A stretch of DNA of 64,000 bases from a virus. The first letter of the stretch is position 1. Every line of letters starts with the position of its first letter. Location of the stretch: positions 11,120 through 75,119 of IMG/VR virus record IMGVR_UViG_3300045970_000046; one strand, given 5' to 3'. The translations under genes and the position numbers were made by a program. Under the pieces are notes generated by a model. The model worked only from the letters and a program-made list of their open reading frames with translations. It did not search any database and had not been told where the DNA came from. Shown piece by piece: positions 1 through 64,000 of this stretch.

Positions 1-13
1 GCTGTGAACACAA

Positions 14-430
14 ATGGAGCTAACCATGGAAATCGTTCAGGATATTCCCCTAAGCCGTTTCGCAGATCTTCTCGTTTCTGCTTTTGAGGGAGGTTCGAAC
101 TACTGGTATAATATCGAGAGCTTTAAGAAGCCTGAGAAGTTCACAGAGTTGTGTGGTCACGAAACCGCGGAAGAGGCTGCGATGTACAGGCATATGTCCT
201 ATGCCGTTAATCCCGGAGGTGCGATTGTTGTAAGTGATCGTGTCGGTTGTGAGGAGGGTGATACTGTCACAAAGGCCGAACTTAATCTATCCGTTATCCG
301 GGTAGGGGCCATACTCATGGCAAAGCAGTATCCTCTTCACTGGGCTAACTTTGTCAGTGGGAATGACGACGCGGAGACTGGGGATGTATTCCTGCAGTGC
401 TGCGTATTTGGGAAGATTATCTATGGGTAA
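14..430 (+). CDS. hypothetical phage protein
   Basis: 138-aa ORF, first of a tightly coupled + strand cluster. Confidence 0.7.
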   Translation: MELTMEIVQDIPLSRFADLLVSAFEGGSNYWYNIESFKKPEKFTELCGHETAEEAAMYRHMSYAVNPGGAIVVSDRVGCEEGDTVTKAELNLSVIRVGAILMAKQYPLHWANFVSGNDDAETGDVFLQCCVFGKIIYG

Positions 431-629
431 ACGACAAGCGAAGATTAGGCACGAGAGGGTAGGCTTCTCCTGCGCGGACTGCGAAGGCCCCCTCGAACCA
501 TACTGGAATAATCAGGAAGGGCTAATGAAGATTAACCGAATGAATGAACCAGTCGAGGACAATGGGCGCTACACCTACTGCCCGCATTGTGGCCACAAAA
601 ATTGGTATCCGGTTCTCTTTGTGAGGTGA
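423..629 (+). CDS. small Zn-ribbon protein
   Basis: CADC...CPHC pairs; ATG at 423 overlaps the previous stop. Confidence 0.6.
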   Translation: MGKRQAKIRHERVGFSCADCEGPLEPYWNNQEGLMKINRMNEPVEDNGRYTYCPHCGHKNWYPVLFVR

Positions 630-631
630 TC

Positions 632-841
632 ATGTTAGATTTAGAGTACGACGGTGAGAGTGTTAGACGTATAACCGATACTAGTAATCCTAGAGTCGGA
701 TGGACCGAGTATCTTTGCCCGACCTGTAAGAAATGGAATGAATCCGATGATGTAATTTGGTACGACGAGACAATCGACGCCTACGTAATGGATACAGCTA
801 ACGCGAGGCCTTACTGTCAGGGTTGTGAACCCTCCGAATAA
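632..841 (+). CDS. small Zn-ribbon protein
   Basis: GAGGTG RBS before ATG 632; CPTC...CQGC. Confidence 0.6.
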   Translation: MLDLEYDGESVRRITDTSNPRVGWTEYLCPTCKKWNESDDVIWYDETIDAYVMDTANARPYCQGCEPSE

Positions 842-859
842 GTGAAAGGTTAGACTCCT

Positions 860-1105
860 ATGAATCCTCCTGATACGGAAACTAAAGCCGAAGAGCTTGT
901 GGGTACAAACATCCCAGAGTTCTTCGCCGCTGTAAGAGAGGCTGTTTCGCTAGCCCACGGCTACTACTGGAAGCCGATGACGATCTGGCGTAGTAGGTCG
1001 AATAAGCGGCGCTTCGTAGTGGTTAGAAAAGACTACGTAAATGTGGATAAGACGGAGTGGGAACGTATCACTACTATCACTCCACATGGAGGATTTTCTC
1101 GATGA
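860..1105 (+). CDS. hypothetical protein
   Basis: 81-aa ORF with AAAGG RBS. Confidence 0.55.
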   Translation: MNPPDTETKAEELVGTNIPEFFAAVREAVSLAHGYYWKPMTIWRSRSNKRRFVVVRKDYVNVDKTEWERITTITPHGGFSR

Positions 1106-1326
1106 GTTACCATCGGTTCAGATCTTCCGAAGGGGATGAGTATGGATCCTTCGAAGTCTTCTATGAAGATGGTTCGAACTCCGACTTTAGAGATGAGGAA
1201 GATCAGGCCCTACCTCCCGGCTGGTATTGGTGGCCGTGTTCTGTAGGATGTATGCCAGAATCTATGGCCTTCGGACCATTTGATTCAGAAGAACTAGCCC
1301 TAAACGATGCTCATAAGGATACCTAA
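1102..1326 (+). CDS. hypothetical acidic protein
   Basis: ATGA overlap with upstream ORF; GWYWWPC..GCMP..GPF motif. Confidence 0.6.
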   Translation: MSYHRFRSSEGDEYGSFEVFYEDGSNSDFRDEEDQALPPGWYWWPCSVGCMPESMAFGPFDSEELALNDAHKDT

Positions 1327-1577
1327 TGCCTATCCGTCCAAGGTATGTTAAGAATCCAAAGAAACTGTTTACCGGCTCGTGCCATGCAGCCTTAGTCGAA
1401 CTAAATATAGCTCTTAATAAGAGTAGCTACAATAACCCCATCAACGAACCGGAGATACGTAAAGTCCTCAAGGCGACATTTGGTTCAGAAGCCAAGGGGT
1501 TTGGTACTATCGTAGCTCTTCGTAACGCCCTACACGCCCTAGAGAAGGAACTTGTCAATGAACGACTTAAGTGGTAA
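1326..1577 (+). CDS. hypothetical protein
   Basis: TAATG coupling, AAGGA RBS. Confidence 0.55.
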   Translation: MPIRPRYVKNPKKLFTGSCHAALVELNIALNKSSYNNPINEPEIRKVLKATFGSEAKGFGTIVALRNALHALEKELVNERLKW

Positions 1578-1830
1578 GGACGCAGCTTACGCTCTAGAGA
1601 ATTTTATCAATAAGGCGTCTAAGGAAGACCTGGAAGAATTTACGTTATATATCGTAGATACTATGCACCGCACTCTTCAACAGAAATTGATGAGGGTGCT
1701 TGTAGTCTTAATTCGTCGCTGGGGTAAGATGCCGCCGGGTGGGTATGACCTTAGAAACGAATCGACTATTAAGCTTTGCCAGCGTCTTACCCTAACCTTA
1801 GCCGAGTCTAGCTATCTACCGTTTATCTAG
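1558..1830 (+). CDS. hypothetical protein
   Basis: AAGGA RBS; HRTLQQ...DLRNE motif. Confidence 0.6.
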   Translation: MNDLSGKDAAYALENFINKASKEDLEEFTLYIVDTMHRTLQQKLMRVLVVLIRRWGKMPPGGYDLRNESTIKLCQRLTLTLAESSYLPFI

Positions 1831-1838
1831 GAGATATC

Positions 1839-2042
1839 ATGAGTGTTATTCCGAAAAAGGTTTCGAAGGACGATCAGCTTGAAATGAATCAGATTACGGC
1901 TCGTATCCGTAAGCTGGTTAAGAAGCTTAAGGCGGAGGCTTACACGGGTGAGTTGAGTAAGGATGGAAAGTTTAGTGGAAAGATTAGATGGGCTACGCCG
2001 GTCATCACAGCTCAAGCCCTACCGGAAGTAGAGGACGATTAA
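1839..2042 (+). CDS. hypothetical basic protein
   Basis: AGGAG RBS, 67 aa. Confidence 0.55.
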   Translation: MSVIPKKVSKDDQLEMNQITARIRKLVKKLKAEAYTGELSKDGKFSGKIRWATPVITAQALPEVEDD

Positions 2043-2443
2043 TGCGTTGCCCTGACTGTAACAAGTTCGTTTCAATGGATCTGGCGGATCCAGAAGTCGA
2101 CGAATTTGAATTTAGTGTTGATGAGAAAGGTGTCCACATTGGTTGCGCGGTCCGTATCGTCCGGGTATGCTCCGACTGTGGCGTCGAGATGAAAGAAGCC
2201 AACGAGGAGGAGGGTATAGACCTCACTTGGGCGGATATGAAGTTACCCGGTAAGCCCGAGGGTGAGGAAGAAATCACCATCGAAGAGGATAGTGTAGACC
2301 AACTCGAGGAAAGTGGGGGTCGCTTCAAGAAGTCGTACTTTGGAGCAACCGTCAACTATAGCATCAAGCACGGTGACACGGTACTTCACACCGGGCAAAT
2401 CGAGCTAAAGGTAGCTGCTGGGGATATGGAAGAAATCGGTTAA
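2042..2443 (+). CDS. acidic Zn-finger protein
   Basis: TAATG coupling; MRCPDC...CSDC. Confidence 0.65.
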   Translation: MRCPDCNKFVSMDLADPEVDEFEFSVDEKGVHIGCAVRIVRVCSDCGVEMKEANEEEGIDLTWADMKLPGKPEGEEEITIEEDSVDQLEESGGRFKKSYFGATVNYSIKHGDTVLHTGQIELKVAAGDMEEIG

Positions 2444-2445
2444 AG

Positions 2446-2487
2446 AAAGCGGAGTTGGCACGAGTTGCACGCCAACTCCGCTTTTTT
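2446..2487. terminator. bidirectional intrinsic terminator
   Basis: 14-bp inverted repeat AAAGCGGAGTTGGC/GCCAACTCCGCTTT with a T-run, between convergent gene blocks. Confidence 0.85.
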
Positions 2488-2521
2488 AATGCCCACAATT
2501 TCCGGCTGAATGCAAGCTTTG

Positions 2522-2749
2522 CTAGAACGGGACGATAACCATCCAGTGCTCGCAGGCGTGTACAAGCACATCGGGTGGCGGTACTACATTGAATTTGTGA
2601 CACTTTTGTATCTTCATCTCTTGCCGTTCACAGCTATTATCTCCCCAATGTTCGCAATTTAGACAGCACTTCCAGTACGAGGTCTTAACCAAACCCTGCT
2701 GGAGTACACGCTGGAGATCGTTTATAGTAGAATTAGCTTTCAAACTCAT
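2522..2749 (-). CDS. small Cys-rich protein
   Basis: CCLNCEHW...C...C; overlaps helicase end. Confidence 0.65.
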   Translation of the reverse strand: MSLKANSTINDLQRVLQQGLVKTSYWKCCLNCEHWGDNSCERQEMKIQKCHKFNVVPPPDVLVHACEHWMVIVPF

Positions 2750-4502
2750 GGCCGGTTATCTCCGGATGGGGCCTATTTGTATGGATAAGAATCGAACTGG
2801 GTATGTTTATCTCACCATGACGACTAATAGCTTCTTCAACTGTCTCCGGGATACGTAACCCGTGTTTGACGTTAGGATCTTCTATACTGACCCCAGCCTG
2901 TAACTGTCCATGAGCCCATGTATAGGCCTTAGACATCTTCTTCCACCACTCCCTCGCCTTACGGCCCGGGAACCCTTCGTGTTCTAGACAAATCCATTCG
3001 TCAAAAGTACGTAATCCACAAAGATATGTCACACGTAGGACAGGGGGCCGATCTTCGATCGGAACCATCCCACCAGAATCCTTATCGAACCGCTGCTTAC
3101 GATGTTCCCGGAATGTAACCCGGGATACCTTCATCTTTTCGATCTTTGGAACATTCGTTTTAATGAGTTCATCAGTCGACGCAGTTTGCTGGAGTTTGAC
3201 ATGGATAGGGAACTCGACACGGCAATAGACACAGAATCTGACACTGGCGTGATTGTAGCATCCGCATGCTTCACATAGCTTGACAGGGGCAGCCCCACCG
3301 CCTCCGGCTCCTTTAGGTCTTGGTAGGACGGGGTCGTTGATTGGACCAAGTCGCCTAGTGTTCCCGGCGAAGTCCAAGACGAGGCAGTTCTTTTTAGGTC
3401 CGGCTTGCTGCGCGCCAATTCTTCCTGTAGCTGTTTCGAGATCGAATCCTTCGGCATATACGGGCCTCGTTCCTCTGCCGAGCATCTGCACCCACAAACC
3501 GGGTGAATTAGTCGGCCGTAGCATTACGATTAGATCGATTTCGGGAAAATCGAAACCTGTCGTTAAGATACCATTATTGACCATAGCCTTGTATCTACCA
3601 GCCTTAAAATCAGCTATGTTCTTATCCCGTTCCTTATCTGGCATCTTAGAATGTACACACGTCGCTGTAATTCCAAGTTCGTTAAGAGCGTCAGTGATAT
3701 GAAGTACGTGGTTGATACCCGAACCAAAGACCAACCAATGTTCGCGGTCAGTGGCGAGTTCTACCGCTTCCCGTAGCGTAGCACTTGTAATCTCGTTTTT
3801 ATCAACGGCTTCTTGTAGGTCCGACTGTACGTACTCCCCACCTTGGATCCTCACCCCTTCGACGGGTAATTCAGTGGATGTACGCTTAGGTATTAGGGGA
3901 CTAAGGTACCCTTCTGTGAGTAACCAGTTAAAGGAATCTAGTCTAGTAAGGTCGAAACATAGACCATCGAAAATACCTTCGCCTTCAGTTAACAAACCCT
4001 GACCAACACGATAATGCGTCGCGGTAAAACCTACGACTCGTAGATAAGGATTAATATCTTTAAGGTCGCCCAAAAAGCTCTGGTACATAGTACCCTGCTT
4101 CGGCGACAGTAGGTGGGCTTCATCGATGAGTACAATATCTATATGACCAAAGATACGGGCCTGTTTATAGACCGACGCTATACCCGCGAACGTTACAGGA
4201 AAACAAGCTTGTTTCTTACCTAAACCAGCTGAGTAGATACCAGCGGGGGCGTTAGGCCAAATCTTACGAAGAGTCTTATGGTTCTGTGCGATTAGTTCTT
4301 TAACGTGAGTTAACTTAATGATACGCTGACCCGGATAGGTTGTATAGGCCCGACGTATGAACTCACTTAAGACTAATGATTTACCTGTACCGGTAGGCAT
4401 CCCAACAAGCGGATTTCCACCCGGTCGACCATCCTTACCCCCGTGGGCGAAGTAATCGAAGATAGACTGTACCGCGGCGTTTTGATAATCTCTAAGTTTC
4501 AT
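2733..4502 (-). CDS. SF2 DExH helicase (RadD/YejH-like) with Zn finger
   Basis: LRDYQ Q-motif, PTGTGKS, DEAH, TAT, TTGFD, QMLGRGTR, CEAC/CVYC. Confidence 0.95.
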   Translation of the reverse strand: MKLRDYQNAAVQSIFDYFAHGGKDGRPGGNPLVGMPTGTGKSLVLSEFIRRAYTTYPGQRIIKLTHVKELIAQNHKTLRKIWPNAPAGIYSAGLGKKQACFPVTFAGIASVYKQARIFGHIDIVLIDEAHLLSPKQGTMYQSFLGDLKDINPYLRVVGFTATHYRVGQGLLTEGEGIFDGLCFDLTRLDSFNWLLTEGYLSPLIPKRTSTELPVEGVRIQGGEYVQSDLQEAVDKNEITSATLREAVELATDREHWLVFGSGINHVLHITDALNELGITATCVHSKMPDKERDKNIADFKAGRYKAMVNNGILTTGFDFPEIDLIVMLRPTNSPGLWVQMLGRGTRPVYAEGFDLETATGRIGAQQAGPKKNCLVLDFAGNTRRLGPINDPVLPRPKGAGGGGAAPVKLCEACGCYNHASVRFCVYCRVEFPIHVKLQQTASTDELIKTNVPKIEKMKVSRVTFREHRKQRFDKDSGGMVPIEDRPPVLRVTYLCGLRTFDEWICLEHEGFPGRKAREWWKKMSKAYTWAHGQLQAGVSIEDPNVKHGLRIPETVEEAISRHGEINIPSSILIHTNRPHPEITGHEFES

Positions 4503-4504
4503 AG

Positions 4505-5416
4505 TTACATCGGAATACCGATATAATCAGGGCAACCTTTAAGCTGGTCGGACTTAGTTAGAACGTTCTTATACAGTGAACAGGTCCACGTACCTCCACC
4601 GGTAGGAGACGAATACTGACACGTCCTACAATTCATCTGAGGCTTCTCGTTGTAGTGACACACCTTCTGAAAGTCGCAGAAGCGACACTTCCACCAGCCC
4701 GGACTATCGCTAACCTTGGGCGGGGCCTCTGTGGCCAATACGACCAACTGTGCGCGCTGACGATATTTATCTACCTGCTCTTTTTCGTAATAGATTATCT
4801 CACCGTATAGCTCATCGTCGTTCTTGTTTACGGCGAGGTATAGGGCAGCGGGTAGCTTATATCCATCCATGTATAACTGCATCTGGATGAAATGTTCATA
4901 CTTAGAAGAACGAACCCCCTCTTTGACTAACTTCGTAAAGGATTTATCGCCATGTGTCTTAAACTCACCCAGTATGGCCACATTGGGGTCGAAGTCTGGG
5001 CACCCGCGTAAGACGGCGTCGAGAGAACCACCGAAGTGTCCGTCCGCCCCAGTGATTCTGAATTGGTTACCCTTTTCGTCATGTTGCCATACCTTACAAC
5101 CAATCATCCTTAGTAGGGCGACAAACCTCGGTTCCTCGAGGTGTCCGCGGTTGAAGAGGCGTAGTAGTCTCCCGTGAGCACGTTTGGTGGTTGCCCATCT
5201 AAAGATGTACCAAAGCTCTCGGACACAGTCCCGACCTATCTGGGACGCCCCGAGGTGTGTACGCTCGGAGTTAGTTTCTTGCCTATAAGCGTCTTCCGCG
5301 AGGGGCATAGCCTCCCGTAGATAGTTCCTATAGAGGTTACCTTGATCTTGCTCTAGTAGGGCGTTTATACGAGCAATCGTATTAACCGCTAATCTAGGCT
5401 TTGTAAGAGTAAACAT
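4505..5416 (-). CDS. Cas4-like PD-(D/E)XK exonuclease
   Basis: GASQIG..C, GSLD, EFKT, QMQLYM, CRFCDFQKVC Fe-S cysteines. Confidence 0.88.
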   Translation of the reverse strand: MFTLTKPRLAVNTIARINALLEQDQGNLYRNYLREAMPLAEDAYRQETNSERTHLGASQIGRDCVRELWYIFRWATTKRAHGRLLRLFNRGHLEEPRFVALLRMIGCKVWQHDEKGNQFRITGADGHFGGSLDAVLRGCPDFDPNVAILGEFKTHGDKSFTKLVKEGVRSSKYEHFIQMQLYMDGYKLPAALYLAVNKNDDELYGEIIYYEKEQVDKYRQRAQLVVLATEAPPKVSDSPGWWKCRFCDFQKVCHYNEKPQMNCRTCQYSSPTGGGTWTCSLYKNVLTKSDQLKGCPDYIGIPM

Positions 5417-5802
5417 TAAGCCGCCAGTACCCGAATAACCTCAGCCATAGTTTCTACATGAGTTAAGGGTAGGTGGTAGAAGATATTCTTCATATGTCCG
5501 GTAATATCACGGGCACCTACGATAATGACAGGAATACCATATCCAAGGGCTGCACCAAATTCAGTTGCCATACCACGACCCCTATCGTCGTGAAGTACAA
5601 TTACGACCTCGGCGGTACGCACACCGTTCAGGTCTTTACGGGCAGCGTTAGCTAGATATAACGTTAGTTCGTTACCGGTACGATCTCCCGCGTCTTCGGG
5701 GGTCCAATCCATTGTAATAGTATGACCAGCCTTCTGTAGGAGGAACATAGCGCTACGGACTTGGTCTTTATTATGGAAGCTGGACGCTACGTAGACGCGC
5801 AT
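5416..5802 (-). CDS. nucleoside 2-deoxyribosyltransferase / N-glycosidase-like protein
   Basis: VYVAS, D...V..A.VV, GMATEFGAA...GIPV pattern. Confidence 0.75.
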   Translation of the reverse strand: MRVYVASSFHNKDQVRSAMFLLQKAGHTITMDWTPEDAGDRTGNELTLYLANAARKDLNGVRTAEVVIVLHDDRGRGMATEFGAALGYGIPVIIVGARDITGHMKNIFYHLPLTHVETMAEVIRVLAA

Positions 5803-5817
5803 TTATAACTCCGGATG

Positions 5818-5851
5818 AAAAGGGGTGGGACCAAGAATCGATCCCACCCCT
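5818..5851 (-). terminator. intrinsic terminator after the SSB gene
   Basis: 10-bp stem AGGGGTGGGA/TCCCACCCCT followed by TTTT on the minus strand. Confidence 0.7.
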
Positions 5852-5873
5852 CTATTTACTATTTGATTAACGA

Positions 5874-6638
5874 TTACCCTGCAGGACGAGCCCACGGCGG
5901 AACAGCGCTACCGGCCGGAGCGTCCGGAACACCCGGAGGCGGCGGGGGAGCAGCGGGAGCCGGGGGAGCCGGCGGAGGAGCTGCCGGAACCGGAACCCAT
6001 GCACCACCAGTCAGCCGGTGACCGTTAACGACGTCACCCTCCTTGTACGAAGGGGGAGCCGCCGGCGCCTGTACAACAGGGGGAGCAACGGGGGCCGCGA
6101 CCGGTGTAGGGGCGGGAGCAGCGGTGGTCTGAGCCGCCGCACTAGCCCACGGCGGAGCCGCCGGAGTAGCGGACGGGGCCTGGGTCGGAGCGTGACCCGG
6201 AGCCGCCACCGGGGCCGGACCCTTCCCATCAACAGCCTTGAAACCCTTCACCTCGTTCGACGGATCGTACGGCTGACCCGTAGTCGGATTGATCTGCCCA
6301 GACTTAATGCTGAGGCGAACCTGGAGGGGAAGACCGTGGAGCTGCTGGCTATCTTGAACCTGGATAACACCAATGGCGTGGCAGATAGCGGACAGCTGCT
6401 TCTGTGCGATCTCCACGGCCACGGGATTAGCGTTCTGAAGGTTCAGGTTGGTGAAAATCTTCCGGTTACGGTACTGGCCGTCGATAACCTCTAGGGTCAG
6501 CTTGAGGTACTGACCGTCGTTGTTCTTAGTCGCCTCCATAGACGACTCTTTGATCATTGCATTGTACCACCCGGCCGGTAGCGGTTCAAATGCATCGGCA
6601 GGCTGGACATTCGTCGCGTCGAAATTCAGATTAGCCAT
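5874..6638 (-). CDS. DUF669-like single-stranded DNA-binding protein with Pro/Ala-rich tail
   Basis: FDATNV..FEPLPAGWY, LSAICHA, NEVKGFK, C-terminal PPW; sits beside a Sak4-like ATPase. Confidence 0.85.
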   Translation of the reverse strand: MANLNFDATNVQPADAFEPLPAGWYNAMIKESSMEATKNNDGQYLKLTLEVIDGQYRNRKIFTNLNLQNANPVAVEIAQKQLSAICHAIGVIQVQDSQQLHGLPLQVRLSIKSGQINPTTGQPYDPSNEVKGFKAVDGKGPAPVAAPGHAPTQAPSATPAAPPWASAAAQTTAAPAPTPVAAPVAPPVVQAPAAPPSYKEGDVVNGHRLTGGAWVPVPAAPPPAPPAPAAPPPPPGVPDAPAGSAVPPWARPAG

Positions 6639-6647
6639 TACTACTCC

Positions 6648-7331
6648 TTACGGGGTGAGGATTTTGTTGAACAGCACTGTGAGGTTGGGTTCTTCTATCG
6701 GGTTCAGCGCACCACTACGGTCTTTGGATACATACTGAATATCCGGTTGAGTCTGGAGATAACGATACGTCTGATTACCACTACCTCCAATACGAAGGGC
6801 GAATACTTCGTCGAAGAAATACGGAAGGGCTGGACCAAGCTTAGCCCCCGGCATCGATGGTCCATACTGAATTACTCCCGTCATCTCGTCTTTGGCTGTC
6901 TCCATCTTAGCCGTAACACAGACGTGCTTACCGGGTAGGTCACGGAAGGCCCGAATTAACTCGGACATCTGAGGAATAATCTCCCCATACGCCTTTCGTG
7001 GATCCTTAGCACCAACTGTCTTAACTAGATTGGACAAGACCACCTCGGCCATCTCCGTAATAGAGTCGAGGCAGATAGTCCAGAACTGCTGTGCTTCCTT
7101 TGAAGACACACACCACTGATAGGCTTCGTACAGTTCGGTCAGTGTACGAATTTCGATCGCCGCAACCTTCTGTTTACGGAGTGAAAGTAACCCCTTTTCA
7201 GCTGATAGGATTACCGGGTTAGGTGCTGTAGAACAAAGAAACGTCTTACCGACACCGGAGCCTCCGAACACTAGACATTTAACACCACTAGAAGAAGAAA
7301 CCTGATCGGTCGAAGTGAGCTTAATGGTCAT
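6648..7331 (-). CDS. AAA_24 / Sak4-like ATPase recombinase
   Basis: GGSGVGKT, SAEKGLLSL, LDSITE, PYFFDEV, KDRSG. Confidence 0.88.
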   Translation of the reverse strand: MTIKLTSTDQVSSSSGVKCLVFGGSGVGKTFLCSTAPNPVILSAEKGLLSLRKQKVAAIEIRTLTELYEAYQWCVSSKEAQQFWTICLDSITEMAEVVLSNLVKTVGAKDPRKAYGEIIPQMSELIRAFRDLPGKHVCVTAKMETAKDEMTGVIQYGPSMPGAKLGPALPYFFDEVFALRIGGSGNQTYRYLQTQPDIQYVSKDRSGALNPIEEPNLTVLFNKILTP

Positions 7332-7346
7332 TTGGAGTACCGTATA

Positions 7347-7760
7347 CTACTTCACTTTGGGGGCGACTATCTCCAACGTTGGTGCTCCGTTTCGGATGAT
7401 GAGGCACTGATCGAAGATTAACCGAGCAGCGTCAGATAACTCGCGGTAGGCCTTTATGTTCACTTCAGGTACTTCGCGGATTAGTCCTTCCGTATTGAAC
7501 AACTGCTTCTGCATAGCCTCGATAACGGCTTGACGTGCAGCGGGATCAACCTTACGGTCTAACTTGTGTGTATACTTGAGGGTGTAACCTAGCGGCAAAG
7601 TAGTCTTATTGACACCTTCTTCCGGCTTAGGCCAGAAGGTAGAAGCTACCAGACGGCGTAACTCCATCTCCTGAGCAACAAGTGGCTCCATAGCCTGTTT
7701 CATAGCATCTAGGTCATTTCGGGCCGCGTACCACATATTCAATAGTTCATCATTCGTCAT
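7347..7760 (-). CDS. conserved hypothetical protein of the recombination module
   Basis: 137 aa, N-terminal coiled coil, adjacent to the ATPase. Confidence 0.65.
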   Translation of the reverse strand: MTNDELLNMWYAARNDLDAMKQAMEPLVAQEMELRRLVASTFWPKPEEGVNKTTLPLGYTLKYTHKLDRKVDPAARQAVIEAMQKQLFNTEGLIREVPEVNIKAYRELSDAARLIFDQCLIIRNGAPTLEIVAPKVK

Positions 7761-8141
7761 TTACTTCTCCAGATAAGCTATAGCTAGGCGTAAGATTGCG
7801 TGGTCTTCCTTGAAGAGCCCTAATCCACTATTGCAAGAATAACACAGAATGCCACGTATAGCCCCTGTTTTATGATTATGGTCTACACAAGTTTTTATTG
7901 TCGTGGAAATATCTTTTAAACAAAGGGCACATTTACTATCTTGTTGTATAATCATTCTTTCAACATCTTCAAGACTAATTCCGTAATTATACTTCAAGGC
8001 GTGACGTTTATGACGTTCTTTATTCTTAATAACCCATGATAGAGCCGCACACTTACCCGGGCAATATACGATATTGGACTTAGCCGCTTCAAATACCTCT
8101 TTACAGACAGGACACGTCTTTTTATAAATCTTCTTAACCAT
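7761..8141 (-). CDS. endonuclease VII-family HNH homing endonuclease
   Basis: YGIS...CALC...VDHNH.TG.IRGILC..CN.GLG; AT-rich; start probably MVKK at 8141. Confidence 0.88.
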   Translation of the reverse strand: MVKKIYKKTCPVCKEVFEAAKSNIVYCPGKCAALSWVIKNKERHKRHALKYNYGISLEDVERMIIQQDSKCALCLKDISTTIKTCVDHNHKTGAIRGILCYSCNSGLGLFKEDHAILRLAIAYLEK

Positions 8142-8144
8142 TAG

Positions 8145-8182
8145 AAGCCCTATATTACTACAGCCGATTTTCTGTACAAGTG
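8145..8182 (-). promoter_or_regulatory. leftward sigma70-like promoter
   Basis: CACTTGTA-N17-TAATAT-AGGGCTTC on the minus strand. Confidence 0.55.
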
Positions 8183-8242
8183 ATATTTTGTGCGCCTTTG
8201 GATCCCCGTATTGTGGGTAACTGATCCGGGGGTTCACCTTTT

Positions 8243-8280
8243 CACTTGTAAGTAAATAGGGGTGACGTATAATGGGCTTC
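8243..8280 (+). promoter_or_regulatory. rightward sigma70-like promoter
   Basis: CACTTGTA-N17-TATAAT-GGGCTTC. Confidence 0.65.
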
Positions 8281-8305
8281 ACTCTTCATAGGGAGCTTAC
8301 GTTTT

Positions 8306-8542
8306 ATGGCCAGTAAAATCGGAACATTAATGGAGGAGACAATCAGTCTTCTTCGTGAGAGAACAAAAGCCTTTCCGCATATTGCACAGGAGACTGGTAT
8401 CTCGTTCTATTGGTTGCGTAAATTCGCATACCATGAGATCGATAATCCAAGCGTAAATACCGTTCAGCAACTGTACGAGTACCTAGCCGAGCGGAAGTTG
8501 GATGTCAAGGTGGAACGTACAGGACCACGGTATGCTGAATAA
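8306..8542 (+). CDS. Cro/XRE-like HTH regulator
   Basis: IAQETGISFYWL.KF...I.NPSVNTVQ.L. Confidence 0.8.
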   Translation: MASKIGTLMEETISLLRERTKAFPHIAQETGISFYWLRKFAYHEIDNPSVNTVQQLYEYLAERKLDVKVERTGPRYAE

Positions 8543-9230
8543 TCAAAATCCTGAAAAGGTAACTAAGGATGAAGAGGGTCGGCTAGATGTACATAGTATC
8601 TTTTACACTATACAGGGCGAGGGTCCGTTTGCTGGAACACCTTCGATCTTTGTTCGGTTAGCTGGATGTAATCTTCAGTGCCCTAAATGTGATACAGAGT
8701 ATACGGATAACCGTAAGTTAATGGCTATAGAAGCTATAGGCGCCCGGCTAAACGAACTGTGGCCGCGTAGGGCCGGACAGCTTATCGTCATTACTGGCGG
8801 TGAACCATTTAGGCAGACTAATTTAGGTAACTTTGTTACATATCTACGTTCGTTAGAGTATACTGTCCAGATTGAAACTAACGGGACACTCTATGTACCG
8901 GGTCCTTGGTCTGAAACAACTATCGTCTGTAGTCCTAAGACTTCAAAGATAAACGAGTTCCTTGGTAGGTATATCAAAGCTCTTAAGTATGTTGTAGATG
9001 TAGGTGGTATAGACTCTAGAGATGGTCTACCGTTACAGGTTATGGGTCACGATAGATTACAACCTGTAGCTCGTCCACCGGCGGGGTACACAGGATTAAT
9101 CTATCTACAACCTCTTGACGAACAAGACGAAGGCCGTAATCAGCGTAACAAAGAAATAGCTATCAAGAGCTGTCTCCTATATGGTCACAGGTTGTGTCTC
9201 CAACTCCATAAAATGCTGGATTTACCGTAG
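8532..9230 (+). CDS. queE: 7-carboxy-7-deazaguanine synthase (radical SAM)
   Basis: FYTIQGEG, RLAGCNLQCPKCDT, TGGEP, IETNGT, CSPK, QLHK. Confidence 0.95.
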   Translation: MLNNQNPEKVTKDEEGRLDVHSIFYTIQGEGPFAGTPSIFVRLAGCNLQCPKCDTEYTDNRKLMAIEAIGARLNELWPRRAGQLIVITGGEPFRQTNLGNFVTYLRSLEYTVQIETNGTLYVPGPWSETTIVCSPKTSKINEFLGRYIKALKYVVDVGGIDSRDGLPLQVMGHDRLQPVARPPAGYTGLIYLQPLDEQDEGRNQRNKEIAIKSCLLYGHRLCLQLHKMLDLP

Positions 9231-9243
9231 CGAGGTTAGATTA

Positions 9244-9417
9244 ATGGACAGAGAAATGCTTGTAAAGTTTCTTGAGTTACTTGTTGACAAGGAGCGCCGT
9301 CTAGAGAAGGGCGCCAAAGACGGATTTGTGGATACTATGACGCACGGGGACCTAATGGAGATCCGGCGCTTTAAGTATCAAGTTGAAGACCTTCTTTCAG
9401 GGCGTAGGGTGGCTTAA
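9244..9417 (+). CDS. hypothetical protein within the que cluster
   Basis: GAGG RBS, stop coupled to the queC start. Confidence 0.55.
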   Translation: MDREMLVKFLELLVDKERRLEKGAKDGFVDTMTHGDLMEIRRFKYQVEDLLSGRRVA

Positions 9418-10277
9418 TGGATAACGAACGTTCTAGGACACGGGAGCACGGTGAAATGCGCGCGGTAGTCGTTCTTTCTGGTGGACAGGATTCTACAACG
9501 TGCCTTTTCTGGGCGTTAGAAAATGGGATCGATAAGGTCTACCCTGTAACCTTCGACTATAACCAACGGCATAGCCGAGAGATCGACTCAGCGCGTACAA
9601 TTGTTGATCTCGCTCGTAGGTGGTACGGCTACAATAGGGTTATGGAACATGAAGTTGTAACTCTCGGTCCTGTCCTGAAGGGAGCGTCACCCCTTGTTTC
9701 TCAGAGTAATCTCGAGCAGTACAAAGATCCAGACTCTCTACCGGGTGGACTCGAAAAGACATTCGTTCCAATGCGTAACCAGTTATTCCTCACGTTGGCA
9801 GCCAATCGTGCTGCGGTACATGGCTGTGAGGCATTGGTTACTGGCGTATGTGAAGAGGATTATGGCGGTTATCCCGACTGTCGACAAACGTTTATCCATG
9901 CACTGCAGCATGCATGCAACTTGGGTACGTTCACTGGAGAAGACGGTGCACCACAGTCACTCGCCATTCTTACGCCGCTGATGAAACTCTCTAAGGCAGC
10001 TACCGTAGCCTTAGCTATGAATCTGAACGGGTGTTACGCAGCCTTAGCCTATAGCCACACCTCGTACGATGGTCAGTATCCCCCTACAGGTCACGACCAC
10101 GCAACCCTACTCCGTGAAAAGGGTTTCCGTGACGCTAATGTACCCGATCCTCTTGTCCTGCGGGCATATCTCGAAGGTTTGATGGACCTTCCGGAGTGGT
10201 ATAGGAAGATCGCTAACCTACGGAATTTCTTCGCTATGGCAAACCTTGACTACACTACTGTAGCGGAGAAACTCTAA
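9417..10277 (+). CDS. queC: 7-cyano-7-deazaguanine synthase, variant without Zn cysteines
   Basis: SGGQDS PP-loop, YNQRH, TFVPMRN, YPDCR. Confidence 0.93.
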   Translation: MDNERSRTREHGEMRAVVVLSGGQDSTTCLFWALENGIDKVYPVTFDYNQRHSREIDSARTIVDLARRWYGYNRVMEHEVVTLGPVLKGASPLVSQSNLEQYKDPDSLPGGLEKTFVPMRNQLFLTLAANRAAVHGCEALVTGVCEEDYGGYPDCRQTFIHALQHACNLGTFTGEDGAPQSLAILTPLMKLSKAATVALAMNLNGCYAALAYSHTSYDGQYPPTGHDHATLLREKGFRDANVPDPLVLRAYLEGLMDLPEWYRKIANLRNFFAMANLDYTTVAEKL

Positions 10278-10726
10278 TGGAGCCGACGTTCGTTTACGGT
10301 GGTTATCATACGGCTACGAGGTACCATGACATTTCGTGCGGACACAGAGTCGTCGGCCATGAAGGCAAGTGCCGGTTCCTACATGGTCATAATTATCGCG
10401 TGCATTTTACTTGCCGCGCTAGAAATCTGGACAGCGTTGGCCGGGTAGTAGACTTCGGTGTTATCAAAGAAGCCTTATGCATGTGGCTAGAGGTGCATTG
10501 GGACCATAAGATGTTACTATGGGACCAAGACCAAATGTGTGCTGCGTTCGAAGTTGAGGATGTAGACTATGTTCCGGTACCGTTTAATCCAACCGCCGAG
10601 AATATGGCCGAGTATTTAGTTCGGAACGTAGCACCCGCGCAGCTTGGCGACCTAGATGTAGAATGCTTCCGCGTTACTATCGAAGAAACCTCTAAGTGCT
10701 CCGCTACCTACGAGATTCAAAAATGA
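10277..10726 (+). CDS. queD: 6-carboxytetrahydropterin synthase
   Basis: C..LHGHNY, VDFG, DHK, NPTAEN, EET. Confidence 0.93.
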   Translation: MEPTFVYGGYHTATRYHDISCGHRVVGHEGKCRFLHGHNYRVHFTCRARNLDSVGRVVDFGVIKEALCMWLEVHWDHKMLLWDQDQMCAAFEVEDVDYVPVPFNPTAENMAEYLVRNVAPAQLGDLDVECFRVTIEETSKCSATYEIQK

Positions 10727-11604
10727 TCCGGAAGATTACCAACAGCGAAGTAAATCAATTTGCCTTTATGACGGCTGTAGACATTGGCCTTAATCATACA
10801 GCCCCAAAGGTCTACCCTATTCCTCGTGGTGGTATTCCGGCAGCCTATGCGGTTAAGACGCATATGTCAGGTATGACGGTTGTAGATAGTCCTGAAGAGG
10901 CCACTATCTTTATCGACGACCTTATCGACTCTGGGGCTACGCAGGATAAGTACGCCGCGCAGTATCCGGGTAAGCCATTCTACGCATTACTAGATAAACG
11001 AACACCGTCATGGAAGCAGGTGTGGATTGTCTGGCCTTGGGAAGAGACGGCTGAGTCTTCAATTGAGGATAATATTCTCCGACTACTTGAGTATGTTGGA
11101 GAGGACGTTAGTCGTGAAGGTCTTAAGGAGACTCCTAAACGTGTTGCTAAGGCGTGGAGGGAGTGGTGCTCTGGTTACTTCCAGAAGCCGGAAGATATCT
11201 TAAAAACCTTTATCGACGGAGCTGATGGTTGTGACGAGATGGTAATTCAGAAGGACATTCCCTTCTACTCGCACTGTGAACACCATCTAGCTCCGTTCTT
11301 CGGAACCGTAACTATCGCCTATATCCCGAGCGGTAAGATCGTAGGTCTGTCTAAGCTGGCTAGGTTGTCTGACATCTACGCCAAGCGGTTACAGGTTCAG
11401 GAACGGTATACCAATCAGATCGCCAACGCCCTAATGGATAATCTACAGCCTAAGGGTGTCGGAGTAGTCGTTAGGGCGCGCCACCTCTGCATCGAGTCCC
11501 GAGGTGTGGACAAGCAGGGTCACTACACAGTCACCAGTGCGTTACGCGGAGTAATGCGTAGCCTTCCGGAGGCTAGGGCCGAGTTTCTCTCCCTAGCGAG
11601 ATAG
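10723..11604 (+). CDS. folE: type I phosphoribosyltransferase - GTP cyclohydrolase I fusion
   Basis: N-terminal IPRGG, IDDLIDSGAT, WIVWPWE; C-terminal REGLKETPKRV, CEHH, GLSKL, RLQVQE, HLC..RG. Confidence 0.92.
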   Translation: MIRKITNSEVNQFAFMTAVDIGLNHTAPKVYPIPRGGIPAAYAVKTHMSGMTVVDSPEEATIFIDDLIDSGATQDKYAAQYPGKPFYALLDKRTPSWKQVWIVWPWEETAESSIEDNILRLLEYVGEDVSREGLKETPKRVAKAWREWCSGYFQKPEDILKTFIDGADGCDEMVIQKDIPFYSHCEHHLAPFFGTVTIAYIPSGKIVGLSKLARLSDIYAKRLQVQERYTNQIANALMDNLQPKGVGVVVRARHLCIESRGVDKQGHYTVTSALRGVMRSLPEARAEFLSLAR

Positions 11605-12611
11605 TGCGCCTATTCCTAGCTGCTTGTTATACTTCGAACTTCGGTAAAGTCGGTACGATTTATTCGAAGCTTACGGACGGTGAGAAGTATCACCGTGACA
11701 TCTATAAGAATATCCTCGAGTCGTATCACTATATCCACAAAGAGAGTTACGTCGAAAAGATTAAGACCGATAAGCAAACCGTGTTCCTAGACTCTGGTGC
11801 GTTCTCCGCCTTTACTAAGGGTGTCGAGATCGATATACCTGAGTATTGCGACTATGTAAAACGGAACAAGGATATTATCGAGGAGGTACCTGTAGACTTT
11901 CACGGGTGGAAGGGTAATGTTCAGCTCTTCTCCGTACTCGACTGTATTGGTGACAAAGAGAAGGGTGCCGGTACTCTCCGTAATCAACAGAAGATGGAGA
12001 AGCTCGGAGTATTCCCCCTACCCTGCTTCCACTACGGAGAAGATGAAAAGTATCTAGAACATTATATTAGAAACTATCCGTATATCACGTTAGGAGGTAT
12101 GGTTCCTATCACAACTAAACAGCTCTATCACTGGCTGGATAGGATGTGGGATAAGTACCTTACAGATGAGAACGGCGTTCCGAAGGTCAAGGTGCATGGG
12201 TTCGGCTTAACAACACTAGAACTAATGACGAGGTACCCTTGGTACTCCGTGGACTCGTCGTCGTGGGTACAGATAGCGGTTCACGGTAACATACTGATCC
12301 CCGACGGTCACCTAGACGGTGTACAGATTAACCCCAACGAGATCCACACACCCGGCGACAAAATTCTCGCGATATCGTCGGATAGTCCCCGCACCAAAGA
12401 ACAATGGGCACATTACGATACCTTACCCGAACAGATGCAACAGGCTGTTCTTAAGTGTATCAATAAGACTGGTTTCGAAGTTAACAGACTACGGACCAGT
12501 GCTTATTCCAGATGGGCGTGGAACTTCTTCGCCTTTAGAGAAATCGAAAAGCGGGTTAACGCTCACGATACTATTCATTTTAAACCCGAACAGAGATTAC
12601 TTTTCGGATGA
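11604..12611 (+). CDS. dpdA: DNA 7-deazaguanine transglycosylase (TGT fold)
   Basis: FLDSGAFS, LD.IG, P.FH.GE, LGG, HGFG, SVDSSSW; located in the que cluster. Confidence 0.85.
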   Translation: MRLFLAACYTSNFGKVGTIYSKLTDGEKYHRDIYKNILESYHYIHKESYVEKIKTDKQTVFLDSGAFSAFTKGVEIDIPEYCDYVKRNKDIIEEVPVDFHGWKGNVQLFSVLDCIGDKEKGAGTLRNQQKMEKLGVFPLPCFHYGEDEKYLEHYIRNYPYITLGGMVPITTKQLYHWLDRMWDKYLTDENGVPKVKVHGFGLTTLELMTRYPWYSVDSSSWVQIAVHGNILIPDGHLDGVQINPNEIHTPGDKILAISSDSPRTKEQWAHYDTLPEQMQQAVLKCINKTGFEVNRLRTSAYSRWAWNFFAFREIEKRVNAHDTIHFKPEQRLLFG

Positions 12612-13132
12612 TATCTTGGGACTACGAAGGTTCTGAAGGTATAGGTCCTGGTCAACAGGCTTTTTGTGCTATTCCATACTGTACACGGGCAACCGAACAG
12701 CGTGGTTTATGTAACTCATGCTTTCAGGCGTGGTACCGCTATGGAATGATTGGTTTGGAAAGACGGGCTCGTCGTGTAGAGTTAGGCCTCGGTACCCGAA
12801 TTATCGTTCCACTACAATTAGAGCCAGCCTTAGAGTTACTAACATCGACGTATGAAAAACTACTAGAATCTGAAGAAAACGATAGTGAATACCAGAAGAT
12901 AAGACAGTGCCTTATCAGGATATGTAAGGCAATTGGGACCATAGAACTTCGTAAAGAATATCGTCGCCAACAGAACCGTCGTAAACTTGAATATATCGCA
13001 CGTTATGGTCGAAAGGCATGGTTAAAGAAACAGAGTGATAGTCAACTAGCCTATAGGCAACGTAAGATAGCTAAGGGTTGGAAAAGAACAACAGTCGACG
13101 GTCGTCAAACTTGGATAAAAGCTAATGAATAA
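12608..13132 (+). CDS. hypothetical basic protein with a Cys cluster
   Basis: ATGA overlap; C..P.C...GLC..C. Confidence 0.6.
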   Translation: MISWDYEGSEGIGPGQQAFCAIPYCTRATEQRGLCNSCFQAWYRYGMIGLERRARRVELGLGTRIIVPLQLEPALELLTSTYEKLLESEENDSEYQKIRQCLIRICKAIGTIELRKEYRRQQNRRKLEYIARYGRKAWLKKQSDSQLAYRQRKIAKGWKRTTVDGRQTWIKANE

Positions 13133-13586
13133 CGATAGGCCTACATACTATTCTCGTAATCGAGAAAGATTACTAAAACAACAAAAAGAACACTACCATA
13201 GTGAGCAGGGTCAAGCCGTAAGAAAGGCTTATGTATCTAGTGATGACTTTAGGAAAAAAGACTCAGCTTACCATAAACTTTATCTGAAGACACCAAAAGG
13301 TAAGCTAATCGCTTATAAACGTGGGGCTAAATCTAGAGAACTTAGTTTTCTATTGACAGTAGAACAATTTAATAATCTGATAAGCCAGTCTTGCCATTAC
13401 TGCGGTGGAGAGGGAGGTGGAATCGATAGATTACATAGACATTTAGGCTATGAACTACGGAATTGTGTTCCAGCATGCTATAGATGTAATTTAAGTAAGC
13501 ATACAATGAACGAACAAGAATTTATGGAATGGATTACAAGAGTATATACACATATGGTAAGTAGTGGTAAGGTAAGGGTAGGTTAA
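13125..13586 (+). CDS. HNH homing endonuclease
   Basis: CHYCG..GIDR...GY...NCVPAC..CN..K; AT-rich. Confidence 0.85.
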   Translation: MNNDRPTYYSRNRERLLKQQKEHYHSEQGQAVRKAYVSSDDFRKKDSAYHKLYLKTPKGKLIAYKRGAKSRELSFLLTVEQFNNLISQSCHYCGGEGGGIDRLHRHLGYELRNCVPACYRCNLSKHTMNEQEFMEWITRVYTHMVSSGKVRVG

Positions 13587-13592
13587 TACTGT

Positions 13593-14588
13593 ATGAATTT
13601 AGAGGCCCTTACCTTTGCCCAAGGTGGCGTATCACGCAAAGATTTTGTTCCCTCTTTGCAGTTCTTTAACATAGCTGATGGCCGTATTCTTGGATTTAAC
13701 GGTAATATCGCAATGAGTAGCCCTATCGACGTAGGGATCTCTTGTAATCCAAAAGCCATCCAGTTCATTAAAGCTATTAAGACTTGTCGCGACCCTCAAG
13801 TTTCTATCTGGGTAACCGCGGGTAATCGCCTCGCTATTAAGAGTGGTGGGTTCACAGGATTTGTGGACTGTATCGAAGAACACGACTTTCCCGGTATCAA
13901 ACCCGAAGGTCAGATAATCGATTTACCTACTGACGAGAACGGTCAGGGTACGTTACTTAAATCTCTTGCTATACTAGCCCCCTTTATCGCAGCAGATGCT
14001 TCACGTTCATGGGCCCGTGGTATTCTATTTCGTGGTCGCTCTGCGTACGCGACCAACAATATTATCTTAATCGAACGCTGGTTAGATGTACCCTTCCCGG
14101 TCGAGATTAACATACCGGAAGATACGGTCTACGAATTACTCCGTATCCGTGAAGAGCCGATCAAGTTACAAATTTGTGAGAACTCGGCTACATTCCACTA
14201 TAGGAACGATAGGTGGCTGCGGACCTGTCTGTACGCTACATCTTGGCCTAACCTAACACCTATTCTGGATAAACCCTGTAATCCGACACCGATACCGTCT
14301 GGTATGCCGTATGCACTAGACGACCTTACAATCTTTACCGATGATCTACAACGTATTTACTTTCAGAAGAACAAGATGTCCACAAAGCCGGTCGTAACTG
14401 ATACGGGGGCCTTTTTCGAAGTTGAAGGTACACCTGACACCGGTTGCTACAATCTTTCTCAGTTGAAGTTACTAATGCAAGTTGCCCATACCGTAGATTG
14501 GACGTTATTCCCTGACTCTCCTTGCTTATTCTTTGGTGACCAACTTAGAGGCGCAATCGTTGGAATGCGTGAAGCTAATGAGCTGTAA
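13593..14588 (+). CDS. phage-encoded beta sliding clamp-like protein
   Basis: 331 aa; repeated clamp-like units (GILFRG..AYATN, P.LFFG..LRG.IVGMR), upstream of the polymerase. Confidence 0.75.
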   Translation: MNLEALTFAQGGVSRKDFVPSLQFFNIADGRILGFNGNIAMSSPIDVGISCNPKAIQFIKAIKTCRDPQVSIWVTAGNRLAIKSGGFTGFVDCIEEHDFPGIKPEGQIIDLPTDENGQGTLLKSLAILAPFIAADASRSWARGILFRGRSAYATNNIILIERWLDVPFPVEINIPEDTVYELLRIREEPIKLQICENSATFHYRNDRWLRTCLYATSWPNLTPILDKPCNPTPIPSGMPYALDDLTIFTDDLQRIYFQKNKMSTKPVVTDTGAFFEVEGTPDTGCYNLSQLKLLMQVAHTVDWTLFPDSPCLFFGDQLRGAIVGMREANEL

Positions 14589-14668
14589 ATTCGGGCATAT
14601 AAGCGGAAAAGCCCAGAATGGCGTACAATGGTGGAATGGTTAGACCTCAAACACAAGTTAGGAATCTA

Positions 14669-14893
14669 ATGATTAACGTTAATGATGCACAGCCACCGCC
14701 TACTGGAACAGGTAAGCCTGTCTGGCCTATTGTCGTAGCCGATATGATCGAACGTAATCAAATCGGTACGAAGAAGTACGGTACTCCACTCCGAGCCTAT
14801 AATGGTCGAGACGCACTTATGGACGCCTATCAGGAAGCCTTAGATCTTGTTGTGTATCTCCGGCAGTCTATTTATGAGAGGGATGGAAAGTGA
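14669..14893 (+). CDS. MazG-fold (d)NTP pyrophosphohydrolase-like protein
   Basis: R...G.KKYG..L...NGRD.L.DAYQE.LD..VY. Confidence 0.65.
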   Translation: MINVNDAQPPPTGTGKPVWPIVVADMIERNQIGTKKYGTPLRAYNGRDALMDAYQEALDLVVYLRQSIYERDGK

Positions 14894-15210
14894 GCACACT
14901 TAACGAGCTAGCTACAGCTATTAGGACCAACGCTATCAAGAAGGGGTTCTGGGACAAGGACCGTAACTTCGGTGAGATGATTGCACTAATTCACAGTGAG
15001 GCCTCGGAAGCCCTCGAGGAACACCGTGCCGGTAAGCCGGCACTATACGTAGGTGATCATGGTAAGCCTGAAGGTTGGGCTATCGAGATTATCGACGTTA
15101 TGATTCGGTGTTTAGACACGATTGGTCCTGGTCACGACATCGACACCCTAATGCGGGCTAAGATGGAGTACAATGCCACTCGACCCAAGATGCACGGTAA
15201 AGCCTACTAA
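14890..15210 (+). CDS. MazG-like nucleotide pyrophosphohydrolase
   Basis: LIHSE.SEALE, EIIDV.IR, KM.YN..R...HGK. Confidence 0.85.
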   Translation: MSTLNELATAIRTNAIKKGFWDKDRNFGEMIALIHSEASEALEEHRAGKPALYVGDHGKPEGWAIEIIDVMIRCLDTIGPGHDIDTLMRAKMEYNATRPKMHGKAY

Positions 15211-15381
15211 TCGTAAGAAGCTCTATGTAGCCCATATCGGCTACACTATACCAGACCATATCTTATACATTGGGGCTTACTCTAGAAAACAGGCTTGGGT
15301 CTTAGCCCCTAAGTATAGTTCTAATATGAACGTATTTTCGATTGAAGAAAAAGGCCCTCTGGTAGAACCATAGGAGTATCT

Positions 15382-17493
15382 TTGTCCCGTTTCGATAGCA
15401 TTGGGATGTTCTGGGAAGATGTTCGTGTCCGTAAACGTGGAGAAAGGGCCCCAAGACAGCTAGCAGAGATTCCTACAACGAACTGGAAGCATCCCACCGA
15501 ATTTCCCAATCTATCGGCAGCGCCTGCTATTTCGTTTGACTTGGAGACTTATGACCCGGAGCTACAAGATCATGGGCCCGGATGGGGTAGAGGAAGAGGT
15601 CACATCGTCGGGTTTTCTGTCGCTGTCGAAGGTGGACATCGATGGTACTACCCTATTCGACACACAGTTAGGCCGGAAGAAAATCACCCAAATCCAGAAG
15701 GATGCCTCCTCTGGTTACGAGATACACTCGGTCGCGCGTCTCAACCGAAGATTGGGGCGAACCTTCTCTACGACGTTGGTTGGTGCCGTCAAGAGGGTAT
15801 TGAGGTCGCTGGTGACCTTGTGGACATCCAATTTGGGGAAGCGCTCTTAGACGATAGGGCCCGCGTTAACTTAGATGCGATGGCGGGTAAGTGGCTCGGT
15901 GAGTCTAAGCAGACCGATCTACTTAAGAAGTGGATCATGGACTCGTACGCACCACCTAAGGACGAGTGGCGTGGTTGTATCCACAAATCGCCACCGTCGT
16001 TGACTGGTCCTTACGGCGAAATGGACGCTGATCTACCCCTACGGATTGCACCTAAGCTTTACGACGCCCTCTGGCGCCACGGTCTGATTAATCTCTTTAG
16101 GATTGAATGTGGTCTAATTCGTATCCTAGTTGAGATGAGGTTCCGTGGTGTCTCGGTAGATGTAAACAAGGCCCAGGAGCTAAACGATAAACTCGGTATT
16201 CGTATCTTGGATGAAACCGCACAGTTACGCGAAGCTACAGGTGTTGATGTCAACGTAAATGCTTCGGCTAGTATAGCTAAGGTCTTTGATAAGTTAGGTC
16301 TTAAGTATCCTAGAACAGCATCTTCGAAACAACACCCGAAGGGTCAACCAAGCTTCCGTAAAGAGTTCTTAGAAACAGTAGACCATCCGTCTATTGCCCT
16401 GATCCGTAACATCCGCCGTCTACATAAACTCAAAGATACTTTCATCGAGGGGTACATACTCAATGGACACGTCAACGGTAAGCTTTATTGTTCATTTCAT
16501 CCTCTCCGAGGAGAGGGTGGAGGTACTATCGTTGGACGGTTCTCGTCCTCCGACCCTAATCTGCAAAATATCCCAATTAGGGATAAAGAACTTGGTAAAC
16601 CGATACGTTCGATCTTTAAACCGGACGAAGGTCACAAGCAGTGGCGCAAATACGACTACTCGCAATTCCAGTTTAGGGCGCTCGTCCACTACGCCCAAGG
16701 CCCGGGGGCGGAAGAAGCGCGGATGAAGTATCGTAACGATCCCACAACCGACTATCACAACATGGTTAAGGCGACAGTCGACGCCATGACCGGTCAGACG
16801 TGGGATCGTAGACCTATCAAGAATCTTAACTTCGGTCTAGCCTTCGGAATGGGTAACGAGAAGGCTGGTCGTTCGACAGGCCTATCAGGTAAGAAGCTTG
16901 TAGAGTTTATTGCCGCGTACCACAAAGCTGTTCCATTCTCTAAACAGACAATGCGTTGGGTCATGGAACTAGCTGAAACCGATGGAATGGTTCCAACCAT
17001 CTTAGGTCGCCAGGCTAAATATGACTTATGGGAGAAAGATGTACCGTGGGGTCAAGGAGAAGAGCTTAATCCCAAGACAGGGAAGCCTTATCCTCCTCTA
17101 CCTTACGATTTGGCTATTCGCTCTTATGGGCGCGTTCGCCGAGCTTATCTTCACACGGCCCTAGCCAAACTACTCCAGGGTACGGAAGGAGATACAATTA
17201 AGTCGGCTATGTATAAGTGCTGGACAGAAGGTGTCTACGCCTATACGGGTGTCCCACGACTAATTGTACACGACGAAGAAGACTTCTCCGACCCGGGCGA
17301 CATTCCAGAAGATGCTTGGTCTCATATGAGGCATATCATGGAAACAGCCCTACCGTTGAAAGTTCCCGTGATGTGTGGGTGTGACATCGGACCTAACTGG
17401 GGTACGACCAAAGAAACGTGCCATACCTGTGGCCACTTCTTAGCGGACGGTGAAGAATTCTTCTGTGTGAACTGTAAACCCACGAAACAGTAA
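15382..17493 (+). CDS. family A DNA polymerase with 3'-5' exonuclease
   Basis: DLET/NLLYD/Y..D exonuclease motifs, GRFSS.DPNLQNIP, DYSQ, K..NFG, VHDE; AGGAG RBS with TTG start. Confidence 0.95.
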   Translation: MSRFDSIGMFWEDVRVRKRGERAPRQLAEIPTTNWKHPTEFPNLSAAPAISFDLETYDPELQDHGPGWGRGRGHIVGFSVAVEGGHRWYYPIRHTVRPEENHPNPEGCLLWLRDTLGRASQPKIGANLLYDVGWCRQEGIEVAGDLVDIQFGEALLDDRARVNLDAMAGKWLGESKQTDLLKKWIMDSYAPPKDEWRGCIHKSPPSLTGPYGEMDADLPLRIAPKLYDALWRHGLINLFRIECGLIRILVEMRFRGVSVDVNKAQELNDKLGIRILDETAQLREATGVDVNVNASASIAKVFDKLGLKYPRTASSKQHPKGQPSFRKEFLETVDHPSIALIRNIRRLHKLKDTFIEGYILNGHVNGKLYCSFHPLRGEGGGTIVGRFSSSDPNLQNIPIRDKELGKPIRSIFKPDEGHKQWRKYDYSQFQFRALVHYAQGPGAEEARMKYRNDPTTDYHNMVKATVDAMTGQTWDRRPIKNLNFGLAFGMGNEKAGRSTGLSGKKLVEFIAAYHKAVPFSKQTMRWVMELAETDGMVPTILGRQAKYDLWEKDVPWGQGEELNPKTGKPYPPLPYDLAIRSYGRVRRAYLHTALAKLLQGTEGDTIKSAMYKCWTEGVYAYTGVPRLIVHDEEDFSDPGDIPEDAWSHMRHIMETALPLKVPVMCGCDIGPNWGTTKETCHTCGHFLADGEEFFCVNCKPTKQ

Positions 17494-17536
17494 CTTAGAC
17501 ACTAAAAACACAACGCGCCGTCGTTTGCCAAACGGT

Positions 17537-17947
17537 TTAATTTAAAGCACTTGTACCAATATAGGGGGTGGATCTTTGGTGAGGTTCCCAGAAGATCCTT
17601 CCCTCAGTTGGAAGTAGGGCCATATAGGCCATAATTAGATTACGGGCTTGTACTTTCGTGCAGCATTTCAGGTATAACCAACTTGCAAGATAGCCCGAAC
17701 ATTCTTCTAGGCTGTCCCCCATGGCCACAGATACGGCGTAGGCCTCGGCTTCGGCCTGGAATCGCGCTTCAGGACTAAACAAATAGCGGAGGCGAAAACG
17801 CCATCCGCCATATTGTACTTGATCTAAATGAACCTTTTCGTGCTCTAGTACCCAACTCGGTAGACCGTCTTTCAACCATATATGATTTTTGGTTAAGAAC
17901 GTACTACCGGCCATTGGCATCCATTCTGGAAGCTTATGTAGTTTCAT
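17537..17947 (-). CDS. HExxH metallopeptidase-like protein
   Basis: LEHEKVH..Q, EAEAY; start probably MKLHK. Confidence 0.65.
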   Translation of the reverse strand: MKLHKLPEWMPMAGSTFLTKNHIWLKDGLPSWVLEHEKVHLDQVQYGGWRFRLRYLFSPEARFQAEAEAYAVSVAMGDSLEECSGYLASWLYLKCCTKVQARNLIMAYMALLPTEGRIFWEPHQRSTPYIGTSALN

Positions 17948-17963
17948 TAGGATCCCCCGACCC

Positions 17964-18464
17964 TTACCTAAGTGAACCAAGTCTATCCCCGATACGTGCA
18001 CGCCAAGTTTCTAGATCTTTAGTAATAGCTTCCAGACGCTTCAGAGTATCTTCTATAGCTACAAGGCGCGGCCCACGTTCGGCCATAATCGCATGTAATT
18101 CTTTTAGCGAAGCGTTTACGGTCTCGTAGAGAGCTCCAACACCTTCTATTTGAAATAAGGCTACTTCCAAGTTCTTCTTACTTTGAAACATCAGTGAACT
18201 ACCTAATTCCAACCTATCGGCACGTTCTACGTGTTCATGTTTAATAAAGCGCCGTGCCATAGTCCATTCGATAAAAGCTAGGACTATAAAAGTAATGGCC
18301 AAGGCGAGAATAACATCGGTATGTTCGTTTTCTCTACCTAGAAAGACGGCCCCGAAAAGAATGCTACCGGTACTACCCATGATAACAGCTACGGGACCAC
18401 CTAGAGCTAGAATCTTTAATGTACTCAGAGGTACAGCGGCTATAGCCTCTAGATTATACTTCAT
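17964..18464 (-). CDS. membrane protein (2 TM plus coiled coil), lysis region
   Basis: two hydrophobic segments, C-terminal heptads. Confidence 0.65.
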   Translation of the reverse strand: MKYNLEAIAAVPLSTLKILALGGPVAVIMGSTGSILFGAVFLGRENEHTDVILALAITFIVLAFIEWTMARRFIKHEHVERADRLELGSSLMFQSKKNLEVALFQIEGVGALYETVNASLKELHAIMAERGPRLVAIEDTLKRLEAITKDLETWRARIGDRLGSLR

Positions 18465-18859
18465 TTCTTTAGTTCCTTAACGACGGGCTTATCTTCGGGT
18501 AACGGGGCACCGATACGTGTGATTAGGATCGTAAGGGCGGTATGCGTATCCTCCGACGTTTCCTGAAGCTTTTCACTAAGTCTTTCGGTGACGGCTACCT
18601 GTTTAGCGAGTGTAACGTTAAACGCCGTAGCCTGCTTGTCCATGACATCTATACTGTAGTTGACAATACGGTAGATGCCGTACATTAGGAATAGGGCGAA
18701 AAATGTAGGAAGACCAAACCGATCTAGTGTACGATACCAGAGGGGAACGTCATTCCAACGTTTCCACTTACGCTCGTTCGGTGGCTTCGCCGCGTTAGAC
18801 AAAAGTTCATACCTTCCGGTTGTAGCCCCTTGCGGTTGCTCGTCGGCCATAGCCTTCAC
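18461..18859 (-). CDS. single-TM coiled-coil protein, holin-like
   Basis: FGLPTFFALFLMYGIY then a coiled coil. Confidence 0.55.
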   Translation of the reverse strand: MKAMADEQPQGATTGRYELLSNAAKPPNERKWKRWNDVPLWYRTLDRFGLPTFFALFLMYGIYRIVNYSIDVMDKQATAFNVTLAKQVAVTERLSEKLQETSEDTHTALTILITRIGAPLPEDKPVVKELKK

Positions 18860-18967
18860 CTCCAGGGGATCAAATTAAGTCAAAAAAAGGGGGGACTAAG
18901 ACAACCAGTATAACCTCAAGCAGCGACACCCCTAGCGTAATAAAAGATACAATTTAGAGGCTGGGTC

Positions 18968-19198
18968 TTATTTTACCGGCTCTGGGTTAACAACACTCGG
19001 TGGAGCTAACCACCATCCCCTCGAGGCCCGGATTTTACATCTCGTCCAAGAAACATCTTCAGGACCGTGGCACCAGATTTCTAAGTCGGCATCGCTAGCT
19101 ATCTGGTGGACCTGACCTTCATCCGGGAGGACGATCCTTTTCGGGCAACCCACGGATAGCAGCACCAACCCGAGCAAACCGAGCTTTTTGATCTTCAT
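18968..19198 (-). CDS. lipoprotein, o-spanin candidate
   Basis: MKIKK, hydrophobic core, LSVGC lipobox; two further Cys. Confidence 0.7.
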   Translation of the reverse strand: MKIKKLGLLGLVLLSVGCPKRIVLPDEGQVHQIASDADLEIWCHGPEDVSWTRCKIRASRGWWLAPPSVVNPEPVK

Positions 19199-19295
19199 CG
19201 GGACGTAACTCCCTTGTTGCAGATTCGTACCTTGCTCGAGTCGTCCAGTAGGCGACCCAAAACGACTCGAACAAGGCAGCGAAAAATTCGGTCAC
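19119..19295 (-). CDS. 58-aa i-spanin candidate (not in ORF track)
   Basis: GTG start overlapping the holin stop; MTEFFAALFESFWVAYW...; overlaps the lipoprotein gene in another frame. Confidence 0.5.
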   Translation of the reverse strand: MTEFFAALFESFWVAYWTTRARYESATRELRPDEDQKARFARVGAAIRGLPEKDRPPG

Positions 19296-19516
19296 GGGGC
19301 AGGGGGAGCAGGAACCTTATTCTGTTCCTTGTAGAACATCAGTAGGCCGCCAACGATAGTGGCCACAGTGCTGATGATCTTATTCGGCGACGGGGCATAG
19401 ACTTCGACGAAGTAGCCCACCACCATAACAACTAATCCGATGAGGGACGACTTGTAAGAGAGGATAATGCGCTGCCAGAGGGTAAGCATGATGCCTTTGA
19501 AACCGGTGTTTTCCAT
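19292..19516 (-). CDS. holin candidate (2 TM)
   Basis: AGGAGG RBS; two TM segments; follows the endolysin. Confidence 0.7.
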   Translation of the reverse strand: MENTGFKGIMLTLWQRIILSYKSSLIGLVVMVVGYFVEVYAPSPNKIISTVATIVGGLLMFYKEQNKVPAPPAP

Positions 19517-19524
19517 GAGGCCTC

Positions 19525-19893
19525 CTATTTAGGGTCAAACTCAATATGGATATGAGGCCCAGTAGACTTACTGGACGGATTACGGCTGGGCCGTTCATCA
19601 ACAACGTCGTATTGTCCACCTCCCGACTTTCCAAGTACAGCATTTATTTGAGCATAGATGACATCTACATCGCGATCCGGTAGGAGGGATCCATGTAATG
19701 TCCTTACGGAAAGATCTATTGCGCAACCTGTACCATGGAGTAGAACTTCATCCCATGTACCATTTCGCACAGCCGAAGTAAGAATACAGTCATAACCTAA
19801 CGTCCCATAGGCTGTATCTGCTACCATAAGGGCTACAATCATTTGAGGTTGTATACCCTTAAGATTAACTCCCGGCATGATATGTATACCCAT
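19525..19893 (-). CDS. endolysin, peptidase M15-like
   Basis: TS..R, H..G.A.D, PHIHIE Zn motifs. Confidence 0.8.
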   Translation of the reverse strand: MGIHIMPGVNLKGIQPQMIVALMVADTAYGTLGYDCILTSAVRNGTWDEVLLHGTGCAIDLSVRTLHGSLLPDRDVDVIYAQINAVLGKSGGGQYDVVDERPSRNPSSKSTGPHIHIEFDPK

Positions 19894-19917
19894 TGTACTC
19901 CTTAGCTTGAAATTAAA

Positions 19918-22900
19918 TTAGGGAAGATCACCAGTATCTACACGCTTGGCGTTGTGACTCAATAGACCATTTGTCTGGTAGGTTGAGGCTGTTTCAACGG
20001 TAATACGGACTACCGGAATTTCACCTACAGATTGTACGCTCGCAACAACGCCCGGTCTGTCGCCATCGATACGCGCCCCCGGGATCAGATTCTGCACCTC
20101 TACCCATCCACCGTCGCTAAACACACGATGGTTACTAGACATCTCTAGTATCCGACCATCTACCAAGGTTAGGCGTGAGGCTACGTTGGTTTCGTTACTG
20201 ACGGCGGACACCCGGTTGAACGTACCACCATCTTGTGTTAACCCGTCTGAAAGCTCACGCCAGGTCCAAACAAAGTCACCCACCTTAATATCACCCGCGG
20301 GTTTATCGTAATGTAGTGGCGAAACGTGAGGTACACCCACGGAGATGGGTACCCACGGGGCAGGGCAGTTACCGCCACCAATGGCGCCGCTACCGCCGCC
20401 GGGATCAGGAGCAGGAGGCGAATTGTTCCATGAACCGGGAAAACTAGTTCCATCAGTAGCCATTGTCTCGTAATCATCAGCTGGTCTGTATGAGGAGGTA
20501 AGTTGACTCCATATCAACTGAGTATAGTAGCACCCCATAGCTGACTGTCCGAAGGCATTATGTAACGTGACAGTAAGCGCTGGGTAGCCACCGGTCACAT
20601 ACGGACAGAAGATGGTGAAGTCGGCGATAACATGGTTATTTCCGGAATTATCTGTGTAAGGATCCACAAATTTCCTATCCGGTAGCGTGACGAAAGCCGA
20701 TTCCTGCCATTGCAGTGCGGCCTGGGCACCTATACCAGCCGCCGACTGCTGGTATAGGGTGAGAGCGGCGTAACGCATAGCCTCATAGTTGTCTGACACA
20801 GCATTAACCATGAGAACTAAGTATCCTGAGAACATCTTTCTACTAGAGTCCCAGCGGCGACGAGCAATACTTAGATTATAGATGTTAGGGGCACCGTTCC
20901 GGGCTGCACTCGATAAATCGATATTACCTTTATACCAAACTCGATTGGTACCTCCACCTTCGACGGAGGTACCCCACAAGGCGTTGATACTACGGAAGAA
21001 CGAATCGCGTATAGTGTAAGCCCCGATCTTTAAGTTATTCGCCGCAACCTTAATGGCATCGCCCTCCGTAGCGAGCTTAGCTCCAAAGATGGGATCTCCA
21101 ACGGCGTACTCGGGGTGCGCGGCGACGTAGGCTGAGTTGGCTTCTTGGTATCCTGTGGTCTTGATTGTATCAGTGGTTATCATCCCACCGTTAATCGTAG
21201 TCTTTCCGGCCGATAGATATGTCGCCTTATCTAGTGACTTTCCGGCTATAACCTGTAAATCCCCATCAGAAATAGTACCGAAAACACCAACAGCTATCCA
21301 ATCTACGTAGATAACGGCTAACATGGAATTACATAGGTCTAACCGTAGACCCTGAATGGTACCACCTGAGATATAATCCGTACCGCTAGTAAGAGAGCGC
21401 ATATCCCAAACGACTGTCACCCATTCGCCGATAGGTGGAGCTGCTACAGTCTTCTGGTTTGTCTCTGTAAAGGTATGCCCTGCATTTGCAAAGTAGCACG
21501 TACCCTGCCATGCACCTGACACAAGCTTTAGTCTAGCTGCCACAATATGGTTGGATGCCGGACTTAGGCTTAGACCCTGTAGAGTTAGTATCGGATCGGT
21601 TGTAAAAGCCGTAAATCGCGTATACGTATTATCGATTGTGGCTATAGCGTTATTACTAGATACCCACCCAGCCGGCAACGTGGCTGTTGTAAAATCATAG
21701 AAACTAGTAGGTTTTACAGTCTGGGAGGCTAGTTGCTGGGCAACTAAAACAGCAGCAGCAGCTCTATCTATAGACGCCTGGACTGATTCTTTTGTACGTG
21801 GATCTACACTATCGTTTGTAAACTCCGTATTTCCGTCGATACTAATCTTATCTCCGGTTATACGCATACCTTCGGTACTAGCCTTAATCGAAGCTATAAC
21901 CTTACCTTCTAGTGGTCCAGTAGAACTAGATGTTACAGGATAGAAATCGAGTTGGTATGTACCGATAGAACCTTCAACGAGTAAATTACCATCCATCATA
22001 CGGCGGACATATAAAGCATCCGCGTAGAACGAGGCTCTAGCACTAAGGAGTACGGACTGTATCTCCAATGTAAAGTGAGCCGTTACAGCACCGCTAGGGG
22101 CCGTGGCATGTAGCTGGCGTAGATTCCATCCAGCCTCTGTTAAGGCTAGAATCTCATATGAAACTGTTCCGTTATTAATAACTGAATTATCTTTGTCTTT
22201 GAAACGGATTGTTAGATTACCGGTACCATTCGTATCTAACCTATAAATTTGAGCCGCGAAATAATAGATCTCACCGGGAGAGCATGGAATTTTAAGCTCA
22301 GGGAAGTCGGACTGTATGTAGACGTTACCGGCGCTTCTAGACATCCATATAGAGCGGACCCAGTTACCAGAGAAAGAAGCCGCGTCCGCTTTATATCTGG
22401 CAGACCACTGAGGCTCCTCGCTTGTCGGTGTATACTCAGAGGGTGGTAGATCTTCACTATTAGCGTTTGGCCACAGGTTATCGAAATTGACCAGTGTAAG
22501 CTGCTTCGCTGTAATAGAGCCGGCTACAATCTTAGAAGCCGTTATAGAACCATCAACAATAAGACTAGCACCGATACGCCGTCTAACTAGGATATTCCTA
22601 AAGTAAGCTGTTCCAAAACCTCCGGAGGCGTTAATCTGTGTCCAAATGCGGGCATATGTAACGCCAAGTGGAACAACTAAGCGGCCTGTTAGAAGCTGCT
22701 TACCCGTTATAGAAGGGCTACCGGATATACCGCTCCATATACACGAATTATCGGCTACCTTTTCATCGTGGAAGATAAATCCGACTTGTATTGGATTAGG
22801 ACAATCTCTGGTATAACCGACGTAATCGATCCAGAACTCATCGCCAGGCTTTACAGAGAACCATTCACCAAGATAGTTATCCCGAACCGACTGAGCTATA

Positions 22901-25200
22901 GCCCAACTACCCGTGGGTAATGAGTTATCTACTAGTGTTTGGGCGTCTACGGCCGTGGCGGCTGTAGAGCTACTTACGGCATACGTTGAAGTATCGTGTA
23001 GTTCGCCGTTAGGATCGAGGCATAAATTCGTAAAATCTGTTAAGACAAGTTCCCGTGTTGTAATAGAACGGGCTACAAGTTTTTCTCCTGTAATGGTATC
23101 GGCCGCGATACGATCCGCCCCTAGATAACCGGTTGTAATCTGTTCTGCAGCTAGCGTACCTATGTAGCCTACTTGGGCCCCGAGTGTACCTGTTGTAAGC
23201 TTGGAGGCATCAATCGTACCGGCTGTAAAGCTATCGGCATGTAATCTATCCGCGTGAATATACCCGGCTGTAATCTGAGACGCGGTTATAGAACCGATAT
23301 AGGCGACCAAAGCCCCAAGTGAACCGGTGACAATCTTACCAGCATCGATAAGACCGGCCGTTATAGAGGCGGCATTTAGACGAGCAGCATCTAGTACACC
23401 GACTGTAATATGGGCTGCATCTAAACCGTCTACATTAACCTGAGCGGCCGTAAGGGTGTTCGTGTAGATATAGTCAGAGGCTATCTGTTCAGCTGTTATC
23501 GTATGTGCGGCTAGGTGTCCTGCCGTTACGGTACCTGCCGCAATCAGATTAATCCAACCAGTACCATTCCAAGCCCGGATAACTGTAGGACTAACACTAG
23601 TATCGTTCCAGATATCACCGCCTGTAGGATTAGACGGTGCTGTAATGCCGGTTGTAATCTTGTTCTCGTTTTGTGTAATCCACCCTGTACCGTTCCAAAC
23701 TTTGAAAAGATTACTACCTCCGGTAGTATCACACCAAATATCACCGTTTTTAGGCGTAGACGGCGCGGTTATACCGGTCGTAACACCGACACCGGGGGTA
23801 ACGGCAGGGGTAACCGAGATCCAACCTGTTCCAGATTCGTAACGGTAACAACGGCTATTCTCACTGGCCACAAAGCAGAGGTCACCGGTAGCTAGACCGG
23901 TTAAGGCATCGCGGGCCGTAATGTCTGCGGCGTAGAATGTCTTAGAACCACTAGTTGCGGTACTCGTGGCATTTACCCAACGTGAACCAGAAGCCTGTGT
24001 ACTATCAAAACGATATACTCGGTAGTTATCGTTAGTATCGAACCAGAGGTCACCTGTTAAACGACCAGTTTCACTAGGGGCACTATCCTGGTAGAACGTA
24101 GATAGACCGCTAACGGTAGTCGTAACATCTACCCATCTAGAACCGGGAGCCTGCAGGGCGTCGAATCTATAAAGACGATTATTATTGTCTACATCGAACC
24201 AGAGGTCCCCGGTAATACGGCCTTCTTCCGAAGGGGCTGTAGCCGTATAGAAGGTGCTGTTACCCCCGGATGCCGATGTACCTGTGGCTAGAACCCACTT
24301 AGAACCATCAGGCTGTGTAGCGTCAAAACGGTAGAGTTTGTAGTTATCGTCGGTATCAAACCAGAGATCACCAGTAACACGGCCAATCTCACTTGGTGCG
24401 TCTGGTTGAAAATATGTCCCCGCCTTAGCCGCTGTAAGATTACCGAGAGCTTGAATATCTATACCAGCCTGAGTAGCTTTATGATCCGCCTCTTCGGCTA
24501 GGAGGGCCGCGTCCTCTGCGGCCTGCTGGGCTAGGCCCGCCAGATTAACGGCGTTAAGTCCAAGGGCATAGGCTAAGGCGGCATTATTAATCGCTAGGTC
24601 CGCTAGGATTTTAGCTTTTTCATAAATAGCGGTAAGTAGGATTTGACGTGTATCGTAAACCGCTGCGAAACGAGCTTCGAAGGTACTGGCGACAATAATG
24701 GTCCGACCAAGTGTAGAATCCCAATTAGTCGGTGAAGTAAGTGTCGCTAGGTAGCTTGTTAGATCGGCTATAGCGGTCTGATAGTTAGCTGTTTGGATGG
24801 TAAGATTATACGAATTACCTTGAATAAGTAAGCGAGTTTGTTCTCCAATTAACGTATTATAATCTCGGATTACAATCCGTTTCTCTAGAGGTACTAAAAT
24901 ACCGTCGGCAGCTATAGCTCCTAGTTCATCCTGGGCTAAGGCGGCCTGCTCTGCGGCGTCTATAGCGGCCTGATGGGCTAATTGGGCCTTACTTAAAGCT
25001 TCAGAGGCATTGCCTAGAGCTAGACCGATATCCCCTACACGAGCAGACATACCGCTAATAGCATGGGCTAACGTCTCGATGGTACGGCCTGTCCTGGTAG
25101 TGACTATACTACCAAGACCAGACTCAGGACCATTGACAACATCGGCTAGGGATTGAGCATCCAACCCCGCGATTTCAAAAGTATCAGCGGATATAGTCAT
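19918..25200 (-). CDS. multidomain tail fibre with C-terminal Hint domain
   Basis: coiled coil, GDLWFD repeats, ITAxxI beta-helix repeats, CBM-like modules, C...HN Hint. Confidence 0.85.
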   Translation of the reverse strand: MTISADTFEIAGLDAQSLADVVNGPESGLGSIVTTRTGRTIETLAHAISGMSARVGDIGLALGNASEALSKAQLAHQAAIDAAEQAALAQDELGAIAADGILVPLEKRIVIRDYNTLIGEQTRLLIQGNSYNLTIQTANYQTAIADLTSYLATLTSPTNWDSTLGRTIIVASTFEARFAAVYDTRQILLTAIYEKAKILADLAINNAALAYALGLNAVNLAGLAQQAAEDAALLAEEADHKATQAGIDIQALGNLTAAKAGTYFQPDAPSEIGRVTGDLWFDTDDNYKLYRFDATQPDGSKWVLATGTSASGGNSTFYTATAPSEEGRITGDLWFDVDNNNRLYRFDALQAPGSRWVDVTTTVSGLSTFYQDSAPSETGRLTGDLWFDTNDNYRVYRFDSTQASGSRWVNATSTATSGSKTFYAADITARDALTGLATGDLCFVASENSRCYRYESGTGWISVTPAVTPGVGVTTGITAPSTPKNGDIWCDTTGGSNLFKVWNGTGWITQNENKITTGITAPSNPTGGDIWNDTSVSPTVIRAWNGTGWINLIAAGTVTAGHLAAHTITAEQIASDYIYTNTLTAAQVNVDGLDAAHITVGVLDAARLNAASITAGLIDAGKIVTGSLGALVAYIGSITASQITAGYIHADRLHADSFTAGTIDASKLTTGTLGAQVGYIGTLAAEQITTGYLGADRIAADTITGEKLVARSITTRELVLTDFTNLCLDPNGELHDTSTYAVSSSTAATAVDAQTLVDNSLPTGSWAIAQSVRDNYLGEWFSVKPGDEFWIDYVGYTRDCPNPIQVGFIFHDEKVADNSCIWSGISGSPSITGKQLLTGRLVVPLGVTYARIWTQINASGGFGTAYFRNILVRRRIGASLIVDGSITASKIVAGSITAKQLTLVNFDNLWPNANSEDLPPSEYTPTSEEPQWSARYKADAASFSGNWVRSIWMSRSAGNVYIQSDFPELKIPCSPGEIYYFAAQIYRLDTNGTGNLTIRFKDKDNSVINNGTVSYEILALTEAGWNLRQLHATAPSGAVTAHFTLEIQSVLLSARASFYADALYVRRMMDGNLLVEGSIGTYQLDFYPVTSSSTGPLEGKVIASIKASTEGMRITGDKISIDGNTEFTNDSVDPRTKESVQASIDRAAAAVLVAQQLASQTVKPTSFYDFTTATLPAGWVSSNNAIATIDNTYTRFTAFTTDPILTLQGLSLSPASNHIVAARLKLVSGAWQGTCYFANAGHTFTETNQKTVAAPPIGEWVTVVWDMRSLTSGTDYISGGTIQGLRLDLCNSMLAVIYVDWIAVGVFGTISDGDLQVIAGKSLDKATYLSAGKTTINGGMITTDTIKTTGYQEANSAYVAAHPEYAVGDPIFGAKLATEGDAIKVAANNLKIGAYTIRDSFFRSINALWGTSVEGGGTNRVWYKGNIDLSSAARNGAPNIYNLSIARRRWDSSRKMFSGYLVLMVNAVSDNYEAMRYAALTLYQQSAAGIGAQAALQWQESAFVTLPDRKFVDPYTDNSGNNHVIADFTIFCPYVTGGYPALTVTLHNAFGQSAMGCYYTQLIWSQLTSSYRPADDYETMATDGTSFPGSWNNSPPAPDPGGGSGAIGGGNCPAPWVPISVGVPHVSPLHYDKPAGDIKVGDFVWTWRELSDGLTQDGGTFNRVSAVSNETNVASRLTLVDGRILEMSSNHRVFSDGGWVEVQNLIPGARIDGDRPGVVASVQSVGEIPVVRITVETASTYQTNGLLSHNAKRVDTGDLP
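23560..24420 (-). repeat. tandem GD(L/I)W.D fibre repeats
   Basis: three near-identical ~55-aa units TFY...APSE.GR.TGDLWFD..NY..YRFD..Q..GS.WV plus degenerate copies. Confidence 0.85.
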
Positions 25201-25202
25201 AG

Positions 25203-28124
25203 TTAGACAAGCTCACCATATTCGTCTACGACGTTATTTAGATGATCGCTGTCGTTCCGGTAGTAACGATCATCATAGTTTACAGCACGTAAGGTCGTCG
25301 TGTAATTATCTTTTGGATCCTTTTCCGAAACCAAGAAGGCTTTTTCACGTGAACTAATATTGTCTACGATATGATAGACAGCCCTAGCATATAGGTCTTG
25401 ATTTAAAGCTAGCGGTAACCGAGGAGCATGGTCTAGAAATACACTGCTTTCGGTCGAACCGTTACTAGCAACGAAACTCTCAATAGAACCATCGATATGT
25501 TGGATAAAGATTGTATACGTATGACCCGCAAGTAGCGTTACGGTCTGGGATAATTCTACTTCTAGTACGTTCTGGCCGATAACCTCACCGTCCTGTGTTC
25601 CAGTACGAGTATTATCGGCTACGAGGATTCTATCTTGTACAACAAGGATCTCGGCTTCTTGTGTAGCTTCAAATTCAACGGAAACGTTTTGGTATTGGAT
25701 CCTATTCCAGGCCCTTCTAGCAAGAAGATAAGCATGTAATTTACTGCGGATACCAAGACCTTCGATCTTACGTGGATTTATAGAGCCGTATTGTGGAATA
25801 CGGTATGTTAGAGGGGCCTCATCCTCAGGATCAACATAAGTTAGTTCAACACCGTCATAATTCTCGAGTGTACCGAAAGATATAGTCCGTGTTTCTGAAC
25901 CAGGAAGCTTATTACGGTGGTTGAATAGTAGGATACTATCGTTTGTCTGTTTTTCAAACGATAGCATTATTAAGCTACCTCTCCGGTAAGCCATACAGAA
26001 TACTGCCGTGGCTATAACCGTTATCATCTCTTCAAAAGACTCATTATCCTGATCGAACGCATGACCGAATTCAGATGCGTGGTATGTACCGAAATAAGGC
26101 TCAATTAGAGCTATAGTCTCGTATATATTCGATACATCTAGTTCACTTATAGCCCTACGACCAATATGCAGATCTAAACAGGCAGCACAGATCATATCTG
26201 CTACATTCTGTGTAGGAGATAGGGTAGTTGTGAAAGTATTCGTTGATCCTATACGAGTAGGTAGCTTCCTCGTAGTTAACATATTGATCTTACGCTCTTT
26301 AACACTCGTTGCCGAAAGAGTCGCGTATGTTGACACATAGGCTGTAGTCACATCCCCAAAATCTACCGTAGCTGGAACTTCAACCAACGAATAAAGATCA
26401 CGCCATTTAACCGTATCTACGACAGAAGTAGATCCCGTCGTTATCCGTTCATGGGCCGTATCGTTAACTGTAGTACGCCTAACACGAATTTGAACCCTAT
26501 GTCCAAAGAGCGAAGTTCCTACAATAGGGATATACATCGAAATAGCACATTGGGATCTTGTAGAGGCCGAACCAATTAATGTTGAAGTACGGAGAATAGT
26601 ATCCGTAAGGATTGGTTCGTCGGCGTTATCTAAAGGTGTAAGCTCTACTTCGACATCTACCGCTAAACGTCGTTGATGATTCTCTCTATTCGTATAATAT
26701 ATACCGGATGGAGCAATAAAGTTTAACTGATAGGCTGTGGCTGTTTTATCATCGATAGTCACCGCCTTTATCCAGTTTGGTCCTACAGAACTGATAACTG
26801 GACTAAGGTAACCAGTCTTACCGGGAATACTAGCCCAACCTGGATTAATTGAATTAGGTGAATCTAGAACTATAGAGTCATAACTAACGGCTAGAATCGT
26901 ATAGGTACCGTTTAGATTTATACCTCCTGATCCAATAGTCGTGTTAAAGCATTCAAGTACACCGTTAGATCCTATGGTCGTCTGTAAACTAACTTCATCG
27001 TATTCGTAATAGTTAGTCTGGAGTAGAGTTTCAAAAGCTCCACTAATTACCGGATAATCTTGAGTATTATAGGGGTAGCTACAGATAATAGCGTTAGGCG
27101 TACGGGCTAGTACCGTATATCCATAATCGAAGCACACGAAGCTCCGAACGTTACTAAACGCCGCACTAATCTGTAGTATGTCGCCCCCGTTAAGTGGAGG
27201 AGCGTCGTTATTTGGGAAGTGGACTGTAATAGGCCAATCCATAAAATCCGCCGTAAAATAGATATACGTGCCGGCTGTCGGTGGATTGATAATCACGTTT
27301 GATATATAAACCGACTGGCCAGCTACAAAGAGAGCGGCGAAATCTTCTTCCGGAGCCCCTATTAAATCTAGTTGTCCGGCTGCAGAAAATTGGACGTTAG
27401 CTATACCTCTAAAGACATTCGAGTTCTCAACTACTAGTTCCTGACCGTTAACAGACGAGTAGCGTTGTGTTGTATAGAGTGGTTCACCGATTAAGGACCC
27501 GGTTAATTGGTCTGGTTCAGAGCTATTAGGCTGCTTACCCGGACCGTAGATTTCAGCGGACAGACCTGTTATATCCGTGATTAATGTACTACCGTCTTTA
27601 ATATCACCAATCTCGTAAGAACCACGACCGATACATAGGTACGAAAATTCTACTTCCTGGTTATTAATAAATCTAGAACGCGGTACAGATATTAAATCTG
27701 GAGTACACCGTACAGTACCTAAGATATCCGGTATACGACCGTAAAGGCGCTCTCTATTCTGTCTACCCGATAGATCGTTTGTTGAAGAACGAGGGATCCT
27801 TTCCTTGTCCGGTTTAAATAGAATAGCCATCGTAATAACGGCTGCGATAGCTATGATAGATATGACAAGGGCGGTCACACCCATGTCGGCCGGATAGATA
27901 ACAACGATAAACGAACCTTCTAGTGTCTTCAGGTGCTCTGTAGAGGCTTCGTCCTTGGGAGTAACATCATGGGTATTGGCCACATGGTTATGGTAGATCC
28001 GGCCACCCTTTGGAAAAGACTCGTAATGCTCTTGTAAAAAATCTACAAGACTTTCATGTTCGTATGCAATCCACGAACTAGGTTCAAACGGATTCTCCGC
28101 TAATAGGATAGTTTTTAAGGACAT
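25203..28124 (-). CDS. central tail tip / lambda gpJ-like protein
   Basis: RIPDI.G.V...PDL, YDGVEL.Y.DP, AVNYD.RYY; follows NlpC/P60. Confidence 0.85.
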   Translation of the reverse strand: MSLKTILLAENPFEPSSWIAYEHESLVDFLQEHYESFPKGGRIYHNHVANTHDVTPKDEASTEHLKTLEGSFIVVIYPADMGVTALVISIIAIAAVITMAILFKPDKERIPRSSTNDLSGRQNRERLYGRIPDILGTVRCTPDLISVPRSRFINNQEVEFSYLCIGRGSYEIGDIKDGSTLITDITGLSAEIYGPGKQPNSSEPDQLTGSLIGEPLYTTQRYSSVNGQELVVENSNVFRGIANVQFSAAGQLDLIGAPEEDFAALFVAGQSVYISNVIINPPTAGTYIYFTADFMDWPITVHFPNNDAPPLNGGDILQISAAFSNVRSFVCFDYGYTVLARTPNAIICSYPYNTQDYPVISGAFETLLQTNYYEYDEVSLQTTIGSNGVLECFNTTIGSGGINLNGTYTILAVSYDSIVLDSPNSINPGWASIPGKTGYLSPVISSVGPNWIKAVTIDDKTATAYQLNFIAPSGIYYTNRENHQRRLAVDVEVELTPLDNADEPILTDTILRTSTLIGSASTRSQCAISMYIPIVGTSLFGHRVQIRVRRTTVNDTAHERITTGSTSVVDTVKWRDLYSLVEVPATVDFGDVTTAYVSTYATLSATSVKERKINMLTTRKLPTRIGSTNTFTTTLSPTQNVADMICAACLDLHIGRRAISELDVSNIYETIALIEPYFGTYHASEFGHAFDQDNESFEEMITVIATAVFCMAYRRGSLIMLSFEKQTNDSILLFNHRNKLPGSETRTISFGTLENYDGVELTYVDPEDEAPLTYRIPQYGSINPRKIEGLGIRSKLHAYLLARRAWNRIQYQNVSVEFEATQEAEILVVQDRILVADNTRTGTQDGEVIGQNVLEVELSQTVTLLAGHTYTIFIQHIDGSIESFVASNGSTESSVFLDHAPRLPLALNQDLYARAVYHIVDNISSREKAFLVSEKDPKDNYTTTLRAVNYDDRYYRNDSDHLNNVVDEYGELV

Positions 28125-28471
28125 ATGTAGAACCTAATGTCGGGATAAATTCCGCGAAGTGTATCTAAGGACTCGTACTTAGCACCTGTTCCGGTAAGAT
28201 GCAAGACGCGCCTACGGAGATAGACGCCCATATGTGGAGTGTCGCTCTTATTTCGCATAAGTACAAAGCACGGATCCACAGGTTGGGGTACACGGCTAAA
28301 CTTTTTCACCGTATTTTTAGTAAGAAGTCCGTGTTTTGGGGGTAGGATCTCGGTAAACACGGGGGTCACGTTAGTCCCGGTAAGATCCTCCCAAACGTCA
28401 CAAGCGAAATGTAGGCAGGTATAGGAGTTAATTTCATAGATACGCGAAAGATAGGGATCTACAGAGGTCAT
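28115..28471 (-). CDS. NlpC/P60 tail assembly protein (gpK-like)
   Basis: Y.CLHF, HMGVY...VLHL. Confidence 0.85.
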   Translation of the reverse strand: MTSVDPYLSRIYEINSYTCLHFACDVWEDLTGTNVTPVFTEILPPKHGLLTKNTVKKFSRVPQPVDPCFVLMRNKSDTPHMGVYLRRRVLHLTGTGAKYESLDTLRGIYPDIRFYICP

Positions 28472-29004
28472 AAGAAACCCCTTAACATAGGGAATCTATC
28501 AACCGTATAGTATTCCCCGATACGATTAACGTTTAGTCTAGGTAGGCGGGCTTCGAAAGAAGAGCCTTCCCTTTTAAAGTTGAAACTATCTACCTCTAGG
28601 TTAATAGGACCGAGAATACGTTCTAGAGTATCCGAACGATATATCCTATAAACTACGCGGGGCTTTTCAGCGTATCCACTACCAGGAGTCTGAGTTTCTG
28701 AGTCACGCGGAACCTGAGGAGAAGAAGCTATAGCGTCTAGTTCCTTCGGAAGAACCTCGCCAAGATCCCCTAGATCGATCTGGAAACCACCATCCAGATC
28801 GGCCTTAGATTTAATAGGCGTAATCCTAAGTGGATAGTAGTCAAAATGAAAGGTAGTAGCATCCTCTAGGACGACGGTTATACCTTCTATAGCGTTACGA
28901 ACTATACGATAGGTACGAGTAAAGTTCGGATGACTAATCTCTAGTAGCTCTAGGGCTACTACATCTGATTGTGAATTTAAGAAAAATTCAGTATATAGAC
29001 TCAT
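28468..29004 (-). CDS. tail tip protein (DUF1833 / gpL-like)
   Basis: LEISHP.F...YR.VRN, C-terminal RFP.LRGF. Confidence 0.8.
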   Translation of the reverse strand: MSLYTEFFLNSQSDVVALELLEISHPNFTRTYRIVRNAIEGITVVLEDATTFHFDYYPLRITPIKSKADLDGGFQIDLGDLGEVLPKELDAIASSPQVPRDSETQTPGSGYAEKPRVVYRIYRSDTLERILGPINLEVDSFNFKREGSSFEARLPRLNVNRIGEYYTVDRFPMLRGFL

Positions 29005-29005
29005 A

Positions 29006-30322
29006 TTAACCCGGGAGTAAACCAGGAAGCTGATTATTAATCAGGAAGTTCAAGGCGTCAATAGTAGCTTGGTCTGTAGTACCATTCAGGACTATAGCAG
29101 CGTATTCGCTAATAGCCTTACGTGTCTGGAAAACTTCCATTGTTGCCTGAATCGTAATATACTGCCCTATCTTACTTGCAACCTGAACACTCCCTGGAAG
29201 GAAACGAGCCGTACATTCAGAAGGAGTGGAAGAATCTAGTATTAGATCAACCTGGAACGGTAGAGAACAATCTCGAAGTCTACCGTAGAGTAACCAGAAA
29301 ATTTTATAGTCTGTGGGATTTAGCTTCCATTTAGCCGTTACAATAGACGAGGAATTTTGGATACCGGGACTATACCGACTTAGACCAATTCCATATTCGA
29401 TACTGATAACTTCGTCGTCTTTATCGGTAACGGTATATCCGTCCTGCAGTGGAACAAGGTATAGCTTCCGTGCCGGAGAATCCGTAGCTACTGAAGCATG
29501 ACCCGAAGCTGAACCACCTAGACCAACAGGCCCGTAGGTTCGAATATCGTCTTTAGTGGAAGCATGACCCGCGGCTGTACCTGTAAGGTCTACGGTACGA
29601 GATGTATGAGGTAAGGCCGTAGCTCCGGCATGACCTCCGGCGGTACCTCCCAAAGGAACAGGACCGGTAGTCTCTCCGGTTACATCCGCATGTCCGCCAG
29701 ACGTACCCCCTAGTAGAACGTCGGTCTGTAGCCCTGTGGCCACAGCACCCGCGTGACCAGAAGCTACCCCTGAAAGTGGAATACTGCTTGGGTTCGTCCC
29801 GAAATAACCGGTAGGTACAATTTGAATGGCAGCTGTACCTCCGTCTGTACCTACGAAGTGGATAGGTGCTAGTTTAAGTGAAACCGTTGAATTATCAGTG
29901 CTAGTAAACGAGAGTAATGTACCAGAGGTATCTAGTACATCGGCCGTAGCCGTTATATCTACTACTGTACTATGACCGGAGGCTGTACCGGATAGCCGTG
30001 TAGGTACAGTATACGAGAGTACGGACGTTAAAGCACCGCGACCACCAGCGGTACCGGCTAGTGAAGTAGGCCCTGTACTCGTCACACCGGCTGTTCCGGA
30101 ACCATGACCGGCAGACACACCACCTAATGACGTCGCTGTTGGAAGTTGAGTTGTTACCGTAGGACTAGATACAGTCGCCTGTCCGGAAGCGGTCCCGGAA
30201 AGCGGTATACGTATAGATTCTACCGTCACGTCATTAACAGTAATGGCTCCAGATCCGGGTACTACCCGTAAGGATAGAGTTGCATTACCTAGCGGTAACG
30301 TGAGGGTAGTTATAACCTTCAT
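29006..30322 (-). CDS. repeat stalk protein fused to a C-terminal Dit/gpM-like domain
   Basis: about nine xxL(S/G)G(T/V/S)(A/S)xGH repeats; C-terminal domain resembles ORF 37800-38162. Confidence 0.75.
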   Translation of the reverse strand: MKVITTLTLPLGNATLSLRVVPGSGAITVNDVTVESIRIPLSGTASGQATVSSPTVTTQLPTATSLGGVSAGHGSGTAGVTSTGPTSLAGTAGGRGALTSVLSYTVPTRLSGTASGHSTVVDITATADVLDTSGTLLSFTSTDNSTVSLKLAPIHFVGTDGGTAAIQIVPTGYFGTNPSSIPLSGVASGHAGAVATGLQTDVLLGGTSGGHADVTGETTGPVPLGGTAGGHAGATALPHTSRTVDLTGTAAGHASTKDDIRTYGPVGLGGSASGHASVATDSPARKLYLVPLQDGYTVTDKDDEVISIEYGIGLSRYSPGIQNSSSIVTAKWKLNPTDYKIFWLLYGRLRDCSLPFQVDLILDSSTPSECTARFLPGSVQVASKIGQYITIQATMEVFQTRKAISEYAAIVLNGTTDQATIDALNFLINNQLPGLLPG

Positions 30323-31941
30323 GGAGTAGCCGGAAGTGTAAGTGTATCTACTACAACACCGTTAACTAGAACTTCCACCTGACCACCTGTCGGAGAAGTG
30401 GCGTCAAGCTGCAACTGTAGGGGACGAGTCAGAGAATTCACAGTTTGAATATCCAGACCGGTGTCAGGGTTTAACGGTGCATTCAATGATATGGTACCAC
30501 CGTCTACCACAATACAATGCTGATTTGAAACCACCCCTACCTGAGAATCAACATCGGCCAGGTAGTCTCTAGTTCCAACCAGACCACCTACAGTTCTGGC
30601 TACTACGCGTACCTGCCAGTAATCGTCACCCCATGAGGTTAATTGATAGGCGTTATCGGTCCATCTGGAAACAGGTGGACCCTGATATACGCGTGTACCG
30701 TTAAGCCATAGCTCCACTTGGTTTACTGTATCGGAAGAACAGAAAGCTCCGAGGTCAACACTTACAGTACCACGAACTTTTATATGAAGCAACCCTTCGG
30801 AATGCGTATCTTCGATCCCAATATCGTTATGAGCAACATTGTACCAGTCATCTGTATGCGTCTCCCCACGCCCCTTGAGGCGTAGATACGGAAAGACTTT
30901 ATTGCTATTTCCTGGGAGCGTTGATTCAGCCTTCAGTACGGCGAGTTCTGCGTCAACTACACCGACCCCTGCGGCAGTATTGTAAAACATATCTACTTTC
31001 CATCCCTTTTTAGGTCTGGTAGCTGTCGAGATTAGTATATTTCTAACCTGTTCATTTGTTAGTGAGGGATTTTTCGCCCACACAAGTTGAGCAACACCAC
31101 CAACCACAGAGGCGATATTAATCAGATTTGGGTTCCAAAAACCTACTGTTCCAGGAAAGGGAAACTTACCGTTTTCGTGAATAGCCGAAATTCCCATATG
31201 GATCTGAGAGGCCAGTATGTCTACACGAGGTCCGTACTGGCCTCGGTAGGTGGATCCGGGATGCAGCATACTAAAGACACACCGGGCCTCATCGTCAATC
31301 CTAACTCCTCCAACACATAGAACGTGCGGGGCATCACTAGGGCTGTAGGCGGTAGCTGTTGGATTAGCTATAAATGTTTCATCGTCTCCAATATAAGAAA
31401 CGACTAGGCATCCAGCCGACCACGCATTGGCAACGGCAAGGGCTACAGCCGAGCCGGTAACGGTAGGACCAGCCGGGGCTGTTGGATGGACGGTGACGAT
31501 TACACGAGCGCCTGATGCAACGAGAAAATCTATCCCAGCTGCCATCGCCGAGGCACTTACACCCATGGCGAGCTGAATCCCATCTACTGCCGTCGCTAGA
31601 GTAGCTTCCGGGGCAACACCGTATAACCGTCCGGTTCCACCCTTACCTACAAGAGTAACAGCCGGATTGATAGAGTAGCTACCTCCACCACGGCCACTAT
31701 TGATATTAGTCCCGCCGGTGGAGATATTCCGAGCAGCTATAACCTTACCTGTTAGTTCAGGGGTGTTGGGAAAGAAGTTAGGGTAGGATCCAGCCTCGCC
31801 AGGATATTCAGCACATATAAGTCCAATAGGAAAGGTTGCCGCTCCCGTACCTATTGTCCACGCCTCGTATACATGGGACCGCTGGAACGTATGCTGCCTA
31901 CCAAACAAGGTGCTCTGATATGGGAGCTTATACCGGATCAT
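30319..31941 (-). CDS. catalytically degenerate S8 subtilase
   Basis: YGVAPEA, GPRVDILA, GVAQLVW.KNP.LT.EQVR.IL..TA kept; D, H and S motifs lost; start MIRYK at 31941 after GAAGGAGGAG. Confidence 0.8.
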   Translation of the reverse strand: MIRYKLPYQSTLFGRQHTFQRSHVYEAWTIGTGAATFPIGLICAEYPGEAGSYPNFFPNTPELTGKVIAARNISTGGTNINSGRGGGSYSINPAVTLVGKGGTGRLYGVAPEATLATAVDGIQLAMGVSASAMAAGIDFLVASGARVIVTVHPTAPAGPTVTGSAVALAVANAWSAGCLVVSYIGDDETFIANPTATAYSPSDAPHVLCVGGVRIDDEARCVFSMLHPGSTYRGQYGPRVDILASQIHMGISAIHENGKFPFPGTVGFWNPNLINIASVVGGVAQLVWAKNPSLTNEQVRNILISTATRPKKGWKVDMFYNTAAGVGVVDAELAVLKAESTLPGNSNKVFPYLRLKGRGETHTDDWYNVAHNDIGIEDTHSEGLLHIKVRGTVSVDLGAFCSSDTVNQVELWLNGTRVYQGPPVSRWTDNAYQLTSWGDDYWQVRVVARTVGGLVGTRDYLADVDSQVGVVSNQHCIVVDGGTISLNAPLNPDTGLDIQTVNSLTRPLQLQLDATSPTGGQVEVLVNGVVVDTLTLPATP

Positions 31942-34354
31942 AAACTCCTCCTTCAATGTTACCGGAGATATCAATCCCGTAGAATTGTAGCTTTCCCGAC
32001 TGGGGCGTAAGCGGAGCAAGATACGTGCTCCACGCTCCAGAACCCCACCGGTACCTAATTGTTACAGGAGCATTCTCACTAACAGACGACAGTATGATAG
32101 TACCACGGGTGGCGGTAGGCCACGAAACCGTGGTAAGTGGAGCAGCAGCTGCAGAGGTGTGACCAATAACGTCGACATACTCCTGCTCGACGGTAAGCGT
32201 AGAGGTTCTAGCAACTAATTTTAGAAGATTCCCAGCTAGAAGTCCGGAGTTCAAAGGGATTAGCGAGTCCCATGTAGTTCTAGCCCCTCCTTGGTAAACC
32301 ATTGTAGATCCGGCCCATAATTCCAAGGAGGTAATAGGATCCGAAGAATAGGCTATGAGCTCTACATATATAGTTCCATGGAGATGAACGGTAGGAACCC
32401 CCGAGCTCCAAACTACAGCATCACTGATAAGAATGGGAATATACCGCCCCATGATATCTCTTTTAAAGAAATTGCAGTAAGGAAAGATATGTCCTGCAAA
32501 CTCCGGGACTAATGACAGCGCCTTGCTAACGGCCTTTCCTGCATTCCAAATACCCGGTAACTCAGGAAATAATGTTGTAAAATCTGGATTCTGAGGCTTA
32601 TCCCAAGTATCTTTAGCTATCTGACAGATCTGAAGCCCCGTTAAATCCATGTTAGCTGAACCGATTAGGGCACAAATTCCCACTGAAAAGGGGGTAGCAG
32701 AAGACGTACCGTTAAAATAGGTGTAGTCCACTAGAGCGTTGTTTGGATTAGAAGGAGTGAACCACTCGAAATCGCTATCTATAGCTCCGGACGTTGCGAT
32801 CCCAGTTCCAGCCTGGTGGTAGACAGAGGCTAGAATCTGATGTCCATGAGCCACCGCATTAACCTTAGGACCGTAATTTGAATAGCAAGCACGCTCGTCA
32901 AGCCGGGTGGTCTCTAGACATCCAACAGACAAAAATCCATATTCCTTACAAAGATTTCCGGGACTTCCCGACATGCCCGTAGAGTAATTACACGCGGCAA
33001 ATAGGGCTGCGTCGCCGCGATCTCGGAGCAGGTCGAATGTTGTCCTATACTCCGCCAATAATCCACCGGTAGAAGTGTACGCAGAGCCCCAGGAATTATT
33101 CGAAATTTTAGCCCCCAACAGGGAACCCATTATCAGGCCCTCTGTTAGAGCCACAATGGTGACATAAGTTTCTCCCGGGGCTAGTTCCGTCCGCCAAGAG
33201 AAACCATTACAGCTAAACAAGGAGCATTCAGGAGCGACGCCAACAGGCCCGGCCTTTAGAGGTGAGGATCCTACGTAGTCCGGTTTGTTAGCGTTAGCCA
33301 AAATGACACCGGAGCAGCAGGTCCCGTGAGTTGCGGATCCAGCCGAATTATCCGTGCTGGGCCCGAATACCCCCTTACCGGGATTAAAACGGATTACTTT
33401 CTTTCCGGCAAACGCAGGCCACTGCTCTGCCGCAGTTGGGTAAAGGGGGCCTCCAGGGACTCCTAGGGTCGGATCACTAGCGGGACCCGTAAATGTAGAG
33501 TTAATTATTAATCCAGAATCATTTACCGTGACTAAGAAATCCGGGTGCCCCATCGTATACTTCCACGCCGAAAAGACATCCGACCGTAAGTGAGAATACT
33601 GTCTGGGAAGAGCCGCATCGCTGGCCCCATGGTATTTGCGTTTGGAAGTTTGATAGTTAGGGAGCCTAACATTAGTCGTAGTAGCCGAAGCGTGGGCTGT
33701 ATCTACAGATGTTCTTGGCCCAGAGGAGGAAGCCCGCAGCGAAATATAACGGCCTTGTTTGGTACCTTCTACAGAAATTGTAGATGAGGGAACAGGCCCT
33801 GCACTCGGTTGCACCATACTCCATATACCTAACCCGTGGTTGAGTGCGTCAGGTCCTAACAAAATATCTGTAGATAGCGGAGGACCTACAGGCGTAGTCC
33901 ACCACGTACTCAGAGTATCATAGTCATAACTAAACTCGTAATTATGGGCTAATAACAGAACAAGGCTGTTCTGCCCTAAAGTCGTAATTGAAGGAACAAC
34001 TAGATCCGTGTATACAGTGATGTCGGGACTTGTGGCCGTAGCGAGCGAACCCACAACCTCTATCGGGGCTGTGGGATCACAATCTCTATAGGCCGCCATA
34101 ATAATATAGCCTGTACTATGGGCTATGTCGACGTTTTCATCAGTTAATACTTTGTAGCAAATAGCGAAGAAAGTTGAAGTTCCTCCCGCAGAATTTGAAG
34201 CTCCTGGGACTAGGGTCCAACCTGTAGGAGCCGAGCTAGTTCCGGTGATGAAGGCTATAACTACATCACCAGCTTCGAGACCCGAGGGTACACCTTCCTT
34301 AGTGGGATCATCCCCACGGTACTTCCCTGTACTTACAAGATATGGGATTCTCAT
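31928..34354 (-). CDS. S8 subtilisin-like serine protease with tail-protein N-domain
   Basis: VNDSG, HGTCCSG, GVAPE, NNSWG, AACN, GTSSATP. Confidence 0.9.
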   Translation of the reverse strand: MRIPYLVSTGKYRGDDPTKEGVPSGLEAGDVVIAFITGTSSAPTGWTLVPGASNSAGGTSTFFAICYKVLTDENVDIAHSTGYIIMAAYRDCDPTAPIEVVGSLATATSPDITVYTDLVVPSITTLGQNSLVLLLAHNYEFSYDYDTLSTWWTTPVGPPLSTDILLGPDALNHGLGIWSMVQPSAGPVPSSTISVEGTKQGRYISLRASSSGPRTSVDTAHASATTTNVRLPNYQTSKRKYHGASDAALPRQYSHLRSDVFSAWKYTMGHPDFLVTVNDSGLIINSTFTGPASDPTLGVPGGPLYPTAAEQWPAFAGKKVIRFNPGKGVFGPSTDNSAGSATHGTCCSGVILANANKPDYVGSSPLKAGPVGVAPECSLFSCNGFSWRTELAPGETYVTIVALTEGLIMGSLLGAKISNNSWGSAYTSTGGLLAEYRTTFDLLRDRGDAALFAACNYSTGMSGSPGNLCKEYGFLSVGCLETTRLDERACYSNYGPKVNAVAHGHQILASVYHQAGTGIATSGAIDSDFEWFTPSNPNNALVDYTYFNGTSSATPFSVGICALIGSANMDLTGLQICQIAKDTWDKPQNPDFTTLFPELPGIWNAGKAVSKALSLVPEFAGHIFPYCNFFKRDIMGRYIPILISDAVVWSSGVPTVHLHGTIYVELIAYSSDPITSLELWAGSTMVYQGGARTTWDSLIPLNSGLLAGNLLKLVARTSTLTVEQEYVDVIGHTSAAAAPLTTVSWPTATRGTIILSSVSENAPVTIRYRWGSGAWSTYLAPLTPQSGKLQFYGIDISGNIEGGVYDPV

Positions 34355-34752
34355 TAGGTGAACCGAAAAGACGGATTAGATACTCGTAAGATATCTCCAG
34401 TATCACTCATCAGCCTTGTCTTATGGCCTAGTTCTAAAATGGCGATTAAGGCTCCGGAGGTTCCGGAGGCAACCGTGACAAGTCCGATATACCGGATAGG
34501 TACGGCGGCTGTAAATCCAGTAAATTCAAAGTTCCCCGAGCACGTAAACTGGCCTGCAACAACAGTCATATTCAACTGTGGACAATTAATTCGAGAGTAT
34601 GTCCCAGTTACGGCAGTAACTTCCGCCATATTCGCCAACGTGGTAGTATCGGATCTATCCGTTAGAGCCGCTAAATAAATACCGCCCGGCAAGGACGCGA
34701 TAAGTGCAAGACTTAGGGCCTGAGAACCCTCGATAGGAATTACAACGGCCAT
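34354..34752 (-). CDS. fibre/appendage subunit, paralogue of 37200-37772 and 51051-51434
   Basis: YL.....AEVT..GTYSR...F......IGL....SG.LIA. Confidence 0.65.
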   Translation of the reverse strand: MAVVIPIEGSQALSLALIASLPGGIYLAALTDRSDTTTLANMAEVTAVTGTYSRINCPQLNMTVVAGQFTCSGNFEFTGFTAAVPIRYIGLVTVASGTSGALIAILELGHKTRLMSDTGDILRVSNPSFRFT

Positions 34753-34991
34753 TATTGTGTCTCCACTAATGACTCGAACCAGACATTGGCCACAGCAGGG
34801 TGGGCTTCATAACGAAGGATTGCCGTGGATACGTTTGCGGTACCGACAAAAACCTCTAACACCATCGCGTTCGGATACATATTTAGCGTACGTCCCCCAC
34901 ACTCCTGAACTACACATAGACCTAGATCCTGGTCCCAATACTTCAGTCGTACCATCAATCTATCTAGTAGTATAGGGAGGGCCATATCCAT
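34752..34991 (-). CDS. hypothetical protein
   Basis: 79 aa, tightly packed in the operon. Confidence 0.55.
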   Translation of the reverse strand: MDMALPILLDRLMVRLKYWDQDLGLCVVQECGGRTLNMYPNAMVLEVFVGTANVSTAILRYEAHPAVANVWFESLVETQ

Positions 34992-34993
34992 AC

Positions 34994-35989
34994 CTAGTAT
35001 GATAAGCCACCTAGTTTAATGTCGTAAATTAGTCCGGATCCGAAGAGGTATAAGAACGTGCTCGCCGGAGTAGGCCAAGCACCAGCCGTATTTAAGGTTA
35101 CGTTTTGAATCCCATCTATGAAAGATAAAGTAGCACTCGTTCCCAGTCGGAATTCTATCCTGTATAGTTTATTTACCAACGGAGTTGGAACTAGATTAAT
35201 TTGTTCTAAACCACCAGCTACACTAATACCAGACCAAGTCCCTAGCTCAGAGTCGTACCCAGCAGAGAATCCGTTTGTATTGGATAATAGAGTCTGCAAG
35301 CTTGCGGCGGTAGTATAAGTGCTTCCAGACAGCAAGGAAAATAGTCCGGAGCCATTGATACTATTCGTGGTCCTAGCGGCGCACCTAAATTCGAGATACC
35401 AAGGAGCGTCCTGCATTCCGGTAATACTAGCCTTAATAACGTCCGCGCCAGCCATGGTGACTATACCAGCCGAAACCGTAGGGGCACCTGCTACAATAGA
35501 GAACTGACCTAGAGTATTGGATGCAAAATCTTCATAGAGGACAACGCTGGGAGTGGTTTGAATAGTTAGAGTACGAGGACTCGCGAATAAGGCCGAAATA
35601 TTACCAGCCGCGTCTTTGGCCCATGGGTAGAACGTTACGGATCCACGACCCTCCGCAATCCAGGAAGTTGGCACAGTAGCTACCCACTTAGGATCTGCGG
35701 GGGACGGTTTAGTAGCGGATTCTGTAATTAAGTATCCTGCTATACCGCCAGCATGCGTTGCGTTAAGATTGTTAATCAGAATACGAGCCCCGAGATGGGC
35801 TGTGTCATTGGCGTAGAGATTAAACGCATTCATTGAGGGAAGAGTATCTTCCACCGTAAAGGACCTACCGGAGACTACCACCGTACCGTTTACTTTCATA
35901 TCAACAGACTGAGCACCCCCGGCCATAGCTACATCCGGAATGGACCAATTTCCTGCCCCGTCAGCCGTAGTGGACCCAAGTAAAGCCAT
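34994..35989 (-). CDS. Ig-like / lectin-like appendage protein
   Basis: LLGSTTADGAGNWS half-Ig; GYLITESATKP...WAKDAAGN Ig module; C-terminal beta-sandwich. Confidence 0.7.
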   Translation of the reverse strand: MALLGSTTADGAGNWSIPDVAMAGGAQSVDMKVNGTVVVSGRSFTVEDTLPSMNAFNLYANDTAHLGARILINNLNATHAGGIAGYLITESATKPSPADPKWVATVPTSWIAEGRGSVTFYPWAKDAAGNISALFASPRTLTIQTTPSVVLYEDFASNTLGQFSIVAGAPTVSAGIVTMAGADVIKASITGMQDAPWYLEFRCAARTTNSINGSGLFSLLSGSTYTTAASLQTLLSNTNGFSAGYDSELGTWSGISVAGGLEQINLVPTPLVNKLYRIEFRLGTSATLSFIDGIQNVTLNTAGAWPTPASTFLYLFGSGLIYDIKLGGLSY

Positions 35990-35991
35990 AG

Positions 35992-36993
35992 CTATGTCCC
36001 CGTATCGTAAATAGTAACAGTTGATCCGGCCGCCGCGGTACCCGAGAACGTAACGGAGGCCGATGTAGTCTGACCAGCGGTCGGTGTTGCAAGTGTGTTC
36101 GAAACCGAACCACCTGAAATACTGACGGTTGAGGTTGCCCCCGCAATCCCAGCTCCGCTTCCCGCGATAGGCGCCGGAGCCCCCGTCTGGGTTCCGCTGC
36201 CACCAGAGCCAAGGCCTCCAGCCGAACCACCAAGAGATACTGTAGTAGCTGGTGCACTGGTAGTATCGGCCTGACCACCGGCAGCCCCGGAGAGGGCCGA
36301 GTCTACGATAACCGCACCGGCCGAATGTATCTCAATCGTCGCGTTAGGAACGACGACGCCGCTGAATGTAACCAAGGCCCCAACAGTAGACCCTTCAACC
36401 GGGAATTCCATAGACGCATCGGAGCCCGTCGATAGAGTCCCAAAAGATCCAGCCTGACCAGCGGCGGTACCACCCTGTGGACCAGAAGTTGCCGCGGTTC
36501 CCTGTCCACCGGCGTGCCCCACGGAGGTCCCAGAGAGAGGAACAACCTGAGACAACGGGGCCGTAGCACCGGCCCGACCACCAGCCGTAGCTTGTAACGG
36601 AGTTTGACCCGGTGTTGTTGTAGATATCGGACCTAGTTCGTTACCGTGGCCACCCGCTGTACCACCTAGGCCAGTAGAAACACCAAGAGCGGCGGTGGTT
36701 CCCCCTAAACCACCTGCCGCGCCTGTTGTTTTCCGTTCAGTGGATAGAATCCCACTTACATCTGCGTGACCCGACGTTGTTCCACCAGCTCCACCAGTGT
36801 CTAGTTGAGCACTAACGGTGGCCCTACCCGCAGCCGTTGCTTCTAGTATAAGTCCGAAGGGTAAAGGTGATTCCCAATAACCTGAACTGTTGGCCTGAAC
36901 AGGAGTAAGAGCCTGGCCGGCGACGGTAGGCGTCACAAAAGCGTTTGGAGTGGTTGAACCCCAAACCTTTACTCCACCAATCTGAACAGGCAC
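35992..36993 (-). CDS. Gly/Thr/Ala repeat protein with partial Ig domains
   Basis: about ten LxGT(A/S)xG(H/Q/R)A repeats; ends SGTAAAGSTVTIYD; GGAGG RBS with GTG start. Confidence 0.75.
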   Translation of the reverse strand: MPVQIGGVKVWGSTTPNAFVTPTVAGQALTPVQANSSGYWESPLPFGLILEATAAGRATVSAQLDTGGAGGTTSGHADVSGILSTERKTTGAAGGLGGTTAALGVSTGLGGTAGGHGNELGPISTTTPGQTPLQATAGGRAGATAPLSQVVPLSGTSVGHAGGQGTAATSGPQGGTAAGQAGSFGTLSTGSDASMEFPVEGSTVGALVTFSGVVVPNATIEIHSAGAVIVDSALSGAAGGQADTTSAPATTVSLGGSAGGLGSGGSGTQTGAPAPIAGSGAGIAGATSTVSISGGSVSNTLATPTAGQTTSASVTFSGTAAAGSTVTIYDTGT

Positions 36994-37008
36994 GAAAACC
37001 TCCGGAAA

Positions 37009-37188
37009 CTACTTCGTACCGGTAGAACTAGCCGCGCGGGCCGTACCAGATAACGGAGTAACTTTTCCGGTAGTCTTCTCCTTCTGACCTGCGTTACTGG
37101 CCCCCTTAGCATCACCGCTTAACTTAGTGGGAGGAGTTTGAACACATGAACAAAGGACGACTACTAGAGCCACTAGAAGGATCTTCAT
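37009..37188 (-). CDS. 59-aa lipoprotein carrying two stalk repeats (not in ORF track)
   Basis: MKILLVALVVVLCSC lipobox, then TKLSGDAKGAS and TPLSGTARAAS. Confidence 0.65.
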   Translation of the reverse strand: MKILLVALVVVLCSCVQTPPTKLSGDAKGASNAGQKEKTTGKVTPLSGTARAASSTGTK

Positions 37189-37199
37189 AGTGGCACCGA

Positions 37200-37772
37200 T
37201 TACTGCTCTGTAACGTGAAGCGCCCCTGCCGTAAACGACGCCGTCGAGTTCTGCGTAACGGCTACAGGGGCGTTATTCACAGCACCCCAGTAGAGTAGGT
37301 TACCGGCGGTAGCTGCATCGTAAATCCCAAAGCACTGAACGGACCACGAAGTACCGCTGCTGTTAGTCCAGGCGGCGCTACCGGAAATGGAACCGGCATT
37401 AACGTACTCGTCGGTATTCGTGTAGGTATTGCAGTTACCGGTACCGGAACCAGTGCAGCAGGTAAACGGCGCCTGGCTAGTGGTGCACGCACCGTTGGTC
37501 GCGTGTGTCCAACCGGTACCATTAGCGATAGCCGCCGAACGAGTAGTATATCCGGGTTGCGAACCGCTATTAAATTCAACTCCGGCGGTACCAGCCGCAG
37601 GGCACGTCGAGAATAACCCGACATAGGTATTGACCGGAGCCGAGAACGCCGTATTACCGAAAATCTCACCAAGCACCTTAGCCGAAAGATACGAATACTT
37701 CCCACCGGCCACGGCTAACAGCGGAAGAACTAGGGCGAGGGCAACAACTGCGAACTTCTTATTAAACTTCAT
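37200..37772 (-). CDS. fibre/appendage subunit with signal peptide and Cys-rich insert
   Basis: GAAGGAG RBS; MKFNKKFAVVALALVLPLLAVA; YVGLF...FGIYDAATAGNLLYWG..F.AGAL.V. Confidence 0.75.
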   Translation of the reverse strand: MKFNKKFAVVALALVLPLLAVAGGKYSYLSAKVLGEIFGNTAFSAPVNTYVGLFSTCPAAGTAGVEFNSGSQPGYTTRSAAIANGTGWTHATNGACTTSQAPFTCCTGSGTGNCNTYTNTDEYVNAGSISGSAAWTNSSGTSWSVQCFGIYDAATAGNLLYWGAVNNAPVAVTQNSTASFTAGALHVTEQ

Positions 37773-37799
37773 CGGATACTCCTTCAAGCGGTGGAACAG

Positions 37800-38162
37800 T
37801 TAGGAAACGATAGCTAAAGTAGCCTTAACAAGATACTGATCTCCGTGAATCTCCGCCAACTTCATCGTACCTTTTACGAATTGTACAGTATGCTCAGATA
37901 TTGTAGGATCGTCTACCAATAAATTGATCCGAAAAGCTGATGCCGTAAACTGGACTAACCTATAAAACGCACGAATATAATCGTATTCTTGAGCATTACA
38001 ATACCATGTAACGTCAATATGAGGCAATGTTTTATTTATAGGCTTAATTGAAGCCCTCCGGAATTTAGAGAAGCCTCCTTCAACAGCGAACTTTATTACA
38101 TCAGCCTCAAATGTAATCCTATAACCTGATTCTTCCGGTGTAAGGTCTAGGGCTATAGACAT
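37800..38162 (-). CDS. distal tail (Dit / gpM-like) protein
   Basis: directly after the tape measure; GY...GG.S.FRR...V.W...F.I.L. Confidence 0.7.
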   Translation of the reverse strand: MSIALDLTPEESGYRITFEADVIKFAVEGGFSKFRRASIKPINKTLPHIDVTWYCNAQEYDYIRAFYRLVQFTASAFRINLLVDDPTISEHTVQFVKGTMKLAEIHGDQYLVKATLAIVS

Positions 38163-41100
38163 TAGCGCTTCCGTCCAGTCGTAGTATGCGACGAGAGGGC
38201 CTTACTGACTCGACTATTAGCGTTTATAATATCTCTGGCCACAATGCTAGGTGTATGCGTCTGGACGGCGGCCAGGGCCTCTTCGCGGGCGATAATCCGA
38301 ATATCGTTCCCATTACGTTCAACACTGATATTGGAAGGTGTGTAATTCTCAATTTTCACGTTAACTTGGGTTCCGCTGGCGCCCGCCTTACCGGGGGATC
38401 CCCCACCACCCGCACCAGAGGACCCCCTATTTAGAGCCTCTAGCATTGGACGGTAGCGCCGGGTAGCCTCGGCATTAACAACATACTCCTGCCCATGGAC
38501 TAGTCCAGCTACTTCACCTGTAGGACCATCACCGGTGTAGCCACCGACCATATAACCGGTAGAGATAAGATCACGCTTTACCGTAGAAGTTGTATCTAGA
38601 GCTTGGTAAGTAGACTTATTCTGGAATGTCGAATTAGTAGACGAGCTATACGACCTGAACATCTCGGGTGTAATGGTCTTGCCCTTGTTTAGATCTTCTA
38701 AGAGAGGGCGGTTCTTTTTAGTAGCGGTGGCGTTAAGTACATACTCCTGACCGTGATAGAAGCCCGCTACACTATTAACGGGACTATCACCGGTGTAACC
38801 GCCAGACTTCATTCCAGCCCCACCGATAGCTGCTGCGATAGCCGCGGTAGAGAGCATCGATGCGTCAGCCGCTAGACCAGCCGCGCCGAAGGTCGCGATA
38901 CTCACAAGAGCTGCCGGTCCTGCCCACATGGCCCCCGTTTCGGCGGCCATGGTAGCTCCGGCTGCCGTTGCGGTCGCCATACCCATAGTGGCTATAGCCC
39001 TGTTAACGAGGAATTGTAGGCCAATCTTAATTAAGGAGCTAAGTAATTCGGCTAGGATATTACGAGATATATCACCTAACGTCTTTTCTAGGTTTTCACC
39101 GAATACAATAGCTCTTGCGAACGCCGTACCAATACCATCTATTAACTGTGTGACGGGTTTCGCAAAGGTGGAGCCTAACTGACGGGCGAAGTCAGTGGTA
39201 CGTCGGCTAAGTAGGTCGATCTGTTTAAGCATACCGTCGAAGAAGGTACCTTCTCCGGACTGTATATTAGCTTCCGCTTGTAAATCGCGGAGGTCCATCT
39301 TAACACTCTGTATCCCAGATTCCACCGCTCCCCAATCCGTTTGACCAAAGATTGGAGTAGCATACGTATTTCCGGTTTCCCAGTCGCTAACCGGATTCAC
39401 GTGACCAATTACAGGGGTGTTATCTTTAATCAACTGAGCTGTAGACTTCTCTAACACTTCTTTGTTAACCTGTTCTTGGACCTTAGGCTTTTCGGCACGA
39501 CGATTAATCGTACTATAGAGACGGTCTACTTCCTGTGCTATACGCTTATACTCGGCCCTCTCTTCCTGTAGTTTATTAATACGAGACTGGGCTGCAAGCT
39601 CATTAGTTGTAGGTACGTGGCCAAGCTCCCGTTTAAGTTTAAGCTCATCCTCCATAGCTTGAAGTAAGCCCTTACGGGCTGCGGAGGACCCCTTGTAAAT
39701 ACTAATCTCGCGTTCAAGAGCGGCTTCTAATGTCTCAAGTGGGAATAGGGCTTCCTTAGAATGTTCCACATAAGCGGCGAGTAACCTGTTACGCTCTGCC
39801 ATCGTAATAAGCGTCTCTTGTGTAACAGTACCGTCAGGTTGCACAACAGGGGCGGCGACCGGCAGGGCTGCAGAGGCGTCTAATAATCCCTTAGCTTGGT
39901 CTAGGCGGATCTGAGCTGCAAAGACAGGACTCATCTGTTTCTGAATCTCTTCTAGGCCGCGCTTGTATTCTTCAATCTTGCCTTTGTCTAAAGCAAAGAT
40001 GGGTTTCTTGGCATCTTTACTGATATCGTCCTTAGTCCCCTTATTAGCGGCGTCTGTACGGGCTTTAGCCGTCTCCCGGAACTTAGAAATAAGCCCATCT
40101 AACTGGGACATTACGCCATCGGTCCAATCCCCAATACGATCACCACTGAAGGACCAAGTCTTTAACTTCTCCATATCAGCTAAGAGTTTATCGAACGAAC
40201 CCTTAGCATTATTTTCTACTTCAAACTTAACTGGAGTAATGGTTGCCGTAGTGCCAAAGAGTTTCTTAAAGATAGCACTTTGGGCTACAGAGTTTAGCCC
40301 ATCTATAAGTGTATTTATGATAGGAGCGGCTAACTGGGCTAGGCCGCTAAGAGCTTGTGAGAAGATATCCGTGAGTACACTAGGTATGCTACGGAGTAGT
40401 AGAGGAATAAGATTAGCTACATAGTCTACACTACCCAGAATACCATTCAGGATCCCCTTAAAGATTGTTATCGTCGCCTTTGTAATCCATTCAAAGAGGC
40501 TATAAATCTTACGTTCAATAAAGACGAGTAGTTTATCCCAACCGCTCAAGGCCTCTATAGGATCGATACCCTGAGGCTTATGCGACGACATACTAGATGT
40601 TACAGAAGAGGCCTGAGGAGAAGAGGCTAGTGAAGCTCCGCTGCCCGGGGCCTGTCCTTGGACTAGAGTAGATTGTACCGTCTTAGCTATTGTATTCTGA
40701 AGAGTAGAACCGCTCGTAGGACTAGTATTATCCTTGAAAACGTCAGTCTTATAACCGGCCCTCTTATTTAGATCGCGTGTAATTAAGGCGATATAAAGCT
40801 TAGTTTCATCGGCTAATTGATCGAAGACGGTAGTTAGATCCTTAGTCTTATCTAAGAGTTTTCCACCGTTAACTTTATCGGCCCGGTTAGGTCCGCCGTT
40901 ATAACCAGCTAGGGCTTTCTCTACACTACCATCGAATTTATTTAATAGCTCACGGAGGTAAGACGTACCTCCTTCGATATTATTCTTTGGAACATTTGGG
41001 TTAACACCCAAATCCGCAGCAGTCTTTGGCATCAGCTGCATTAAGCCAATCGCTCCAACAGGTGAAAGAGCGTTTGGATTATTATTAGACTCCTGCTTCA

Positions 41101-44100
41101 TTACGGCCGCTATAAGATGTACGCTTACATCGAACTGCTTAGCCGCATCGATAATATCCTTACCGTAAGGATGACTCGTCATCGAGGCGTCGTCTTTAGG
41201 ATTATAGCCCCAAGCTACTCCCTCTTCAGAACGCGGAACAACCGACGGTACCTGTAACGCGGTGGCCACAGGCTCCGGGGCGCCGAATCCGAGCTTCTGT
41301 AAGAAGGGGAACGTATCGGATACAATCTTACCGAGTGTCCTAAATACGTCACCTAGTGTAATCCCGGCTACTTCGATATTATCCCTAAAGAGGTATAGAC
41401 CTGCGGTCAAAGCCGCTAAAGCAGCTACACTAACACCTAGCGGGTTAGCGGACATAAAGCCAAGCATACCGGAACCGACGGCTCCACCGGCTGCAGCCCC
41501 CACCGCCCCTCTAGTCGCGACTCCACCAGCCGCTGTAAGCGGTGTAACGCCCCATGCCGGTAGAGCAGAAACGGCAGCACCCTGCGCTGTTTGACCAATC
41601 AGTTTAGATATACCAGAAAGGGCCGCGGGAATGGCTAATGCGGCTAGTGCGGCGGCTACCGTACCTAGACTGGCCGCTAGTTTATCGAGGTTACCGCCTA
41701 ACCAATCGATCATCGTATTAAACTTATCGGAAATCTTATAAGCTTCGTTAATCTCTCCTACGAATTTAGTAACATTCGTAGATAGGTTGTTAAAGCCTTG
41801 AGCGAACGATCTCTGAACGGTGTCGACTTCTTTATCAAGTTGACTTGTATCTGCCAAGAAAGCCTTAAACACTACCGACGAATCGATAGTTTCTTCTTCC
41901 TTACCCTTAATAAGCTGCTTCCAGTTTAGACCACCACCACGACGATTCTGTTCTTCTACGGCCTTACGAAACATCACAATAGACTTACTACCACCCTGTA
42001 GATGATCGGCTATACCCTTTAAGATTCTAGGTGTATTTTCTGAAATCGAGTTAAACTCCTGCATACGAATCTTACCCATACCTAGCATCTGACCTAACTG
42101 TAAGAGGGAACCTCTCGCAGCGTCAGCACTGGTACCTTGAATGAGTAAGGCTTTACCGACGTTCTCTACAAATTGGATGGCCGTAGCTTGTGAAGCGCCA
42201 ACGGTTAGGGAGGCCATAGAGATACGACGGTAGAGTGTAACGACGTCGTCAAACGGTTGACGAGTACGTAAAGCGACTTGGACTAGTTCTTCCTGGACAG
42301 CCGTAGCCTCTTTAACACTTGAGGTTGAAAGTCGGACGCTGTTACTGGCGTTAATCCAACCGTCAGCCGATTGCTTTAACTCACGAATCATTAGGAAGCC
42401 CGCAAACATTTCGGCCGCCATCCGGATATACCAGAGTTGGCGAACGAAATGAGCGGCAGAACTAGTGGCCTGCTGGGCGGCCCTGGCATGAGAGTTGTAT
42501 CCGGCAGTCGTCGAAGCTAATGCCCGGCCTGTTCCGTAGATCGCGTTATTATACTGCTGGGCTGTGATTGTACCTTCCCGGTATAGACGGTTAGCGGCTT
42601 CCTGGCGAGCCGTACTAACTCCCGGCGCCGGAGAATTGTACAACGAGTTCAACTTAGCCATCTCGGCATTTAAGGCTACAACGGCCTGTCGCTCTTCGAC
42701 ACGGCTCCTAACAAGTTCCCGATTAGTATTGTTGAGAGGTTGAACTGCCTGACCCGGGGCTGTTGTAGCTTCAGCGACACGGGTATAAGCCCCTTCCATC
42801 TGGACACTACGTTGATATTCCTTATGGGAGGCTACCCCCTTAGCTAGAGCGTCACCTTCCTTATTCAAGGCGGCTACTTCACGATCTAGTTGAGCAATGT
42901 AAGCGTCGATAGAGGTAGTCGTCGCCTGTATCTCGTTTGAAAGCTTACCAGTACCGCTCATTGTAGCTTGTCCGAGTTTACCAGCCGCCGTACCAGCCCT
43001 ATCGAAATCAAGGGTTAGTTGGCCTACACCAGCAGAGGCTAGTTTGGCCGCGGTAGAGATAGTCTTAACTTCGGTGGCCACAGTACCGGCGCGAGAAGCG
43101 GCCTCTTGTAGGAAACGTTCCTGCCGGGCGGAGTCTTCCAACCATGTTACGCCGGTCGACTTATCTGTAAAGTCAAGTTGACGGGTAGTAAGTTCTTCTT
43201 TAGTCTGACCCTTCAAAGCTTGCTTATCAGCACCGGGAGCCGTCAGATTAAGACTCATCTGGGCTTTAGTTTGCGCCGCGGCTAGTTCTTCAGTAGCCTT
43301 CGTCTTCTCACGTAAGGCCCGAGCTTCCGCTAGGATACGTTGTTCCTCGATCGGAGAACCGGCAAACGCCCTACGACCAACATCACGGGAAGCTAGTTCG
43401 TCCTTAATCTCCTGATTTACATCTTTGGGCTTAGTTCCAGGGATCGTCGGAGTAGTGGGTGCGAGTCTACCACCTTGTAGATTCAACGTAAGTTGTTGAA
43501 TGTTCTCGGCAGCTTCTTTAGCCTTAAGGGCAGTACCTCCTAATTGAGCTTCCATTAGAGGCATGAAGCCTAGAGACTGTTGACCTACAGTTCCAAGCTG
43601 ACGCAGCTTAACCGAAAGTATCTCAGCCTCGTCCGTCATCCGCTTAATAGCGAAGCCACGGGAATTACGGTCTACCTCTTCGTTCCAAGGAACACCACCC
43701 GTAGCGAATTCACGCTGGGGTGGGCGCATGGCGTTAGTTGTGGCTAATTCAACTTCACGTTGCCTAACAACATCTTGATAGTGTGCTTTTGTATCCGGAG
43801 GATGAACTACTTCGGGCCGGGCAAACATATCCATTTGCCCAGTAGTACCTAAATCTTTATTAGCGACCTTTAACTGTGCCAGTAGGTCTAACTGCTTCTT
43901 AGTCTTATCCCCAAGCTGGACTAACTGGTTAGAGCACTCAGTAATAAGTGTCCTTGGTTCAACCTTAAGTAATTCCGCACGGATCTGATTTATCTTAGCT
44001 TCGTACTCCGCCATTCCTTTGTCTTTAGGAATAGGCGGAGGCTCGTCCCAAGGATCGGGAAGCTTAGGCCGAGGAACATTCGGTAGGGGTAGTTGAACAG

Positions 44101-44542
44101 GCGGTGGTACAATGACCGGGGCAGGCGCCATCTTAGCACCGAACATCTCACCCTGTTCACCCACAGCCCCCTTAAGAGTAGGGGCGGCCATCGAAGCCAG
44201 CACAGATTTAAACTGTGTGGCTAACCCCATCACACTTTCAAATTCTTTCGCCAGGCCTTCCAGGTCCTTAGTGATCTCTCCGGGGGCCTTACCCCGTAGG
44301 GAATTTAATTGATCCCGTAGTTTTCCAACCGCCGTCGAACTGGTACCTACTTGACTTGTAAGGTCGGTAAACTGTTTTCCCAGTTCCGAACCGGGCTTAA
44401 ACGAAAGGTTTTTTAGATCTCCCTGCAACTCCGATATAACCGACTGGGCCTTTTCGGCAGACTTAGCCACATCCTCGAAACTCCGCGCAACTACACGCGA
44501 ACCAGTTTCGGATATGGATATAAGAATTGTTTCGTCGGCCAT
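38162..44542 (-). CDS. tape measure protein with SLT lytic transglycosylase domain
   Basis: LLQLGQ...EFNSI.EN.P tape-measure motif; QES...SPVGAIGLMQLMP..A, YNGGP; duplicated GGYTGD...HGQEYV. Confidence 0.95.
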   Translation of the reverse strand: MADETILISISETGSRVVARSFEDVAKSAEKAQSVISELQGDLKNLSFKPGSELGKQFTDLTSQVGTSSTAVGKLRDQLNSLRGKAPGEITKDLEGLAKEFESVMGLATQFKSVLASMAAPTLKGAVGEQGEMFGAKMAPAPVIVPPPVQLPLPNVPRPKLPDPWDEPPPIPKDKGMAEYEAKINQIRAELLKVEPRTLITECSNQLVQLGDKTKKQLDLLAQLKVANKDLGTTGQMDMFARPEVVHPPDTKAHYQDVVRQREVELATTNAMRPPQREFATGGVPWNEEVDRNSRGFAIKRMTDEAEILSVKLRQLGTVGQQSLGFMPLMEAQLGGTALKAKEAAENIQQLTLNLQGGRLAPTTPTIPGTKPKDVNQEIKDELASRDVGRRAFAGSPIEEQRILAEARALREKTKATEELAAAQTKAQMSLNLTAPGADKQALKGQTKEELTTRQLDFTDKSTGVTWLEDSARQERFLQEAASRAGTVATEVKTISTAAKLASAGVGQLTLDFDRAGTAAGKLGQATMSGTGKLSNEIQATTTSIDAYIAQLDREVAALNKEGDALAKGVASHKEYQRSVQMEGAYTRVAEATTAPGQAVQPLNNTNRELVRSRVEERQAVVALNAEMAKLNSLYNSPAPGVSTARQEAANRLYREGTITAQQYNNAIYGTGRALASTTAGYNSHARAAQQATSSAAHFVRQLWYIRMAAEMFAGFLMIRELKQSADGWINASNSVRLSTSSVKEATAVQEELVQVALRTRQPFDDVVTLYRRISMASLTVGASQATAIQFVENVGKALLIQGTSADAARGSLLQLGQMLGMGKIRMQEFNSISENTPRILKGIADHLQGGSKSIVMFRKAVEEQNRRGGGLNWKQLIKGKEEETIDSSVVFKAFLADTSQLDKEVDTVQRSFAQGFNNLSTNVTKFVGEINEAYKISDKFNTMIDWLGGNLDKLAASLGTVAAALAALAIPAALSGISKLIGQTAQGAAVSALPAWGVTPLTAAGGVATRGAVGAAAGGAVGSGMLGFMSANPLGVSVAALAALTAGLYLFRDNIEVAGITLGDVFRTLGKIVSDTFPFLQKLGFGAPEPVATALQVPSVVPRSEEGVAWGYNPKDDASMTSHPYGKDIIDAAKQFDVSVHLIAAVMKQESNNNPNALSPVGAIGLMQLMPKTAADLGVNPNVPKNNIEGGTSYLRELLNKFDGSVEKALAGYNGGPNRADKVNGGKLLDKTKDLTTVFDQLADETKLYIALITRDLNKRAGYKTDVFKDNTSPTSGSTLQNTIAKTVQSTLVQGQAPGSGASLASSPQASSVTSSMSSHKPQGIDPIEALSGWDKLLVFIERKIYSLFEWITKATITIFKGILNGILGSVDYVANLIPLLLRSIPSVLTDIFSQALSGLAQLAAPIINTLIDGLNSVAQSAIFKKLFGTTATITPVKFEVENNAKGSFDKLLADMEKLKTWSFSGDRIGDWTDGVMSQLDGLISKFRETAKARTDAANKGTKDDISKDAKKPIFALDKGKIEEYKRGLEEIQKQMSPVFAAQIRLDQAKGLLDASAALPVAAPVVQPDGTVTQETLITMAERNRLLAAYVEHSKEALFPLETLEAALEREISIYKGSSAARKGLLQAMEDELKLKRELGHVPTTNELAAQSRINKLQEERAEYKRIAQEVDRLYSTINRRAEKPKVQEQVNKEVLEKSTAQLIKDNTPVIGHVNPVSDWETGNTYATPIFGQTDWGAVESGIQSVKMDLRDLQAEANIQSGEGTFFDGMLKQIDLLSRRTTDFARQLGSTFAKPVTQLIDGIGTAFARAIVFGENLEKTLGDISRNILAELLSSLIKIGLQFLVNRAIATMGMATATAAGATMAAETGAMWAGPAALVSIATFGAAGLAADASMLSTAAIAAAIGGAGMKSGGYTGDSPVNSVAGFYHGQEYVLNATATKKNRPLLEDLNKGKTITPEMFRSYSSSTNSTFQNKSTYQALDTTSTVKRDLISTGYMVGGYTGDGPTGEVAGLVHGQEYVVNAEATRRYRPMLEALNRGSSGAGGGGSPGKAGASGTQVNVKIENYTPSNISVERNGNDIRIIAREEALAAVQTHTPSIVARDIINANSRVSKALSSHTTTGRKR

Positions 44543-44552
44543 TCAAACTCCC

Positions 44553-45101
44553 TTAACGGCGGCCGCGTTTGCGGCTCGATGCTTTCGTCGGAGGCTTTAA
44601 GCCGAGGGCTTGGATAGGCGCGTCAGCTCCAAGACGTTCCGCACCGACACCCATGATCAAACTGCTCTGGCCCTTCTTACGACTACGAATAGCTTCACGG
44701 GCGTTCATCATCGCCGATTCTATGAAACCTGGAGGAGCTTGTGCTGAAGGTCTATTCGTATTAAGGTATTTGATATAGGGAGCATTATTCGTAATATAGA
44801 GTATACCGAAGCCTACGTATTTCGCAATGGTGCTATAACCCTCACTTAGAGCCTCAGAACCTCCCGCAGAACGAGAAGCTGGCTTTAAGGGCTTAGGATA
44901 TTTATACTGAGTCGGTATACTACCGAGACCAACCTGCCAGTTAGATTTAGCTCGGCTGGTGTCAACCGGTGTAGCCGTGACTAGTGTTGTAAGAACAGTT
45001 CGAGCTACGTCCTTGGTAACAGAGTCACCAAAGCGCTCGGCCCCCTTAGCATACATACGGAGCTTCTTTGCATAGTCACCAAAAGTTAGCTTATTAGCCA
45101 T
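44553..45101 (-). CDS. HK97 gp10-like tail completion protein
   Basis: TPVDT.RAK.NW, ITNNAPYI..LN, SAQAP.GF. Confidence 0.85.
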   Translation of the reverse strand: MANKLTFGDYAKKLRMYAKGAERFGDSVTKDVARTVLTTLVTATPVDTSRAKSNWQVGLGSIPTQYKYPKPLKPASRSAGGSEALSEGYSTIAKYVGFGILYITNNAPYIKYLNTNRPSAQAPPGFIESAMMNAREAIRSRKKGQSSLIMGVGAERLGADAPIQALGLKPPTKASSRKRGRR

Positions 45102-45104
45102 GAC

Positions 45105-45856
45105 CTATGCTTTAGACTCCGTCTGCTGATTCTGCCACTCGAGGTATACACCGTCTAAATGCTGGACATGAAAACTTAGATCCGCTAACTGGTCTAAATC
45201 TATATCGTAGACTTCAGCGTAACGTACGACAGCTAGCCACGGGATTGGTCCCATTCCAAACCCAATGCTACGGCAAGAAGAAAGCTCCAAGAAGGCCGTG
45301 TAGAAAAACTCTAAGCCTTCAAGGAGCTCTGGTGCATTTTTAATTCTGTCGGGTATAGGCTGCCGTGACCTATAGCACTGATCTAGTATTACTTTTTCTC
45401 TAGGTCCTAACTCAAGGGAGTAAAGGAGGACCTCGGCTAGTTTTTTGCGTCAGCCTCGAGGGCGTCAGCACGGAACAGGGCGACCTTAGCCGCACACTCG
45501 CGGATATCGGTAAATAGGTCAGGTAGATCGGTTAAGACCTTGATAATGTTCTCTTCCGTAAAGGGAAGAGCCACATTCTTACTATCCTCAACGTTTTCCC
45601 AAGCGAGGATAATAGACTTAGCGTACACCCGGCGTTGAATAGCCTGGCCAGTCTCCTCATCTAGAGTCTCCGTTTGAATCTGACGACGGAAAGCCTTAGT
45701 CTCCTTCTCGAGCACCTTAGAGAACCTGGCATTGGAACCACCGGCCCGTGCAATCTTAATACGGATCGGAAGACCCTTGCTGTTCTTACCGTACTCGAGG
45801 AAGATACCGTCCTTCTCCTGATTCTCACTGGTAGCGAATTGCTTATACAGCGACAT
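45105..45856 (-). CDS. tail assembly chaperone G/GT (short form 45437-45856; -1 frameshift extends to 45105)
   Basis: A AAA AAC slippery site at 45440-45446 before TAG; -1 frame open into GPIPW..V..YA. Confidence 0.88.
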
Positions 45857-45910
45857 TATAGTAACCGTCCGATCTCGTCAAGGTTTAGGGTGGGACTACA
45901 GTGCAGCTTG

Positions 45911-45941
45911 AAAATAGGGAGGCCCATTACCCGGGGCCTCC
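45911..45941 (-). terminator. terminator after the tail tube gene
   Basis: GGAGGCCC/GGGCCTCC stem followed by CTATTTT. Confidence 0.55.
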
Positions 45942-45959
45942 TTCGGGTTCGTACGTGTA

Positions 45960-47477
45960 CTAGCCGGCCACAGACGGAAGATACGCGAACGAAGTCATTA
46001 GGAACGTGTGGAGCAGCACGGGGTGCTGAGCCGCAGTCATGTCCAGGGGCAGTTCGATCGGCTTGTCCTGAACAACCTGCAGTTCACCGTTACCTAGAGA
46101 AATCAGCGGTAAGTCGAACACATAACCGGCGTTCTTCTTAACCATGCAGATATCGAGGGTCACGTCGGCGTTGTTACGAACCGCCTGTACACCGGCGACA
46201 TCCGCGAAGTAGGCGGTAATCTTACCGTCTACAACGAAGTTACCAGCCACGGTATCGAAACCACCTAGAGTACCGATAGCCTTAACATCCGTCACGCTGT
46301 TCGAGAGCTTGATGCTAATGTCCGTTGCGTACGCGAACAGCGCCGTAGGTGCCGGGTCGGTCGAGCTAACAAGGGCCATCTTGATACGGCTGAAGTCGCT
46401 CGAAGTGTTGAACGGATCGCTACCGCTCAGGGGCGGCCGGATACCGACCTTGATACCAGTCGTACCGTTACGCTGCTCGTTATCGAGGGCCACAAAGGCC
46501 ATCTCGGCGGTCACCTTATCGGCGGTCTTAACGTTTAGGGTGAATTCGTTAGCGCAGGCCCCGATGAGGTATTCCGACATGACGCCAATGGCGTCCGCGC
46601 CTAGGGTACGTTCGATCTGGTAGGTACGACGCTTGATTAGGTTCGGATCCGCTTCGTTCTTAACAGTCGTTCCGAAGTAAAGCTGGATGGTCTTACCGGT
46701 ACCGGCATCGCCAGTCGCAACCCAGTCGGTCTTATCTAATTCAAGGTACGCCGCGGTAATATTACGGATACGGGCGAAGCCACCACCGCTCGAGAAAGTG
46801 GTCGAGGCAATATCACCACCGATGTAGATCCACTCCCCAACAGTCAGCCGTAGATTCGACATCGTGACCGAAGCGCTAGTGACACGCGGAAGACCACCGG
46901 CCATGACAATGCTTAGGTCCCCGCTAACGAACTGGTGACCGACACACGTAACCTTAGCAGCAGCAGGAGCGTCAGCCTCGTCCGAAAGTCCGGCCGAAAC
47001 AGTAAGTAGACCACTCGCTACCGCGGTTACCGAGTGTAGACCATTATTACCGGCCACACTGAAGCCTTCGAAGAATACAAGGTCCCCAACAGTAAAGACA
47101 TCAAGACCGGACGAAGCGGCTACGGTGTGAGCGGCCCCGTTGATGGAACCTAAGTCCACGGCCGTAGTATTCAGCGGCATCGTGGTGGCCTTCTCATGGG
47201 CATCCGCGAACAGGAAGCCCTGCATAAGGCGCAGCGTGTTCAGCTGGGTAAGGTCCTGCTCGAAAGCGCCAGAAGCCGTAAGGTCGGTCACAGTACCCTT
47301 TTGCTGCTGGCGGGACTGGGAGATCGGCTTACGGGCGATGGTGGTCAACTTACCACCGAAGTTAGTGTACTTGTTCGGCTCGAGCGGGAACCAGACAGGC
47401 GACCCGGGCAGAACCTTTAAGGTAGATTCTTCGGCGTACCGAAGACCTGTAACGTTTGAATCGATTTTGACGGCCAT
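45960..47477 (-). CDS. major tail tube protein
   Basis: SNVTGLRYAEE, R.PI..SRQ..KG..TDL.ASG; upstream of the chaperone. Confidence 0.88.
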   Translation of the reverse strand: MAVKIDSNVTGLRYAEESTLKVLPGSPVWFPLEPNKYTNFGGKLTTIARKPISQSRQQQKGTVTDLTASGAFEQDLTQLNTLRLMQGFLFADAHEKATTMPLNTTAVDLGSINGAAHTVAASSGLDVFTVGDLVFFEGFSVAGNNGLHSVTAVASGLLTVSAGLSDEADAPAAAKVTCVGHQFVSGDLSIVMAGGLPRVTSASVTMSNLRLTVGEWIYIGGDIASTTFSSGGGFARIRNITAAYLELDKTDWVATGDAGTGKTIQLYFGTTVKNEADPNLIKRRTYQIERTLGADAIGVMSEYLIGACANEFTLNVKTADKVTAEMAFVALDNEQRNGTTGIKVGIRPPLSGSDPFNTSSDFSRIKMALVSSTDPAPTALFAYATDISIKLSNSVTDVKAIGTLGGFDTVAGNFVVDGKITAYFADVAGVQAVRNNADVTLDICMVKKNAGYVFDLPLISLGNGELQVVQDKPIELPLDMTAAQHPVLLHTFLMTSFAYLPSVAG

Positions 47478-47478
47478 G

Positions 47479-47931
47479 TTATTTCACCTCTGAGTAGGAA
47501 AAACCGGCTTCCGCATTCATCTGAAACCAACCATTTTCTGGACCTATCTCTACGACGTGACAATTACGGAACCAGATGCCATTTGGTGAAGCCTTTCCTT
47601 CAAAGGCATCTTTGGCTATAGTAGCTAAACCTTCAGCAATTGTCAAACTTTTTCCGCTCCCTGATGGACCGAAACACTGCACATAAAGGATCCCTTGATA
47701 TTCGTAAAGTCGGCTACCAACCGGTCCTAACGCAACCTGCCTACCAGACGTATGAATCAGTAGAGCTTTCGCGTAGGGGATACCAGCCGGTGGAGTATTG
47801 GTATATTCTACACCCTGCCAGTAGATCTCGGGAGCAATAGATTGATGCGGTAGGTTAAACGGTGGGGCATATAGCTCCCAGTCTAACTTAAGCATCGTAA
47901 AGATTTCGTCACGGGCCTCAGCCGACGTCAT
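47479..47931 (-). CDS. tail terminator
   Basis: G.L.VQ.FGP.G.G, WFRN...EIG...GWFQ.N. Confidence 0.82.
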   Translation of the reverse strand: MTSAEARDEIFTMLKLDWELYAPPFNLPHQSIAPEIYWQGVEYTNTPPAGIPYAKALLIHTSGRQVALGPVGSRLYEYQGILYVQCFGPSGSGKSLTIAEGLATIAKDAFEGKASPNGIWFRNCHVVEIGPENGWFQMNAEAGFSYSEVK

Positions 47932-50081
47932 TGCCGTACCTGTAGAATATAGATAATAGCGTTACCGTCAGGGGCTACTTCCTGAATCGAAACAATAGTC
48001 CAAATAGATTCGGCCGATTCTCTAATCTGGGCTTGAATATTAGGTGTGGCCGTTAAACCCTGGGCCGCGATTAATAGGCGCTTTTCTTTGGTTGGTAGAA
48101 GTTCATTAAAATCAGGCTGCCTATAATCGGCTGCTCCACCGTCTTTATTCTTACGGGAAGTAAGCCAGACACCCTTCACAGTCTGACTCATCGTACCGAT
48201 ACTTTCGATACGCCAAGGCCTAGCGACTTCAGCTAGTTGATCTACAAAGACAACGAGCTCGATATTGGCCCCAAATTTCGCGATAAGGCGTTTAGCTGTC
48301 TGCATAGCCTTTTCTATTACTTCACTAGGTATCTGAAGATAACCGAGGTGCGGCGCGGTTCCGCTGGCTGTAGATAGTAGACTTAGGCTTACAAGATCAT
48401 AAGCTAAACCTACTACAGAACGTTCACCGGTAGCCGCTGCAACACTAGAAGCTAAACCTAGTATAACATCGCCTGTTACATCGCGTAACCCTTCTAATAC
48501 ACCATATGTTGAAGCTGAAGTTATTCCCTCAGCTGGGCCTAAAGCTTCTATAGTTTCCGTACCGGTTAGTAGTCCTAGGGCTGATCCCGACGCTATACCT
48601 AAGACTTCACCGCTTACATTACGTACTCCCAGTACGAGAGTACAAGCGGAACCCTCCGAGATACCACTAGGCGTACCAGATACACTTCTATACCCACTTA
48701 AGCTAGTAGTTCCAGAACTTGAAACTAAAGAAGATACACTAGTGGATATACTTCTCGTACCTACTAGAGTTAGGGCTGTAGTAGATACAAGACTAGAAGC
48801 CGTTCCCGGTACCGCCCTACTCGCAAGAGGTATACCGAGTGTAGAGGAGGACGTAGTAGCTAGACCCGAGCCAGATCTTACCTCTAGACTGTAGGAACTA
48901 CCTGTAGCAGCCCCTACACTTGATGTAGAAACTAAGCCCGGGACTACCGCTGTGATCGCTCTAGTACCCGTAGAACCGGATAAGACCGACACCGAGGTAA
49001 CTGTGGCCACAGAGCTTACGTTTCGAGCTCCAGTGCCGGTACCTAAAGCGGATGTAGAAGTTACGCTACCGACCGTGGTTGTTAAGGAACGTGAGCCAGT
49101 CGATGTAAGGGTAGAGGTAGAAGTAAGAGTAGCTACCGCGGAGCTGACCGAGCGTGTGCCTGTAGCTACTGAAATAGCTGATGTAGACGGATAGGTAAGT
49201 GTATCCGTGATATTACGTGAACCTGTACCGGTACCTATGCTCGATGTAGAACTTATACTTCCGGCCGTGGTTGTTATTCCACGAGTACCAGTGCTAACCT
49301 CAGTGCTAGTAGAGGAGATACTACCGGCTGTAGTGACTATGGCCCTTGTGCCGGTTGGTGCACCTAGGCTAGATACAGAACTACATGCCAAACCCGTACC
49401 AGAAGCAGCCACAGAGGCGGATCCGGTAGCTATACCAAGGGCTGAGGTAGATTGTACGCTAGCGGGCGTCGCCGTTACAGCCCGCGTACCTGTAGAGGCT
49501 GTAATAGTCGAACTAGAACTGAGACTAGTAGAACTAGCTACATCACGGGAGCCTGTAGAGTTACCCGCCGTCGATGACGACGACGTAGCCAGTGCTGTAT
49601 TAGTCCCCTGCCGTGTATTGGTAGTAGAACCTAGAACAGAAGTAGAAGAGAGTCCACCGGCGGTAGAACTAATACTACGAGAACCTGTACTAGAACCGAG
49701 GGACGAAGAAGAAGAGACATCTACCCCAGTTCCACTTCTAGATTCGCTAACGGTAGCGAAACCGGTAGAGACTGAATAGGCGCTAGACGATGTAAGAGCG
49801 CCAGCCGCTACAGATACAGCTCTAGCCCCGGTAGAATTATTAAGAGCGGAACTAGAGCTTGCGGTAGAGCCTGTACCTGTAGCATTACGGGAACCAGTAG
49901 AAGAACCTAAAGCGGAAGTTGAAGAGATCCCACTAGGTACAGAGCTAACACTACGTGTGCCGGTACTAGTACCGATGGTCGATGTAGACGAAGTGTCTAC
50001 CCCGGTACCACTTCGGGCTTCACCCGTAGCTCCAGCGTCGAAAACGCCGGTGTCGAAGATATTAGGGTCGAAGACCGCCAC
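47928..50081 (-). CDS. head-closure protein with a ~560-aa Ser/Thr repeat extension
   Basis: C-terminal TAKRLIAKFG...PDG..I.Y.LQVR; N-terminal FDxxxFDxxxFD, then TG(T/S)R repeats. Confidence 0.78.
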   Translation of the reverse strand: MAVFDPNIFDTGVFDAGATGEARSGTGVDTSSTSTIGTSTGTRSVSSVPSGISSTSALGSSTGSRNATGTGSTASSSSALNNSTGARAVSVAAGALTSSSAYSVSTGFATVSESRSGTGVDVSSSSSLGSSTGSRSISSTAGGLSSTSVLGSTTNTRQGTNTALATSSSSTAGNSTGSRDVASSTSLSSSSTITASTGTRAVTATPASVQSTSALGIATGSASVAASGTGLACSSVSSLGAPTGTRAIVTTAGSISSTSTEVSTGTRGITTTAGSISSTSSIGTGTGSRNITDTLTYPSTSAISVATGTRSVSSAVATLTSTSTLTSTGSRSLTTTVGSVTSTSALGTGTGARNVSSVATVTSVSVLSGSTGTRAITAVVPGLVSTSSVGAATGSSYSLEVRSGSGLATTSSSTLGIPLASRAVPGTASSLVSTTALTLVGTRSISTSVSSLVSSSGTTSLSGYRSVSGTPSGISEGSACTLVLGVRNVSGEVLGIASGSALGLLTGTETIEALGPAEGITSASTYGVLEGLRDVTGDVILGLASSVAAATGERSVVGLAYDLVSLSLLSTASGTAPHLGYLQIPSEVIEKAMQTAKRLIAKFGANIELVVFVDQLAEVARPWRIESIGTMSQTVKGVWLTSRKNKDGGAADYRQPDFNELLPTKEKRLLIAAQGLTATPNIQAQIRESAESIWTIVSIQEVAPDGNAIIYILQVRQ
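48360..50020 (-). repeat. ~21-22-aa Ser/Thr-rich protein repeats
   Basis: recurring SSTS.LG..TG(T/S)R(S/A/N)(V/I) units. Confidence 0.85.
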
Positions 50082-50101
50082 GGGCTAACCCCCTAGAACG
50101 G

Positions 50102-51037
50102 TCAGAAATCGCTTTCGACGTACAACCGAACCATAGCCATATTATGAGCTGCGGCTAGTGCACCGTTACGGACTTGAAAGCGAGGTCCGAGTAATGTCGT
50201 AGCCGCCGGGACGTTAGTCGTATAGCTAGTGTTGAGCAGGTCCGTTCCAACACCGCTGTTAGCGATCTGCTGCACGCGCACGAACAACTCCGTAGTGCCC
50301 GGCTTCACATACATCGTCAGGTCGAAGACTTGTTCGGCAGCCGCAGCTACCAACGCGGAAGACCGGGTTGCAGCCGCCGTACCGGCGCGGACGCAGAAGT
50401 ACCAAGAAGCGTCCGCGGCGTTTAGGTGCATTCCACAGAAGTCGTTGATTGTGCTGGAGGGGTCACCGGCCAGAGCAACGATGGTGCTACCCACCCCCAC
50501 GCACTTCTGGACCCCTGTAGTGTGGAGCGTGCCCTGCGTGAAGCGGCAGTAGAAGAACCAGCCGCCGGGGGTGTTGGCGCTGCCACCAAACATCGAGGCA
50601 CGAGGGGCCCACGCCCCTGCTGCGTTACCTGCCGTGGTGCTAGTAGCGAACTGTACCTTGTCGAGCGACGTACTCAGGTTCGTCAGAGCATTGGTGGGGT
50701 GCGAGAGCGTAGCGCCCGTGGTAGGCGTCATACCCTGCGAACCCATAGCGGTGGCCGTACCCGGCCCCCAAAGAATGACGCGATTCGTAAATAGCGACGT
50801 CTGGAGCATCGAATCTACTCCAGAGGGACCCTTAATCTTCGGCATAGCCCGGCCGGCGATAAGCTTAGCGTATAGGCTCATCTTACCGGCGGCCGGTGTA
50901 GCCGGGTCGGTGGTACCCGCGGTCATTAAGATACCATCGGCGTCTGGAACGTGGTCAGCGTTCCATTCGTCTTTACTAGCCACAGTACCGTCGGCGCCCT
51001 GTGCCTTGGCGCTAACGAAGGTATGCTTGAGCGCCAT
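50102..51037 (-). CDS. virion appendage tip-like protein
   Basis: KH.FVS......WNADH N-terminus; beta-sandwich C-terminus. Confidence 0.6.
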   Translation of the reverse strand: MALKHTFVSAKAQGADGTVASKDEWNADHVPDADGILMTAGTTDPATPAAGKMSLYAKLIAGRAMPKIKGPSGVDSMLQTSLFTNRVILWGPGTATAMGSQGMTPTTGATLSHPTNALTNLSTSLDKVQFATSTTAGNAAGAWAPRASMFGGSANTPGGWFFYCRFTQGTLHTTGVQKCVGVGSTIVALAGDPSSTINDFCGMHLNAADASWYFCVRAGTAAATRSSALVAAAAEQVFDLTMYVKPGTTELFVRVQQIANSGVGTDLLNTSYTTNVPAATTLLGPRFQVRNGALAAAHNMAMVRLYVESDF

Positions 51038-51050
51038 GTTTAAGCCGGAC

Positions 51051-51434
51051 TTACGTGATGGAGATAGTTAGGGCGCTGACCGTGTAAGTGCCGTTAGAGC
51101 CGTAAGCACCTTCAGCCGCCGAAAGAGCTCCAGAGCCACAGAAGTCGGCGGCTACACCAGCCGCAGCGATACGCCACAGGCCGTAATGACTGAAGGCGTC
51201 ACCGGCCTGGACGGAGATAACGGCACTTGCCCCAAGACCCTTGCTACCAGCCGCAGCCGCAGCCATATTTAACTGGACGCGGGCATACGGGGCTCCGGAC
51301 ATCTCGTTAGCCGACGCTGTCGCGAACACACCGGCCGGATCGGCACTGTGTAACGAGATATAGGTACCGGAGGAAGCACCCGTACCATAGCGCTGATCGA
51401 GTTCGTAGTTACGGGCATCTACTGACTGGGGCAT
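51051..51434 (-). CDS. fibre/appendage subunit
   Basis: YISLHSADP...ANE.SG..YAR, HYGLW, GTYTV..LTI. Confidence 0.7.
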   Translation of the reverse strand: MPQSVDARNYELDQRYGTGASSGTYISLHSADPAGVFATASANEMSGAPYARVQLNMAAAAAGSKGLGASAVISVQAGDAFSHYGLWRIAAAGVAADFCGSGALSAAEGAYGSNGTYTVSALTISIT

Positions 51435-51442
51435 AAGTTCTC

Positions 51443-52276
51443 CTAGATACGAATAAGTTGCAGTCGGTTACCGAACCGGAAAAGTGGAGTAAGTAGAGCT
51501 TCTACTTTTGTGAGTTTGGGTAAGGGTGAATAGGTACCTTCGCCTACAGCGTACTCTGTTTCAATAACGTCTACCTTCTCCTTTTTAACAGGAGAGGCTA
51601 AACGTGTAGGGAGTAGATCATCGGTTGTAAGTAATTCAATAGCTAACTGGCACTGGGCGTCTTTTAATAGCTGAGGAATTACATCTATAGCTATATCAAA
51701 AGAGTCTACCTGTACGTCTATCCTAGGCCATTGAAGGGCTTGTGTACCGGAAACTTTGGTACCACGATAACGATCCCGAACCTGCTCGAGATAATCAATA
51801 GCCTTAGTAAGTAGTATCTCGAGGGCGGGTTCATTCACGCCGGCGTCAATACCACCCGTAAACAAGATAGGTGACGACCAGGCCATATCCGCGGTCAGTA
51901 TCCGGGACGATGTACCCGGAGTAACTATATTAAACTCGGCTGTGAGGGCGTTATCTACATCGGCTACTGTAGAAACATCTACCTCATAATGAACTTGTAC
52001 AGCATTCGCAAGAATAGTAACAGTAACGCCAGCTGCAGGAACTGAATCACCGCTAAGTTGAAGGCTGGTTTCGTTTCCATTGAGACCGGCCACTTTTGCT
52101 TCAAGAATACTGTTATAACCAGAAGGAAGACCAGAAAGTGTAGCTCGGCTAGCAGGATAGGATGTTCCAGAAACGAAAGTAACACCTCGCTTAGCGGCAT
52201 AGGTCCTAGCCTCCCCTGTCGTTACGTAGGAGTTGGCCCCCGCCACGAGTGTACCATCTTCGATGACGAGGGCCAT
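51443..52276 (-). CDS. head-tail adaptor (DnaT-like family) with internal insertion
   Basis: LVIEDGT...ANSYV, A.DYLE, QALQWPR, KEKVDVIETEY. Confidence 0.85.
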   Translation of the reverse strand: MALVIEDGTLVAGANSYVTTGEARTYAAKRGVTFVSGTSYPASRATLSGLPSGYNSILEAKVAGLNGNETSLQLSGDSVPAAGVTVTILANAVQVHYEVDVSTVADVDNALTAEFNIVTPGTSSRILTADMAWSSPILFTGGIDAGVNEPALEILLTKAIDYLEQVRDRYRGTKVSGTQALQWPRIDVQVDSFDIAIDVIPQLLKDAQCQLAIELLTTDDLLPTRLASPVKKEKVDVIETEYAVGEGTYSPLPKLTKVEALLTPLFRFGNRLQLIRI

Positions 52277-52288
52277 TCCTAGTTCTCC

Positions 52289-52498
52289 TTACGTGGTAGC
52301 GATCGAGCGCCAGGCCGTACCGTTCCAGACAGACAGAACGTTAGTGCCGACTAAGAGGCACATAAAGCCAGACGGCGGAGTACCATTAGCCGTGACCCAA
52401 GCGGTACGGGCAGTAGCATCGGCAACAGAGAGAATCTTAATAGCCCCGGGATCCTTGTAACCAGACGAATCGTGACCCGGGAATGAATTCTTAGCCAT
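52289..52498 (-). CDS. small virion protein
   Basis: AAGGAG RBS context; ADATAR...VWNGTAW. Confidence 0.6.
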   Translation of the reverse strand: MAKNSFPGHDSSGYKDPGAIKILSVADATARTAWVTANGTPPSGFMCLLVGTNVLSVWNGTAWRSIATT

Positions 52499-52501
52499 GG
52501 C

Positions 52502-52810
52502 TTACTTCTCCTTAGCGGCAGGGGCTGCAGGGGGAGGCGGAGGTACGGCCTTAGGAGGAGCAACCACTTCGGCCGGCGGAGCAGGTAGGGCACGCTTCTG
52601 CACGGCCTTAACAATCTCCTTATACTTCTCAACGTACGCGGCAGGTGGGTCGCCGGCAACACCATCGCAATGCTCGATAGAGTCACCGTCGCCGAAGTGC
52701 TGCTTGTTACGGAACATAGAGGTACCGAGATCCCAGGCCTCGTCAATTTGGGCCTGAGTTGGAACAGGACCGTCGATAAAGTAGAGGATTTTCCGCTTTG
52801 AGGTCTGCAT
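52502..52810 (-). CDS. hypothetical protein after the capsid gene
   Basis: AAGGAG RBS; KILYF..GPVPT, CDGVAG. Confidence 0.7.
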   Translation of the reverse strand: MQTSKRKILYFIDGPVPTQAQIDEAWDLGTSMFRNKQHFGDGDSIEHCDGVAGDPPAAYVEKYKEIVKAVQKRALPAPPAEVVAPPKAVPPPPPAAPAAKEK

Positions 52811-52833
52811 TATTTCTCCTTGGTAGTTTTAGG

Positions 52834-52864
52834 AAGAACGAGGGGAGTCTAACCCCTCGTTCTT
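52834..52864 (-). terminator. hairpin after the major capsid gene
   Basis: 12-bp stem AAGAACGAGGGG/CCCCTCGTTCTT. Confidence 0.65.
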
Positions 52865-52895
52865 AGCCCGTGGAACCTTGACGAGGACCGCAGGC

Positions 52896-53852
52896 TTACA
52901 GCGACTTCAGAACCACGCCTGCGAGATCCTTGAACGACGTCGAGGTCTTATCCCAGTTAGTCGCCGTACCTAAGGCGGTGTTCGTGGGCGAACGACCACC
53001 ATTGGTCATGTCCCAAGTGAACCCCTTAAGGGCGAGGTTGTAGCTCCATTCAGCCTGGTACGTCCGGACGATGTTCTCGTTACCGTTAATCGTCTGAACG
53101 TTGTCCTGGAAGTCGGTGTTCTGATCAATCACGACACCGGCGGGGGTAAGACCGCAGGTGTAGTAGTTGTTCGGAGCAGCAGTAACGACCAAGGACGCGC
53201 TGTCGGTCACAACGAACGGAACGCCGAAACCATCGTGCGTAACGCGGATGTTACCGAAGCTGAACAGGATGTTCGAGTTCGCGAGAGCCGCCCCGTAGAT
53301 ATCAAAGAGGCACTTGCTGTGGATAACCCAGCACACAACTTCCTCAGACCGGTCACCCAGCTTCGCCTTCGTGGTGGTCAGTGCCGACAGGCTGGCGTTA
53401 CCGGCTGTCCCGTCGTAGTAGTTAGTAGCCTGAGCCGCAACAGCCGCGTTGTAGCAGAGTAACCCGGTATTCAGCATTTCACCCATGTTGTCGCCGGCCA
53501 TCTGGCGACCGATAACGGCACCGGCCTCCTCAGGCGACTTCTGGATCCACTTCAGCATGCTGGGGTCGATACGAACCGGAGCGATACCGGCAGCCACCTT
53601 GACCGAAGCGGCCGCGAGCTGAGTCAGAACCTTTTCCGACACAGCGCTCGAACCGTAAGCGTCACGACGACGAACCAGGCCGCTAATCTTCGCCCAGAAG
53701 GCTTCCACAGAGTAGTCACCCTGATGGGCCGCCGACCGAAGGACTAACCCACCACGCGAAGCCTCGTTGAAGAGGTTCACGTTGTAGGCCAGGACTTCCG
53801 TCATGGTCGAATACGCATACTCCTGGAAAACCTGCAGATCACTAAGAGCCAT
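52896..53852 (-). CDS. major capsid protein
   Basis: MALSDL.VF, FNEASRG, G.ENI....QAEW.YN...KG..WD; follows the scaffold. Confidence 0.92.
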   Translation of the reverse strand: MALSDLQVFQEYAYSTMTEVLAYNVNLFNEASRGGLVLRSAAHQGDYSVEAFWAKISGLVRRRDAYGSSAVSEKVLTQLAAASVKVAAGIAPVRIDPSMLKWIQKSPEEAGAVIGRQMAGDNMGEMLNTGLLCYNAAVAAQATNYYDGTAGNASLSALTTTKAKLGDRSEEVVCWVIHSKCLFDIYGAALANSNILFSFGNIRVTHDGFGVPFVVTDSASLVVTAAPNNYYTCGLTPAGVVIDQNTDFQDNVQTINGNENIVRTYQAEWSYNLALKGFTWDMTNGGRSPTNTALGTATNWDKTSTSFKDLAGVVLKSL

Positions 53853-53856
53853 TTAA

Positions 53857-54633
53857 TTATCCTCCGGTGCCCGCCCGAGAGCGGGCCTCTTTCTGTGCTT
53901 TTTGGTATGCGACGAGCTCCATCGGAGTCGCCTTGTTGGGATCAAACGGTTTCGACAGATCGATAGTGGGCGAAGCACCGCTTCTACCCTTGCCACCACC
54001 ACTACCATCGCCGGAGGCACCGCCGCCCGACGCTTTGCTGCCTTTGATAATAAGGGAGAAACGCTTGTCTGCGGTAATTTCTTTTTGAAGCTCTTCGATG
54101 CCAAGTGCCGAGGGCTTACCATCCTTGTCGAGCACCCTCGTTACATATTCACCATCATTCAGTTCAGTAGTAAGGCGAGCCTTAATGTGTGGAAGGATAA
54201 GGTCGGGAGCCGCACTAATCTCTCCGGCCATCTTATTGGCGATATTCTCAACAAGGATACGTTGCAGAGTCTTATCACGGGCCTGGATTTGTGTATCGCG
54301 GTCAACAACCGCCTTATCCATCTTCTCTTTCCACGACTTCTCTAACTTCTCTACATCACCCTTGGGGATGTTTCCACGGCGCATCTCATCGATCTCTTCT
54401 TGGAGGCTAAGGAGCTTAGTATCGGATTCCTTAGCCTTTTTCTCGGCGTCCTGCCGGGCCTTCTTCTCGTAGTTTTTAGCATTCTTCAAAGCGTCGATAG
54501 GCTCGTCCGAAACATAGGCCCCGTCGAGGTCAAGGATATAATGCTTCTTATCACCCTCTACGACTTCCTTGTATTCCTTAGCTACCGGTTCAGCCAAACC
54601 CTCTAACGTTTCCAGCTTGTGCTTTAATGCCAT
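53857..54633 (-). CDS. scaffold protein
   Basis: charged coiled coil, LILPHI..RL, KASGGGA. Confidence 0.85.
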   Translation of the reverse strand: MALKHKLETLEGLAEPVAKEYKEVVEGDKKHYILDLDGAYVSDEPIDALKNAKNYEKKARQDAEKKAKESDTKLLSLQEEIDEMRRGNIPKGDVEKLEKSWKEKMDKAVVDRDTQIQARDKTLQRILVENIANKMAGEISAAPDLILPHIKARLTTELNDGEYVTRVLDKDGKPSALGIEELQKEITADKRFSLIIKGSKASGGGASGDGSGGGKGRSGASPTIDLSKPFDPNKATPMELVAYQKAQKEARSRAGTGG

Positions 54634-54634
54634 G

Positions 54635-56239
54635 TTATTCTACCTCTTCCGGGCCACCGGCCCCTTTTTGTGTTTTACCGTCTTGCTTCGGAGCTACCCG
54701 CCCCGAATTAGGATCAGCGTTTGGATCTACTTTTTCTTTTTCAGGTACACGTAACTCATCTTCTTCAGCTTCCACTTTCGCTTCTTCGTCAGTCTGTGTG
54801 GCCACACCGGCCTTACGGAGTCTGGAGCGCATTTCCGTGTAGGAGATAGCACCTGCGACCCATTCAGCTACTAGCTGAGCCCTTTCGGACGGTGTCATCT
54901 GCGCTGCGATAAAGTCTGTATTTAAATCGTACCGAACAGCAGAGGTATCTACGCCGTGATATTGGGCGCACCACTTAAGACACTGAGAATACGCGGTACC
55001 GACGTTTTTTGCAACGCTTGCTAAAATAGAAACTTGCGCCGCTTCTTTCTGTTGGGCTTCACCTAGTGTCTGGGCAACACTACTCTGTTCAACAAGCCTG
55101 GCACCTAACGCCACCATCTGGCGTTCTTTCTGGTCCATAGCTTCTTTGGGTAGGCTGTTAGGATTGACCTGTAATAACCCAGCCTGTCCACCTACCGGGA
55201 GGGGTATGATAGAGCGCGAACCAATGGAGACGGCGCCGCCCATGACCTCTTTAACCCACGACTCGGTTAATCCAGACGCGTAGACCGTGGGCTGACCGAC
55301 AATAAAGCACGACTCTTCATAGTCAGCAGAGTTACGGTAATGAGCGATATTAAGAATAGACAGATCGTAGAGTGGTGCGGGATCAACAATGCTGTCGTTA
55401 TTTAAAGATCCCACAAAGACGAAGGGGATCTGATCCATAGGCTTACCACTAGCATCTAAAGGCGTGTATGACTGGATAGGTAGGGTCTGAGTCTGACCCG
55501 GGGAACCATTGATAGGAATATCGCGCCAAATCTCTACACGATATTCATGCTGTGTACCGGGTGGAAGTTGTTCCCCCTCATAAATCTTATCCGTAGGTAC
55601 TAGCTTTAAAACACGCCACTGATATTGATAGTAGGGTTGGAACCCATCGTCAGCTGAAAGGAACGACTCCTGTAAGACTACAAGAGAAAGTAGTCTACGA
55701 GCTCCGATTACAACCGTACGCCAATTAAGAACACTCTCTGGAGCGTAAGATAGAATGACAGGCCGTACATAACCAGCTTCCTGCTGGGCCTTGGTTACCG
55801 TTCCGTCAGTCGGTGGATAGTCTACGAATAACCCAACACGGCCGAAGCTAACAGTATCGGCTAGGGTCTTCTTAGACTGTTCGTGTAAGCCGATACCAGC
55901 TCCGTCGACATCACCCATTAAGAACTTAAGACTTTCAGGAATCTCCTGAGTTGGGTCGCGGAGGTAAACCTGTCCAACTAAACCATCTAGAGTCCGCTTA
56001 GTGGCGTTGTAGAAAACAGCCCGCTGAACGTAGGCTTGATAACGAGCTTTATTCTCGGAGGATTTATCTTCCGCGTTAGGCCGAGGTAGGTATAATTCGG
56101 CCGAAGCTTTAACAGCCTCTTCACCCGCTAAGCAATCACGGATAAGGCGCCACTTTGGAAGTTCCGCTCTTAGCTCAGCCCGTAAGAAACGAACGTTAGG
56201 AGGCTGTACCGTAGCTCCGGGAGTAGTTAGCGGTTCCAT
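54635..56239 (-). CDS. portal protein (DUF4055-like)
   Basis: YLP.P, Y..RA.FYN...RT, PL.DL..LNIAHYRNSADYE. Confidence 0.92.
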   Translation of the reverse strand: MEPLTTPGATVQPPNVRFLRAELRAELPKWRLIRDCLAGEEAVKASAELYLPRPNAEDKSSENKARYQAYVQRAVFYNATKRTLDGLVGQVYLRDPTQEIPESLKFLMGDVDGAGIGLHEQSKKTLADTVSFGRVGLFVDYPPTDGTVTKAQQEAGYVRPVILSYAPESVLNWRTVVIGARRLLSLVVLQESFLSADDGFQPYYQYQWRVLKLVPTDKIYEGEQLPPGTQHEYRVEIWRDIPINGSPGQTQTLPIQSYTPLDASGKPMDQIPFVFVGSLNNDSIVDPAPLYDLSILNIAHYRNSADYEESCFIVGQPTVYASGLTESWVKEVMGGAVSIGSRSIIPLPVGGQAGLLQVNPNSLPKEAMDQKERQMVALGARLVEQSSVAQTLGEAQQKEAAQVSILASVAKNVGTAYSQCLKWCAQYHGVDTSAVRYDLNTDFIAAQMTPSERAQLVAEWVAGAISYTEMRSRLRKAGVATQTDEEAKVEAEEDELRVPEKEKVDPNADPNSGRVAPKQDGKTQKGAGGPEEVE

Positions 56240-56246
56240 AGATATA

Positions 56247-57758
56247 TCACCTGGCGAACTTAACCTTTAGGACCTTAGCGTAACGGACGTTACCGGCTAG
56301 GACGCGGTACCGTGTATCGTCGTAGATGTGGTCTTCAGCCGAAGTATCAACATCGTCTGGATCATCTTCGTCACGGGGGAGCACGGGTACCGTAGAGAGA
56401 AACGCTTGGCAGTGAGCCATCACGTATAATCCCGGTCTTTCGTTATGATGGCTAGCACTTAATCGATCCCGTATTAATTCTAACCCTGTCTTGCGGGATC
56501 CCGATCCCTTATCGCTACGGGTCCAACGGATACCCTGATCTTCCATCTTCTTAGCGATAGAGTCGGTATCCCTTTCGCGTACATCCCAAATCTGGTTATC
56601 GGCTGGTCCCGGTTCGGGTGTAGTAAAGATCCATTCGTCTTTTATGAGTTTCTCTTCGATAACTTTAATACGCCTAGCGATCTCGGTAGACGATAGTTTA
56701 AGACCGATATTGGTTCCGATCTCTTTGGTACCGTACCACTCATGGAACCTAATTAAAGATCCCTTAACTGGGCACCAAGAAGTTCCTTGGTCATCAAGTA
56801 GTGCTTCTTCCCCGTTGGCCTCCGCCCACCAACCGATTGCGAACGGGTGAGATGAACCCCAGTCCATAGATCGATTAATCTTCCACCTGAACGGGATCTT
56901 AAATCGAGGCTTAACACAAAGTAGATCGTCCCATACGTCGTCGAGGGCACCACCGGCTATAATATCCCAGTCCCCGTAAAGCCAAGCTCTACGCTTGTTA
57001 ATATCTTTGATAGACTCTAGTTCCGCAACATATTTTGGATCTAAAAACTTATTTTCTTTATATGAACCGAAGATTCTCGTCTGTGTTGTAGTTAGCGGTT
57101 CACGTTGCTGTGTCTGAGGATTAAAGACGTCTATCGTCTTCTTAACGATAACACCTGGCGGCGCCGCGTCGATAAACCGACGCTTAACCCAGTTGTGACC
57201 AGCACCGTATGGGTTCGTTGTCGAAAAGATAACTAATGGAATCTTCGGTAAGAGGTCACCGTTCTTCTGAGGGTAGTCTTCAGGACGGAATGAAGAACGG
57301 TTGCACGACATAAGCATGTCGTACAATTCAGATGTTGGATACTTGGATAGTTCGTTCCAGCCGATAAAAGGAAACTCTTGACCGTGGTAACCCCAGTAGT
57401 CGGAGAGCTTCTTTACTTGGCGGAAGAGAAGTTCTTCTCCGGTCGGCCACGTCCAACGATAGTCAGCTTTGGAGGCATGGAACTTAGCTCCATCGTCAAA
57501 CCGTGGAAACCATCGTTGTGACTTACTAACTAAGTCGTCGAGGTTCTTATACTCACGGTCGAAGATAACGCCACGCCAGAACTGGCCGTAGCCAGCTCCT
57601 ACATGCTTACGGAAGAACATCAACTGCGTATCTGTCTTACCCGGCCCACGTGAACCTTCATATAGAATATGGTCACAGGGACACGACATCGCCATAGCCT
57701 GAGAACCCTCGAGGGGTTGCCAGATAATGCGAGGTTTCTGGGGTTCGACGACCGCCAT
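56247..57758 (-). CDS. terminase large subunit
   Basis: GSRGPGKT, TTNP.G.GH.WVK, DWG, EDH..D..RY. Confidence 0.95.
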   Translation of the reverse strand: MAVVEPQKPRIIWQPLEGSQAMAMSCPCDHILYEGSRGPGKTDTQLMFFRKHVGAGYGQFWRGVIFDREYKNLDDLVSKSQRWFPRFDDGAKFHASKADYRWTWPTGEELLFRQVKKLSDYWGYHGQEFPFIGWNELSKYPTSELYDMLMSCNRSSFRPEDYPQKNGDLLPKIPLVIFSTTNPYGAGHNWVKRRFIDAAPPGVIVKKTIDVFNPQTQQREPLTTTQTRIFGSYKENKFLDPKYVAELESIKDINKRRAWLYGDWDIIAGGALDDVWDDLLCVKPRFKIPFRWKINRSMDWGSSHPFAIGWWAEANGEEALLDDQGTSWCPVKGSLIRFHEWYGTKEIGTNIGLKLSSTEIARRIKVIEEKLIKDEWIFTTPEPGPADNQIWDVRERDTDSIAKKMEDQGIRWTRSDKGSGSRKTGLELIRDRLSASHHNERPGLYVMAHCQAFLSTVPVLPRDEDDPDDVDTSAEDHIYDDTRYRVLAGNVRYAKVLKVKFAR

Positions 57759-58342
57759 TACTTCCGAACATCTTCCTTAAGCAATTTCTGTGAATTAGAA
57801 GCAAGCTGTTCCCATTGATCAGAACTAGGCATAACGGGAACGATCATCACACCGCCACGGACGTTGTGATTAATATCACCACTAACAACAGTCTTCTCCA
57901 TACCCTTAATTTGGGCTAGCGTCTTCCAGGCTGTAACACGAGCACCGTGTGAAGCTCCGATACCACAGAAGCGGGCTTCCTTAATCAGCCCCATCAAGAT
58001 AACCTTATTATCGATAAGGTCTACCTCTGCCATAGCCTTTACAACTTCCTGTAGTCGGGCAAGAACATAAGGTTCGTGTAGGTACTCCCACGATTGCTTG
58101 GCGGCCGTAGTGCAGGGACCACCAGCCCGAATAAAGGCTCCCGTCGAATCGAAATCTCGGATATATTCGGAAATAAATCTATCTCGACGGGCCTTCAATT
58201 TTGGACGCGTAGAAAAATATTCGTCGTCCTTTTTCCGAACGCGGGCCAGTGTCTTAGAGATTGGCTTGCCCGCCTCAGGATGGACTAATTTAATGACGTT
58301 GACTTCGGAATCCTCAGGAGGATCATCTGGGATATCGGCCAT
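57758..58342 (-). CDS. terminase small subunit
   Basis: F..EY..DF..T.A..RAG, ARV.A...LA; coupled to terL; start MADIP. Confidence 0.8.
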   Translation of the reverse strand: MADIPDDPPEDSEVNVIKLVHPEAGKPISKTLARVRKKDDEYFSTRPKLKARRDRFISEYIRDFDSTGAFIRAGGPCTTAAKQSWEYLHEPYVLARLQEVVKAMAEVDLIDNKVILMGLIKEARFCGIGASHGARVTAWKTLAQIKGMEKTVVSGDINHNVRGGVMIVPVMPSSDQWEQLASNSQKLLKEDVRK

Positions 58343-58346
58343 AGAA

Positions 58347-58379
58347 CCGTTATAACGGAAGCGTACACTTGACGTCAAG
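58347..58379 (-). promoter_or_regulatory. promoter of the packaging/virion operon with two palindromes
   Basis: TTGACG-N18-TATAAC, 6 nt before the ATG. Confidence 0.6.
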
Positions 58380-58415
58380 GGAGAGTAAAGATCCTCTTTA
58401 ATAGGGATCTCAAAT

Positions 58416-58451
58416 AAAAATACGGTGTATCCATGAAGGATACACCGTATT
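58416..58451 (-). terminator. intrinsic terminator
   Basis: 14-bp stem AATACGGTGTATCC/GGATACACCGTATT plus a T-run. Confidence 0.85.
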
Positions 58452-58480
58452 GGGTCCGAGCTAGTTGTACAGTATAGAAC

Positions 58481-58738
58481 TTATCTACGAAGTCCTTTAG
58501 TATATCGGCTAGAGATTTCTACCGTGGTCTTTAACGTAATATCCTCGACAAAACCATTACTATCTATTTGCCTTAGACCTAGAAACGTATGGAAGAGATT
58601 AGCGATAGCTAACCGTTCTGAGGATGCTAGCCACAGAGCCTTATGCTCCTTACAGAGAGGAAGCATAACGTTTCGGTCGATTACCATGAAGCCTTGTTCA
58701 AGGCACGAAGAGACAGAGCACGGAGTCGGGATGGCCAT
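58481..58738 (-). CDS. hypothetical Cys/His protein
   Basis: C...C...LC..H. Confidence 0.55.
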   Translation of the reverse strand: MAIPTPCSVSSCLEQGFMVIDRNVMLPLCKEHKALWLASSERLAIANLFHTFLGLRQIDSNGFVEDITLKTTVEISSRYTKGLRR

Positions 58739-58739
58739 G

Positions 58740-59156
58740 TTAGTTCCGACTATTCTGGTCTAGTGTTATAATTCTAGAAGGCTCGGTAACGTCTACGGTG
58801 GAAGCGTCTCTAACGAGTCCCGCTTCTTTAGCTTCCTTTAGTTCTCGGGAACATAAGAAATCGGCTGACGTTGTATGCCACCGATGTACTTCCGTTAGAG
58901 CCTGTTCGATATGGTTAGCTACACCGTCCGTATGACGCTCACGGTGCTTCATAACAAGTAGGGCTAGACGTTGCTTAACTTCATTAACACCACGAGTCTC
59001 GCCCATAATTAGCATCTTCTCAAGGCGCTCTATAATCTCTTCTTTAATATCCCCAACTAGGCCGAATAGAATAGAGAGGTCTTTGGCGATACCCTCAGCA
59101 GCTTCGCGGCGTACATCAACATGGGTACGTTGGACAGGCACCACAGGGTCGTTCAT
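58740..59156 (-). CDS. hypothetical protein
   Basis: 138 aa, coupled in the operon. Confidence 0.6.
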   Translation of the reverse strand: MNDPVVPVQRTHVDVRREAAEGIAKDLSILFGLVGDIKEEIIERLEKMLIMGETRGVNEVKQRLALLVMKHRERHTDGVANHIEQALTEVHRWHTTSADFLCSRELKEAKEAGLVRDASTVDVTEPSRIITLDQNSRN

Positions 59157-59482
59157 GTAATCTCTTTCTTAGTAGGTGTATTGAATGGAGTTTCTGTTAC
59201 AAGCCAGACGGGAGGTTGATTAGTACCTAATACTCCGAGCCACACCACACCGCCGAATAAAAGACGAAGTCTTTCCCTAAAAGAAGGTTTGAAGCACGAT
59301 ACAATTATAGGGAAACCCTCTTCATCATATGTACGAAGTGCGTGCAAGGAACCACATTGTTCTTCTGTCATACCAGTAGGCCGACGGAATTCAGTTGTAG
59401 AACCGGGAAATCTAACTGGTAACATAGGATCTTTGACTCCTTTCGCCGTTGGTAGTTTGATCCTACCCCTACTAGTACCCAA
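59153..59482 (-). CDS. conserved hypothetical phage protein
   Basis: P..M.EEQC.SL...SC.KPS.RER...G.VWL.V....QPPV. Confidence 0.65.
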   Translation of the reverse strand: MGTSRGRIKLPTAKGVKDPMLPVRFPGSTTEFRRPTGMTEEQCGSLHALRTYDEEGFPIIVSCFKPSFRERLRLLFGGVVWLGVLGTNQPPVWLVTETPFNTPTKKEIT

Positions 59483-59540
59483 ACCCCTGTTTTTAAACCG
59501 TTTGGCGTACGCCGGCGCCGTACCAAAACCGGGTAAACCC

Positions 59541-59762
59541 CTATTGACGTACCCATTCTATGTAACTGGGAACCCGCAGGTCAAATGAATTTTCAGTTTC
59601 AGGACAAATGGCATGATAGAAGTAAGGTAGCCAAGGTTTCAACCAACGTGGACGAAAGAATTTATAGACATGAAACACTCCGCAGTGCGGACATTGGCGG
59701 CTAACGATAATCGGAGATTGTGCCATCCGGGGTAGGATAATGTAGCATAACCTCTTTTGCAA
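59541..59762 (-). CDS. small Zn-ribbon-like protein
   Basis: CPHC...H..CP. Confidence 0.45.
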   Translation of the reverse strand: MQKRLCYIILPRMAQSPIIVSRQCPHCGVFHVYKFFRPRWLKPWLPYFYHAICPETENSFDLRVPSYIEWVRQ

Positions 59763-59777
59763 GAAGCCAAACTGAGG

Positions 59778-60338
59778 CTAACCCCATTGTTCCGCCATAG
59801 CCCTTCCAATACCTTCAAAAGATATAGACCTATTACGTTCTTTGTTACTAATCCACTTAGGAATACGATTACCACCGTGGACAACAATCTCGCCTGTGTC
59901 CACAATCTGGGTTGGGATCAGGCACGGTAGATTCGTCAACCAAAGACAGGTAGCCTTTTGATAGCTGTCACCAAAGTGGTAGGGATGAATAATCTGACTA
60001 GGTATACGAATCTGCGTACTGATTATACCAACTGGATTTTCGATACAAATCTTCGGTATAGGGGCGTCCATAAGAAGTCGAACAAAGTCTAAGGCTTGTT
60101 TCTGTACATCTTCCTTCTCACTAAACCAACGAGCTCCACTCGAAGCCAGATGTGTGCAGGGTGGATGGGCTATAAGCATATCCCATCTACTATCTAAAAC
60201 ACTCTTTGCGTGGCCTATGATATGGTAGGGTGATTTATCCTTAGCAGGAATCATATCGCAAGACCAAGCGTTATGACCTCTATCTCTAAAGGCCTGACGT
60301 ACTACGCCAGAGAATTCACACGCTACTAGGACGTTCAC
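59778..60338 (-). CDS. DNA cytosine methyltransferase-like protein
   Basis: VLVACEFSG, SCD, AHPPCT, IENP, K.TCLW, AMAEQWG. Confidence 0.8.
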   Translation of the reverse strand: MNVLVACEFSGVVRQAFRDRGHNAWSCDMIPAKDKSPYHIIGHAKSVLDSRWDMLIAHPPCTHLASSGARWFSEKEDVQKQALDFVRLLMDAPIPKICIENPVGIISTQIRIPSQIIHPYHFGDSYQKATCLWLTNLPCLIPTQIVDTGEIVVHGGNRIPKWISNKERNRSISFEGIGRAMAEQWG

Positions 60339-60556
60339 GCCTTATCGTCCACTTCTTTTCTGTACATACGGACAGTAGAAGCTGAACCAGCTAGGGCAAG
60401 GGCTATCTTCATACGCTTCTTATCGGTTGTACGGTCGGCGTATATCATCATAGCCTGATAAAGAACTTCTTGTATTTCTTGATTACTAACTGTGAGTATA
60501 TCCTGTCTCTCACGAGTTAAGAACCGTATATCAAGCTTATTCACTACGAGTGGCAT
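60335..60556 (-). CDS. hypothetical protein
   Basis: AAGGAG RBS. Confidence 0.6.
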   Translation of the reverse strand: MPLVVNKLDIRFLTRERQDILTVSNQEIQEVLYQAMMIYADRTTDKKRMKIALALAGSASTVRMYRKEVDDKA

Positions 60557-60568
60557 ATATCACTCCTT

Positions 60569-60615
60569 AAAAATGTAGCGACCCCCAAGCCAGGTAGACA
60601 AGGGGGTCGCTATGT
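60569..60615 (-). terminator. intrinsic terminator
   Basis: TAGCGACCCCC/GGGGGTCGCTA stem with a T-run on the minus strand. Confidence 0.75.
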
Positions 60616-60849
60616 TTAGACCGGGAAGCCGTTGATACGGGTAAAGAGGTACGACTTAAACGCCGCCTGATCTACGTCATAAACATCGAGTATCCAGGAT
60701 TTAGGATCATCAGGTGTCTGCGTATGCCGGATACTAATTGGGATTACATTCCTAATCCGGCGTTCACCCCGCTTACTAGTGTAATCGACTTTTGTAATCA
60801 GGTGTTTATACTGAGCGGTGTTTTTAGCGTAGTCAGGTATCTGAGGCAT
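60616..60849 (-). CDS. standalone WYL-like domain protein
   Basis: Y.SKRGE...R.V.P.SI...W.L..YD......Y...RI. Confidence 0.65.
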   Translation of the reverse strand: MPQIPDYAKNTAQYKHLITKVDYTSKRGERRIRNVIPISIRHTQTPDDPKSWILDVYDVDQAAFKSYLFTRINGFPV

Positions 60850-61134
60850 CTATGCAAGTCCTTCCTTTACTAAACGACCATTTACGAGTATATCCGCTTG
60901 ACAGTTACACTCAACGCCCAGGTCCGATAGGCACTGGCTACTATGACGGATTTCGACCTGATCAACGTTTGGACGAATTAAGCCCATATCGTAAAAGCGG
61001 GACAGCTTCGTCAGGTAATTACCAAGAATAACGTGGGGGGTTGGACTATCGGTCTGCGGCTCTTGGATAACAACGTTAAGTGTACCGTCGGCTTTAAAGC
61101 TCACTGAGTTCGTTCCCCCCGTTAGAGTTTCCAT
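60850..61134 (-). CDS. hypothetical protein
   Basis: H...C.....CNC motif. Confidence 0.55.
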   Translation of the reverse strand: METLTGGTNSVSFKADGTLNVVIQEPQTDSPTPHVILGNYLTKLSRFYDMGLIRPNVDQVEIRHSSQCLSDLGVECNCQADILVNGRLVKEGLA

Positions 61135-61189
61135 AGTCTTCGGGGGACTATGGAAACTAAGTGAATAGCGCCCTACCCCGTTCGAGTAA

Positions 61190-61468
61190 TTACAGCAACT
61201 GACCAGAGATAACTACCGTACCGGAGAAATCCAAACGAGCATTTCCCCAACTAGCAACAGCATACTTCCGCCACGGTCCTTCACCCCGGGCACTATCGGG
61301 GTCGTACAGTTTCGAGCCGATAAAATCGTAAAGCTCACTATCCATATCGGCTCCACCATACGTACCGTGTAGACTTAGGACTTTGGTGAGTTCATCACCT
61401 TCTAAGTCTAAACGGTATACTTCTGTATCCTCTGGAATGTTCTGCCAGAGAAGAAGGACCTGTGCCAT
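61190..61468 (-). CDS. hypothetical protein
   Basis: GGAGG RBS before MAQV. Confidence 0.6.
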   Translation of the reverse strand: MAQVLLLWQNIPEDTEVYRLDLEGDELTKVLSLHGTYGGADMDSELYDFIGSKLYDPDSARGEGPWRKYAVASWGNARLDFSGTVVISGQLL

Positions 61469-61761
61469 CAGTCCTCCCACTTAATCAGATCGTCGATAAC
61501 GCCAACAAACCTAGCCTCCGAGGAACCGTCCAGTCCAGCCGAACCGAACGGATATACCGTCCTCAGAGCAACGAGAGCTTGGCGATAAGTGTTGCGCTGA
61601 GTAGTAACCATACCCAATGTAGAGTCAGATAGTTTACGAAGATCGCCAAGGGTTTGCTCCAGTTCTCGAATACGTAGGATTAGATCGTCGCGACGTTCGT
61701 CCTTACACGTATCACACTTACTGGTAGAAAGTACCTCACATACCTCAGAACGCTTGTTCAT
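61468..61761 (-). CDS. hypothetical coiled-coil protein
   Basis: CDTC then heptads. Confidence 0.55.
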   Translation of the reverse strand: MNKRSEVCEVLSTSKCDTCKDERRDDLILRIRELEQTLGDLRKLSDSTLGMVTTQRNTYRQALVALRTVYPFGSAGLDGSSEARFVGVIDDLIKWED

Positions 61762-61762
61762 A

Positions 61763-62047
61763 CTACACACCGGGAGCTGGAGGCGGGGGCGGGGGAGCGG
61801 CCTTGGGGTCCTCTACGACCTTAAATGCCGCCTGTGCACCACTGGAACCGGGAGCCGACGAACCAAGCAAGGAGATACCCATCTGCAGCTTACCCGAGGC
61901 TGCGGCCTCAAGGAAGGCGTCAATCGCCATACGCAGGAGGGTCGCCCGGGGAACGTGGGTACGGTACGAAATCGAGTCCATAGCCTCGATCTTAGAAACC
62001 TCAAGCTGAAGTTGAACAACTTTAGAACCAACAGAAGGTGACGGCAT
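61763..62047 (-). CDS. ribbon-helix-helix DNA-binding protein
   Basis: VQLQL strand, VPRATLLRMAIDAFL. Confidence 0.75.
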   Translation of the reverse strand: MPSPSVGSKVVQLQLEVSKIEAMDSISYRTHVPRATLLRMAIDAFLEAAASGKLQMGISLLGSSAPGSSGAQAAFKVVEDPKAAPPPPPPAPGV

Positions 62048-62197
62048 AGTATGTGCTCCTTAGAGTACGATATGATGACGGTTAAAGATCCATTTACAGG
62101 GGTAACCGTCCCCACCCCTGTAACCACCACCCTACACCACCCGGACCACCCCCTACAAGGGAAAAACAACAACCCCATAGGGTAGGGATCTTAAAAA

Positions 62198-62386
62198 TCA
62201 AGGTTGAGTCGGATCATAGAGTCCAATTTTCAGCTTTCCAGCTCTCGCCTCCTCCAGAAACCGCTGGATAGCTACTCGTACAAGGACAATCCTCGGAATA
62301 GACGTCTTAGCGTACAGAGCATCGAGTTCGTCCAGTATCTCATCCTCAAGTTGAAACTTTACACTCCTCATTCCACTAGTTGCCAC
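62198..62386 (-). CDS. ribbon-helix-helix DNA-binding protein (paralogue)
   Basis: SVKFQL strand, IPRIVLVRVAIQRFL. Confidence 0.75.
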   Translation of the reverse strand: MATSGMRSVKFQLEDEILDELDALYAKTSIPRIVLVRVAIQRFLEEARAGKLKIGLYDPTQP

Positions 62387-63368
62387 AGAGCCCCCACCTT
62401 ACGCAACCGTCTTCGTTATCTTCAAAGTCTGTAGATCTATTCATAGTCTGGGACCAAGCTACAACATCATCAATCGCCATAAAGGGAGTGCTCCCCTTAC
62501 GGTGTTTTAGAGGAGATTGGAAGAAAGTGGGTGTGTAGCTAGGATCGGCGTTAGCTTGAACCTTCTTCTCCAATTCCCTAATTAGATCGATACGAGCTGG
62601 ATTTATTTTTGCGATTAACTTAATGTTAGCCTTATTCGCAAAGACACAAGGCCAGCACCCAACGCGACGTGCACCCTTGAGATAAAGTGGATTAGGCTTA
62701 AGGCCGTGCTTGTTGTGGATATCGATTACCTGTTGTTCGGTCCAATCGATAAGCGGGCGCCAGACCTCGGCGTCTAAACCTTCAGACCACTCCCACTCCC
62801 CAAGCATAGAACGGTTCTTACTCTCATCACGTCTAATACCAACAGAATTGACCCAGTCTTCACCGGATGTATCTACCACGTGATTCATATAGGCGTAAAG
62901 AGGCTTCATCTTCAGCTCTTCCGTACAAAACCTACGCTGCGTAGAAGGAAACATACCCTTCTTTAGAACAAGGTCGGCGAGTCCCTCATACCGTGTATTC
63001 TTGATAGTAGTAATAGGACCAAGCTTAGTCTTTAACTCACCGTGAATATAGTCGTATGTCTCTTGGGCTTCCCAACCTGTGTCCATAAAGACACGCTCGT
63101 GTTCGATACCCAGTTCGGTCAGGTATAAGGACATGGCAGCGGAGTCCTTACCACCCGATATAGAGCACATTACTCGACGTTTAGCTAAGTGCTCTAACGA
63201 GTTAGCTAGTACAACAGGTTCGAGGGTAGGCAGGTAGTCTTGTCTACCAACATAAGAACTAACATAATACTCAAAACCCCTACCCATCAAATAGGCAAAG
63301 GGATCTTCTAGTTCAGTGAATACAATATACTCTGAATCCTTTTTCCAAACATGGTACTGAGGCATCAC
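62376..63368 (-). CDS. PAPS reductase-family (PP-loop) protein
   Basis: SGGKDS, DTGWE, RFCT.ELK, GIRRDES..R, RVGCWPC, C-terminal Cys. Confidence 0.85.
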   Translation of the reverse strand: MMPQYHVWKKDSEYIVFTELEDPFAYLMGRGFEYYVSSYVGRQDYLPTLEPVVLANSLEHLAKRRVMCSISGGKDSAAMSLYLTELGIEHERVFMDTGWEAQETYDYIHGELKTKLGPITTIKNTRYEGLADLVLKKGMFPSTQRRFCTEELKMKPLYAYMNHVVDTSGEDWVNSVGIRRDESKNRSMLGEWEWSEGLDAEVWRPLIDWTEQQVIDIHNKHGLKPNPLYLKGARRVGCWPCVFANKANIKLIAKINPARIDLIRELEKKVQANADPSYTPTFFQSPLKHRKGSTPFMAIDDVVAWSQTMNRSTDFEDNEDGCVRWGLCGN

Positions 63369-63829
63369 TCCTCCCCGGGGAGAGCGAGGGCGGCGCGGAG
63401 CAGCGGCTCCACATTCTTGAACCGGGTCTTACTCAACTCGGCGCGCAACCAGCACTCAAGCTGGATCTTCGCCGCCTCGCTGCGGGCGGTCACCGCGGAG
63501 AGCGCGGACTCGGCCTTGCGCCCACGGGTCAACCAGACCTCGTAGTTGACTTGCACCTCGTCCCTCTCATCGTTAATGGTCACCTGATAATACTCTTTAA
63601 CCAAGAGTAGTAGCCTATGAGAGGCCTTACCCAGCTTTTCGAGGGAGGCTTCAGTTCGCTCTAGTTTGACTAGTAGTCTATCACGGTCAATCTGTAAGAT
63701 CGGCGTCAACCCACGCATAATAGCTATTTCCTCTCGGGCCCTAGCCAACTCGGCTCGGAGGAAAATTACCTCGTCCTCGGGTGTGATTAATCCCGGCCCG
63801 ATGAACTCATATTTAGAAACGTCACTCAT
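63365..63829 (-). CDS. coiled-coil hypothetical protein
   Basis: 154 aa, heptad-rich. Confidence 0.6.
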   Translation of the reverse strand: MSDVSKYEFIGPGLITPEDEVIFLRAELARAREEIAIMRGLTPILQIDRDRLLVKLERTEASLEKLGKASHRLLLLVKEYYQVTINDERDEVQVNYEVWLTRGRKAESALSAVTARSEAAKIQLECWLRAELSKTRFKNVEPLLRAALALPGEE

Positions 63830-63963
63830 TAGCTAATCCTAAAATTAAGTTCTTGTTCACGCATAAGGCGTTGGTGTCTACGTTCCATACGTCGATCTAC
63901 AATCCATAAAGCTACACAAGCCCCAACTATCGAACCAAGCGTGGAAGCAATAAAGATAGCCAT
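63829..63963 (-). CDS. 44-aa single-TM protein (not in ORF track)
   Basis: AGGAG RBS; MAIFIASTLGSIVGACVALWIV; TAATG coupling. Confidence 0.55.
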   Translation of the reverse strand: MAIFIASTLGSIVGACVALWIVDRRMERRHQRLMREQELNFRIS

Positions 63964-64000
63964 CTTAGTCTCCTAATAAAGCTCGTCGAGCGATCTCTTC

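Follow-up and report, generated by a model that had tools for sequence, protein, structure and literature searches.

An N-terminal array of clamp-binding-like motifs in the tape measure protein of a phage that encodes a beta-clamp homologue

Results

The window, a 64,000-nucleotide stretch of a viral genome, contains on its minus strand a tape measure protein gene (TMP, P0001; 38162..44542) encoding 2126 amino acids according to the ORF list and its translation. The genes for the tail tube and the tail assembly chaperone lie upstream of it, and tube, chaperone and terminator are its neighbours. Membership in the TMP_3 family of tape measures is supported by a Pfam match (PF20155, aa 721-933, 41744..42382, E 1.2e-40) scoring 139.7 bits against a cut-off of 41, as well as by the position of the gene between the chaperone and the distal tail genes. 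The core is followed by two hydrophobic, transmembrane-like segments found in a Kyte-Doolittle scan (aa 954-983 and 1034-1053, 41384..41683) and by an SLT lytic transglycosylase domain (Pfam, aa 1130-1225, 40868..41155, E 1.1e-24), all on the minus strand. The core, the hydrophobic segments, the SLT domain and the C-terminal region are homologous to those of ordinary TMP_3 and SLT tape measures, such as those of Erwinia phage AH03, Shewanella phage S0112 and the PaMx25-like Pseudomonas phages, and the tail gene order of these phages matches that of the phage studied here.

The N-terminal part of the protein differs. In most of 41 homologues the core starts at approximately aa 30-50, whereas in this TMP it starts at approximately aa 690, and where ordinary TMP_3 tape measures do have extensions these are Ala/Gln-rich coiled coils that do not carry the motifs described below. 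A conserved N-terminal head (∼aa 1-118, 44189..44542, minus strand) is shared with two other proteins, P0002 and P0003, as seen by BLASTP, phmmer and a three-way alignment. Between this head and the tape-measure core lies an insertion of ∼570 aa (∼aa 119-690, 42473..44188, minus strand), which a single-sequence AF2 model (mean pLDDT 53) renders as helices split by low-confidence Pro/Gly linkers. A Pfam search returned no domains in aa 1-720, and P0002 was the sole homologue of the insertion found in homology searches.

The initial annotation listed nine motifs resembling bacterial clamp-binding motifs (CBMs) ahead of the tape-measure core, and all nine are present N-terminal to TMP_3; by ORF translation the minus-strand region 43004..44155 corresponds exactly to aa 130-513. 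Pattern scanning, together with alignment for the first two, places QGEMF at aa 130-134 (44141..44155), orthologous to QGDLF of P0002, and QLPLP, a weak match that aligns with QLNLF of P0002, at aa 150-154 (44081..44095). QLDLL (aa 217-221, 43880..43894), inside a predicted helix, is the weakest candidate, and is followed by QMDMF (aa 236-240, 43823..43837), which lies at a helix end ahead of a Pro-rich linker. QQSLGF (aa 321-326, 43565..43582) may be compared with QQSLDF and QGSLGF of P0002. QLTLNL (aa 350-355, 43478..43495) is followed by a Gly/Pro/Thr linker, QMSLNL (aa 428-433, 43244..43261) lies at a helix end in the AF2 model, RQLDF (aa 454-458, 43169..43183) is a weak variant in a stretch predicted by that model to be disordered, and QLTLDF (aa 508-513, 43004..43021) is the last of the series. 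Pro/Gly-rich stretches follow several motifs. In the same low-confidence single-sequence model five motifs fall in linkers or at the ends of helices; the other four (QLDLL, QQSLGF, QLTLNL and QLTLDF) fall within helices. The CBM consensus is QL[S/D]LF, with accepted variability (PMC9690074), and QMDMF, QGEMF, QQSLGF, QLTLDF, QLTLNL and QMSLNL fit either this form or Qxx[L/M]x[F/L].

The annotation also proposed that motif density be compared with shuffled sequence and with other tape measures, and the observed density is well above both backgrounds. In aa 120-520 the pattern Q[LM]x[LM] was observed 6 times against 0.43 in shuffles (P<5e-5), Q[LM]x[LM](F|x[LF]) 4 times against 0.06, and Qxx[LM](F|x[FL]) 6 times against 0.49. 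The last pattern had no match in the other 1606 aa of the TMP, and across 63 other TMPs (84,102 aa) its density was 0.81 per 1000 aa, with a maximum of 3 matches per 400-aa segment. The rest of the phage proteome (∼18,000 aa) held 2 matches to the stricter patterns, and the density of the array is 15-40x that of the 63 other TMPs or of the remaining phage proteome.

P0002 shares 31% identity with the TMP over aa 4-159 (BLASTP, phmmer) and is unalignable beyond. Its N-terminal insertion carries QGDLF, QLNLF, QRDLF, QQSLDF, QGSLGF and others. The first two motifs are positionally orthologous in the two proteins; the linkers do not align, so that motifs are kept while their flanks diverge past recognition. 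Self-BLAST detected no internal repeats in the TMP, and the recurrence of the motifs is thus not the product of recent duplication. The conservation should be read with caution since the array has two carriers, P0001 and P0002, and therefore rests on a single comparison. That there are only two known carriers, that some motifs are degenerate and that the region evolves fast would suit an array devoid of function, a by-product of Gln/Leu/Met-rich linker composition that arose twice. This explanation is nevertheless quite improbable, since shuffles that preserve composition hardly ever yield as many motifs (P ∼5e-5 or less for both proteins), the motifs outlast their flanks, and other Gln/Ala/Leu-rich TMP extensions lack the motifs. 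Our results support an array that is real, non-random and maintained in evolution, and whose motifs agree with the consensus for bacterial clamp binding.

Compatibility with a clamp was explored in a complex model of TMP aa 210-260 with E. coli DnaN, as a stand-in for the host clamp of this uncultured phage from a pond metagenome. The model passed with an ipSAE of 0.68, the best of 3 controls reaching 0.00; of 78 solved complexes 51 attain the pass mark, as do 2 of 108 mismatched pairs. At least 73% of contacts agreed between runs, and the partner pLDDT was at least 48. In the model, residues 234-240 (TGQMDMF, containing QMDMF) are seated in subsites 1 and 2 of the canonical DnaN peptide pocket. 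QLDLL lies inside the modelled fragment, yet the contact site is elsewhere. On the beta side the modelled interface comprises residues 152, 172, 174-175, 177, 242, 247, 278, 320, 344, 346, 360 and 362-366, and thereby includes all of the pocket residues named in previous work, i.e. Arg152, Gly174, Leu177, Pro242, Val247, Val360 and Met362 (PMC3716654). Clamp-peptide complexes have already been solved, and a pass consequently indicates likeness and not binding: it may reflect memory of those complexes, and ESMFold2 may dock any peptide of the QxDMF kind into a pocket that has been solved so often. The peptide-clamp modelling that the annotation proposed has thus given a docked QMDMF with clean controls, its scope being one motif and a stand-in clamp. 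What is observed is motif recurrence beyond chance, conservation of the motifs as such, and a fit to the clamp pocket in the model.

The motifs could instead serve another partner, their likeness to CBMs being coincidental, and that partner might be an assembly factor (the tail assembly chaperone, the tube lumen or the terminator) or a host ejection factor in the envelope or periplasm. Such a partner would suit the coating of TMPs by chaperones and their threading through the tube, the promiscuity of short hydrophobic motifs, and the orphan status of the N-terminal region of this TMP. Moreover, the two hydrophobic segments precede an SLT domain that acts in the periplasm, and a simple hairpin of the two would put the TMP N-terminus on the SLT side, and hence in the periplasm. 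Against this, the tube and chaperone of Erwinia phage AH03 are homologous to those found here (44% and 46% identity, respectively), and both there and in S0112 such homologues work with array-less TMPs, for which reason an assembly role for the array appears unlikely from sequence comparison. The array is missing from P0003, which has the N-terminal head and core in common with this TMP, and the N-terminal extensions of P0003 and L026 are without motifs. The invariant Gln with the [LM]-F pair is in addition a specific clamp signature, and it docks in the clamp pocket with the controls at zero. We consider a partner other than a clamp rather unlikely.

The phage also encodes a clamp-like protein of its own, as initially annotated. 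The plus-strand ORF at 13593..14588 (331 aa) matches phrog_947 (E 1.9e-55), and its AF2 model (pLDDT 93.1, pTM 0.89) has the three-domain beta-clamp fold, matching the E. coli beta clamp in Foldseek (E 1e-19, TM 0.74) along with other DnaN structures. In an hhalign comparison with E. coli DnaN, the probability was 85% over aa 3-228 and the pocket-wall segments were conserved. The ORF had no match in Pfam, DNA_pol3_beta included, and no sequence match in the PDB; it belongs to a distant phage clamp clade, phrog_947, in which the pocket-wall segments and the C-terminal strand are the most conserved parts.

A DpdA-like enzyme (ORF 11604-12611) carries a C-terminal QRLLF (12591..12605, plus strand). 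Where a DpdA gene lies just upstream of phage clamp genes, 41 of 47 distinct DpdA C-termini end in Q-x(1-2)-[LI]-[FY]. Conserved Q..LF tails beside clamp genes suggest that the phage clamp family probably reads the same motif class as is found in the TMP array, and the receptor of the TMP motifs therefore need not be the host clamp; the phage's own clamp, a candidate alternative, is an equally possible receptor. The motifs might accordingly bind this clamp late in infection when TMP is abundant, for example competing DpdA or a polymerase off the phage clamps, or might act on both clamps. The clamp fold, the conserved pocket walls and C-terminal strand, and the DpdA tails speak for such late binding. 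However, TMP arrays were absent from the relatives that share the replication module (clamp, DpdA, PolA), the phage clamp is absent at the moment of ejection, and sequestering its own clamp would offer the phage no obvious benefit. Late binding to the phage clamp thus seems unlikely to us.

Discussion

We tentatively favor, at somewhat short of an even chance, a role in which the TMP stalk is an array of short clamp-docking motifs on an ejected protein and serves as a tether between clamps and either the entry complex or the leading end of the DNA. The insertion would form a flexible stalk, built from helices with Pro/Gly linkers between them, that displays 6-9 CBM-type motifs, of the forms Qx[D/E/S/N][L/M]F and Qx[S/T]Lx[F/L]. 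The TMP would leave the tail before the DNA, its N-terminus last and beside the DNA end, and the N-terminal stalk would reach the cytoplasm, as precedent from phage P23-45 would allow. There the Gln and the Leu/Met-Phe pair of each motif would enter the beta-clamp peptide pocket. Host DnaN would be the only clamp at entry, because phage proteins have not yet been made. Being multivalent, the array would anchor either the entry complex or the front end of the DNA to clamps that are free or left on DNA. The replication and repair platform would in this way be recruited to the incoming genome, or the genome placed beside the platform. Points against the tether are the simple hairpin topology considered above, under which the N-terminus would be periplasmic, the absence of arrays from relatives with the shared replication module, the weakness of QLPLP and RQLDF as matches, and the four motifs that the low-confidence model puts within helices. 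That head-proximal TMP clamp-peptide arrays of some siphophages in general seize host beta-clamps, and so couple genome entry to this platform, is a more doubtful proposition, which we regard as possible at best.

Clients of the bacterial clamp include Pol III alpha (QADMF) and epsilon (QTSMAF), Hda (QLSLPL) and MutS (QMSLL). UmuC (QLNLF), Pol II (QLGLF) and Pol IV (QLVLGL) belong to the same group (PMC3716654). The clients share penta- and hexapeptide patterns with the TMP array, and QLNLF of P0002 is exactly the UmuC motif; however, they are DNA enzymes with one or two motifs each, and an array on a structural protein of the virion is not found among them. Another parallel is the MuC/Mor family of phage Mu, in which a phage protein other than a replication enzyme engages host DnaN through two CBMs: MuC carries QHDLF and QPDLF, the family consensus is Qx[D/E][L/M]F, and binding to DnaN has been demonstrated (PMC12867686). 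QGEMF and QMDMF in this TMP, and QGDLF and QRDLF in P0002, follow that same consensus. MuC, though, is synthesized within the cell and is a small transcription factor, whereas the TMP is an ejected virion protein with 6-9 predicted motifs per chain.

For delivery, the precedent is gp96 of Thermus phage P23-45, in which a virion RNA polymerase forms an N-terminal extension of the TMP and acts in the cytoplasm of the host right after ejection (PMC10770324). Like this TMP, gp96 has a long extension ahead of the tape-measure part. Cytoplasmic delivery of our TMP is only inferred by analogy, and the gp96 extension is a folded enzyme whereas the stalk bears short motifs on a flexible, domain-free scaffold; the two proteins have no sequence relationship, and the likeness is one of logic and not of family membership.

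The initial annotation had suggested that the ejected array might act as a sponge or a recruiter of host DnaN. The parts of its clamp-targeting reading that hold up are that the array is real, that QMDMF docks DnaN in silico and that a phage clamp exists. A multivalent sponge that titrates DnaN and stalls host replication would draw on the 6-9 motifs and on the docking model, and MuC is an example of a clamp-binding protein whose overexpression causes toxicity via the clamp (PMC12867686). The stoichiometry nonetheless makes a sponge very unlikely. A virion holds few TMP copies and a cell hundreds of clamp dimers, so that copies with ∼6-9 motifs each would amount to tens of sites per virion, and the sequence bears no sign of a catalytic or amplifying action. 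The same contrast separates the array from the SocB toxin of Caulobacter and the staphylococcal-phage DnaN binders, which occupy or block the clamp pocket via a CBM. SocB, which is mentioned in PMC9690074, and the staphylococcal binders share the motif logic of the array; they inhibit by abundance, whereas the TMP is delivered in only few copies. A role as tether or recruiter is more plausible than one as sponge.

The roles of TMPs after ejection are poorly known, and include channel formation and wall digestion. Beyond those, the sole demonstrated cytoplasmic task of a TMP is, to our knowledge, that of the fused RNA polymerase in one group of Thermus phages. If the tethering role is true, a clamp-docking array would be a second, very different kind of injected TMP function, and would represent a new class of injected "pilot" function that is built on short linear motifs and not on a folded domain. 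Entry of the DNA would be tied to the host replisome, and a virion protein would join the few phage proteins, MuC of Mu among them, that exploit the host clamp for purposes other than replication.

A literature search gave no publication that connects DpdA with the sliding clamp. The conserved Q..LF tail of DpdA beside the clamp gene suggests, from sequence, that DNA hypermodification may be coupled to replication via the clamp.

A motif array in the tape measure protein

The window belongs to a 75,119-bp IMG/VR virus record that is rated complete and derives from pond metagenomes; no tRNA genes were found in the phage sequence. Its largest gene (38162-44542, minus strand) encodes P0001, a protein of 2126 aa. 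Pfam places a TMP_3 core at aa 721-933 (E 1.2e-40) and, further on, the lytic transglycosylase domain SLT at aa 1130-1225; genes for a tail terminator, for a tail tube protein of 505 aa and for a tail assembly chaperone lie upstream. Judged by these domains and the neighboring tail genes, the product is a tape measure protein (TMP), and the phage is siphovirus-like. In 44553-45101 (minus strand) and 45102-45436, a 182-aa gene separates the TMP from the tail assembly chaperone; it matches "tail completion/Neck1" PHROGs, and Erwinia phage AH03 has a "minor tail protein" in the same place. A frameshifted extension of the chaperone would be expected downstream of 45437.

The initial annotation had listed nine motifs resembling bacterial clamp-binding motifs ahead of the TMP core. 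All nine (9/9) were found where it had placed them, in 43004-44155, which corresponds exactly to aa 130-513, and their density is far above background when compared with shuffled sequence and with other TMPs. Within aa 120-520 we counted 6 instances of Q[LM]x[LM], where composition-preserving shuffles give 0.43, and the corresponding values are 4 against 0.06 for Q[LM]x[LM](F or x[LF]), a pattern in the style of the literature, and 6 against 0.49 for a broader one, Qxx[LM](F or x[FL]). The other 1606 residues of the protein hold 0 matches to the broader pattern, which in 63 other TMPs (84,102 residues) has a mean of 0.81 matches per 1000 aa and a maximum of 3 per 400 aa, these background matches being located in plain coiled-coil. 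In the remaining proteome of the phage (∼18,000 aa) there are 2 matches to the stricter patterns. The array in the TMP is far above chance. Its motifs recur in the form G-x-x-G-Q-x-[D/E/S/N]-[L/M]-F or Q-x-[S/T]-L-x-[F/L], often at the end of a predicted helix and followed by a Pro/Gly-rich linker. Tandem duplication as their source was rejected, as self-BLAST of aa 100-700, taken as far as E 50, yielded no internal repeat.

Relatives of the N-terminal region

The first 700 residues of the TMP are nearly orphan, as far as the sequence searches reach. Megablast of the N-terminal region against phage records gave no match, neither 5.8 billion proteins searched by word index nor an IMG/VR scan returned anything besides the TMP itself, and a protein atlas query with the same region gave recognition below threshold. 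Exhaustive phmmer against 1.84 billion representatives revealed a single relative of the region, P0002 (1702 aa, encoded on a 9.7-kb contig), which matches aa 4-159 of the TMP (E 1e-5). The core of P0002 is 45% identical to that of the TMP and begins at ∼aa 443, behind an N-terminal insertion of its own that carries QGDLF, QLNLF, QRDLF, QQSLDF, QMNLV, QLTLG, QGSLGF and others; these motifs are improbable in shuffles too. In the pairwise alignment QGEMF of the TMP pairs with QGDLF, and QLPLP with QLNLF, and past residue 160 the two proteins do not align. When sequence that is neither alignable nor repetitive retains short islands, these usually mark functional short linear motifs, and on this single comparison the motifs of both proteins appear to carry that signature.

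Among the other sequences searched and compared, the array was not encountered. When the P0002 motif cluster was searched against phages by tblastn, chance matches alone were returned (E ∼1 or worse). P0003, the next relative, matches the TMP in the core and in the conserved head at the N-terminus but has no array, nor does the TMP at another locus (L026) despite its 456-aa extension. Metagenome and IMG/VR scans with a three-way alignment recovered TMP_3 relatives, 0 of them with arrays. Five large relatives with the same clamp gene contained no TMP_3-type TMP, and the long ORFs in 3 of these five showed no arrays.

One could suppose that the array serves as an assembly signal. Two phages speak against this. 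First, the tube and chaperone of Erwinia phage AH03 are 44% and 46% identical, respectively, to those here, yet its 1157-aa TMP is without the array. Secondly, Shewanella phage S0112 resembles our phage in its polymerase and clamp module and likewise has a TMP_3 tape measure, and the array is absent. The comparison of these TMPs thus marks the array as an accessory insertion, outside the conserved ruler/chaperone/tube machinery.

Likeness to clamp ligands

The hexapeptide motifs of the TMP are similar to QTSMAF of epsilon, QLSLPL of Hda and QMSLL of MutS. The bacterial clamp-binding consensus is QL[S/D]LF, with variability accepted (PMC9690074), and validated motifs include QLNLF of UmuC, which is also found verbatim in P0002, QLGLF of Pol II and QLVLGL of Pol IV (PMC3716654). 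Moreover, MuC of phage Mu binds the host beta sliding clamp, DnaN, via QHDLF and QPDLF, and the family consensus Qx[D/E][L/M]F (PMC12867686) exactly fits QGEMF and QMDMF of the TMP as well as QGDLF and QRDLF of P0002.

Structure modeling of the peptides with DnaN had been proposed with the initial annotation. We modeled TMP aa 210-260 with E. coli DnaN as a stand-in for the host clamp. The complex scored 0.68, the top of 3 controls 0.00, and the mark used for this score was attained by 51 of 78 solved complexes and by 2 of 108 mismatched pairs; contacts agreed to at least 73% between runs, with a partner pLDDT of at least 48. The confident interface is formed by TMP residues 234-240 (TGQMDMF) and beta residues 152, 172, 174-175, 177, 242, 247, 278, 320, 344, 346, 360 and 362-366, which include pocket residues described for the UmuC, Pol II and Pol III peptides (PMC3716654). 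The helical QLDLL at aa 217 of the same fragment was not selected. Many clamp-peptide complexes have already been solved, so the pass of this one fragment in the canonical pocket may reflect memory, and it suggests that TGQMDMF resembles a clamp ligand, which is a likeness and not binding.

The phage clamp and its putative clients

The phage does encode a clamp-like protein, as had been claimed. ORF 13593-14588 (plus strand; 331 aa; phrog_947, "processivity factor") folds as a three-domain beta clamp (pLDDT 93.1, model with 51 homologues) and superposes on DnaN of E. coli, Pseudomonas and Stenotrophomonas (E 1e-19, TM ∼0.74), although Pfam DNA_pol3_beta has no match in the genome; the ORF itself gave neither a Pfam nor a PDB sequence match. 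By hhalign, its invariant SRxWARGILF and ATNN pair with pocket-wall segments of the E. coli clamp. The family has hundreds of metagenome members, and relatives at 65-83% identity exist. In the ORFs scanned we noticed no gene for a clamp loader.

The DpdA-like enzyme (a 7-deazaguanine DNA transglycosylase; 11604-12611, plus strand) ends in QRLLFG (motif at 12591-12605), and its homologues in seven named phages end in QMELF, QRLF, QELF, MELF or QPGLF. The tails were compared at loci L040-L046 and L051-L130. In IMG/VR loci, the gene directly upstream of the phage clamp gene has a Q-x(1-2)-[LI]-[FY] tail of the clamp-binding type in 41 of 47 distinct C-termini, 24 of the 41 with an exact Q..LF end. 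Given such tails on DpdA beside the clamp gene, the phage clamp family very probably reads the same class of motif as is found in the TMP. The tails also suggest that DpdA travels with a sliding clamp, the phage's (or the host's), a link for which we found no literature. The 7-deazaguanine (preQ0-type) DNA modification module is complete (8502-12611, plus strand), its synthesis cluster running from a radical-SAM QueE-like protein through QueC and QueD (PTPS) to FolE, with a QueF-like match, ahead of DpdA; Queuovirinae-type phages show the same gene order.

The family A DNA polymerase of the phage, which has a TTG start codon, lacks a Q-type motif and displays a different conserved N-terminal peptide, RFDxIGMFWED (15382-15425, plus strand). 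As (M)sRFDxIGMFWED it is conserved among phages of Vibrio, Pseudomonas, Shewanella and Synechococcus (L047-L050), in all of which the clamp lies just upstream, and it may be a clamp-contact peptide distinct from the Q-type motif.

Possible role of the array

The TMP of siphophages occupies the lumen of the tail tube, its C-terminus lying at the tip, and it is expelled before the DNA, so that the N-terminus exits last, beside the DNA end. Here the array is carried by a hydrophilic stalk that precedes the core and consists of predicted helices and linkers. We propose that this N-terminal stalk would reach the cytoplasm, where its motifs could bind clamps, and that the array would thereby tether or recruit at the incoming DNA end. 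The few TMP copies that a virion brings would supply sites in the tens to a cell that has hundreds of clamps, and the initial idea of a sponge of host DnaN is unlikely for this reason; we prefer a tether or recruiter at the DNA end as it enters. What stands of the earlier interpretation is an array that is non-random, conserved as motifs and, in the model, compatible with the clamp pocket. Phage P23-45 offers a precedent for an N-terminal TMP part that functions after ejection, since there it is an RNA polymerase transcribing pre-early genes (PMC10770324).

Two points weigh against the proposal. First, two strongly hydrophobic, transmembrane-like segments (aa 954-983 and 1034-1053; 41384-41683, minus strand) separate the TMP_3 core from the SLT domain. 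Their implied topology matters for where the N-terminus comes to lie after ejection, and as a simple hairpin followed by SLT they would leave it periplasmic. Secondly, relatives with the same replication module are without arrays. The array could address either the host or the phage clamp, or both of them, and timing at entry would favor the host clamp. Taking both receptors together, we consider binding of a beta-type clamp somewhat more probable than its absence, whereas binding of the host clamp after ejection falls a little short of an even chance. Our literature searches on tape measures with sliding clamps, and on phage clamp-binding motifs, yielded no report that a TMP or another ejected protein carries such motifs; clamp-binding short motifs are known, and the new element would be an injected carrier of them.

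Other features of the genome

The polymerase has a C-terminal extension of ∼30 aa (17410-17493, plus strand), absent from four compared homologues, whose four Cys and His (C-H-T-C-G-H ... C-V-N-C) have the look of a small zinc ribbon. A recombination module (4505-8282, minus strand) comprises a Cas4-domain exonuclease, SSB, a Sak4-like annealing protein and endonuclease VII, and is adjoined by a DEAD/ResIII helicase at 2733-4502.

Follow-up and report, generated by a model that had tools for sequence, protein, structure and literature searches.

We analyzed a window of 64,000 nucleotides from the virus record IMGVR_UViG_3300045970_000046 (positions 11,120 to 75,119 of that record). Its minus strand carries, in this order, the genes for an Ad1 head-tail adaptor, a 127-aa protein, a 311-aa protein, a 717-aa protein, and a tail terminator (Table 1). 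The adaptor, whose best-matching stretch is 148-269 and which has ~145 residues beyond its best core match, forms the upstream border of the module, and the terminator forms the downstream border. (The stop codon of the 717-aa gene overlaps the terminator's ATG, as ATGA.) The original prediction, which was made from the DNA letters, was that the neck genes include a fiber subunit, a 311-aa protein, and a head-closure (Hc1) domain behind roughly 25 repeats; the gene order, the phrog matches, and the repeat count all bear this out. Among the other tail genes of this phage, the tape measure protein (TMP) is encoded by a 2126-aa gene at 38162-44542, and the tail tube protein is large (505 aa), with extra domains.

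Table 1. Neck module features and a second fiber subunit gene, with their positions in the window
Feature	Coordinates	Strand	Evidence or remark
Ad1 head-tail adaptor, 277 aa	51443..52276	-	phrog_477 (E 1e-44); Pfam DnaT_2 (E 1e-42)
Bead/whisker subunit homolog, 127 aa, Gp80/Bas63-gp5 fold	51051..51434	-	phrog_240 (E 1e-13); AF2 fold
311-aa protein, ConA-like lectin jelly-roll	50102..51037	-	AF2 model and structural matches
Rope-Hc1 gene, 717 aa	47928..50081	-	N-terminal VFDPNIFDTGVFD, 25 repeats, C-terminal Hc1
N-terminal triple pentad VFDPN-IFDTG-VFD, residues 4-16 of the 717-aa protein	50034..50072	-	Free end of the rope
Rope, residues 22-575 of the 717-aa protein	48357..50018	-	25 tandem repeats of 21-22 aa
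Hc1 domain, residues 594-717 of the 717-aa protein	47931..48302	-	phrog_161 (E 3e-11)
Tail terminator, 150 aa	47479..47931	-	phrog_179 (E 2e-23); downstream border of the module
Other fiber subunit, 195 aa	37200-37787

The Hc1 domain and the start of the 717-aa protein

The C-terminal domain of the 717-aa protein is identified as Hc1 by its match to 111 of the 120 positions of phrog_161 ("head closure Hc1") and by its place between the Ad1 adaptor and the tail terminator. In tblastn searches, it matched the stand-alone Hc1 proteins of M6/YuA-like Pseudomonas phages and of Bordetella phages, and there are at least 40 stand-alone homologs (112-139 aa). Searched by sequence, the domain matched no Pfam family and no PDB entry. 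The ring of gp50 from 80alpha is a hexamer, and gp50 is tabulated as the equivalent of lambda gpFII and SPP1 gp16 (PMC11661146). By analogy to gp50, we infer that Hc1 forms a hexameric ring below the adaptor.

We place the start of the 717-aa protein at the GTG at 50081, but in the public gene call for this record, Hc1 begins at Met593 (P0039, 125 aa). If Hc1 were made only, or also, as this shorter protein, then the ring would carry few or no ropes. P0039 is the form on record, and a mixed ring would ease crowding. Nevertheless, the 592 codons upstream of Met593 are open, and the codon-usage score of that frame is the best of the six. (The rope frame has 0 stops, versus 6-80 in the other five frames.) Met593 is preceded by only AAGG, at 2 nt, while the GTG has the Shine-Dalgarno sequence AGGGGG 7 nt upstream. 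Also, there are four further fused homologs. We give the 125-aa product almost no credence. When public gene calls trim such proteins down to the domain that is already known, as they can, the appendage escapes annotation.

The repeats and the 127-aa protein

In the 717-aa protein, the first 590 residues contain 24% serine, 17% threonine, and 13% glycine. The self-identity of the repeat region is maximal at a lag of 22 residues (0.234); in a shuffle control (n = 2000), the top value over all lags had a mean of 0.167 and a standard deviation of 0.007 (z ~10). We laid out 25 units of 21-22 aa by hand and built a profile from them. This profile finds 25 domains in the 717-aa ORF and had no other significant match among the six-frame ORFs of the window. 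The repeats commonly end in T-G-[ST]-R, and hydrophobic, glycine, and arginine positions recur periodically. We detected no tandem repeat at the DNA level in the rope region, and conserved residues are encoded by several synonymous codons (CGN and AGR for the invariant arginine, mostly varied TCN for serine, and all four GGN codons for glycine), which points to selection on the peptide.

Residues 21-159 align without gaps to a stand-alone rope of 259 aa from locus L043 (35% identity over 139 aa, E = 3e-15, BLASTP), and a phmmer search of the whole library found further rope homologs (P0070 and P0087). Neither the repeat-unit profile nor the whole 717-aa protein matched any PDB chain by sequence. 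A rope has short tandem repeats, with ~22-24 residues per bead dimer, N-terminal to its anchor, and here 25 repeats precede Hc1.

The original prediction also described the repeats as a tape measure. The part that stands is that the number of repeats would set the number of beads and hence the length of the fiber. The rope would be a permanent thread inside the fiber, which is not what TMPs are: these are helical, lie inside the tube, set its length, and leave at ejection. We rejected a TMP-type identity because the repeats are rich in serine, threonine, and glycine, are homologous to ropes, and are fused to an external ring protein.

We then examined the 127-aa protein. Its AF2 model (pLDDT 82, pTM 0.74) has an N-terminal helix, a small sheet, and an incomplete beta-sandwich, and it superposes on solved beads. 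The helix and the partial sandwich agree with the published description of whiskers. According to VIA-align, the model matches Bas63 chain 9mt4_K with Z = 13.9 (rmsd 1.8 Å, 107/107 residues, 26% identity) and the Sf14 neck chain 9c39_K with Z = 13.6. These scores are far above the next structural matches (Z ~6-7), which include GP4 gp80, a more distant homolog (8jou_a, Z = 7.0). The Foldseek match has E = 7e-7. Judging from the model, the 127-aa protein is clearly a structural homolog of the Bas63/Sf14 whisker bead.

At the sequence level, the 127-aa protein matches Pfam Gp80 (PF23140) at 23.9 and 22.4 bits, which is under the gathering cut-off of 27. It has 37 metagenomic homologs, and many of those that are 54-70% identical carry PF23140.2. 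Also, the bead profile that we built matches Cimandef gp25 (E = 3.6e-4), which is 96% identical to GP4 gp80. The proposal that the 127-aa protein is a paralog of the other fiber subunit (195 aa) holds at the level of the family, but the two are not significantly similar by pairwise BLASTP.

Beads and ropes occur together in other loci. All of the bead loci with enough flanking sequence have a rope, and an ORF with 20-22-aa repeats lies within a few kb of the bead in L004, L005, L007, L010, L041, and L043. (In L005, the repeat ORF begins directly after the bead gene.) The stand-alone ropes that are homologous to our repeat region adjoin bead genes that are 60-62% identical to the 127-aa bead, including in podophage-like contigs. 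Since the rope is a free gene beside the bead in those contigs, the cassette seems, from sequence comparison, to move between tail types as a module. In IMG/VR loci with a plain Hc1 (106-141 aa), we found a bead match in 0 of 21. Four other Hc1 fusions have N-terminal repeats of 18-20 aa (P0040, 418 aa; P0044, 412 aa; P0058, 631 aa; and P0050, 1034 aa), and two of these carry a distal globular domain. In related ropes, the terminal domain is globular, either a BNR/sortilin-type propeller or some other domain.

Alternatively, the 127-aa protein might decorate the capsid, and the Ser/Thr repeats might be an unrelated disordered spacer, perhaps glycosylated. phrog_240 is labelled "head protein" and the composition of the repeats is mucin-like (41% Ser+Thr). 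But neck whisker beads, rather than decoration proteins, give by far the best structural matches; the repeats keep their periodic hydrophobic, glycine, and arginine positions and are homologous to ropes beside bead genes; and beads and ropes co-occur across loci. We consider a decoration protein with a spacer to be very unlikely.

The 311-aa protein

The AF2 model of the 311-aa protein (pLDDT 87, pTM 0.82) has a jelly-roll (residues ~50-311) behind a conserved N-terminal segment of ~45 residues. The two-sheet jelly-roll superposes on SO2946 (2a5z_C; Z = 16.4 over 220 residues, Foldseek E = 1.6e-7) and on the ERGIC-53 CRD, GH16 glucanases, and legume lectins (Z 14-16), which places it in the ConA-like lectin/glucanase superfamily. 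Its matches in BFVD are the C-terminal ends of phage tail-repeat, Mtd-N, and collagen-repeat proteins. Its homologs have 246-532 aa, and the longer ones have fiber-like N-terminal parts. Reading the translation, we rejected a GH16 glucanase: there is no catalytic ExDxxE-type motif and there are few acidic residues in the sandwich, so we read the 311-aa protein as a binding module, not an enzyme. The family is absent from podophage-type bead loci, so it is not an obligate partner of the bead. Because the ConA-like lectin fold is typical of fiber ends, a role at the tip is plausible, and the modeled fold makes the protein a candidate for the distal or sugar-binding part.

How might the 311-aa protein be attached? 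The free end of the rope carries three FD pentads (VFDPNIFDTGVFD). In a regular-expression scan of the sequences that we compared, this triple pentad had two occurrences: the one here and one at the equivalent position of P0044 (AFQTN-AFQGN-AFE), which is an independent Hc1-rope fusion. As originally proposed, these pentads could dock the 311-aa protein, which as a putative trimer would give a lectin-tipped fiber. Several observations fit with docking. The motif begins at residues 4-5 in both fusions, the 311-aa gene sits between the bead and rope genes, and many viral fiber proteins have this fold as the domain at their C-terminal end. Other ropes bear a covalently fused N-terminal globular domain, and the neck fibers of A-1(L) end in a carbohydrate-binding bead. 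On the other hand, beads at other loci are not accompanied by the 311-aa family, and in a profile comparison, the 311-aa protein showed no relation to the N-terminal domain that is fused in P0070. The 311-aa protein could also attach elsewhere, such as to the enlarged adaptor or the capsid. We view docking by the pentads as possible but doubtful.

The proposed whiskers and known systems

We think it probable that the three genes build neck-anchored "beads-on-a-rope" whiskers of an uncultured long-tailed phage (siphophage), given the neighboring bead gene and the fusion of the string to a core neck protein. This supports the original prediction that the module is a neck appendage cassette. The C-terminal Hc1 would occupy its usual ring position, with the Ad1 adaptor on one side and the tail terminator on the other, and the 575-residue N-terminal extension would emerge unfolded from that ring, as a rope with 25 repeats for docking. 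By analogy to solved fibers, dimers of the 127-aa bead would clamp the rope via beta-strand augmentation, with a strand of the rope completing the incomplete beta-sandwich of each bead and ~1 dimer per repeat of 21-22 residues. A virion might have up to six fibers, ~70 nm long, with up to ~25 dimers each and ~300 bead copies in all; but if Cimandef gp24, the candidate rope of a GP4-like phage (~11 repeats, versus 5 dimers in the structure from GP4), is a rope, then one repeat may bind one monomer, which would halve our estimate of the dimers. The 311-aa protein would probably belong to the appendage as an accessory present in few copies; the simplest role for it would be an end piece that binds sugars. 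The bead gene has a strong Shine-Dalgarno sequence (AGGAG, 5 nt before the ATG) and the 311-aa gene has no clear one, which fits the expected stoichiometry. The appendage's likely role would be to bind host surface glycans weakly and reversibly, or to brace the head and tail.

Bracing could also be the whole story: the beads and the rope would assemble, but they would lie along the capsid or the proximal tail instead of forming a free host-binding fiber, and the FD motif would dock on the capsid or the tail, not on the 311-aa protein. Solved fibers offer precedents. Fiber I of GP4 reaches up to the capsid and docks there, and the fibers of A1002 wrap the tail tube. In Bas63, the up-whiskers contact the capsid and the down-whiskers contact the sheath and the terminator, and the authors propose anchoring. 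Here, the extra domains of the tail tube protein could serve as docking sites. However, 25 repeats far exceed what is needed to span the neck, the propeller or other globular end of related ropes resembles a binding end, and the cassette includes a lectin-fold gene. We judge a brace of this kind to be unlikely.

A bolder extension of the whisker proposal is that one virion has two orthogonal beads-on-rope systems, with the sequence of the repeats as the address code for the beads. The 127-aa bead would assemble at the neck, on the Ser/Thr "TG[ST]R" rope of Hc1, and a Gp80 bead with a signal peptide would assemble at the tail tip, on a "GGTAGGHA"-type rope attached to a Dit-like domain. The neck ropes (~25 dimers, ~70 nm) would be the longest known and would end in a separately encoded lectin trimer held by the three FD pentads. 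Taken as a whole, this is speculative, and we would not expect all of it to hold.

To our knowledge, beads-on-a-rope fibers have so far been seen by cryo-EM only in a small number of podophages and Felix-like myophages. These few solved phages establish the design; what is new here is the anchor, the length, and the type of phage. With the rope on the essential head-closure ring of a siphophage, the copy number and the attachment point would be fixed by a well-understood ring. Also, the natural Hc1 fusions, with 412 to 1034 aa, are a ready series for relating repeat number to fiber length.

A subunit plus a repeat stalk that is fused N-terminally to a core ring protein, as originally described, is the architecture solved in Bas63/Sf14 (on the collar) and in A1002 (on the nozzle), and the 127-aa protein is the bead homolog. 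In Bas63, a Felixounavirus myophage, the neck collar protein has an N-terminal rope onto which the bead dimers are threaded (PMC12609058). In the FelixO1 collar protein ORF54 (published Cys52/69/90), the rope is the first ~45 residues and holds 2 dimers. In the Pseudomonas podophage A1002, the rope is N-terminal on the nozzle and holds 11 dimers over ~268 residues (PMC13730344). In all three, a dimer takes up ~22-24 residues, and this matches the period of our repeats.

Bas63 and Sf14 (9mt4, 9c39) share with our cassette the bead fold, the neck site, the rope as an N-terminal extension of a ring protein, and the ~22 residues per dimer. However, their ring is a separate Ig-like collar 12-mer that is disulfide-linked to the adaptor, while here it is the Hc1 ring itself. 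(There is no collar gene in the cassette.) Also, their rope has ~45 residues and 2 dimers, on a phage with a contractile tail; ours has 25 repeats (~555 residues), and the tail is non-contractile. In A1002, gp39 similarly combines an N-terminal rope with a hexameric core protein of the tail, and 11 dimers sit in tandem at ~24 residues each, but its anchor is one half of a split nozzle, its beads are of two proteins (gp40/gp41), its rope ends in an Ig-like domain, and the fiber wraps the tail tube.

According to citations of Zheng et al. (2023, J Mol Biol), fiber I of the Ralstonia podophage GP4 is made of gp80 dimers, a rope, and the fiber-tail adaptor gp77. This fiber (8jou) is also a chain of dimers from the Pfam Gp80 bead family on a rope, but there the rope is a protein of its own, and five fibers with five dimers each are anchored on an Ig-like 15-mer ring. 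The Anabaena myophage A-1(L) (gp82-gp81-gp80) is a working analogue: one small operon encodes beaded neck fibers of ~100 nm that consist of an anchor, a series of repeated beads, and a bead at the distal end that binds carbohydrate (PMC10966104). Its proteins are unrelated to ours, however, and its bead trimers stack head to tail without a rope, in five fibers on a 15-mer. The rope described here is the longest in this comparison, with 25 repeats versus 2, 5, and 11 dimers in the solved cases.

The neck locus and its isolated relatives

The source record (75,119 bp) is rated complete in IMG/VR. Its structural genes all lie on the minus strand, in the order portal, scaffold, major capsid protein, two small ORFs, and the Ad1 adaptor; past the tail terminator come the tail tube, a chaperone, the tail completion protein, and a 2126-aa tape measure protein, also on the minus strand. 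The original prediction placed a module of three genes between adaptor and tail terminator, and this is what gene order and profile matches show. By profile match and synteny, we identify the C-terminal anchor of the 717-aa protein (residues 594-717) as Hc1, a head-closure domain.

Judging by Hc1, the nearest isolated relatives are YuA/M6-like Pseudomonas phages and the Bordetella phages CN2, MW2, and FP1. In these phages, Hc1 is a stand-alone protein of ~119 aa, and the tail terminator gene adjoins it (RefSeq annotation). So, the extra content here is two small genes and the 590 N-terminal residues of the 717-aa protein. (A DNA-level search of isolated phages gave a sole match, of 51 nt, in the adaptor, and scans of IMG/VR with the 717-aa and 311-aa proteins as queries found no relatives.)

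Two details concern the flanking genes. The best profile match to the 277-aa adaptor covers residues 148-269 alone, and the ~145 extra residues may form a domain to which whiskers or the 311-aa protein dock, by analogy with the beta-dock domain of podophage adaptors. At the other end of the module, the stop codon of the 717-aa gene overlaps the start codon of the tail terminator (ATGA), which suggests that the two are translationally coupled.

Coordinates of the features discussed (in the window unless a comparison locus is named)
Feature	Position	Strand
Ad1 adaptor	51443-52276	minus
127-aa ORF (bead)	51051-51434	minus
311-aa ORF	50102-51037	minus
717-aa ORF (rope-Hc1)	47928-50081	minus
Public gene call P0039	47931-48305
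Stop/start overlap (ATGA)	47928-47934
Tail terminator	47479-47931	minus
Spurious ORFs opposite the repeats	48403-49779	plus
Tail-tip appendage set	29006-30322, 35992-36993, 37200-37787, 37800-38162
132-aa ORF	34354-34752
Stand-alone rope	L043:11467-12246
Stand-alone rope	L010:7063-7596
Stand-alone rope	L004:10211-10981
Cimandef gp24	L016:5415-6392

Repeats, rope, and bead

Ser, Thr, and Gly make up 24%, 17%, and 13%, respectively, of the first 590 residues of the 717-aa protein. About 25 Ser/Thr repeats of ~21-22 aa had been predicted in this region, and the region indeed aligns as 25 units of 21-22 aa, in which Ser11, Ser13, and Gly20 are near-invariant and 20 of the 25 have a C-terminal Arg. 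With an HMM of these units, 25 domains were detected in this protein, and the rest of the window gave no significant match. Self-identity has maxima at lags of 22, 43, and 64-65; at lag 22 it is 0.234, or ~10 sd above the shuffle maxima (2000 shuffles). At the DNA level, Tandem Repeats Finder found no repeat in this region, and synonymous codons vary at the conserved residues (CGN and AGR for Arg, mostly varied TCN for Ser, and all four GGN for Gly). The rope's frame contains no stops, versus 6-80 in the other five frames, and has the top codon-usage score. The periodicity is therefore maintained at the protein level: the repeats are real and are under selection as a peptide. (Opposite the repeats are spurious long ORFs of 163-194 aa, stop to stop, and one plus-strand frame crosses the region with only 6 stops. 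These ORFs are by-products of the Ser/Thr/Gly codon bias and may confuse gene-calling software.)

The public gene call (P0039, 125 aa) starts at the internal Met593 and leaves out the 590-residue rope. Met593 has a poor AAGG just 2 nt upstream, and we rejected internal initiation there because this Shine-Dalgarno sequence is weak. The GTG at 50081 is preceded, at 7 nt, by AGGGGG. On this sequence evidence, we take the long form to be the product. Other rope fusions may likewise be hidden by public gene calls.

In phages GP4, VP1, and A1002, "chain-like" fibres consist of a small dimeric protein threaded along a "rope" (PMC13730344). The neck whiskers of Bas63 and Sf14 are likewise dimers, carried by a rope that is the N-terminal part of an Ig-like collar protein (PMC12609058). 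A1002 has ~268 rope residues for 11 dimers (PMC13730344). The structural module of FelixO1 is almost 100% conserved with that of Bas63 in DNA sequence (PMC12609058); its collar, ORF54, has the published Cys52, Cys69, and Cys90, and its rope takes up at most the first ~45 residues, for two dimers. Both A1002 and FelixO1 have 22-24 residues per dimer, which is close to the repeat period here.

Homology points the same way. Residues 21-159 of the 717-aa protein align to a 259-aa repeat protein from comparison locus L043 at 35% identity with no gaps (BLASTP, E = 3e-15), and the irregular "GFA...R-SGTG" joint falls inside this alignment. The L043 gene for this rope starts 1.1 kb downstream from a bead gene whose product is 61% identical to the 127-aa protein, and the same arrangement of bead and rope is found in L004, L007, L010, and L041. 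In L005, the gene directly after a bead gene (34% identity) encodes 20-aa repeats and a globular N-terminal domain. A rope ORF is present in every bead locus with enough flank; at the 21 IMG/VR loci where Hc1 is plain (106-141 aa), no bead match was found. By period and sequence, we place the repeats in the rope class; together, the period, the homology to bead-linked ropes, and the co-occurrence support the view that this region acts as a rope. (After composition correction, our local repeat HMM missed other ropes, but BLASTP and phmmer did detect them. Queried against PDB by sequence, neither the 717-aa protein nor the repeat or Hc1 profile gave a useful match.)

Ropes also occur without Hc1. 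Two proteins, P0070 and P0087, have a rope of the same 22-aa type. Podophage-like contigs carry stand-alone ropes of ~6-10 repeats with a short Pro- and aromatic-rich C-terminal tail, which may be an anchor peptide; in L043, the gene for a 1027-aa protein comes after the rope gene. In the Ralstonia phage Cimandef, gp24 (a 325-aa "virion structural protein") adjoins a gp80 homologue. Its ~11 repeats (18-22 aa) give it the look of a GP4-type rope; a sequence search of PDB found no match to it.

The 127-aa protein has a sub-threshold match to the Pfam family Gp80 ("podophage GP4 fiber I protein"), and its best hits in a PDB sequence search had E values of just 0.55-0.76. An AlphaFold2 model with 30 homologues as input (pLDDT 82) superposes on the Bas63 whisker with Z = 13.9 and rmsd 1.8 Å over 107 of 107 residues (26% identity), and on the Sf14 neck chain with Z = 13.6. 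GP4 gp80 follows at Z = 7.0, and all remaining structures score 6.6 or less. The N-terminal helix and partial sandwich of the model agree with the published description of the whisker. From this predicted fold, we assign the 127-aa protein to the Gp80/whisker family as a whisker bead. A 132-aa ORF was also considered as a relative of the beads, and no relation was detectable. In the phage collection, 273 records, of which 197 are from Mycobacterium phages, contain homologues of GP4-type gp80, mostly labelled "head protein" or "hypothetical protein".

Hc1 fusions and the predicted size of the fibre

Among 1.8 billion representative proteins, a filter-only HMMER search gave 50 matches, mostly stand-alone Hc1 proteins of 112-139 aa. 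Four are fusions. In P0040 (418 aa) and P0044 (412 aa), ~13-15 repeats, each 18-20 aa long, precede Hc1; P0058 (631 aa) has a globular N-terminal domain, ~14 repeats, and Hc1; and P0050 (1034 aa) has a BNR/sortilin-type propeller, ~10 repeats, and Hc1. No fused Hc1 form of 394-1255 aa came up in a separate word-based search. Judging from these sequences, the fusion of a rope to Hc1 is recurrent but rare. The variety of the fusions implies that the number of repeats is evolutionarily free and that the far end of the rope often has a binding-type domain. The propeller of P0050 (700 residues, BNR/sortilin-Vps10-type) is at the distal end of a short rope, an arrangement that would suspend a glycan-binding or glycosidase-like head from the neck ring.

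In phage 80alpha, gp50 is a hexamer below the dodecameric adaptor, and a table in that paper equates it with lambda gpFII, SPP1 gp16, and HK97 gp7 (PMC11661146). Because Hc1-type rings are hexameric, six ropes per virion are expected, and we dropped the alternative of twelve. The dimers of A1002 are spaced ~27 Å apart (300 Å over 11 dimers; PMC13730344). With one dimer per repeat and ~27 Å for each, we infer that each of the six ropes would hold up to 25 dimers in a fibre of ~68 nm, making ~300 beads in each virion. A canonical AGGAG Shine-Dalgarno sequence precedes the bead gene, and no Shine-Dalgarno sequence precedes the 311-aa gene, a pattern that fits a high-copy bead and a low-copy accessory. 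If each repeat binds one monomer instead of one dimer, then copy number and length would halve. The ~11 repeats of Cimandef gp24, versus five dimers in GP4, might suggest a monomer per repeat, if gp24 is a rope.

The 311-aa protein, the free end, and known systems

The 311-aa protein has seventy homologues (246-532 aa), all of which share the C-terminal ~270 residues; the longer ones have fibre-like N-terminal parts. The family is missing from the podophage-type bead loci. The model of the 311-aa protein is a ConA-like jelly roll (pLDDT 87), with Z = 16.4 against SO2946 and Z = 14-16 against the carbohydrate-recognition domain of ERGIC-53, GH16 enzymes, and legume lectins. In the viral structure library, it best matches the C-terminal ends of proteins of three kinds: "phage tail repeat", Mtd-N-terminal-domain, and collagen-repeat. 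We ruled out a GH16 enzyme because no catalytic motif of that family can be seen. Given the lectin fold, the fibre-end matches, and the lack of this motif, the model indicates a sugar-binding-type end domain. The earlier description of this protein as "tip-like" was fair, as the lectin fold is typical of the C-terminal ends of viral fibres. Relatedness to the globular N-terminal domains of other ropes was rejected (hhalign probability 0.1%).

Near the N-terminus of the 717-aa protein is the FD motif, a triple pentad (residues 4-16). Among the sequences scanned, only P0044 shares it, at the same residues (AFQTN-AFQGN-AFE). This recurrence argues for a function at the rope's free end. Possible targets are a tip protein, the capsid, or the tail; precedents for contact with the capsid are fibre I of GP4 (PMC13730344) and the up-whiskers of Bas63 (PMC12609058).

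The same phage has a second appendage set at its tail tip. It includes a 195-aa protein that is above the Pfam cut-off for Gp80 (62.6 bits) and begins with a signal-peptide-like segment, and a 438-aa protein with a 22-aa period N-terminal to a C-terminal phrog_384 domain. A 120-aa protein beside the tape measure gene also matches phrog_384.

The neck module would work like the collar-whisker complex of Bas63/Sf14 and the nozzle-rope of A1002. It differs in four ways: an Ig-like collar is absent and the predicted anchor is instead the essential Hc1 ring; the virion is that of a siphophage; the rope is far longer; and a lectin-fold gene is embedded in the cassette.
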